A stretch of 32,000 nucleotides of DNA from Bifidobacterium longum subsp. longum JCM 1217. GTDB taxonomy: Bacteria > Actinomycetota > Actinomycetes > Actinomycetales > Bifidobacteriaceae. The notes below the pieces were generated by a model. That model was not told the origin of the DNA and did no database searches. It was given only the letters and a program-made list of their open reading frames with translations. This document shows, piece by piece, positions 1 to 32,000 of this stretch. A program made the position numbers and the translations under genes. Position 1 is the first letter of the stretch. The number at the start of each line of letters is the position of its first letter. The stretch covers positions 210,001 through 242,000 of the forward strand of contig NC_015067.1 of assembly GCF_000196555.1 (NCBI RefSeq). Direction: 5' to 3'.

Positions 1-1
1 T

Positions 2-385
2 GGCTTGGTTGGTCCGGCTGTTGCTGATGCCGCTGATGTTGCTGACGAGGCCCGGGCCACCGCCATCGTAACGTTGCCGATTCTGCTGTACGTCAACGAA
101 TTACGTGAGCAGTGCTCGATTCCGCGCATCTGCCTGACCGACCAGCAGATTCTTGATCTGATTGATACGCGTGCCAATGCCGGTGACACCCTGACCGCCA
201 CCGCCGAATACATTGCCCCGCTGGCCGGTGCCGAATGGACCAAGCACCGCGACGATGTGCTCTGGAACCCGGACGAAGCCAAGAAGAAGGCCAAGGAAGA
301 AGACGAAAAGCGCAACAAGGAGGCCTTGGCCGCCAAGTTTGCGCACATTAAAGATGACCCTGGCAAAGAAACCGTGGAGTTGTGA
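2..385 (+). CDS. hypothetical protein, 3' portion only (gene begins left of the window)
   Basis: Frame is open from the window edge to TGA 383-385. Third codon positions are GC-rich. The tail is Lys/Glu-rich (DEAKKKAKEEDEKRNKE). No family recognised by eye. Confidence 0.45.
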   Translation, partial: GLVGPAVADAADVADEARATAIVTLPILLYVNELREQCSIPRICLTDQQILDLIDTRANAGDTLTATAEYIAPLAGAEWTKHRDDVLWNPDEAKKKAKEEDEKRNKEALAAKFAHIKDDPGKETVEL

Positions 386-463
386 GAATCAAGGCAGCTT
401 AGCCCGCCTGATCGGTTCTCTTACCCCTGCTCGCGATTCCTCCGTGCCAAGGAAATCGTCTAT

Positions 464-1381
464 GTGGTGAAGAACATCGCTTACGCAACGGAAGAAGAAA
501 CACTTATGGGCAATGGCGTCAATCTGCGCACGCTCACCAATGACGGCGGTAGCGCGGTAATCAGCGATTACGGGGCGCATCTGCTGCGCTGGGCCCCGGC
601 GGGGCAGCCGGATGTAATCTGGACGCCCCGCACATGGCATTTCGAAGCTGGTCAGCCGGTTGGCGGGGGAGTGCCGGTGTGCTTCCCCTGGTTCGGGCCG
701 GGGTTTGTGCATGGCGGGCAGACTGCGAAGCGACCGATTCATGGGTTCGCACGATTGCGCCAGTGGGCGCTGGACGAAGGGGCGTTTACCGGTGCCCGTG
801 TGCGGTATGTGCTGGATTCCGAACGACTGACGACTGGCGAAGTGCCATGGATCGAGGATGAACCCAACGTGCGTTTCCATGCCGCATACGAGGTGTGTGC
901 CAGCGATACGCTGACGATGACGCTGACCGTTACCAACACGGGAGGTGAGCCGATGTCGTATGAGGCGGCGCTGCACTCGTATCTGCATGTCGGCGATGTG
1001 CTCGGCGCGCGGCTGGTCGGTTTGCGGGGTGCAACATATCTGGATGCCACGGAAGCCGGATTCCCGCCAAAACTACAAGAACAGCCATCGGTGATGTTCG
1101 GCGATCAGCCGGTGGACCGTGTGTATTATTCCGATGCTGCACTGGAATTGCAGGACCATGTGCTGGGTCGTGTGATTCGCATCGGCAAGACCGGCTCGCC
1201 GCAGACGGTGGTGTGGAATCCCGGAGAGCAGGGCGGCAACGCCATTGCCCATGCCAAGACGGGTGAATGGCGTGGCTTTGTGGCCGTGGAGGCAGCGGCG
1301 TGCCGAGACCGTATCGTTGCCCTTAGTCCGGGTGAATCGTATATGCTTTCGCAGTCCATTGCCGTGATGCCGTTGGGGTAG
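464..1381 (+). CDS. D-hexose-6-phosphate mutarotase / aldose 1-epimerase-family protein (YeaD-like)
   Basis: 305-aa ORF. GTG 464 is preceded by AAGGAA (449-454); ATG 506 is an alternative start. Motifs GGGVPVCFPWFGPG, HGFAR, ALHSYLHV and VVWNPG are typical of the glucose-6-P 1-epimerase family. Confidence 0.85.
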   Translation: MVKNIAYATEEETLMGNGVNLRTLTNDGGSAVISDYGAHLLRWAPAGQPDVIWTPRTWHFEAGQPVGGGVPVCFPWFGPGFVHGGQTAKRPIHGFARLRQWALDEGAFTGARVRYVLDSERLTTGEVPWIEDEPNVRFHAAYEVCASDTLTMTLTVTNTGGEPMSYEAALHSYLHVGDVLGARLVGLRGATYLDATEAGFPPKLQEQPSVMFGDQPVDRVYYSDAALELQDHVLGRVIRIGKTGSPQTVVWNPGEQGGNAIAHAKTGEWRGFVAVEAAACRDRIVALSPGESYMLSQSIAVMPLG

Positions 1382-1388
1382 TTGGCTG

Positions 1389-1415
1389 AATACAGTGCCG
1401 ATAATACAGTGCCGA
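1389..1415. repeat. tandem duplication, 2 x AATACAGTGCCGA
   Basis: Identical 13-mers at 1389-1401 and 1403-1415 separated by one T, just after the mutarotase stop. Confidence 0.9.
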
Positions 1416-1417
1416 GA

Positions 1418-1456
1418 ATGATGAAGCCCTACTCGCGTTGAGTAGGGCTTCATCAT
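1418..1456. terminator. hairpin between convergent genes (probable bidirectional terminator)
   Basis: Perfect 17-bp stem ATGATGAAGCCCTACTC / GAGTAGGGCTTCATCAT with loop GCGTT, placed between stops at 1381 (+) and 1499 (-). There is no clear U-tract on either side. Confidence 0.6.
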
Positions 1457-1498
1457 TGGTTGCGGGGAACTTCTTCAACGGAAGTTCACCGATATCGG

Positions 1499-2695
1499 TT
1501 ACTGGCCTTGCCAGGGTTTCTGGGCATTGTCGCCGGCGGGAGCCGTGTGCTCAGAAGGTGTTGCGGATTCGTCGCCGGCGTTTTGAGGCATCGGCGGAAC
1601 CTGGCCGTACTGTGGGGCCGGGGCCTCCGGTTGGCCGTACTGCGGGGCCGGCACCTGACCGTAATCAGGTGCGGGTGCAGCCGGCTGGCCATAGTCGGGG
1701 GTCGGCATGGGCGGCTGGCCGTAAGCCGGGGCCGGCTGGTTGAAGCCGGGTGCGGGCGCGTTCGGAGCGGCGAAATTCGGGGGTACAGGCGTGCTGTATG
1801 GTGCGCCGTAAGCACCCTGAGGCATGGGGGTTGCCGCCGCGCCATCGTCAAAACGTGCGCCCTCCGGCTTGCTGGGAAGAGCCATGAACACGATATAGAC
1901 AACGCAGCCGGCCAGCGTAATCAACGCACCAATGACCGCCGCGCCAAGACCGCCGGCGGCCATGCTGCCATAACCATAGTCATAACTGCCAAGGCTCCTG
2001 AACCCGCCGTACAGTGCCGCACCACCGCCGATAATCATGATGATAAGGCCGATAACCATCGCGATATAGAAAATGGCAACCCACCAGCCAGGCTTGTTCG
2101 TGTCATGCAGACGGCGGACGGAAAGTGCCAGGGTGGGGATTAGGGTCGCCAGACCCCAAATGGTGGCGAGGAAGCCAAGCTTTTCATCTGTGGCGGTGTT
2201 GAGGATGTCCAGCACGATATTGATGCCGAAAGCGGCCAGCACCCACCACCAGAATTCACTGCGGGACGCGCGGCCCCTGAACACCACGTACTTCTTCCAG
2301 AAGCGCAGGAAGGCTTCTTGGAAGGAGCATCCGTAGTAAGGCTTATCCAGCGGCACAGTGGCAGTGGGCGCGGCGTATTGGCCGTAAGACGGCGGAACCG
2401 GGCCGTAAGGATTGCCATCGGGGGCCGGTGTGCCGTACGCCGGTGCGGATTGACCGTAGGTGTTGGCGTCGGGTGCGGGCTGACCGTAGGTTGGTACGGC
2501 CTGGCCATAAGAGTTCGCGGTCGGAGCAGGCTGACCGTATGCCGGCTGTCCGTAAGCGGGCTGCGCCGGCTGTGAGGGCTGCGCCGGGGCCGGTGCGCCA
2601 TACTGCGGTACGGGATTAGGTGTGGGCGTACCGTTGGCCTCAGGCTGCTGAGGCAAAGGCACATTGTTGGGATCAGACATTGATTCCCCTTTCAT
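1499..2695 (-). CDS. DUF805-family integral membrane protein with Pro/Tyr/Gly/Gln-rich N- and C-terminal tails
   Basis: Core SRSEFWWWVLAAFGINIVLDIL ... RRLHDTNKPGWW matches DUF805 (YhaH/YhaI-like). Both tails carry many YGQ/YGQPAP-type repeats. The second ATG at 2680 has the better SD (AAAGGGGAA), so the true start may be 2680. Confidence 0.8.
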   Translation of the reverse strand: MKGESMSDPNNVPLPQQPEANGTPTPNPVPQYGAPAPAQPSQPAQPAYGQPAYGQPAPTANSYGQAVPTYGQPAPDANTYGQSAPAYGTPAPDGNPYGPVPPSYGQYAAPTATVPLDKPYYGCSFQEAFLRFWKKYVVFRGRASRSEFWWWVLAAFGINIVLDILNTATDEKLGFLATIWGLATLIPTLALSVRRLHDTNKPGWWVAIFYIAMVIGLIIMIIGGGAALYGGFRSLGSYDYGYGSMAAGGLGAAVIGALITLAGCVVYIVFMALPSKPEGARFDDGAAATPMPQGAYGAPYSTPVPPNFAAPNAPAPGFNQPAPAYGQPPMPTPDYGQPAAPAPDYGQVPAPQYGQPEAPAPQYGQVPPMPQNAGDESATPSEHTAPAGDNAQKPWQGQ

Positions 2696-3062
2696 AAGAC
2701 CTATGTGTCACATCATATTCTTCCATTGCATGAGTGGAAAACTCAACAATTGCGCCAAATAATGTCCAAAGTTGTGGTGAATGCACTGGAAAGAATCGAT
2801 GGTTATCAAATCGATATCAGTTGAGGGTGAACGTTGTCGATCGGTTGTGTAACCTGTTACATGAATATTGCGCACAGTTGCGGGGGTGGAACTGGAAAGC
2901 AGACGAAGCTTTTGGCGCTACGCATAAAGCAACATACAGAGATGTAGGGAATGCCATGAACCACGAATACACGGATGCCGCCGTTGAGCAGCGCGAATCG
3001 CACGAAGACGAATCTCAAGACTGGGATCTGCTGTTCGTGGGCCTGGCCTGCTGATTCTCGTT

Positions 3063-3112
3063 TGCTGTTTTCTTTTCTTTTGATTTTAAAAGCAAAAGAA
3101 AAGAAAATGGCA
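3063..3112. repeat. AT-only near-perfect palindrome (core 3068-3107)
   Basis: TTTTCTTTTCTTTTGATTTT | AAAAGCAAAAGAAAAGAAAA has one mismatch in 40 bp. Arms extend by TGCTG/TGGCA if G-T pairs are allowed. It lies in the divergent gap between the DUF805 gene and gltX. Confidence 0.9.
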
Positions 3113-3237
3113 GGCAAAAGAGATTTCGTTGGAAAATGGCCGTTTTGGGATGGTGTTGGCCCGAAACGTCAATAACGAAGCAAAAGAGCGAGGAGCGCTG
3201 CTCTCCGCGTCCGGCGCGCGCGGCACAATAGGGGACT

Positions 3238-4758
3238 ATGACTGATGCTGAAAACACCAAACCCGAACTGCCCAAGAACGTTCGTGTTCGCTTCTGCCCG
3301 TCGCCGACCGGAACCCCGCATGTCGGCATGATTCGTACCGCCCTGTTCAACTGGGCGGAAGCTCGCGCCACCGGCGGCACGCTGATCTTCCGTATCGAAG
3401 ACACCGACGCCGTGCGCGACTCCGAAGAAAGCTACAACCAGATCCTCGAATCCCTGCGTTGGCTGGGTATCGACTGGGACGAGGGCATCGATGTGGGTGG
3501 CCCTCACGGCCCGTACCGCCAGTCCGAGCGTACCGCCATCTACAAGGATGTTGCCGCCAAGCTGCTCGAAGCCGGCTACGCCTACGAGTCCTTCTCCACT
3601 CCTGAGGAAATCAAGGAGCGCAACCTTGCCGCCGGCCGTCCGGCCGAGTTCGGCTACGATGGCTACGACCGCAACCTGACCGATGAACAGAAGGCCGCCT
3701 TCCGCGCCGAGGGCCGCAAGCCTGCGCTACGTATCAAGATGCCTGATGAAGACATCGCCTTTGACGATCTGATTCGTGGCACCATCGAGTTCAAGGCCGG
3801 CTCCGTGCCGGACTACGTGATCGTGCGCCCGAACGGCGACCCACTGTACACGCTGACCAACCCGGTCGACGACGCGATGATGGAAGTCAACGTCGTGCTG
3901 CGCGGCGAGGACCTCCTGAGCTCCACCCCGCGCCAGATCGTGCTTTACCGTTACCTTATGGAACTCGGCATCGCCAAGGAGATGCCGCTGTTCGGCCACA
4001 TGCCGTACGTGATGGGCCAGGGCAACAAGAAGCTCTCCAAGCGCGACCCAGAGTCCAACCTGTTCAACCACCGCGACAATGGCTTCATCCGCGAGGGCCT
4101 GCTCAACTACCTGGCCCTGCTCGGCTGGTCCATTGCACCGGACCGCGACGTGTTCTCCATGGACGAGATGACCGAGAAGTTCGACGTGCGCGACGTCAAG
4201 GCCAACCCGGCCCGCTTCGACATCGACAAGGCCATCTCCATCAACGCCGAGCACATCCGTATGCTTGAGCCCGAGGACTTCCTGCGCCGCTCGGTGCCGT
4301 ACCTGCACCGCGACGGTGTGGTTTCCGCCGACAACTGGGATGCCCTGACCGACCGTGAGCGTGAGGTGCTGACCGCCGCCGCTCCGCTGGTTCAGCCGCG
4401 CGTGCGCCTGCTGGGTGAGGTTGCCGGCATGGTCGGCTCCCTGCTCTCCACCGAGGGCTACTTGGAGCCGGCTGACGACGCCAAGAAGCAGCTGAAGGAT
4501 TCTGCCGGCGAGGTGCTGGACAAGGCCATCGCCGCACTCGAGGCTGTGGATGAGGCTGACTGGAAGACCGACAACCTGCATGAGACCCTGAACAAGGCTC
4601 TGGTTGAGGAGGGCGGCTACAAGCCGCGCCTCGCTTTCGGTCCGGTGCGTGTGGCCATGTCTGGTCGTCGCGTGAGCCCGCCGCTGTTCGAGTCCATGGA
4701 GATCGTCGGCAAGCCGGTTTCCCTCGCTCGCCTGAAGGGCCTGCGCGAGCACCTGTGA
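3238..4758 (+). CDS. gltX: glutamyl-tRNA synthetase
   Basis: 506 aa. Class I signatures are present: [10 protein letters not shown] (HIGH-type) and KLSKR (KMSKS-type). SD AGGGGA lies 3 nt before the ATG. Confidence 0.97.
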
Positions 4759-4802
4759 GCTAAGGTTCCTTCCGTGCTCGGCTGAGCTGTAAGGACACTC
4801 AA

Positions 4803-4839
4803 GGTGGGCGTCTGCATGTGCAGATGCCCACCTTTTCTT
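4803..4839 (+). terminator. rho-independent terminator of gltX
   Basis: Stem GGTGGGCGTCTGCA / TGCAGATGCCCACC (one G-T pair), 2-nt loop, followed by TTTTCTT. Confidence 0.8.
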
Positions 4840-5028
4840 GTATTCAGTGATGAGCTGGAACAGCTGGAAAGTCTTACCGCTGCGCCGCATGCCAGTGAGA
4901 ATATGTACGAGGTTGAACATGGCTGGTTTGTGCAGTGAGGTCACGAAACGTGCCTTGTAGGTGGTTTCGCCTTCATGCGTCCATGAAACGGTTGATAGGT
5001 AACCGGGCGGCGGTCTTTGACGTGACAT
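4840..5028 (-). pseudogene. N-terminal remnant of an AAA_14/DUF4143-type ATPase
   Basis: The minus frame reads ...TTYKARFVTSLHKPAMFNLVHILTGMRRSGKTFQLFQLITEY, a P-loop block of the form ILTGxRRSGKT. It then runs into the gltX terminator, and nothing of the remaining ~350 aa is present. The surroundings are low-GC. Confidence 0.4.
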
Positions 5029-5147
5029 TGCATTACAAGCATCGCGACGCGCTCGCTGTCGCAAGGGAACATAAGCGCCTCATTTGGTTCTTGAAGGCTG
5101 ATTTGCCGGCTATGAATGTGCAAGGCAAAGATCATTGCCTCATCTGC

Positions 5148-5233
5148 AATTTCATCAGTGCATTAGATGGTAATTCATCAGTAGTGCTTACTGATAATCC
5201 GTCAGTAGAGTTCATGCAAATTCATCAGTAGTG
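5148..5233. repeat. four tandem ~24-bp repeats with 13-15-bp conserved core (iteron-like)
   Basis: Cores: AATTTCATCAGTG (5148), AATTCATCAGTAGTG (5172), AATCCGTCAGTAGAG (5196), AATTCATCAGTAGTG (5219). Spacing is 24, 24 and 23 bp. Confidence 0.8.
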
Positions 5234-5359
5234 GCAGCGTAGCACTTGAAATCGTTGAAATTCCGCGCGACACGCCGTAAGTTGCGTAAGGGTGAATACT
5301 TGCGTATATTTATCACTCGTTGCGCGGTTCACCGAGCAGCCGGTTGAAAAACTGAATAT

Positions 5360-5432
5360 GCCCCCATCGTCTAGCGGTCTAGGACTACGCCCTCTCACGG
5401 CGCCAACACCGGTTCAAATCCGGTTGGGGGTA
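5360..5432 (+). tRNA. tRNA-Glu (anticodon CTC)
   Basis: Manual cloverleaf: acceptor GCCCCCA/TGGGGGT, anticodon loop CTCTCAC, T-arm ACCGG-TTCAAAT-CCGGT. CCA is not encoded. Confidence 0.93.
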
Positions 5433-5471
5433 CGACGAACAACTCCTTGGAGTTGCTACGCCAAGCCAAAT

Positions 5472-5546
5472 TGGGATGTGGTGTAATTGGCAACACAGCT
5501 GATTCTGGTTCAGCCATTCTTGGTTCGAGTCCAGGCATCCCAGCCA
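5472..5546 (+). tRNA. tRNA-Gln (anticodon CTG)
   Basis: Manual cloverleaf: acceptor TGGGATG/CATCCCA (U1-A72), anticodon stem GCTGA/TCAGC with loop TTCTGGT, T-loop TTCGAGT. CCA is encoded. Confidence 0.93.
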
Positions 5547-5550
5547 ATGA

Positions 5551-5580
5551 CCCTCGCGGAATGCGAGGGTTTTTTGTTTT
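5551..5580 (+). terminator. terminator after the tRNA pair
   Basis: CCCTCGC-GGAAT-GCGAGGG followed by TTTTTTGTTTT. Confidence 0.75.
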
Positions 5581-5614
5581 CAGGGAAGTAGCCGCTTGAA
5601 AAGCGACTTCCCTG
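5581..5614. other. second, longer hairpin directly after the terminator
   Basis: CAGGGAAGT(AGC)CGCTT-GAA-AAGCGACTTCCCTG forms 9+5 bp with a 3-nt bulge. No U-tract; function unknown. Confidence 0.6.
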
Positions 5615-5687
5615 CATATGAGTGCGCATAAGAGCGCTAAGAGCGCATACGTGTGTATGAAAGTACGAGAACGAAGGAGATCGAAGT

Positions 5688-6176
5688 ATGTCCGCTGGGC
5701 AGCAGGCTGTACCGGCAAACAACGCCAACAATGCAAGCAATGAAGGCGCTCAGAAGAAGCACATGTCTAAGGCGGCCGTCGCCATTATCGCCGTGGTGGT
5801 CGTGGCCATTATCGTCGTGGCCGGTGTGTTCGGCTTCCGCGCCTACTCCGATGCTCAGTACAACAATGCAGTCGCCGCTTGCGCCGCCGCTTCCGAAAAT
5901 GTGCGCAACGCCACTAATGACTACAACAACTTGGTCAATGGCGATGCTTCCGAAGCTGCTGCGCTCACCAAGAAGGATGTAAAGGATGCCTCCACGCTGG
6001 ACGCCCTCAACAAGGAACTGAGCGTGGAACTGCCGGTATACGAAGGCTGCGTAGCTGACGACACTGCCGGCTTCAAGTCCGCTACTGCGAAGCTCAACGA
6101 GCAGGCTGATTGGTACAAGGCTTATACTCAATCGCTGCAGAAGGCTGTGGATGCCGTGAACGCTTCCAAGAAGTAA
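5688..6176 (+). CDS. small membrane-anchored hypothetical protein (single N-terminal TM, extracytoplasmic helical part)
   Basis: 162 aa. SD AAGGAG is at 5673-5678. TM segment AAVAIIAVVVVAIIVVAGVFGF. Typical GC3 bias. Confidence 0.75.
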   Translation: MSAGQQAVPANNANNASNEGAQKKHMSKAAVAIIAVVVVAIIVVAGVFGFRAYSDAQYNNAVAACAAASENVRNATNDYNNLVNGDASEAAALTKKDVKDASTLDALNKELSVELPVYEGCVADDTAGFKSATAKLNEQADWYKAYTQSLQKAVDAVNASKK

Positions 6177-6204
6177 GCGAGCACAGCCTCACCATTGTCG
6201 TCAA

Positions 6205-6236
6205 AGCCGTCTTGCGGTTGCGCAAGGCGGCTTTTG
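6205..6236 (+). terminator. rho-independent terminator
   Basis: AGCCGTCTTGCG-GTTG-CGCAAGGCGGCT followed by TTTT. Confidence 0.7.
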
Positions 6237-6512
6237 CTATTTTGCTCAATCGGCTTGCTGCTGTAATGCTGCTGCATTGATTGCGTCGAATGCAGGTAAA
6301 TTCGTCTTACTTTTTTTGCGCAGTTTTTCCCTGCGCGTGTCGCGATGATGCGAATATAGATGTGAAGGTTAACAACGTAGTCGTTTATTGGGTTTTGTGA
6401 TTTCACTCACGTTGTAATTCAATGTCAAATATGTGGCGATTCTCCGTATTTGCTGAGATTGCTATTAAGAATAGCTTCTTGTAAAGTGTCTTATCGTAAT
6501 TGCGAATGCGTA

Positions 6513-6527
6513 TTCTTCAATGAAGAA
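6513..6527. promoter_or_regulatory. perfect 15-bp palindrome in the AT-rich engBF upstream region (candidate operator)
   Basis: TTCTTCA-A-TGAAGAA lies 46 bp upstream of the engBF ATG. The whole 6177-6572 gap is much lower in GC than the flanks. Confidence 0.25.
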
Positions 6528-6572
6528 GGCATCTGCTTCACCTCGAAGAAGAGATTAAGGAAAATATAGTTA

Positions 6573-9500
6573 ATGAAAAAGAAGAAGACTATATCGGCTG
6601 CGCTGGCAACAGCGTTAGCCTTAACCTGCATGGGCAGCGGGGGAGGTACTGCGTTCGCAGTGCCCCTGTCTGATGCTGACTTGCAGACTTTGGCAAGTCA
6701 GATTCAGCAAATCAACGATACTTCTGATTCTGCAACTGCTTCCGAGACTCCTTCCGCACAAGCCGATGCGGTTGAAGGCTGGACTATTGATTCCAACATC
6801 GCTCAGGGCGGCGAAATCCTGGAGATGGCAAACGGTTGGCTGCACCTCAAGTCCACTGCCTCTAACGGTAATGCGGCAGCGAACCCCAGCTCCAGCAACA
6901 ACTGGCCGGCAGTAGCCGTATGGGGCACAGATTACGACTTCTCCAAGGCCGGCTCCTTCCACGCCACCATCAAATCCCCGCAGGAAGGCTCCGCCAACCG
7001 CTTCGGCTTCTACCTGGGCTACAACGACCCGGGCAGCGGCCTGTTCATCGGCTACGATTCGGGCGGCTGGTTCTGGCAGACCTACACCGGTGGCGGTAGC
7101 GGCAGCTGGTACAGCGGTGCTCGTATCGCTGCTCCGAGCGCCAACGAAGAGCACGACATTCGGGTCTCCTGGACCGACGCCAAGGTCGCCACACTGACCG
7201 TGGATGGCCAGAAGGCATTCGATGTCGATTACTCCGCAATGACGAACCTCTCCAACAAGCTTGCCATCAAGGCCGGCTCCTGGAAGGAGCTGAACGAGGT
7301 CACCGACGTGTACATCAAGGACTTCCCGGAGGTTGTCGAAGCCGCCAAGCACGCGGTTTCCGGCAAGGTTGTGGACGCTGGAGGCGCTGCCATTGAAGGC
7401 GCAACAGTGCGTTTGGATAAGACCAAGGTGAAGACCGGTGCAGATGGCACCTTCTCCTTCGCCGACATTGAAGAAGGCGAACACACGCTTTCGATTGCCA
7501 AGGAAGGCTATGAGGACGTCTCCCAGCAGGTGACGGTCTCCGGCGCGGATCTTGCCATCGATCCCATCACCCTGAACAAAACCGTTCAGGTCGCCTCCGA
7601 AACGCTGAAGACCAAGAAGATGGAAGTTCAGATTAAGAAGAACTTCCCCTCTGTGCTGCAGTACACGATGACCGACGGCAAGGTGATGTACGGCCAGTCC
7701 AAGGATGTGCGCACCGTTGAAATCAACGGCACCAACATCGAACTGGGCGATGACGACGTGACCTTCAAGAAGGTTTCCGACACCGAGGCCACCTACACGC
7801 TGAAGGTCAAGGATGAGGCCAAGAAGATTGACGCGGTGATCACCGTTCAGATCACGGTCAAGGCCAACCAGCTGCACCTCAACGTCACCAAGATCAAGAA
7901 CAACCTGTCCGAAGGCATTCCTGAGGGCAACGGTGTGGAGGAGAACGCCATCCAGACGCTGTCCTTCCCGAACCAGAGTCTCGTTTCCGTGCGTTCCAGC
8001 CAGGAAAATGCCCAATTCACTGGTGCTCGTATGTCTTCCAACACGCAGAAGCCTGGCGATACCAACTTCGCAGTGACCGAAGATACTAACGTCACCGATA
8101 GCGACTACACCTACGGCTTCATCTCCGGTGCTGGCCTGAGTGCCGGCCTGTGGAGCAACTCCGAGCACGATGGCACCTATGTGGCGGCTCCTGTGCGCGG
8201 CGGCAGCCAGAACACGCGTGTCTACGCCACCACCCAGCAGACTGGTGACGCCACCTCCCTGGGCCTGGCCAGCGCTCCGTGGTACTACCACCGCACGGTC
8301 ACCGATTCCAAGGGCAAGAAGTACACCGTGGCCGAAACCGCTCTGCCGCAGATGGCCGTGGCCATCGCCGGCGACGAGAACGAAGACGGTGCCGTCAACT
8401 GGCAGGATGGCGCAATCGCCTACCGCGACATCATGAACAACCCGTACAAGTCCGAGGAAGTTCCCGAACTGGTGGCATGGCGTATCGCCATGAACTTCGG
8501 CTCCCAGGCGCAGAACCCGTTCCTCACCACGCTTGACAACGTCAAGAAGGTGGCCTTGAACACCGACGGCCTCGGCCAGTCCGTGCTGCTCAAGGGCTAC
8601 GGCAATGAAGGCCACGACTCCGGCCACCCGGACTACGGCGATATCGGCCAGCGTCTCGGCGGCGCCGACGACATGAACACCATGATGGAAGAGGGCTCCA
8701 AGTATGGCGCTCGCTTCGGTGTGCACGTCAACGCCTCCGAAATGTATCCGGAAGCCAAGGCCTTCAGCGAGGACATGGTGCGCCGCAACTCTGCAGGCGG
8801 CCTGAGCTACGGCTGGAACTGGCTTGATCAGGGTGTCGGCATCGACGGCATCTACGATCTGGCATCCGGTTCTCGTGTAAGCCGTTTCGCTGACCTCAGC
8901 AAGGAAGTCGGCGACAACATGGACTTCATCTACCTCGATGTGTGGGGCAACCTGACTTCTTCCGGTTCGGAAGATTCTTGGGAAACCCGCAAGATGAGCA
9001 AGATGATCAACGACAACGGCTGGCGTATGACCACCGAATGGGGTTCCGGCAACGAGTACGACTCCACCTTCCAGCACTGGGCAGCTGATCTGACCTACGG
9101 CGGCTACACCTCCAAGGGCGAGAACTCCGAAGTGATGCGCTTCCTGCGCAACCACCAGAAGGACAGCTGGGTTGGCGACTACCCGCAATACGGCGGCGCT
9201 GCCAACGCCCCGCTGCTCGGCGGCTACAACATGAAGGACTTCGAAGGCTGGCAGGGCCGCAACGACTATGCCGCCTACATCAAGAACCTGTACACCCATG
9301 ATGTGTCCACTAAGTTCATCCAGCACTTCAAGGTGACCCGCTGGGTCAACAACCCGCTGCTGACCGCCGACAATGGCAATGCCGCTGCCGTGTCCGACCC
9401 GAACACGAACAACGGCAACGAGCAGATTACCCTGAAGGATTCCAACGGCAACGTTGTAGTAGTCTCCCGTGGTTCCAACGACACCTCTAGCGCAGCCTAC

Positions 9501-12473
9501 CGCCAGCGCACCATCACCTTCAACGGCGTGAAGGTCGCATCCGGTGTGGTCTCCGCAGGCGATGGCAGCGCCACTGGCGACGAGTCCTACCTGCTGCCGT
9601 GGATGTGGGATTCCTTCACCGGCAAGCTGGTCAAGGATTCCGAGCAGAAGCTCTACCACTGGAACACCAAGGGCGGCACCACCACCTGGACGCTGCCGGA
9701 CAGCTGGAAGAACCTCTCCAGCGTAAAGGTGTACCAGCTCACCGATCAGGGCAAGACCAACGAGCAGACCGTTGCCGTCTCCGGCGGCAAGGTGACGCTT
9801 ACCGCTGATGCCGAAACCCCGTACGTGGTGTACAAGGGCGAAGCCAAGCAGATCCAGGTCAACTGGAGCGAAGGCATGCATGTGGTAGACGCCGGCTTCA
9901 ACGGCGGCTCCAACACCCTCACCGACAACTGGACCGTCAGCGGCTCCGGCAAGGCCGAAGTTGAAGGCGACAACAACGCCATGCTGCGCCTGACCGGCAA
10001 GGTCGATGTCTCCCAGCGTCTGACCGATCTCAAGGCTGGCCAGAAGTACGCGCTGTATGTTGGCGTCGACAACCGCTCCACCGGCGATGCATCCGTCACC
10101 GTAACCAGCGGCGGCAAGGTGCTGGCCACCAACTCCACCGGCAAGTCCATCGCCAAGAACTACATCAAGGCATACGGCCACAACACGAACAGCAATACGG
10201 AAAATGGCTCCAGCTACTTCCAGAACATGTACGTGTTCTTCACCGCGCCTGAGAACGGCGATGCCACGGTAACCCTGTCTCACAAGAGCACCGACGGAGC
10301 ACACACCTACTTCGACGATGTGCGCATCGTGGAGAACCAGTACTCCGGCATCACCTATGAGAAGGACGGCACGCTGAAGTCCCTCACCAACGGATTCGAA
10401 AACAACGCCCAGGGCATCTGGCCGTTCGTGGTCTCCGGTTCCGAAGGCGTTGAGGACAACCGCATCCACCTCTCCGAGCTGCATGCTCCGTTCACGCAGG
10501 CCGGTTGGGATGTCAAGAAGATGGACGATGTGCTCGATGGCACTTGGTCTGTGAAGGTTAACGGCCTGACCCAGAAGGGCACGCTGGTCTACCAGACGAT
10601 CCCGCAGAACGTGAAGTTCGAGGCGGGTGCCAAGTACAAGGTGAGCTTCGACTACCAGTCCGGTTCCGATGACATCTACGCCATCGCTGTGGGCCAGGGT
10701 GAATACTCTGCCGGCAGCGTGAAGCTGACCAACCTGAAGAAGGCTCTGGGTGAGACCGGCAAGGCCGAGTTCGAGCTGACCGGTGGCGTCAACGGCGATT
10801 CCTGGTTCGGTATTTACTCGACCGCAACCGCACCTGATCTGCAGGGTTCCACCGGCAATGCACAGGACTTCGGCGGATACAAGGACTTCGTGCTCGACAA
10901 CCTGAAGATCGAGCGCATCGAGTCCCAGACCCGCACCAAGGCCGAAGCGCAGGACAAGGTCAAGGAAATCCGCGGCAAGTACGATTCCAAGCGTGCTGAG
11001 CTCTCCGATGCCGCATGGCAGCAGTATCAGGACACCTTGGTCAAGGCTCGCGTGCTCATCAACAAGAATGGCGCAACCGCTGAGGACTTCACCAAGGCAT
11101 ACGACATTCTCGTGGCCCTCGACGAGTACATGAAGACCGCTCCCGGCAACGAGAGCAGCGACAAGTACGACGTGGCAGCTGACGGCTCCGATGAGCTGGG
11201 TGGCTACACCGTGGCCACGGGCAGCGAAGAGCCTACCGCAGGCCTGCCGAGCGAAGGCCCGGCCGATCTGGCACAGGATGGCAACGACAGCACCCACTGG
11301 CACACCAGCTGGAGCGAGAACGCAGTCGGCAACGGCACCGCATGGTATCAGTTCAACCTCAACGAACCGACCACCATCAACGGCCTGCGCTACCTGCCGC
11401 GCTCCGGAGGTATGAACGCCAACGGCAAGATCAAGGGCTACAAGATCACGCTCACTCTGGCGGATGGCACCACCAAGGATGTCGTCACCGATGCTGAGTT
11501 CTCCACCACCACCATGTGGCAGAAGGCCAGCTTCGACGCCGTCGAGAATGTGACCGCCGTACGCTTGACCGTCCTGTCTTCCGCAGGCCAGAGCGACTCC
11601 CAGGCCAACAAGTTCGCATCCGCTGCCGAACTGCGTTTGACCACGGACCGCGAGGTTGAGGAAGAGACTGTCGCTCCGGACAAGACCGACCTCAACGACA
11701 CCATCGCCAAGGCTAACGGTCTTAAGGAATCCGACTACACGGCTGAAAGCTGGACTGCTCTGGTCAAGGCCCGCGAAGCTGCACAGGCCGTGGCGGATAA
11801 CGATAAGGCCACCGCTTACGATGTGGCTCTGGCGCTGACGAACCTCGAATCCGCTATCGCTGGTCTCGAGAAGACCGGTGAGGAGCCTGGCCCAGGCCCG
11901 GTTGAGGTGAACAAGACCGACCTGCAGACTGCAGTGAACAAGGCAAGCAAGCTCGAGAAGGCCGATTACACGACCAACTCGTGGGAAGCTTTCGCCGAGG
12001 CACTGAAGGCTGCACAGCAGGTGCTCGACAACAAGAACGCCACCCAGCAGGATGTGGATACCGCACTGAGCGCTCTTCAGGACGCCATCTCCAAGCTGGA
12101 AGCTGCCACCGAGCCGAAGCCGAATCCGGAACCGGGCGTGGTGGACAAGGCTGCTCTGAACGCGACCATCAACAAGGCCGCCGCCATCAACCTGGGTCTC
12201 TACACCGACGACTCCGCCAACGCTCTGCGCGCCGCGCTGAAGAAGGCCCGTGAGGTCTCCGACAACAGCAACGCCACGCAGAAGCAGGTCGACGCAGCTC
12301 GTGAAGCCCTGGAGAAGGCAATTGCCGCTCTGGTGAAGCGTCCCGCTGCCAAGGGTGATGGCAACGTTGTTTCCAACACGGGCTCCGATGTCGCCACGAT
12401 CGCTCTGGCTGGACTGCTGCTGGCAGGTGCTGGCGCCGCCATCGCCTACCGTCGCAATCGCGAGCAACTGTGA
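6573..12473 (+). CDS. engBF: endo-alpha-N-acetylgalactosaminidase, GH101 (EngBF-type, releases Gal-beta1,3-GalNAc from mucin-type O-glycans)
   Basis: 1,966 aa. Signal peptide MKKKKTISAALATALALTCMGSGGGTAFA. GH101 core blocks LLKGYGNEGHDSGHPDYGDIG and FIYLDVWGN. F5/8 type C (CBM32-like) module at about nt 11256-11639. Three tandem FIVAR-type ~65-aa repeats at nt 11679-12338. C-terminal VSNTG + hydrophobic helix + YRRNREQL. Confidence 0.97.
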   Translation: MKKKKTISAALATALALTCMGSGGGTAFAVPLSDADLQTLASQIQQINDTSDSATASETPSAQADAVEGWTIDSNIAQGGEILEMANGWLHLKSTASNGNAAANPSSSNNWPAVAVWGTDYDFSKAGSFHATIKSPQEGSANRFGFYLGYNDPGSGLFIGYDSGGWFWQTYTGGGSGSWYSGARIAAPSANEEHDIRVSWTDAKVATLTVDGQKAFDVDYSAMTNLSNKLAIKAGSWKELNEVTDVYIKDFPEVVEAAKHAVSGKVVDAGGAAIEGATVRLDKTKVKTGADGTFSFADIEEGEHTLSIAKEGYEDVSQQVTVSGADLAIDPITLNKTVQVASETLKTKKMEVQIKKNFPSVLQYTMTDGKVMYGQSKDVRTVEINGTNIELGDDDVTFKKVSDTEATYTLKVKDEAKKIDAVITVQITVKANQLHLNVTKIKNNLSEGIPEGNGVEENAIQTLSFPNQSLVSVRSSQENAQFTGARMSSNTQKPGDTNFAVTEDTNVTDSDYTYGFISGAGLSAGLWSNSEHDGTYVAAPVRGGSQNTRVYATTQQTGDATSLGLASAPWYYHRTVTDSKGKKYTVAETALPQMAVAIAGDENEDGAVNWQDGAIAYRDIMNNPYKSEEVPELVAWRIAMNFGSQAQNPFLTTLDNVKKVALNTDGLGQSVLLKGYGNEGHDSGHPDYGDIGQRLGGADDMNTMMEEGSKYGARFGVHVNASEMYPEAKAFSEDMVRRNSAGGLSYGWNWLDQGVGIDGIYDLASGSRVSRFADLSKEVGDNMDFIYLDVWGNLTSSGSEDSWETRKMSKMINDNGWRMTTEWGSGNEYDSTFQHWAADLTYGGYTSKGENSEVMRFLRNHQKDSWVGDYPQYGGAANAPLLGGYNMKDFEGWQGRNDYAAYIKNLYTHDVSTKFIQHFKVTRWVNNPLLTADNGNAAAVSDPNTNNGNEQITLKDSNGNVVVVSRGSNDTSSAAYRQRTITFNGVKVASGVVSAGDGSATGDESYLLPWMWDSFTGKLVKDSEQKLYHWNTKGGTTTWTLPDSWKNLSSVKVYQLTDQGKTNEQTVAVSGGKVTLTADAETPYVVYKGEAKQIQVNWSEGMHVVDAGFNGGSNTLTDNWTVSGSGKAEVEGDNNAMLRLTGKVDVSQRLTDLKAGQKYALYVGVDNRSTGDASVTVTSGGKVLATNSTGKSIAKNYIKAYGHNTNSNTENGSSYFQNMYVFFTAPENGDATVTLSHKSTDGAHTYFDDVRIVENQYSGITYEKDGTLKSLTNGFENNAQGIWPFVVSGSEGVEDNRIHLSELHAPFTQAGWDVKKMDDVLDGTWSVKVNGLTQKGTLVYQTIPQNVKFEAGAKYKVSFDYQSGSDDIYAIAVGQGEYSAGSVKLTNLKKALGETGKAEFELTGGVNGDSWFGIYSTATAPDLQGSTGNAQDFGGYKDFVLDNLKIERIESQTRTKAEAQDKVKEIRGKYDSKRAELSDAAWQQYQDTLVKARVLINKNGATAEDFTKAYDILVALDEYMKTAPGNESSDKYDVAADGSDELGGYTVATGSEEPTAGLPSEGPADLAQDGNDSTHWHTSWSENAVGNGTAWYQFNLNEPTTINGLRYLPRSGGMNANGKIKGYKITLTLADGTTKDVVTDAEFSTTTMWQKASFDAVENVTAVRLTVLSSAGQSDSQANKFASAAELRLTTDREVEEETVAPDKTDLNDTIAKANGLKESDYTAESWTALVKAREAAQAVADNDKATAYDVALALTNLESAIAGLEKTGEEPGPGPVEVNKTDLQTAVNKASKLEKADYTTNSWEAFAEALKAAQQVLDNKNATQQDVDTALSALQDAISKLEAATEPKPNPEPGVVDKAALNATINKAAAINLGLYTDDSANALRAALKKAREVSDNSNATQKQVDAAREALEKAIAALVKRPAAKGDGNVVSNTGSDVATIALAGLLLAGAGAAIAYRRNREQL

Positions 12474-12525
12474 AAGCGAGGTTATAGCCTAAGCAGTAAT
12501 AAATAAGGAATAATCCTTATCCTCT

Positions 12526-12567
12526 CGGCCGGCGCCGGGCAGCAATGCCTAGCGCCGGCCGCTTTCG
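12526..12567 (+). terminator. probable engBF terminator
   Basis: CGGCCGGCGC ... GCGCCGGCCG stem (16-nt loop) followed by CTTTCGT. A small AT hairpin ATAAGGA-ATAA-TCCTTAT sits just upstream (12503-12520). Confidence 0.55.
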
Positions 12568-12882
12568 TATGTATCAGTGTTCTCCAGTCACCCGGCAGAC
12601 ATCGGAATACGCACGCGATGTCGCTGCTAGGCGATGAATCGCAAATATGTGCGGTCATCGAATGATTCGTAATTCGCAGTGAATCCTTTGGTGGATTGGT
12701 ACTCGCTGACGAGTTCCGGATCGTCGCGCTTGAGTCGCTGCAGTTCAGCCTCACTGGCCGCAAGCATAGGGCGCAACAGTTCGCCATGAATTCACCCTCG
12801 GTTCGTTGGGTGAGCATGCCCCGGTTACATGCTGACGTTATATCTGACTGTAATACCGATGAGGCTAGGAAAAGGAACGATT

Positions 12883-12990
12883 ATGCAGTCTGACAACAAC
12901 CATCATGAATCGCATCACAACGATATGAGCTACAGCAACGACTACCAATACGATGTTTATATGTATGCCGAGTATGGCATCGAGTGGTGA
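12883..12990 (+). CDS. candidate 35-aa His/Tyr/Asp-rich micro-ORF
   Basis: ATG is preceded by AGGAAAAGGAA. Peptide MQSDNNHHESHHNDMSYSNDYQYDVYMYAEYGIEW; 22 of 35 codons end in G/C. No homologue recognised. It is too short for the ORF track. Confidence 0.3.
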   Translation: MQSDNNHHESHHNDMSYSNDYQYDVYMYAEYGIEW

Positions 12991-13014
12991 TTGCAGGCAA
13001 ACACGAATAAAGAG

Positions 13015-13033
13015 AGCCCCGAGTGAGAATTGG
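13015..13033 (-). pseudogene. tRNA-Thr(GGT) 3' fragment (T-loop remainder, T-stem 3' strand, acceptor 3' strand)
   Basis: Minus strand reads CCAATTC-TCAC-TCGGGGC-T, which complements the 5' fragment at 14514-14573. Confidence 0.8.
13027..13033. repeat. flanking direct repeat, left copy (GAATTGG)
   Basis: Identical 7-mer abuts both IS ends (13027-13033 and 14514-14520). Confidence 0.85.
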
Positions 13034-13057
13034 TGAACCGCACCCCGATTGTTGGAC
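13034..13057. repeat. IS left inverted repeat
   Basis: TGAACCGCACCCCGATTGTTGGAC. Confidence 0.9.
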
Positions 13058-13097
13058 TGAAGTAATTCAGATTCGATGATCGGAGGTGCGGTTTCTC

Positions 13098-13613
13098 ATG
13101 TGTAGGGATCGCAGGCGTCATTACGATGACGGTTTCATGCGGGTCGTCGCCGACCTGATCCGGGGCGGGGCCGGGAGGCGTTCTCTCGCCCGCCGGCTTG
13201 GCGCGCCCGTCAGTACCGCGGGAAAATGGGTGTTGTCATACCGGTTTGGCGGGGAGGCGGCGCTCATGGGAGAACGCGAAGGCAACAGGAGATACGACTA
13301 CGAGACGAAGCTCGCGGCGGTGCGCGACCATGTGGAGCATGGGCTGACGAAGGCCGAAGTCATGGAGAAGTACAGGATCGCGGGTCCCGCCCCGTTGGAG
13401 CGCTGGTGCCGCGAGTACCGGTCCGGCGGCCCGGACGCGCTGCGTCCGAAACCGAAGGGCAGGCCCAGGGGCGCGAAATCCAAGCCGAGGCCGGCTCCCA
13501 CAAGGGAACAGCTCCTTGAGGAGGAGAACGCGTACCTCAAGGCGAGGGTCGCGTACCTGGAAAAAGTCGACGCCCTGCTGGCGTGGAGATCGGCAACCGG
13601 GACAGAACGGTGA
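13098..13613 (+). CDS. IS3-family transposase OrfA (HTH)
   Basis: ATG 13098 lies 9 nt after CGGAGGTG; the track start GTG 13086 is also possible. N-terminal HTH region and C-terminal leucine-zipper-like LEEENAYLKARVAYLEK. Confidence 0.85.
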   Translation: MCRDRRRHYDDGFMRVVADLIRGGAGRRSLARRLGAPVSTAGKWVLSYRFGGEAALMGEREGNRRYDYETKLAAVRDHVEHGLTKAEVMEKYRIAGPAPLERWCREYRSGGPDALRPKPKGRPRGAKSKPRPAPTREQLLEEENAYLKARVAYLEKVDALLAWRSATGTER

Positions 13614-14467
13614 TCGTCTCCATGCTGGCGGGGCCGGGACATCGGCTCCGGCACCTGCTCAGGGCGGCCGGACTGGCGAAAAGCACGTATTACCATCTTC
13701 TGTCGCATCCGGCCGCCGTGACCCGGCCGGACATCGAGCCGATGGTCGCCGAGATATTCGCGCGCACGCCCAACGGGTGCGGCCACCGGCAGATACGCAT
13801 GTGCCTCGTGCACGAGTTCGGGGTGCGGGTGAGCCACAAGAGCGTGCTGAAGGTCATGAGGCGCATGGGCCTGGAATGCCGGATACGCAGGCCGAACCCG
13901 TACCGGAAATACAGCTCGTACCGGGACGAGACGGGCGCGAGGGTGGAGAACCTGCTGAACCGCGACTTCACGGCCGACCGGCCGTGGGTGAAGCTGGGCA
14001 CGGACGTCACCGAGTTCAGGGTCGCCGACGGCAAGGCGTATCCGGCTCCCGTATGCGACATGGGATCCAAGGAGATCGTGGCCTGGGACGTCAGCCGGCA
14101 TCCCGACATGGCCCAGCAGTGGCGCCTGCTCGCCATGCTCGAGGAGAAGCTGCCCGAAGACGCCGACCCGATCCCGCACTCCGACATGGGCTGACAGTAC
14201 CGGCACCGGTGGTGGCGCGACCGGCTCGCGGGACTGAACATCCGCCAGTCCATGAGCAGGAAGGACAACTGCATCGACAACGCCGCGACCGAGCAGGTGT
14301 TCGGCCACCTCAAGGACGAGTTCCACGCCGGACGCGAGTTCGCCTCATACGAACAGTTCAAGAACGAACTGGACGCGTACATCATCCACTGGAACACCAA
14401 ACGCCGCCAGATACGACTGGAGGGACACACCCCGGAGGAATTCCGGAACATGTCCCCCACAGCCTAA
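13583..14467 (+). pseudogene. IS3-family transposase OrfB interrupted by an in-frame TGA
   Basis: It is in the -1 frame relative to orfA. It reads ...IPHSDMG-TGA(14192-14194)-QYRHRWW... and continues in the same frame to 14467 through SRKDNCIDNAATEQVFGHLKDE. Confidence 0.85.
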
Positions 14468-14489
14468 TCAGGTACCCTTAATAAACCAC

Positions 14490-14513
14490 GTCCAACAATC
14501 GGGGCGCAGTTCA
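14490..14513. repeat. IS right inverted repeat
   Basis: GTCCAACAATCGGGGCGCAGTTCA, the reverse complement of IRL with 2 mismatches. Confidence 0.9.
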
Positions 14514-14573
<60 letters not shown>

Positions 14574-14679
14574 ATGCTGCGTTATGGCAATCTGAATATC
14601 ATGGCATGGCTTTGCGTATCGCGCAAGTCCGACTCGCCTTTGCGATTCTCGCGCGCAAGTATGTGAGGCGAAGCGTAAC

Positions 14680-15618
14680 TCATCGTTGTGCGCCGTTTCG
14701 AGGTGACGGCACAGACTCCTTGTTGTCTCGATTGATGTCGGCGATGACGGAGCGGAGTTCGGTAAGAAATGCGTCGGCTGCCGGAGTTGGCGGCTGGCTC
14801 TTCTTCCAAGCGATGGCCAGATGGGTTTGCATGGGCGGGTCGAGCGGCTGGAACACAAGCCCCGACTCCCACGACGTATCCACGAGACCTTGCAGGCAGA
14901 TCGCACAACCGTAGCCTTCCTGCACGAAGCAGCTGGCGTTATACAACAGGTTCATCGTGCCGACAATATTGAGTTCTTTGTTGCCTGATTTGTACCAGCC
15001 GGAAAGATCACGGCGATTGAGCACGCCTTGGGGGACGATGACCGGCACATCCGCGAGATCCTTGGGATGAATGGATTCGCGCGTGGCGAGCGGGTGGTCG
15101 TACCTCATGAGCAGGCCCATCGGATCTCCTGTTGGCAGTGGCAGGAAATCATAACGGCTCATGTCGGTGGGTTGCACAAGCACACCGAAGTCGGCCAGGC
15201 CATTGTCAAGCCGTTCAATGATATTCTGCCCATAGTCGTCGTGCAGCCGCACGCGGACTTGCGGATGCTTGTGCCGCAGTCGTGTCATGGCTCGTGCCAC
15301 GATGCGCATCGCTGCGCTTTGTGCCGCCGCGATATGTACATCGCCGGCGATGTCTTCGTCGGCGGTCATCTCTTTTTGCGTGCGATCGGCGAGCTCGACG
15401 ATCTCCTGCGCTCGGCGGTACATCAAGCGGCCCTTCTCAGTAAGTTCGAGCGAGTGGGACCGGTTGCCGCGAACGAACAATGTTGCGCCGACCTCGTCTT
15501 CCAAATCTTTGATTTGCCGGGAGAGCGCTGGCTGACTGATGCGCAGCGCATCTGCCGCAGCGCTCACGCCTTCCTCCTCGACCACGGCAATGAAGTTACG
15601 TAGGATTCGTAGTTCCAT
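14680..15618 (-). CDS. LysR-family transcriptional regulator
   Basis: MELRILRNFIAVVEEEGVSAAADALRISQPALSRQIKDLE is a classical LysR HTH. ATG 15618 lies 4 nt after GGGGAGGC. The track start at 15663 lacks an SD. Confidence 0.9.
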   Translation of the reverse strand: MELRILRNFIAVVEEEGVSAAADALRISQPALSRQIKDLEDEVGATLFVRGNRSHSLELTEKGRLMYRRAQEIVELADRTQKEMTADEDIAGDVHIAAAQSAAMRIVARAMTRLRHKHPQVRVRLHDDYGQNIIERLDNGLADFGVLVQPTDMSRYDFLPLPTGDPMGLLMRYDHPLATRESIHPKDLADVPVIVPQGVLNRRDLSGWYKSGNKELNIVGTMNLLYNASCFVQEGYGCAICLQGLVDTSWESGLVFQPLDPPMQTHLAIAWKKSQPPTPAADAFLTELRSVIADINRDNKESVPSPRNGAQR

Positions 15619-15811
15619 GTGTGCCTCCCCGCTTATTTTATATCCGATATTGCATGTATTCATGTTCTACTTTTGCATTTGTAATACTGTTTGGCTGACT
15701 TTACTGTTGAGGCAACAGATGCGGGCGCGACGGTGAATGAAGAATCACAGGGTGGCTTTGAGTAGCTTTCGCCCGCTGCTATCCAATGATTTCAGCGAAA
15801 GAACAACGATA

Positions 15812-16351
15812 ATGCTCAGCAATAACGCGGTAGTGGTGTACTTCTCTCGTACTGGAGAGAATTACTCAGTCGGTGAGATCGAAGTCGGTAATACAGCCAA
15901 AGTCGCGCAGGTGATTGCCTCGCGAATTGGGGCGCCGACCGTCGAGATTGTGCCAGTCGAACCCTATCCGAATGTGTATGACGAAGCCGTGGCGCAGGCT
16001 ACGCAAGAGCGTTCTGCGGGAGCTCGGCCGGCGTTCACGCTGGTCGCCGGCGATGGGGCGGATAATCCTGCGGCGATGCTTGACTCGGCTGAGACTATTT
16101 ACCTCGGCTACCCAATTTGGTGGTCGGATATGCCGATGCCCGTTTACACATTCCTGGAAAGCCGCGATTGGAGCGGTAAAACCATTGCTCCATTCTGCAC
16201 GCATGAGGGCAGTGGTCTGGCCGATACCGTGGCGTCGATTCGTCGGGTTGTAGTCGGCGCAACTGTTCTCGATGGCATGGAATTGCGCGGTGCCGTCGCG
16301 CAGAACGATGTTGATGCCACCGTGCGAGCCGTCGATGGATGGCTCGGATAG
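15812..16351 (+). CDS. flavodoxin-like protein (Flavodoxin_4 type)
   Basis: VVYFSRTGENY and IYLGYPIWWSDMPMPVYTFLE...PFCTHEGSGL. Divergent from the LysR gene. The track start 15737 would add a non-conserved 25-aa extension. Confidence 0.85.
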   Translation: MLSNNAVVVYFSRTGENYSVGEIEVGNTAKVAQVIASRIGAPTVEIVPVEPYPNVYDEAVAQATQERSAGARPAFTLVAGDGADNPAAMLDSAETIYLGYPIWWSDMPMPVYTFLESRDWSGKTIAPFCTHEGSGLADTVASIRRVVVGATVLDGMELRGAVAQNDVDATVRAVDGWLG

Positions 16352-16410
16352 CGATGGCGAGGTTTGTTGTCAATCCGGTGACGCATTCAAGCGTCATTGC
16401 GGTCTCAGTA

Positions 16411-16601
16411 GTGGGACGCAACTGCAATGCGGCTTGATTTGCATTTGCGTCCCACGTTGTTGCGTCCCGCAAGCGCAAAATCGACCTTTTTGCAGTTGCG
16501 GGACAGTGTGGATTGTTGGAATTCCGCCATTCTTGTGATGAGGTGCTGGGAGGGCTGTGGGACGCAACTGCAAATTGAGCCATATCGCAGTTGCGTCCCA
16601 C
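16411..16601. repeat. cluster of three hairpin units built from one 15-17-nt motif (GTGGGACGCAACTGCAA)
   Basis: Unit I: 16411-16427 / 16439-16455 (1 mismatch). Unit II: 16464-16478 / 16490-16504 (variant GTCCCGCAA..GCAA, 2 mismatches). Unit III: 16557-16571 / 16587-16601 (perfect 15 bp). The cluster lies between convergent gene ends. Confidence 0.9.
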
Positions 16602-16647
16602 TCTTATGCGGGGTTCTCGATTGCGCTTAACCGCATTGAGCGGCGTA

Positions 16648-17007
16648 TCAAGCGGCGAGCTTGGCCTTGTAGTCTTCGCCCCAGTTCCATAGAGCGTCGA
16701 TGACGGTTTTGAGGCTATGGCCAGTGTCGGTCAGAGAGTATTCGACGCGCGGCGGCACTTCGGGGTAAACCTCGCGATGCACAAGTCCGTCGGCTTCCAT
16801 CTGTCGCAGGTTCGAGGTGAGCACCTTCTGCGAGATGTGCCCGATTGAGCGACGTAGTTCACTGAAGCGCTTGGTACCGGTCAGCAGGTCGCGCACGATG
16901 AGAATTTTCCATTTGTCGGAAATCAGTGTGAGCGTCGTCTCCACGGGACACGCCGGGAGCGTGTTGACATCGATCATAGCATCACCTCGTGTAATCGTTG
17001 GAATCAT
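16648..17007 (-). CDS. HxlR-family (MarR-like winged helix) transcriptional regulator
   Basis: CPVETTLTLISDKWKILIVRDLLTGTKRFSELRRSIGHISQKVLTSNLRQMEADGLV. Alternative start ATG 16977 has SD GAGGTG. Confidence 0.9.
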   Translation of the reverse strand: MIPTITRGDAMIDVNTLPACPVETTLTLISDKWKILIVRDLLTGTKRFSELRRSIGHISQKVLTSNLRQMEADGLVHREVYPEVPPRVEYSLTDTGHSLKTVIDALWNWGEDYKAKLAA

Positions 17008-17035
17008 GCAATAGTTCCTTTTAGGTGACTATAGC

Positions 17036-17045
17036 ACTTTAAAGT
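17036..17045. promoter_or_regulatory. 10-bp palindrome ACTTTAAAGT in the divergent promoter (candidate HxlR operator)
   Basis: Perfect palindrome 29 bp upstream of the HxlR ATG. A GTAC-containing half-site recurs at 17065-17070. Confidence 0.25.
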
Positions 17046-17084
17046 ACCTTCTTCCCAAAAAGTAAGTACTCCAATATCGTACTG

Positions 17085-17120
17085 TTTCAACGGCGGAAGC
17101 ACCAGGTTCCGCCGTTGAAA
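17085..17120. promoter_or_regulatory. perfect 14-bp inverted repeat with 8-nt spacer upstream of the oxidoreductase gene
   Basis: TTTCAACGGCGGAA-GCACCAGG-TTCCGCCGTTGAAA ends 54 bp before ATG 17175. It could be an operator or a 5'-UTR hairpin. Confidence 0.35.
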
Positions 17121-17174
17121 TCAATTAGGCACAGCGTGTAACAAGCGCAATGGATTACTACATAGGAGCCCATC

Positions 17175-17816
17175 ATGACCCAGAACATCGCAGTTATCGC
17201 AGCCAACGGCAAGTCCGGCCAGCTCATTGTCAGGGAGGCCGTTGATCGCGGACTTGACGTGACCGCTGTTGTGCGCGGGGAGAACAAAACCGTCGCCCAG
17301 CACGCCATCATCAAGGATCTGTTCGACCTGACCGCAGCAGATCTCGCCGGATTCGATGTGGTCGTCGACGCATTCGGCGCATGGACGCCGGAAACCTTCC
17401 CGCAGCACTCCACGTCGTTGAAGCATCTCGCGGACGTCCTCTCCAGTGCTGACGCGCGACTGATCGTGGTTGGAGGTGCCGGTAGCCTGTACGTCAACCC
17501 GGAGCATACCGTGCAGCTGAGCCAAACCGATGGCTTCCCGGAGGCGTTCCTCCCGCTCGCCACCGCGATGGGGGATTCTCTCGCCGAGCTGCGCGAACGT
17601 AGCGACGTGCGTTGGACCTATGTCTCTCCGGCCGCCGACTTCCAGGCCGACGGGCCGCGCACCGGCAAGTATGTGCTGGCCGGTGAGGAGTTCACCGCGA
17701 ACGAGGCCGGTGAAAGCGCCATTAGCTACGCCGATTATGCGATTGCGATCGTGGACGAAGCGACGGCGGCACCGGAGAATGCGCACGTCAACGAGCGTAT
17801 TTCCGTGCGTTGGTAA
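17175..17816 (+). CDS. NAD(P)H-binding oxidoreductase (atypical SDR, NmrA/BVR-B-like)
   Basis: N-terminal Rossmann motif IAVIAANGKSGQ. 213 aa. SD GGAG lies before the ATG. Divergent from the HxlR gene, a common pairing. Confidence 0.88.
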   Translation: MTQNIAVIAANGKSGQLIVREAVDRGLDVTAVVRGENKTVAQHAIIKDLFDLTAADLAGFDVVVDAFGAWTPETFPQHSTSLKHLADVLSSADARLIVVGGAGSLYVNPEHTVQLSQTDGFPEAFLPLATAMGDSLAELRERSDVRWTYVSPAADFQADGPRTGKYVLAGEEFTANEAGESAISYADYAIAIVDEATAAPENAHVNERISVRW

Positions 17817-17862
17817 GCGCGTATATGCGGGAAGATATGTGGAAAGCGCTCGCCGAATAAGC

Positions 17863-17895
17863 AGCACCCCGAAATCAAAACGATTTCGGGGTGCT
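17863..17895. terminator. hairpin terminator
   Basis: AGCACCCCGAAATC-AAAAC-GATTTCGGGGTGCT, a perfect 14-bp stem followed by TGTG. Confidence 0.6.
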
Positions 17896-18025
17896 TGTGC
17901 GTGTGGGCAAGATCCCAACCTTCATGGCGACTCAGGCCTGCTGCCGCTTGGGTTTTCGGACTATCGCGCGCTCGCCGTGTCGTCTCGGTTGCCGCGTCCG
18001 CGGCGTGTCGTGATGGGGCTTCGCG

Positions 18026-18208
18026 TCATTCATGGGATAGCTGCGGTGGGGTGGGGATTCGCCATGTGCCGCGCCGGTCCGAGCCGGTGCGTTCGATCAG
18101 TTTGGCTTCCTGCATCGCCCGGAACGTGCGCCATACGGTGGTGTAGGACACGTCCAGCGCGACCGCCGCCTGACGGTACGTGATCGCCGGATACGGGGAA
18201 CCGGAACG
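18026..18208 (-). pseudogene. C-terminal winged-helix/HTH remnant of a larger gene
   Basis: A stop-to-stop frame without a start codon reads RSGSPYPAITYRQAAVALDVSYTTVWRTFRAMQEAKLIERTGSDRRGTWRIPTPPQLSHE. It lies immediately downstream of tRNA-Ser. Confidence 0.35.
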
Positions 18209-18240
18209 CTAAAGGAACCAGAGGGGAAAACAAGAGGGTA

Positions 18241-18279
18241 CAAAAAGCCGGAAGCCCTAGAAAAAATAAGGGTTCCGGC
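18241..18279 (-). terminator. terminator of tRNA-Ser
   Basis: Minus strand: GCCGGAACCC-loop-GGGCTTCCGGC followed by TTTTTG. Confidence 0.65.
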
Positions 18280-18284
18280 GAGGG

Positions 18285-18369
18285 CGGAGGATACGAGATT
18301 CGAACTCGTGAGGCTGTTACACCAACACGCTTTCCAAGCGTGCGCCATAGACCACTAGGCGAATCCTCC
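18285..18369 (-). tRNA. tRNA-Ser (anticodon GGA)
   Basis: Acceptor GGAGGAT/ATCCTCC, anticodon loop TTGGAAA, long variable arm, T-loop TTCGAAT. Confidence 0.93.
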
Positions 18370-18947
18370 ATGCACTGCAGTGCTTGCTAGAAGTAAGCTC
18401 CGTAGGCAACTCGAATAAGCTACCACAGCTTTCGGATAAATGCACATTCAGTGCCGGCTGCGGCGTGTCGCTTTGTGGACAAGGACCACCAATGAGTGCC
18501 TGCGCTGATGTGCAGGTCGTTCGTACGGCGTGTGCAACAGGTGATCTCACCGGGGGATGAACCAGTGCAAATCAAAGCGACTCAAGGCAAGTCAGCAAAC
18601 CCGAGGCAAACCAGAATGAACATGCGCATGCCATCGCGTGAATTATTGCCAGCCTCTTGCCGTGATGCAACATAGTGATTTTAGGCTATGAACCTTGGTG
18701 AAACAGTTGGTCATGCAATATGAGGGATGGGGAGTGGCCAGTCGCGGGGAGTTCATAATTCGGGAAGTCTCCCATCTGTGAGCGGGACAATATCGAATAT
18801 TGAGACAATCTGCGGTAATAATTGATCGAAAAACAGTGCCTAATACCTCTTAAATCCTAAAAAATCAAGACTGTTCCTCAAAAAAGTTTTTCTTTATATT
18901 GAGTAGTTGGTTTTTGATTACTTAGCCGCGCAGAGAGAGGGATAGGC

Positions 18948-20741
18948 ATGGTTCGTCGCGCCCAGGCTGCTCTTCGGTCCGTTGAACACACCAGCGTGAG
19001 GCAGCTGCGAGTCCTGGCTGCGATTGTATTTCTGTTCGCCATGGTCATCGCCACTGTGGCTCCTGCAGTCACGGCTCCGATGGCCTTCGCCGACAGCAGC
19101 ACCAGCTCGTCCAGCGTTGACTACGCCACCTGGGCCGAAGTCTCCAAGGCGATGGACAAGCAGCTGAACAGCGGTCTTGAGACGTACAAGGATGGCAACA
19201 CCGCTGGCGCCACCTCCGATTTCATGGGCGCGTACAACAAGATTTACGTGGCCTCCAACTTCACCGCGGTCGTGCACGACACCATTGGCGCGGACAAGCA
19301 GCTCGCCCAACAGCAGGCATTCCAAAGCGTTCAGAATCTTTCCTACACGCCTAGCAACGACGATCAACTGGCTCAGCAGATTGATGCGTTGACCGCCGAT
19401 CTTGACGCCACGGCCCAGCAGCTCGACGCCAACGCCGATCTCGCCAAGCCGAAGGCGTACGCCGAAGCGCTGCAGGCGCAGCTGGCCAAAGAGCGCAAGG
19501 AGCTCGACGCCAAGAAAAAGAAGAACCCGGGCAAGGGCAATCGTTCATGGACCGACGTGGCCAACGAAATGACCCCGATTCTCGACAATGCATACAAAGC
19601 TTACGAAAAGGGTGATGGTGCCAAGGGCGCCACGCTCGTGAACAACGCGTACTACCAGTATTACGAGAAGCTCGGCTTCGAAAAGAACGTGATGAACGCC
19701 ATCAGCGGCAACCGCGTCTCGCAGGTGGAATACCAGTTCAAGATGTGCCGCAAGTCCATGAACGCCGGCGCATCCCTGAAAGACACCAAGAAGCTGATCG
19801 ACGACCTCAAGGCCATGCTGATCAAGGACGCCGGCATTCTTGACGGTGGTGCCGCCGATAAGGAAGACGGTTTCACCAAGCTGGTCACCAGCTCCTCCGG
19901 CCAGGCGTTCCTCGTGCTTATCCGTGAGGGTCTTGAAGCTCTGCTGGTGGTTGCAGCCATCGTCGCCTACTTGGTCAAGTCCGATAACAAGCGCTTCGTC
20001 AAGTGGATTTACTTGGGTGTGCTCGTCGGTCTGCTCGGCGCCGGCTTGGTGGCTGTGATCTTCGTGTTCGCCTTCGGCGGCTCCGGCCCGATTCAGGAGA
20101 TCATGGAAGGCACCTGCGCACTGATCGCCATGGGCATGCTGCTGTGGACGAGTAACTGGATGCTGAACAAGTCCAGCGTGGAAGCGTGGAACCGTTACAT
20201 TCGCAAGAAGACCGAGGCTGCTGTGGCTGATGCCGAAGCCGCCGCAAGTGCCGACAACGTGACGTTGAAAACCGTGGTCTCGCTGGCTATGCTGAGCTTC
20301 CTCGCCGTGTTCCGTGAAGGCGCTGAAACCGTGATCTTCTACGAGTCCATCTACACGATGAGCCGCGATACTCGCGGTATGTGGATCGGTGGTCTGACCG
20401 CCGCGGTGGTGCTTGTCGGCATCTTCCTGCTCTTCCGCTTCACCTCCGTGAAGATTCCGATTGGTCCGTTCTTCCTGGTCACTTCGATTCTGATGTCTGT
20501 GCTGGTGGTGGTGTTCGCCGGCGGCGGCGTCCACTCGCTGATTGAGGGCGACTTGCTGCCCGCCTTCTACCTGAACGGTGTGCCGACGAACGATTGGCTT
20601 GGCCTCTACCCGTACGTCGAATGCCTAGTGGCGCAGGCCATCGCAGCCGTTGCGGTTATCGCGCTGTTCGTGGTCGGCTTCATCAAGCAGCGCAAGCTGA
20701 AGGCGCAGGCTACTGCCGAGGTCCCGGCCGTGAAGGCGTAG
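18948..20741 (+). CDS. FTR1/EfeU-family high-affinity iron permease with ~320-aa N-terminal secreted helical domain (bfeU-like)
   Basis: Signal sequence LRVLAAIVFLFAMVIATVAPAVTAPMAFA. Two REXXE motifs: REGLE (nt 19923-19937) and REGAE (nt 20313-20327). The C-terminal half is polytopic. Confidence 0.92.
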   Translation: MVRRAQAALRSVEHTSVRQLRVLAAIVFLFAMVIATVAPAVTAPMAFADSSTSSSSVDYATWAEVSKAMDKQLNSGLETYKDGNTAGATSDFMGAYNKIYVASNFTAVVHDTIGADKQLAQQQAFQSVQNLSYTPSNDDQLAQQIDALTADLDATAQQLDANADLAKPKAYAEALQAQLAKERKELDAKKKKNPGKGNRSWTDVANEMTPILDNAYKAYEKGDGAKGATLVNNAYYQYYEKLGFEKNVMNAISGNRVSQVEYQFKMCRKSMNAGASLKDTKKLIDDLKAMLIKDAGILDGGAADKEDGFTKLVTSSSGQAFLVLIREGLEALLVVAAIVAYLVKSDNKRFVKWIYLGVLVGLLGAGLVAVIFVFAFGGSGPIQEIMEGTCALIAMGMLLWTSNWMLNKSSVEAWNRYIRKKTEAAVADAEAAASADNVTLKTVVSLAMLSFLAVFREGAETVIFYESIYTMSRDTRGMWIGGLTAAVVLVGIFLLFRFTSVKIPIGPFFLVTSILMSVLVVVFAGGGVHSLIEGDLLPAFYLNGVPTNDWLGLYPYVECLVAQAIAAVAVIALFVVGFIKQRKLKAQATAEVPAVKA

Positions 20742-20854
20742 CCCGTCTAGCTCGTCCGTTTCCTCCCATAACTGCAGACAACTGACAGACTTGCGGCACG
20801 GCCTCGGATCGATGCCAATTCCTCCAGCCCACGCCGCACTTATCTCATAACTGA

Positions 20855-20868
20855 ATAATTGCAATTAT
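20855..20868. promoter_or_regulatory. perfect 14-bp AT-rich palindrome ATAATTGCAATTAT (candidate metalloregulator box)
   Basis: It ends 46 bp upstream of the P19 gene ATG, inside a 173-bp gap. The octamer AATAATTG recurs at 18817-18824 upstream of the permease gene. Confidence 0.3.
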
Positions 20869-20914
20869 CTAAGCGTGAATCCTAATTCACCAGAGATAGA
20901 GAAAAGGAATAACA

Positions 20915-21598
20915 ATGATGAAGAACAAGAAACTGGCCGCTCTGCTCGGCCTGCTGCTCGCCGGTTCCATGACCGTGTCCATGGCTGCCTGCGGTTCCAC
21001 CAACTCCGCATCCGACACTAAGGCTGACTCCTCCTCCCAGTCTTCCGACTCCTCTTCCTCCGATTCTTCCTCCGATTCCGGCGCCGGTTTCGAAGAGGTT
21101 CCGGTTGGCCCGTCCGGTACTGCTGAAGAGCAGGATCAGGACGCCGGCCCGCTGACCGTGGGCGCTGTGTACTTCCAGCCGATCGATATGGAGCCGTCTT
21201 CCATGGGCCTGAAGGCTGCTGACGCTTCCTTCCACCTCGAGGCCGACATCCATGCCAACCAGAAGGGCACCGAGCTCGGCTACGGCAAGGGCGACTTCGT
21301 GCCGGATCTGACCGTGAACTACACCATCATCGATAAGTCCACCGGCAAGGAAGTCGAGGGCGGCACCGCCACCTCCGGTACCTTCATGCAGATGAACGCT
21401 TCCGATGGCCCGCACTACGGCGCCAACGTCAAGCTCGACAAGGCTGGCACCTACCAGCTGAAGCTCTCCATCGAATCCCCGGCCTCCAAGGGTTGGATGC
21501 TGCACGTTGACCCGGAGACCGGCGTCAAGGGCCACTTCTGGACCGAGCCGATCGAGGTCACCTTCGACAACTGGGATTACACTCCTCGCCAGTGGTGA
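20915..21598 (+). CDS. P19/Tp34-family periplasmic-type iron-binding lipoprotein (FtrA/bfeO-like)
   Basis: Lipobox SMAAC, Ser/Asp-rich linker, family blocks HLEADIHA and DGPHYGANV. SD AAGGA. Confidence 0.92.
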   Translation: MMKNKKLAALLGLLLAGSMTVSMAACGSTNSASDTKADSSSQSSDSSSSDSSSDSGAGFEEVPVGPSGTAEEQDQDAGPLTVGAVYFQPIDMEPSSMGLKAADASFHLEADIHANQKGTELGYGKGDFVPDLTVNYTIIDKSTGKEVEGGTATSGTFMQMNASDGPHYGANVKLDKAGTYQLKLSIESPASKGWMLHVDPETGVKGHFWTEPIEVTFDNWDYTPRQW

Positions 21599-21610
21599 TT
21601 GACTAAGCAG

Positions 21611-21636
21611 AAAGCCCCCTCGTCAGAGGGGGCTTT
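21611..21636 (+). terminator. hairpin after the P19 gene (half-copy of the recurring element)
   Basis: AAAGCCCCCTC-GTCA-GAGGGGGCTTT begins 13 nt after the stop. The U-tract is weak. Confidence 0.55.
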
Positions 21637-21675
21637 ACGCCGCTTTAGGGAGATAATTCTTAGGACGGTCTAAAA

Positions 21676-21721
21676 CTCCCCTCAGTCCGCTTCGCGGACA
21701 GCTCCCCTCAGAGAGGGGAGC
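21676..21721 (+). repeat. two-hairpin intercistronic element, copy 1
   Basis: CTCCCCTCAG-GTCCGC-TTC-GCGGAC-A-GCTCCCCTC-AGA-GAGGGGAGC, followed by CTAAGGTG. Confidence 0.85.
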
Positions 21722-21726
21722 CTAAG

Positions 21727-23025
21727 GTGAACAGAGAAAGGACGCGAATGCTTGAACAATTCGTGGCAGTGATGCCGGGCACTTTGGCCCCCGCATTGCT
21801 GGTGATGAGCCTGAGCGTGATGCTCACGGTCGGCGAGGGGCGAGATAAGCCGATAAGCTCGCATTGGCGTCTCATCGGCCTGATCGTCGGTCTGATCGCC
21901 GCCATCGTATTCGCCGGCCTGCGCGCCTCGGCCGTGATCAATCAGCGCACGTTCGTCAACTACCCGGTGTTGTGGTGCGCGATCATTGCCGACATCCTGA
22001 CCATCGTCGTGGTGGTGTTCGCACGCCGCATCACCACCAATTGGCAGCAGCACAAGGTGTTCATGCACATCGCTAACGCCGTGGCCGCCATCGACATCGC
22101 ACTCACCCTGTTCTACGCGCTGCCGGACGTGATTCTGCAGCTCACCATCTGGGTGGAACCAGGGGAGACCGCATTCACTTCGGCCATGCTGCTGCGCGCT
22201 CTTGGTTTCCTGCTTGGCGTGGCCATGTCCATTATTGTGGCCGCCATCTTCCGCACGATGCGCACCACTGCCGTGCGCTGGGCGTTCACCGTGGCCGTCG
22301 CGGCCATGATGGTGATTCTGCTGATTCAACACTTCACTGGTCTTGCCCAGATTCTGCAGGCGCGAGGCTTCCCGATGAACCATACGATGTTCGTGGCGCT
22401 GGCTTGGTCCATCAACCAGAACTCCACGATGATTATGGCGCAGGCGCTGGTGTTCCTGATTCCCGCCGTGGCCTCCATCGTGGCCGGTTTCCGTATGAAA
22501 ACCCATGATGTGCCGGGAGCCAACGAGGCCACGTTGCGCCGGCATAAGGTATTCCGCCGCCACGCCATCGCCGCTGCCGTGTGGAGCCTTATCGCAGCCA
22601 TCGGCGTCACAGCAACCCTGACCGTGGGCGTTGCCGCGACCCATCAGACCATCACCCTTTCGCCGCCGGAAGCCTACTCGCTCAAGGACGGCGTGGCCAC
22701 CATCCCCTTCAGCCAGGTCGAGGACGGCCACCTGCACCGCTTCGAATACAAGGCCAAGGACGGCACCGTCATGCGCTTCATCATCATCCGAAAGAACGGT
22801 GGCGCGTACGGCATCGGCCTGGACGCCTGCGAGAACTGCGGCGACGCTGGCTACTACGAGAAGGACGGCAAGATCATCTGCAAGAAGTGCGAGGTGGCCA
22901 TCAACCTGGCGACCATCGGCTTCAAGGGTGGCTGCAACCCGATACCATTCCCGTACAAGACCGGCCACGGCAAGATCACCATTCAAACTACGGATCTGGA
23001 CGCGCTGAGCGCCCACTTCCGGTGA
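21727..23025 (+). CDS. polytopic membrane protein with C-terminal DUF2318-type Cys4 domain
   Basis: About 8 hydrophobic segments, then CENC-x13-CKKC (nt 22828-22890) and GGCNPIPFPY. Alternative start ATG 21748 has SD GAAAGGA. Confidence 0.88.
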   Translation: MNRERTRMLEQFVAVMPGTLAPALLVMSLSVMLTVGEGRDKPISSHWRLIGLIVGLIAAIVFAGLRASAVINQRTFVNYPVLWCAIIADILTIVVVVFARRITTNWQQHKVFMHIANAVAAIDIALTLFYALPDVILQLTIWVEPGETAFTSAMLLRALGFLLGVAMSIIVAAIFRTMRTTAVRWAFTVAVAAMMVILLIQHFTGLAQILQARGFPMNHTMFVALAWSINQNSTMIMAQALVFLIPAVASIVAGFRMKTHDVPGANEATLRRHKVFRRHAIAAAVWSLIAAIGVTATLTVGVAATHQTITLSPPEAYSLKDGVATIPFSQVEDGHLHRFEYKAKDGTVMRFIIIRKNGGAYGIGLDACENCGDAGYYEKDGKIICKKCEVAINLATIGFKGGCNPIPFPYKTGHGKITIQTTDLDALSAHFR

Positions 23026-23046
23026 GTCAGGCAGGAGACAAGAATC

Positions 23047-24351
23047 ATGTTCTTTCTGCGCATGATTACTCGCTCGTTCACCCGACAGCTGCGCCGGCGC
23101 CTGCTTATCGCGCTGACCGTATGCCTGTCGGCGACCGTGTCCGTATCGATGCTGGGCGTCGTGTTCGACGTGGGCGACAAGCTCAACGCCGAGCTGTCCA
23201 CCTACGGTTCGAACATCACCGTGCAGCCCAAGGCGGATGCGGTCGTTTCCGACCTGTACAACACCGAGTCGGGCGGCGCGACGTCCACCAGCGACCCGAC
23301 CGCTTTTCTGAAGGAGTCGGACGCGGCCAAGATCAAGACGATCTTCTGGTCGTTCAACATCACCAGCTTCGCGCCGCAGCTCAACATCCACGCCACGGTG
23401 AACGGTACCAACGTGCCGGTCGTCGGCACGTGGTTCAACAAGAACCTCAAGATCTCCACCGGCGAGACTACCGTCGTGGGCGTGGAAGGCATGCGCTCGT
23501 GGTGGCAGCTGGACGGCAAGTGGCCCAAAGACGATTCCGACCAGGGCGTGATCGGCAAGACGCTGGCCTCCGAACTCGGCGTGACCACCGGCGACACCAT
23601 CACCCTCAACAAAACCACCGCCTCAGGCAAGAAGAACGAGCAGAAAATCAAGCTCACCGGTGTCTACGATTCCGGCGACGAGGACAACGGCTCGCTCTAC
23701 ATCGCCTCCTCCACGGCCCAGGTACTCGCCGACCTGCCCGATTCGGTCGACAAAATCGAGGTCAAGGCCCTGACCACGCCGGAGAACGACCTGGCCCGTA
23801 AGGCCGCCGCGAACCCGGCCGCGCTGAGCCAGGAGGAATGGGAGACCTGGTACTGCACCGCCTACCCGAGCTCGATCGCCTATCAGATCGAAGAGGTGAT
23901 TCCGGGCGCGGTGGCCAAGCAGGTGCGTCAGGTGGCCGCGTTGCAGGGCAATGTGCTGCAAAAGACGCAGGCCGTGATGATTCTGATGACCGTGCTGAGC
24001 CTGATCGCCGCAGCCGTGGCCGTGGCCAACCTGATGGTCGCCTCGATCGGCGAACGGTCGGGCGAGCTGGCGTTGCTCAAGGCGCTCGGTGCCACCGATG
24101 CCGCGGTATCCCGCCTGATGCTGGCCGAAACGGCGGCAATCTCGCTGCTGGGCGCGATTGTGGGCGCGCTGCTCGGTTCCGGCGTGGCCCAGCTGATAGG
24201 CCGGGTGGTGTTCGGTTCCGGCATTACGATGCGGCCGATGGTGTTCGTGCTGGTGTTCGTGCTGCTGGCTGTCACCGTGCTGCTGGCGTCCGCCTCATCG
24301 ATTCGTTCGATTCTGAATCTCAAGCCCGCGGAGGTGCTCCATGGTCGCTGA
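23047..24351 (+). CDS. ABC transporter permease, FtsX/MacB type
   Basis: N-terminal TM, ~250-aa extracytoplasmic domain, C-terminal FtsX block (LMVASIGERSGELALLKALGAT). Confidence 0.9.
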   Translation: MFFLRMITRSFTRQLRRRLLIALTVCLSATVSVSMLGVVFDVGDKLNAELSTYGSNITVQPKADAVVSDLYNTESGGATSTSDPTAFLKESDAAKIKTIFWSFNITSFAPQLNIHATVNGTNVPVVGTWFNKNLKISTGETTVVGVEGMRSWWQLDGKWPKDDSDQGVIGKTLASELGVTTGDTITLNKTTASGKKNEQKIKLTGVYDSGDEDNGSLYIASSTAQVLADLPDSVDKIEVKALTTPENDLARKAAANPAALSQEEWETWYCTAYPSSIAYQIEEVIPGAVAKQVRQVAALQGNVLQKTQAVMILMTVLSLIAAAVAVANLMVASIGERSGELALLKALGATDAAVSRLMLAETAAISLLGAIVGALLGSGVAQLIGRVVFGSGITMRPMVFVLVFVLLAVTVLLASASSIRSILNLKPAEVLHGR

Positions 24352-24384
24352 GTTTATCTACGTAGGTGTGGAAGGAGGGAACCG

Positions 24385-25608
24385 ATGACCAACACCGGTA
24401 TGTTCTTCAGAATGCTGTTCAGCGCCGTGTTCCGTCGGCGTTCGCGCGCGGTGATGGCTGTGGTGGCGTCGCTGGTCGGCGCAGCCACACTGTTCTGTCT
24501 GGCGATGATCTGCCTCGCCGTGCCGCAGCAGATGAACGAGGAGATGCGTGCGTACGGCGCGAACCTGATTGTCACGCCCACCGAATCGACCAATGCTGAC
24601 GGCAAGGCCGGCATCGACAAGGCGATGGTGCAGCACACCACTGAAATGGTCAAGGCCAAGGGTTCCGCGAAATACGCCACCTACCGCTACGAGAACGTGC
24701 GCGTCAACGCCTCGCCGTACGTTATGGCCGGCGTGAATGCGGCGCAGGTCAAGAACCTCAACCATCACTGGGTGGTCGACGGCTCGTGGCCGACCGACGG
24801 CAAGGTGCTGGTCGGACGCGACATCGCCGACGCCATCGGCCTGAGAATCGGCTCCGCCATCACCATCGGCTACCGTGCATCCGATAACGCCAGCACCAAC
24901 GGCACTTCGTCGAACTCCTCGATCGACCAGCAAACCAAAGACGGCCGTGTCTCCAGTGACATCATGGACACCTCCGGTACCGAATTCCGCGTGGCCGGCA
25001 TCGTGGACACCGGCGGCAGCGAAGACTCGATCATCTACGCCACCAACGCCGACGTCAACAAGCTCACCGGCATCACGCGCGGCGTGGACGTCATCGAGTA
25101 TTCGGCCGGCGCCAGCGACCTCGCAGGCCTGGTGTCCAGCATCAACGACATGACCTCCATGCACGTCAAGGCACAGCAGATCACCAAGATCACCGCCTCC
25201 GACACCCGCATCATCACCATGCTGCAGACGCTGTTCTGGATCGTCTCGCTGGTGGTGCTGGTGCTGACGCTCGTCGGCGTCGGCACCACAATCAGCTCGA
25301 TCGTCTCGCAGCGACGCAACGAGATTGGCCTGCGCAAGGCCCTCGGTGCTAGCTCGCGTGCCATCGGCACCGAGTTCTACATCGAATCGTCGCTCTACGG
25401 CCTGATTGGCGGCCTCATCGGCACCGCAATCGGCTACGGACTCGCCAGTTGGCTGTGCGTGGCGGTGTTCGAACGCTCCATCGTATTCAACTGGTGGCTG
25501 GCCCTGATTTCCGTGCTGTTCAGCGCGCTGGTCGCCATCGTCGCCTCCATCCCGCCCGTCCACCGCGCCACCCGCATCGACCCCGCCGTCGTGCTTCGCG
25601 AAGAATAA
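24385..25608 (+). CDS. ABC transporter permease, FtsX/MacB type (paralogue)
   Basis: Same architecture, with FtsX block SIVSQRRNEIGLRKALGAS. SD GGAAGGAGGG. Confidence 0.9.
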   Translation: MTNTGMFFRMLFSAVFRRRSRAVMAVVASLVGAATLFCLAMICLAVPQQMNEEMRAYGANLIVTPTESTNADGKAGIDKAMVQHTTEMVKAKGSAKYATYRYENVRVNASPYVMAGVNAAQVKNLNHHWVVDGSWPTDGKVLVGRDIADAIGLRIGSAITIGYRASDNASTNGTSSNSSIDQQTKDGRVSSDIMDTSGTEFRVAGIVDTGGSEDSIIYATNADVNKLTGITRGVDVIEYSAGASDLAGLVSSINDMTSMHVKAQQITKITASDTRIITMLQTLFWIVSLVVLVLTLVGVGTTISSIVSQRRNEIGLRKALGASSRAIGTEFYIESSLYGLIGGLIGTAIGYGLASWLCVAVFERSIVFNWWLALISVLFSALVAIVASIPPVHRATRIDPAVVLREE

Positions 25609-25623
25609 AGAAAGAGAAACGTC

Positions 25624-26421
25624 ATGCTACTTGAACTCGACCACATCTCGAAGATCTACGGCGACCTGCGTGCCGTGGACGACCTCAATCTGACCGTGCC
25701 GGAAGGCGAATGGCTCGCCATCGTCGGCTCCTCCGGCTCAGGCAAGACCACGCTGATGAACATGATTGGCTGCATGGACACGCCCTCCAAGGGCTCCGTG
25801 AAGCTGGAAGGCCGCAAGCTGGAGGACCTGAACGCCACGCAGCTGGCCGACGTGCGCAAGAACCTCATCGGACTGGTGTTCCAGAAGTTCTATCTGGTGC
25901 CGCACCTGACCGCCGTGGAAAACGTGATGGTGGCCCAGTACTACCATTCGGTGGTCGATGAGAAGCAGGCCATGGAGGCGCTGGAAAAGGTCGGCCTGAA
26001 GGACCGCGCCCACCACCTGCCCGGCCAGCTCTCCGGCGGCGAGCAGCAGCGCGTGTGCGTGGCCCGCGCGCTGATCAACGACCCGAAGCTGATTCTGGCC
26101 GATGAGCCCACCGGCAACCTCGACGAGAAGAACGAGAAAATCGTGCTCGACCTGTTCCGCAAGCTGCACGAGCAGGGCACCACGATTATCGTGGTCACCC
26201 ACGATGCGCTGGTCGCCAGCTGCGCGCAGCGCGAGATCATGCTCAACCATGGCGTGCTCGTCGGTGAGAAGTGGAATGACGAGGATGCGCGCAAGGCCTA
26301 CGAGGCGGCCGGCGGCAAGCCCGCCTCCACGGGTGCACAGGTCGAGGGCGCGCAGAACGGCGAGACCGCCATTGGTTTCACTGACCCCACCAAGGCCGCG
26401 AAAACCGGCGGCGAGGAGTAG
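25624..26421 (+). CDS. ABC transporter ATP-binding protein (MacB/LolD-like) with ~45-aa low-complexity tail
   Basis: Walker A GSSGSGKTT, signature LSGGEQQR, Walker B LILADEPTGNLD. Confidence 0.95.
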   Translation: MLLELDHISKIYGDLRAVDDLNLTVPEGEWLAIVGSSGSGKTTLMNMIGCMDTPSKGSVKLEGRKLEDLNATQLADVRKNLIGLVFQKFYLVPHLTAVENVMVAQYYHSVVDEKQAMEALEKVGLKDRAHHLPGQLSGGEQQRVCVARALINDPKLILADEPTGNLDEKNEKIVLDLFRKLHEQGTTIIVVTHDALVASCAQREIMLNHGVLVGEKWNDEDARKAYEAAGGKPASTGAQVEGAQNGETAIGFTDPTKAAKTGGEE

Positions 26422-26473
26422 GGCCGTCAGGGGCATCGAGCAGTATGTGAGGAATACATGGCAAGCTGATGGT

Positions 26474-26521
26474 CTCTCCCCCAGTCAGCTTCGCTGACAG
26501 CCCCCCTCGTCAGAGGGGGGC
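26474..26521 (+). repeat. two-hairpin intercistronic element, copy 2
   Basis: CTCTCCCCCAG-GTCAGC-TTC-GCTGAC-A-GCCCCCCTC-GTCA-GAGGGGGGC, followed by TTAAGGAG (the SD of the next gene). Confidence 0.85.
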
Positions 26522-26536
26522 TTAAGGAGCGTGAAT

Positions 26537-27100
26537 ATGACCGAAAAGAGTACGTTGAAGAAATCCGCGACATTGGCGGCGGCCGGACTGGTCGTGGCTG
26601 GCGCGCTGCTGGCCGGATGCGGCGAATCCAAGGCCGCGCCGATGGACGATGCGTACGCCGGCAACTCGGGCGAGACCGAGAAGTCGCAGGAAGAGCAGTC
26701 GCAATCCCAGTCGAACGGCTCCGATAGCTCCGACGGCTCCGATTCCAGCTCGTCGCACAACGACCCGTCCACCACCACGTCCGACAAGAAGGACACCGGC
26801 AACTACAAGGACGGCAACTACTCGATCAACGGCCAGTACGGCCCGGTAGGCGAGGATTCCATCGACGTCCATCTGACCATCAAGGACGGCAACGTCGAGA
26901 CCGTCAATATCATTGGGCACCCGTTCACCACGATTTCCAAGAACCATCAGGACGACTTCGCCAAAGCCATTAACGGCGTGGTGGACGGCAAACCTCTGAA
27001 GGGTCTCAAAGTGGACAAGGTCGCCGGCGCCAGCTGGACCTCCGACGCCTTCAACAAAGCCCTCGAAGTCGCCCGCCAGGAGGCTTCGATTCAGGAGTAA
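26537..27100 (+). CDS. FMN-binding-domain lipoprotein
   Basis: ATG lies 7 nt after AAGGAG. Lipobox LLAGC, Ser/Asp-rich linker, and an FMN_bind-like fold (GNYKDGNYSINGQY...VHLTIKDGNV...DKVAGASWTSDAFNKAL). Confidence 0.82.
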   Translation: MTEKSTLKKSATLAAAGLVVAGALLAGCGESKAAPMDDAYAGNSGETEKSQEEQSQSQSNGSDSSDGSDSSSSHNDPSTTTSDKKDTGNYKDGNYSINGQYGPVGEDSIDVHLTIKDGNVETVNIIGHPFTTISKNHQDDFAKAINGVVDGKPLKGLKVDKVAGASWTSDAFNKALEVARQEASIQE

Positions 27101-27105
27101 GACCG

Positions 27106-27705
27106 CTACTTCAGCAATGCTGGCCACAGCAGATCGGCCATGCGCGAGGCCCAGGCGGTGTCGTCGTCCATTGCTTTGCCCTCGATGGCCTCATACGCCA
27201 CCAAAGATCCGATAATCGTGGACAACAGCAACTTCTCGTCAACGTCCTCGCGAAACACGCCCTGCGCGACTCCCTGCTTGAGGAACGCCCCCACACGCTC
27301 CAGCCACGGGGTCACCACTTGGTCGACGATGTGCTGGAAGAACTCGGCCTCGCTGGACAATACAATGCCCACGCGCTTGACGTCGATGTCGTTGTCGCGC
27401 ACCCAATCGACCAATCGCTGCAATAGTTGCGTGAAATGCTCACGCGTGGGGCTGGGCACTGGGTCGGAATCCGGGATGGCCAGATACATCGCGCTGATCT
27501 CGTGCAGCAGCTCGTCGGCATTATGATATCGGCGGTAAATCGTGGTTTTGGCCACACCGGAGCGCCGGGCCACCTCCTCGATGGTCACGCCGCTGATGCC
27601 GCGGTCCACCGCAATCTGCAGCGTGGCTCGCATGAGCTTGCGATCCGTCGCCTCGCGCGTGCGCTCACCGCGCGGTGTCGCCGTCGTGTCTGTCATCTCC
27701 GTCAT
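27106..27705 (-). CDS. TetR/AcrR-family transcriptional regulator
   Basis: HTH VTIEEVARRSGVAKTTIYRRY. 199 aa. Confidence 0.92.
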   Translation of the reverse strand: MTEMTDTTATPRGERTREATDRKLMRATLQIAVDRGISGVTIEEVARRSGVAKTTIYRRYHNADELLHEISAMYLAIPDSDPVPSPTREHFTQLLQRLVDWVRDNDIDVKRVGIVLSSEAEFFQHIVDQVVTPWLERVGAFLKQGVAQGVFREDVDEKLLLSTIIGSLVAYEAIEGKAMDDDTAWASRMADLLWPALLK

Positions 27706-27819
27706 CTCTTCTCTTCGAAATATGCTCCCGTACGCTCCCGCTGGCGAGAGCTGGCTGGCAAAGCCAGACTGAGGGTGGTAAGTCCATGCCGTTTGTAGGC
27801 AACTCCCGGATAATACCTA

Positions 27820-29982
27820 CTAGCTCAGCACTTTAGTGCTCTCGACTTGGGCTACATACCACTGGTTGAACCGCACCAGTGGCTTCCTGAGCAACAGCCC
27901 AAGCAACAGTAGCGGCGGCACGAATGCCAGCAGCATTCCGGCGGCCCGCCAGTAATCCATGTCGTAGATGCCGGCGATGGCCGCACGCATCATCGTCACC
28001 GCATGGGTGAGCGGCAAGAGCGGACTGACTTTGGCGATGAAGTCGGGCAACATCTGCACCGGGTAGGCAGCGTTCGCACCCGAAATCTGCACGATGAGCA
28101 TAAGCACGCCGATTGCCTTACCCACATTGCCGAAACTCACCACCATCGTATAGGTGAAGAACGAGAACACCAGCGAGGCCAGCCATCCAGACAACATAAA
28201 CAGCAGCGGATGCACGGCCTGCACGCGCAGGAACAGCAAATCGCCACCGAGCGACACCGTGGATTGCAGCAGCGCAATCAGCGCGAACACCCCGTAATGC
28301 CCAAGGAAGAGCCGATGCGGCCGCGGATCGCCCAATGCTTTGCGCGTCCGGCGAGACACGGTGGTTTTCAGCGTCACCACCATCAGCAGCGCGCCCACCC
28401 ACAGCGGCAGCAGCGTGTAGAACGGTGCCATCGACGAACCGAAATTCGCCACCGGGAATACGGCCTTGCGCCTGAGCTGCACCGGTGCGGCCAACGTACT
28501 GGCCAGCGTTTCGGGATCATTGCCCAGCACCTCTTTGACCATGCCCATATCGCCACTGTTTAGTGCGTCGCTCAGTGTGCTGTTGAACGAAGCCAGTTCG
28601 GCGCCGGCGGAACGCAGTTTGCCGGACACCTTGTCCAAGGTAGTGCGAGCGTCGCTGAGCATATCGCTGGCGTCGTCGGAAGTCCCTTTCAGGTCGCCGA
28701 GCGTGGAGTCCAACTGGGTGGCGCCGGAACTCAGTATGCCGGAGGCGTCAGCGACGGTGGACGACAGGGAGTCGATTTGCGGTTTCACCGTGGCCGAGAA
28801 ATCTGACTTGATATTGGCAATACTGTTCTGCGCTTGATCAGCCAGATTCTTGACCTGCGCATGCTGATCCTGCGCGTCCTGATTGCCTTGGCGAATATCG
28901 GTCGCCGCCGTATTCAGCGCTTGCCGCAGCCTGTTTTGTCGTGCGATTGAACGGTCAATCGCCGTGATGATGGATGAGTCGTTGCCCAGTATGCCGGCCA
29001 ACGTGTTGCGAATTTCAGTGTATTTCTCCGTCTGCTTGCCAATGGCCGTGGCTTGACGGTCCAATTCGTCGGCGACCGTGGTGGCACCATCATTCGCGTC
29101 GGAATACAGCTTGTCTATGGAATCGGACACCGCGCCGAAACTGGAGGCGCTCGCGTCCAGTGCGCTGCTCATCGCGTCAGCGGTGGTGCCCAGGGCTCCG
29201 GCCACGTCGGTGACTTCCTGTTTGGCGCTGGCAAGATCCTTGCCGCCTTGTTTGGCGGCAGAGGAAACCTGAGTGATTAGTGAGTTCGAGGTGTCGAGCA
29301 AGGCGCCGGCCGTATCGGTCAATGCGCTGTATGTGCCAAGCAGATCCGCAGTATCGTCAAGCTGTGTGGCGAAATTGGCGATGTTGGCGTTGAAGGTATT
29401 CAGTTGCTCTTTGGCCTCGGGCTTGGACAGCTGATCGGCCAGCGAAGACGCGATTTCCAGCCCGGCCGAAGTGATGGTCTTAGCGAACGTGGTGTTGATT
29501 TCCGCCGCAACCTCATCCGTGCCCTCGTTGAGCAGATTCGGTGCCAGCGCGTTCTTCTTCTCGTTGCGGTAATAGGTCAGTTCGGCATGCTGCACGTCGT
29601 CGGAGAAGAAGGTCATCATGTCTTTGCTGAACGACTTCGGAATTACGATGGCCGCGTAGTATTTGCCGGATCGTGCGCCCTCGACGGCATCGGCTTTGGA
29701 CGTGATCGTCCAATCGAGCTGACTGTTGGCGCGCAGCGCGTTCACCACCTGATCGCCGACCGTGACTTTCACCGGGATCAGGTCGGAACGATACCCCTCA
29801 TCCACATTCGCCACCGCGAATTTCAGGTTCTTCATATTCGAGAACGGGTCCCAGCATGCGGCCACGTTGAACCAGGTGAACAGGCCGGGAATCATCACCA
29901 AGCCGATCACGATGATGATGGAGACCACGTTGCTGGTCAGGCGTTTGATGTCGCCGGTAAACAGTTTCCACATGGTGTTCAT
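27820..29982 (-). CDS. YhgE/Pip-domain membrane protein
   Basis: N-terminal TM, a long Ala/Thr/Ser/Asp-rich helical ectodomain, and a C-terminal ABC-2-type multi-TM block. Its start overlaps the upstream stop (ATGA). Confidence 0.9.
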   Translation of the reverse strand: MNTMWKLFTGDIKRLTSNVVSIIIVIGLVMIPGLFTWFNVAACWDPFSNMKNLKFAVANVDEGYRSDLIPVKVTVGDQVVNALRANSQLDWTITSKADAVEGARSGKYYAAIVIPKSFSKDMMTFFSDDVQHAELTYYRNEKKNALAPNLLNEGTDEVAAEINTTFAKTITSAGLEIASSLADQLSKPEAKEQLNTFNANIANFATQLDDTADLLGTYSALTDTAGALLDTSNSLITQVSSAAKQGGKDLASAKQEVTDVAGALGTTADAMSSALDASASSFGAVSDSIDKLYSDANDGATTVADELDRQATAIGKQTEKYTEIRNTLAGILGNDSSIITAIDRSIARQNRLRQALNTAATDIRQGNQDAQDQHAQVKNLADQAQNSIANIKSDFSATVKPQIDSLSSTVADASGILSSGATQLDSTLGDLKGTSDDASDMLSDARTTLDKVSGKLRSAGAELASFNSTLSDALNSGDMGMVKEVLGNDPETLASTLAAPVQLRRKAVFPVANFGSSMAPFYTLLPLWVGALLMVVTLKTTVSRRTRKALGDPRPHRLFLGHYGVFALIALLQSTVSLGGDLLFLRVQAVHPLLFMLSGWLASLVFSFFTYTMVVSFGNVGKAIGVLMLIVQISGANAAYPVQMLPDFIAKVSPLLPLTHAVTMMRAAIAGIYDMDYWRAAGMLLAFVPPLLLLGLLLRKPLVRFNQWYVAQVESTKVLS

Positions 29983-32000
29983 CGTGCGTGCCTGCCTTCC
30001 TTGGTCGGCGGAATAGTGGGGATGATTGCGGTAACAGCGGCGCTCGGGTCCGCTTCTTCGTGGCGTTCGGCGGAGGTGTCGCGACGCTTGGCCTTATGCC
30101 CGTACAGCATGGCGCGGATCGACTCGTCGGAGAGGCTGCCGAGCTCGGTTTGGCGGCGGATGGAATCGCGCATGAATTCCACGACCATCAGGAAGCCCAT
30201 GATGATGAGCACCCATGCCAGCCATGTGCCCATGACTACGATTTTCTCGCTGGTGGTCAGCGCAAACACGATAATGAGCGCGGCCGGCACCACGAATCCG
30301 GCAATAAGCGCACCCAGCAGCAGCCGGGGATAACGGTAGGCGAATTTGGCGGCCCGACGTTCGATGGCATGACGGTATTCGTCGTGGTCGGCCAGTGCTG
30401 CAATGGCCTGAGTGACACGGTATTCGCTGCCGGGCAGATGCACCGGCTCGCCGATAATCATGTCGCTTTCCTTGATTTCCCGCGCGAACAGGCGGTTGAG
30501 ATTGGCCAGTTTCGGCCGGGCGCCGAGGCCAAGCGCAAAGGCCAGAACCACGAAAACCAGCAATTTGCCGATATAGGCGAACCAGAGGCCGTCGTAGAAG
30601 CCGCCGATGGTTTCACGCATCGCGTCAATCGAATAGGTGAACGGCAGCAGCGGGTAGATGGCGCGGAAGAACGCGGGCATCATTTCAATCGGGTACAGGC
30701 CGGAGGCGCCCGGCACCTGCAGAATGACCAGCGCCACGCATACGCCTTTGCCCACGTGCATGAACGTGGTGGAGAGGGCGAAAATCACCGACATATACAC
30801 CAGTGAGGTGATGACGCAGGTGAGCAGAAACACTGGGGCGCTCGCGCATTGAATGCCGATGACAAGATCGCCGATGGCCGTGACCAGGCCTTGGACGGCA
30901 GCCAGCGTGGCCAGTAGCAGGAAGCGACCGAGATAGCCTTGGGTTGGTGTGAGATCGTCGATGCCCTCATCATCGGTTTCGAGTTTGGGAATGACCACGA
31001 GCACGAACGCGCCCACCCACAAAGACAGGGTGGTGAACAGCGGTGCCATGCCGGAACCATAGGAGGCGACCGGATAGACGGCCTGTTCGCTGATAACAGT
31101 GGGGGAGAGCATGAAGTCGGCGATTGTGGCGGCATCCAGTTTGCCGTCGGTGCCGATCAGGGAACTGAGTGAACTGGAGATGCTCAGGGCTTTGATGTCG
31201 GTGACCAGCGTATCGAGCTTGGTTTGTACGCCGGCCAGCGCCTTATCGGTGTCGCGCAGCGCGGTCACCGTGGTGGAGGCTGCTTTGTCGAGTTGGTCGA
31301 GGGTATGCTTCGACTGATCGATGAGTGAGCCTTGCGACGTGATGCCGGTCGACAGAGTGCTGGCGGTCGAGCTGAGGGCGTTGAGACCGGTGTTGAGCTG
31401 AGGAATGGCGCCGGAGGTGATGGTGCCGCGAGCGGTATTGGCCTCGCGCACCGTGGTTTGGGTGGCGGTATTGAGATGCTGCGCCAATCCGGCGGTGTCT
31501 GTGGAGGCATTGCCGATAGTGGTGTTCAGGCTATCGAGGTTGCCCAGTGCGCCGGCAAGCTCGCTATTGCGGCTTTCCAGTGTGGCAATGGCGGATTGCA
31601 GCGGTTCTCGATTGGCGTTCGGCAGCCCTTTGAGTTGGTCGATGATGTCGGCGTTCGCTTGGTTGATGTCTTCCGCCGTATTGATCAGTCCGCCTACCTG
31701 CTGATTGGCGGCGCTGATGGTTCCGGTTACCGTGCCCACGCTTTGGTTGGCCTGTGCTGCGGCTTGGCTCAGCAGGCTTGAGCCTTGGTCAAGCGCTTCG
31801 GACGTGGAGGTGACGAAGCCGTTCAGACTGGTCTGGGTAGTGCCGATCAGGGTGGAGACGCCGGCCAGACCTTCTGCAGTGTCGATGCCAAGTGTGCGCG
31901 CGTCGTCCAGCGCCTGACGTGCGGTGCGTGTCTGCTCTGGGGTGTCGGTGAGTTTGGTGGTGAGCTTGGCGATGGTGCTGCGTGTGTGCTGCACATCGTC
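29979..32000 (-). CDS. YhgE/Pip-domain membrane protein, 5' end beyond the window
   Basis: Frame is open to the right edge. It has the same helical ectodomain plus a C-terminal ABC-2-type TM block and an extra C-terminal TM region and tail. Confidence 0.85.
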   Translation of the reverse strand, partial: DDVQHTRSTIAKLTTKLTDTPEQTRTARQALDDARTLGIDTAEGLAGVSTLIGTTQTSLNGFVTSTSEALDQGSSLLSQAAAQANQSVGTVTGTISAANQQVGGLINTAEDINQANADIIDQLKGLPNANREPLQSAIATLESRNSELAGALGNLDSLNTTIGNASTDTAGLAQHLNTATQTTVREANTARGTITSGAIPQLNTGLNALSSTASTLSTGITSQGSLIDQSKHTLDQLDKAASTTVTALRDTDKALAGVQTKLDTLVTDIKALSISSSLSSLIGTDGKLDAATIADFMLSPTVISEQAVYPVASYGSGMAPLFTTLSLWVGAFVLVVIPKLETDDEGIDDLTPTQGYLGRFLLLATLAAVQGLVTAIGDLVIGIQCASAPVFLLTCVITSLVYMSVIFALSTTFMHVGKGVCVALVILQVPGASGLYPIEMMPAFFRAIYPLLPFTYSIDAMRETIGGFYDGLWFAYIGKLLVFVVLAFALGLGARPKLANLNRLFAREIKESDMIIGEPVHLPGSEYRVTQAIAALADHDEYRHAIERRAAKFAYRYPRLLLGALIAGFVVPAALIIVFALTTSEKIVVMGTWLAWVLIIMGFLMVVEFMRDSIRRQTELGSLSDESIRAMLYGHKAKRRDTSAERHEEADPSAAVTAIIPTIPPTKEGRHAR

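Follow-up and report, generated by a model that had tools for sequence, protein, structure and literature searches.

The DNA analyzed here, hereafter the window, is a stretch of 32,000 nucleotides from Bifidobacterium longum subsp. longum JCM 1217 (NC_015067.1, positions 210,001 to 242,000). It contains an iron-transport operon in which two look-alike elements occupy intercistronic junctions, both in the sense orientation. A preliminary description proposed that they are a strand-specific element, active as RNA and tuning the expression of the operon's distal genes, with a REP/MITE-like repeat as the alternative. Which of these is the case? Our analysis supports the repeat: both copies and a third, diverged one are very probably members of a REP/BIME-type family of dispersed palindromic repeats, each ~50 nt long, and this type fits better than the MITE type. 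The best reading is that the copies are not a dedicated RNA switch of the operon and that any RNA-level effect is secondary. The two sequences match those quoted in the preliminary description, with copy 1 at 21676-21729; copy 2 starts at 26474 as given there, but ends at 26529, the end of 26531 given there being 2 nt too far. The copies and their parts are as follows.

21674..21725, plus strand: copy 1 of the repeat (CM R1 74.8 bits, E = 2e-17; nhmmer 55.9 bits; exact match to the family pattern)
21676-21684, plus strand: head of copy 1, CTCCCCTCA
21685-21699, plus strand: hairpin 1 of copy 1, GTCCGC-TTC-GCGGAC, followed by A at 21700
21701-21721, plus strand: hairpin 2 of copy 1, GCTCCCCTC-AGA-GAGGGGAGC
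21722-21727, plus strand: purine-rich tail of copy 1, CTAAGG
26473..26529, plus strand: copy 2 of the repeat (CM R1 56.1 bits, E = 1e-12), with the head CTCTCCCCCA
26484-26498, plus strand: hairpin 1 of copy 2, GTCAGC-TTC-GCTGAC
26500-26521, plus strand: hairpin 2 of copy 2, GCCCCCCTC-GTCA-GAGGGGGGC
26522-26529, plus strand: tail of copy 2, TTAAGGAG, including the likely SD AAGGAG at 26524-26529
27730-27780, minus strand: diverged third copy, CCCTCAGTC-TGGCtttGCCA-GCCAGCTCTCGC-cag-GCGGGAGC (CM R1 19 bits, E = 0.002, filters off)

Copies 1 and 2 are built on a common plan, with a head CTCCCC(T)CAGTC, a 6-bp hairpin, ACA, and a 9-bp hairpin GCYCCCCTC/GAGGGGRGC. The 27-nt pattern CAGTCNGCTTCGCNGACAGCNCCCCTC has two exact matches in the window, both on the plus strand, and none in 100 shuffles. 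Pairwise alignment confirmed that the differences between the two copies are compensatory in stem 1 (GTCCGC/GCGGAC versus GTCAGC/GCTGAC) and in stem 2 (GCTCCCCTC/GAGGGGAGC versus GCCCCCCTC/GAGGGGGGC). The pair was absent from the top families in a repeat search of the window, because of a 1-nt indel in the loop. Each copy is predicted to fold into two adjacent hairpins (-27.7 kcal/mol, z = -3.6 for copy 1; -34.3 kcal/mol, z = -4.6 for copy 2), and the minus strands fold as well as the plus strands. In copy 2, a closing helix is also predicted between CUCC (26476-26479) and GGAG (26526-26529). The third copy lies between an ABC-2 permease gene and a TetR gene, both on the minus strand, and its stem 2 is paired via altered bases. 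Three family copies are thus known by CM from the window's own genome, within 32 kb. Another CM match at 1422-1471 (17.7 bits) was rejected as a family member; it is a plain long hairpin between convergent genes.

The 5' flank of copy 1, CTCCCCTC, duplicates the 5' arm of stem 2, as the preliminary description had noticed, and this holds true family-wide. Two mutually exclusive foldings had been proposed from it. The arm duplication stands, but the alternative fold, in which the head pairs with the 3' arm of stem 2 (-22.4 kcal/mol versus the MFE of -27.7 kcal/mol), falls 5.3 kcal/mol short of the adjacent hairpin and is also disfavoured kinetically; the switch was therefore rejected.

The GTG at 21727, which had been taken as the start codon of the DUF2318 gene downstream of copy 1, is very unlikely to serve as such judging from the gene calls and homologues. 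The start used in the gene calls of ten same-species assemblies and of locus L151 is ATG 21748, which gives a protein of 425 aa, and homologues (422-425 aa) span 100% of this form. The corresponding signals lie outside the repeat.

21737-21742 and 21748-21750, plus strand: SD AAAGGA and start ATG of the FtrD-like/DUF2318 gene

The suggestion that the repeat carries its own SD accordingly holds for one copy of the two. TAAGGTG of copy 1 does not serve the actual start codon as an SD, whereas the tail of copy 2 places AAGGAG (26524-26529) 7 nt upstream of ATG 26537 of the FMN_bind gene and is likely to be the SD of this gene. For annotation, GTG 21727 is unfit for use as a start codon, and the repeat itself is a source of small ORFs that are spurious and of unusual peptides in linkers; GSPLRGELSAKPTEGS is one of these, encoded by copies that lie in frame within genes.

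Beyond the window, the repeat is multicopy, mostly intergenic, present on both strands, with a preference for gene 3' ends, and found in several phyla. A strict pattern of 25 specified bases matched at least 120 genome loci. Among the matches listed, most are from Bifidobacterium of New World monkeys, and others are from Collinsella, Oscillospiraceae, Dialister, and Deinococcus plasmids; the latter each have a copy, at 85-91% identity. Eight of nine matches in viral contigs are full elements. An nhmmer profile found 252 copies in 0.9 Mb of loci, at least 50 of them across 12 loci of B. catulorum. An archaeal occurrence (a 'Methanoregulaceae' MAG, L104) is doubtful because the neighbouring gene encodes a bacterial-type (type I) GAPDH.

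The family consensus consists of a conserved head, (G/A)CTCCCCTCA, a variable hairpin 1, a spacer A, hairpin 2 conserved as GCTCCCCTC-N3-9-GAGGGGAGC, and a purine-rich 3' tail (C-R-R-R-R-R), with the outer 10 nt forming TIR-like inverted repeats (GGCTCCCCTC ... GAGGGGAGCC). Conservation at the sequence level is seen in hairpin 2 and the head, and in hairpin 1 the outer GTC/GAC pairs are fixed; since the seed pattern preset the outer pairs of stem 1 and a large part of stem 2, the conservation there was in part built in. Further inside hairpin 1, the pairs vary while still pairing, and all four Watson-Crick types are used at the three positions. Pairing is kept in 97.8% of cells, with changes on both sides in 49 cells as compared with 12.4 in shuffles (0 of 500 reached this value), and the arms pair at 95.8% as compared with 59% when shuffled. 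Mismatches comprise 5 G-T and 11 A-C, that is, there is no G-U excess and no asymmetry that would mark an RNA strand.

The genomic positions were analyzed with a purpose-built codon-usage gene caller, on whose calls the following orientation statistics depend. About 95% of the 252 copies are intergenic, 11 (~4%) overlap called genes, and 33 are at locus edges. The 208 copies located between two called genes are in tandem (132), convergent (65), or divergent (11) spacers, which differs from the background of 343/106/92 (p = 2e-7), divergent promoter regions being depleted. In tandem spacers, 58 copies have the same strand as transcription and 74 the opposite (p = 0.19). Orientation bias and covariation were among the properties whose absence the preliminary description had put forward as telling against an RNA-level function; the former is lacking, and the latter is clearly present but strand-symmetric. 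Neighbouring copies less than 400 nt apart are inverted in 82 cases and direct in 14 (p = 7e-13), with gaps of mostly 10-35 nt. The hairpin 1 sequences differ in 34 of 35 inverted pairs, and doublets often join the type GTCAGC...GCTGAC to the type GTCTCRC...GYTCGAC. Among the copies within genes, one lies in frame in an inter-domain linker of a GH43 xylosidase, and those in an Eco57I-like methylase represent an insertion common to two species.

The same operon in sister species differs in the positions of the copies. Copies 1 and 2 are absent from these junctions in L149 and L150, whose FtrD proteins are 88% and 86% identical to that of the window. On the opposite strand, L149 has an element of the copy 2 type (~46 nt identical) at the FtsX1-FtsX2 junction. 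L142 carries a (-,+) doublet in the FtrD-FtsX1 junction, which is 224 nt long (in the window, 21 nt). Copies are absent from L144, in which the ABC gene overlaps the FMN_bind gene; across the species, the spacer between these two genes ranges from a gene overlap (no spacer) to 282 nt without conserved structure. Repeat positions thus turn over between closely related species.

The resemblance to the REP and BIME sequences of E. coli and Enterobacteria is close in organization. Both are short, GC-rich, imperfect palindromes with many extragenic copies, enriched at 3' ends and inside operons, and the family here has a compensated palindrome and dispersed copies on both strands. As in BIMEs, the copies form alternating-orientation clusters of distinct types with short linkers and lack target-site duplication. 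The two are also alike in that they may lie between genes for a periplasmic binding protein and membrane components. There are differences in design: the unit here is a two-hairpin composite with the head (G/A)CTCCCCTCAGTC, not a single hairpin tagged with GTAG, and a GTAG/CGTC tag is not conserved beside the palindrome. Only a minor subfamily reads CTACCCCTCAG, in which the tag is on the opposite side as compared with E. coli REPs. Moreover, REP families are normally lineage-specific, whereas the copies here are near-identical in Actinomycetota, Bacillota, and Deinococcota.

In REPIN-RAYT systems (Bertels and Rainey; PMC3116915, PMC3337134), inverted doublets are likewise the commonest arrangement (here 82 of 96 neighbour pairs), and a population of related copies also occurs inside one genome. 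However, the halves of the doublets here differ in hairpin 1 (34/35), and therefore a doublet is not one long perfect hairpin as in a REPIN; nor was a single-copy RAYT flanked by the repeat seen in the loci examined. REPIN-RAYT pairs have been described as mostly inherited vertically within a lineage (10.1101/2022.05.22.493013), whereas the family here crosses phyla. The in-frame copies recall a different group of repeats. Copies that overlap called genes constitute a small fraction of the family (11 of 252). Rickettsia palindromic elements (RPE) insert in frame into genes. Some copies here share this behavior with RPE and Coxiella MITEs (PMC5896051), although the sequences are unrelated.

Known RNA families and a mobilizing enzyme were searched for as well. 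With Rfam 15, the window gave tRNAs only at the gathering score, and the best matches at E up to 10 were unrelated and far below threshold. Tblastn with E. coli RayT against ~1.1 Mb of loci and the window gave only noise, with no match below E = 1, and no recurrent transposase was present beside copies among the loci examined. The genes flanked by copies are housekeeping genes. Pfam identified no transposase in 18 proteins, from genes between two copies and three long genes with in-frame copies (acetate kinase, DAHP synthase, BioY, TetR, PIN, GH28, and similar). Clustering of 686 proteins encoded near copies gave only ordinary paralogue families of ~280-780 aa, in the size range usual for transporter components, regulators, and glycosidases, with no transposase identified by grouping and size. 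As no cognate transposase was found, it is the distribution alone that points to mobility. Literature searches with exact repeat strings returned unrelated primers only, and those on REPIN/RAYT, palindromic repeats, and MITEs in Bifidobacterium gave no description of the family, which is apparently undescribed.

Here, we propose how the copies may have arisen. The repeat may spread as selfish or neutral DNA, and a trans-acting enzyme probably recognizes the invariant hairpin 2 and the head as single-stranded or cruciform DNA, for which an RAYT/Y1-HUH-like transposase is the obvious model. The two sense-strand copies of the operon would then be lineage-specific insertions into tolerant spacers. 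Once transcribed, their stable hairpins (-28 and -34 kcal/mol) may, as a side effect, be an obstacle to 3'-5' exonucleases or delay RNA polymerase or ribosomes. The FMN_bind gene appears to have co-opted the tail of copy 2 as its SD, which the CUCC:GGAG closing helix may partly occlude.

One further structure of the operon is directly downstream of the periplasmic P19 (Iron_transport) gene, at a place that recalls the malE-malF REP of E. coli.

21611..21636, strand unassigned: stem-2-type hairpin, AAAGCCCCCTC-GTCA-GAGGGGGCTTT (-24.7 kcal/mol, z = -5.0)
21637..21652, minus strand: possible remainder of a decayed copy, TTTACGCCGCTT TAGGGAG, with a by-eye likeness to the consensus of the minus strand, GAGGGGAGC-TGTC..GAC-TGAGGGGAG

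The hairpin had been described as a half copy consisting of stem 2, and 18 nt are indeed the same as in copy 2. It begins 13 nt past the P19 stop codon, and is followed by TTT only; the terminator scan picked it up on the minus strand but not on the plus strand. Similar hairpins are present at the P19-FtrD junction in L149, L150, L142, and L143, mostly with a T run after them; the hairpin is of the CCCCTC/GAGGGG type in these four other species. The orthologous spacers are all long (93-263 nt), each with a strong hairpin. In the transcriptome of B. breve UCC2003, bidirectional terminators were reported, and transcripts end also at GC-rich stem-loops without poly-T (PMC5746004). The hairpin at 21611-21636 resembles these terminators in being GC-rich, with A's before and T's after it. 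It has the appearance of a bidirectional terminator or attenuator and, among the candidates for a functional attenuator, is the strongest; by comparison of the orthologous spacers, it is most likely the part of the P19-FtrD spacer under RNA-level selection. With low confidence, 21637-21652 may be the remnant of a minus-strand copy whose stem 2 is this hairpin, and this copy would then form an inverted (-,+) doublet with copy 1. Of such a copy, the CM detects the hairpin alone in the window (12 bits, E = 0.13). At the orthologous spot of L140, there is a weak CM match (12.3 bits, E = 0.33), by eye a degenerate minus-strand copy.

These observations allow the alternatives to the mobile-repeat reading to be weighed. 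A cis-acting RNA element of the sense strand (a hairpin for processing or stability, a partial terminator, or a translational gate) selected to tune the distal iron-transport genes would account for the intercistronic, sense orientation of both full copies and for their stable hairpins with compensatory changes. It would also account for the tail of copy 2, in which the SD of the following gene is included and for which pairing with the head is predicted. Such a dedicated element seems quite improbable, because the family shows no orientation bias (58/74) and does not favour G-U over A-C, and because sister species have no copies or have them at another junction or strand. The same repeat occurs in unrelated contexts and phyla, even in frame within genes, copy 1 does not provide the true start with its SD, and the hairpins of copies 1 and 2, unflagged by the terminator scan, are followed by a purine-rich tail without the T (U) tract of a Rho-independent terminator. 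E. coli REPs stabilize upstream mRNA, and it would be compatible with the preferred explanation if the copies, having arrived as mobile repeats, had since taken on a local function as attenuators or as barriers against 3'-5' exonucleases. P19 would thereby be raised over the membrane components, in the manner of the E. coli malE-malF REP, and the translation of FMN_bind would be set. We regard such exaptation as possible but less likely than not. The strong hairpin in each orthologous P19-FtrD spacer and the 7-nt distance of AAGGAG from ATG 26537 agree with it; however, the conserved position is that of the simple P19-proximal hairpin and not of the full two-hairpin copy 1, and the ABC-FMN_bind spacer is variable without conserved structure.

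At the DNA level, E. coli BIMEs bind IHF and gyrase, and the copies could be binding sites of a host protein (nucleoid-associated, gyrase, or a regulator) kept by selection and not by transposition. The conservation of hairpin 2 and the head as sequence beyond structure would suit such sites. We nevertheless consider this very unlikely, since near-identical copies occupy non-orthologous sites in sister species, some copies are in frame within coding genes, and distant phyla would need a common protein, for which no candidate was identified. A classical MITE, that is, a nonautonomous IS derivative with TIRs and target-site duplication mobilized by a DDE transposase, is suggested by the TIR-like outer 10 nt and the dispersed, variable distribution, but is extremely unlikely. 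No target-site duplication of 2-6 nt was detected at 25 offsets in 59 singletons, the counts never exceeding those of shuffles; REP/BIME-like is preferred over MITE-like for this reason. In addition, the element measures only ~50 nt, the 0.9 Mb contained no IS with such ends that could be its parent, and neighbours are alternating inverted units as in BIMEs.

Within the REP/BIME-type reading, the cross-phylum matches raise a wider possibility, namely an undescribed REP-like system that spreads horizontally, at 85-90% identity or more across Actinomycetota, Bacillota, and Deinococcota. We put this forward as speculative and, at present, less probable than its negation. If true, a ~50-nt unit made of an invariant recognition hairpin and a freely varying one would reach dozens to hundreds of copies in some genomes, having proliferated in Bifidobacterium and Oscillospiraceae into BIME-like mosaics and in-frame gene insertions. 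It would also imply a broadly distributed mobilizing enzyme, unlike the vertical, lineage-bound REPIN-RAYT pairs. REP/BIME-like repeats have hardly been described so far in bifidobacteria, and hairpins of this kind should not be annotated as operon-specific riboswitch-like regulators. A family whose hairpin is strictly conserved, and which is plentiful in primate-gut species and crosses phyla, offers a tractable handle on how such repeats move, on the enzyme that mobilizes them, and on how frequently they are co-opted as terminators, mRNA stabilizers, and ribosome-binding sites in gut commensals.

A word pair reported from another bifidobacterium may be related. In B. animalis subsp. lactis, GGGACAG(N)15TGTCCC was listed as a potential novel motif, 95% of which is intergenic (PMC5217627, Table 7). 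The GACAG/CTGTC core by which the hairpins here are linked is part of the motif; it was reported as a spaced word pair without structure or family, and its likeness to the repeat is by description. In L140, an outer GGACAG...CTGTCC stem surrounds a CCCTC/GAGGG hairpin.

The two repeat copies are located in an iron-uptake operon, the genes and elements of which are arranged as follows.

18948-20741, FTR1 permease
20915-21598, P19/Iron_transport
21676-21684, plus strand, copy 1 head CTCCCCTCA
21685-21699, plus strand, copy 1 hairpin 1, GTCCGC-TTC-GCGGAC
21700, plus strand, copy 1 spacer A
21701-21721, plus strand, copy 1 hairpin 2, GCTCCCCTC-AGA-GAGGGGAGC
directly after hairpin 2, plus strand, copy 1 tail CTAAGG
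21748-23025, FtrD-like/DUF2318
23047-24351, FtsX permease 1
24385-25608, FtsX permease 2
25624-26421, ABC ATPase
26474-26529, plus strand, copy 2, same plan as copy 1, with GTCAGC/GCTGAC and GCCCCCCTC-GTCA-GAGGGGGGC
26537-27100, FMN_bind protein

The sequences of both copies were confirmed as quoted in the preliminary description, and pairwise alignment bears out its statement that both in-stem differences between them are compensatory. A 27-nt core pattern matched exactly twice in the window and not once in 100 shuffles. Each copy is predicted to fold into two adjacent hairpins (−27.7 kcal/mol, z = −3.6 for copy 1; −34.3 kcal/mol, z = −4.6 for copy 2), and the opposite strand of each is predicted to fold equally well. 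A switch between head and stem 2 foldings, suggested earlier for copy 1, is unlikely, the alternative pairing being predicted at −22.4 versus −27.7 kcal/mol. GTG 21727 had been taken as the start of the FtrD gene, with the 3′ arm of stem 2 as its SD. The actual start is very probably ATG 21748, because the gene calls of ten same-species assemblies and of an orthologous locus (L151) agree on it, AAAGGA lies 5 nt 5′ of it, and FtrD homologues (422–425 aa) cover this form fully; the stem 2 arm is then not the SD of this gene. FtrD is present on at least 1000 contigs, its closest named homologues being bifidobacterial. In copy 2, AAGGAG (26524-26529), 7 nt 5′ of ATG 26537, is likely the SD of the FMN_bind gene.

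Covariation was analyzed in an alignment of 48 family sequences. All four types, GC, CG, AU, and UA, occur at the three inner pairs of hairpin 1, and 97.8% of cells are paired, which drops to ~50% in slid controls. Covariation is present at these pairs: 49 cells were changed on both sides, compared with 12.4 in shuffles (0/500 as high). An independent count of the hairpin 1 inner pairs gave 95.8% Watson–Crick pairs versus 59% with shuffled arms. The excess of wobble pairs on the plus strand that is expected under one-strand RNA selection was absent from the noncanonical cells (G-T 5 versus A-C 11). Hairpin 2 and the head are nearly invariant, a conservation partly imposed by the search pattern, and in longer stem 2 variants the extra pairs covary. 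The unit thus fits a structure-only module coupled to one for sequence-specific recognition (hairpin 2 and head).

A search of 0.9 Mb with an nhmmer profile yielded 252 non-overlapping copies; B. catulorum contributes at least 50, from just 12 loci. Gene calls came from a codon-usage caller, which recovers the operon of the window, and 33 copies at locus edges were left unclassified. Only 11 of the 252 overlap a called gene. Tandem, convergent, and divergent spacers hold 132, 65, and 11 copies against a background of 343, 106, and 92 (chi-square p = 2e-7); from these position statistics, the family favors gene 3′ ends and avoids promoter regions. No orientation bias relative to transcription was found, as 58 copies in tandem spacers are gene-sense and 74 opposite (p = 0.19). 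Neighbors within 400 nt are inverted in 82 cases and direct in 14 (p = 7e-13), with gaps of mostly 10–35 nt, and hairpin 1 differs between the members in 34 of 35 inverted pairs; a frequent pair is GTCAGCTTCGCTGAC beside GTCTCRC...GYTCGAC. No target-site duplication was found at family copies, and their 3′ tail is a C followed by about five purines. In-frame copies occur within real genes (L010:2804-2855; L029:2522-2572 and 1747-1788; L116:4446-4497) and encode GSPLRGELSAKPTEGS: one lies in the linker that joins the GH43 and GH43_C2 domains of a xylosidase, and one, in an Eco57I-like enzyme (~1300 aa), follows the methylase domain, a position common to two species. Such copies resemble Rickettsia palindromic elements.

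A tighter pattern, specifying 25 bases, matched at least 120 loci in a species-representative genome collection. Among the matches listed, the majority are from Bifidobacterium of New World monkeys (catulorum, miconisargentati, callimiconis, callitrichidarum, primatium, and others), joined by Collinsella, several Oscillospiraceae MAGs, Dialister, and Porphyromonadaceae and Myxococcales MAGs. The assignment of a "Methanoregulaceae" MAG match is doubtful, given its bacterial-type GAPDH neighbor. BLAST added plasmids of two Deinococcus isolates, with one copy apiece (91.5% and 85% identity), and three human-gut phage contigs. A loose pattern matched nine viral contigs, with the whole element in eight; their hairpin 1 sequences differ yet remain self-complementary. 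In Oscillospiraceae MAGs (L073:1981-2548, L054:1813-2230), three to four copies stand in direct orientation at ~130–200 nt spacing, unlike the inverted doublets of bifidobacteria. In a Myxococcales sediment MAG (L041:1-5493), the element codes for repeated linkers EKTPQSRSARQLPSRGEQ on either side of an acyl-carrier-like segment within an ORF of >1800 aa.

Orthologous operons were retrieved via FtrD homologues, inspected directly, and scanned with R1, a covariance model of the family. L144 (FtrD identity 68%) has no copies, tight junctions, and overlapping ABC and FMN_bind genes. In L149 (88%), neither window position is occupied, and a copy-2-type element (~46 nt identical) lies on the opposite strand of the FtsX1–FtsX2 junction. 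L150 (86%) has only the stem 2 hairpin after P19 and, at two other junctions (10930-11144 and 12339-12628), minus-strand copies split in stem 2 by a nested palindrome of ~100 nt, with the same composite at both. L142 (B. simiiventris, 83%) carries a (−,+) doublet at the FtrD–FtsX1 junction, which is 224 nt long, compared with 21 nt in the window. L140 (89%) has a plus-strand copy before FtrD, a minus-strand copy before FMN_bind, and, after P19, a weak and degenerate match on the minus strand. This comparison of orthologous operons indicates that copies 1 and 2 are lineage-specific insertions and not conserved operon parts. Two other iron-operon junctions of B. simiiventris (L142:5815-5996, 8156-8318) contain a second, unrelated ~130-nt palindromic repeat (TGTCATTTCGAGCG...GAGAAATCTC ... 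GAGATTTCTC...CGGTCGAAATGACA); the spacers are colonized by more than one repeat family. The spacer 3′ of FMN_bind in L140 (11994-12877) holds ~100-nt tandem units (GGGGCG...CCTCGG...TGGTGG...TGCCCCGCT) interrupted by an N assembly gap.

The P19–FtrD spacers of the window and orthologous loci are all long (93–263 nt), and most have a CCCCTC-loop-GAGGGG hairpin shortly 3′ of P19, often followed by T's: GCCCCCTCGTCAGAGGGGGCTTT in the window, GGCCCCCTCATCAGAGGGGGCTTTTGG in L149, GCTCCCCTCAGCCTGAGGGGAGCTTTCGCTGTTTTG in L150, GCTCCCTTCCGCACGAGGGGAGCTTTTGCTGTTTTT in L142, and AAGCCCCCTCATATCGAGGGGGCTTTGG in L143. The window hairpin (21611-21636), earlier described as a half copy, matches copy 2 over 18 identical bases in stem 2. 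Because similar hairpins recur after the gene for the periplasmic protein P19, it is the best candidate for an RNA-level attenuator or 3′-end stabilizer under selection. The sequence on its right side, TTTACGCCGCTT TAGGGAG, may be what remains of a decayed minus-strand copy, in which case this spacer would be an inverted doublet; covariance-model support at the site covers only the hairpin.

The anatomy and distribution of the family are REP/BIME-like. The REP-like repeat raised earlier as an alternative is strongly supported; a regulatory RNA element tuning the operon is not supported. Among known systems, the family most resembles E. coli REP/BIME, with which it shares the copy number, extragenic position, 3′-end preference, alternating two-type mosaic, and lack of target-site duplication; unlike REP/BIME, it has a two-hairpin unit, no GTAG tag, and a cross-phylum spread. 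A strict REPIN was rejected because the doublet halves differ, and a MITE because target-site duplications are lacking; canonical terminators were also rejected for copies 1 and 2. The repeat would spread as DNA, with a trans-acting enzyme recognizing hairpin 2 and the head. RAYT/Y1-HUH is the natural guess for this enzyme, and no such gene was found within the fetched loci. When transcribed, the hairpins of copies 1 and 2 could impede exonucleases or cause pausing, and the copy 2 tail, serving as the likely SD, might be partially occluded by a predicted CUCC:GGAG closing helix. Rfam holds no family matching the repeat, and text searches of the searchable literature corpus returned no description; it is apparently an undescribed addition to REP/BIME-type repeats. 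The word pair GGGACAG(N)15TGTCCC of B. animalis, given as a potential novel motif (PMC5217627), may be a relative.

Elsewhere in the window, an IS-like element (13034-14513) has 24-nt terminal inverted repeats (92% complementary), an HTH_Tnp_1/HTH_28 ORF, and a second ORF without a Pfam match; it adjoins a partial tRNA match (14508-14567; 33.7 bits, model positions 7–64). A 46-nt inverted repeat (16410-16602; 87% complementary, 101 nt between arms; AGTGGGACGCAACTGCAA...) with a related third arm at 16468-16500 lies upstream of an HxlR-type regulator gene. The 1966-aa GH101 endo-alpha-N-acetylgalactosaminidase (6573-12473), with FIVAR and F5/8 type C domains, agrees in size and architecture with B. 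longum EngBF; together with the FtrD occurrence and homologues, this very probably places the window, which is from a Bifidobacterium, in the B. longum group. Three to four imperfect direct repeats (1601-1737; 30–52 nt, ~70% identical) lie inside a minus-strand DUF805 gene and therefore probably encode a repetitive low-complexity segment.
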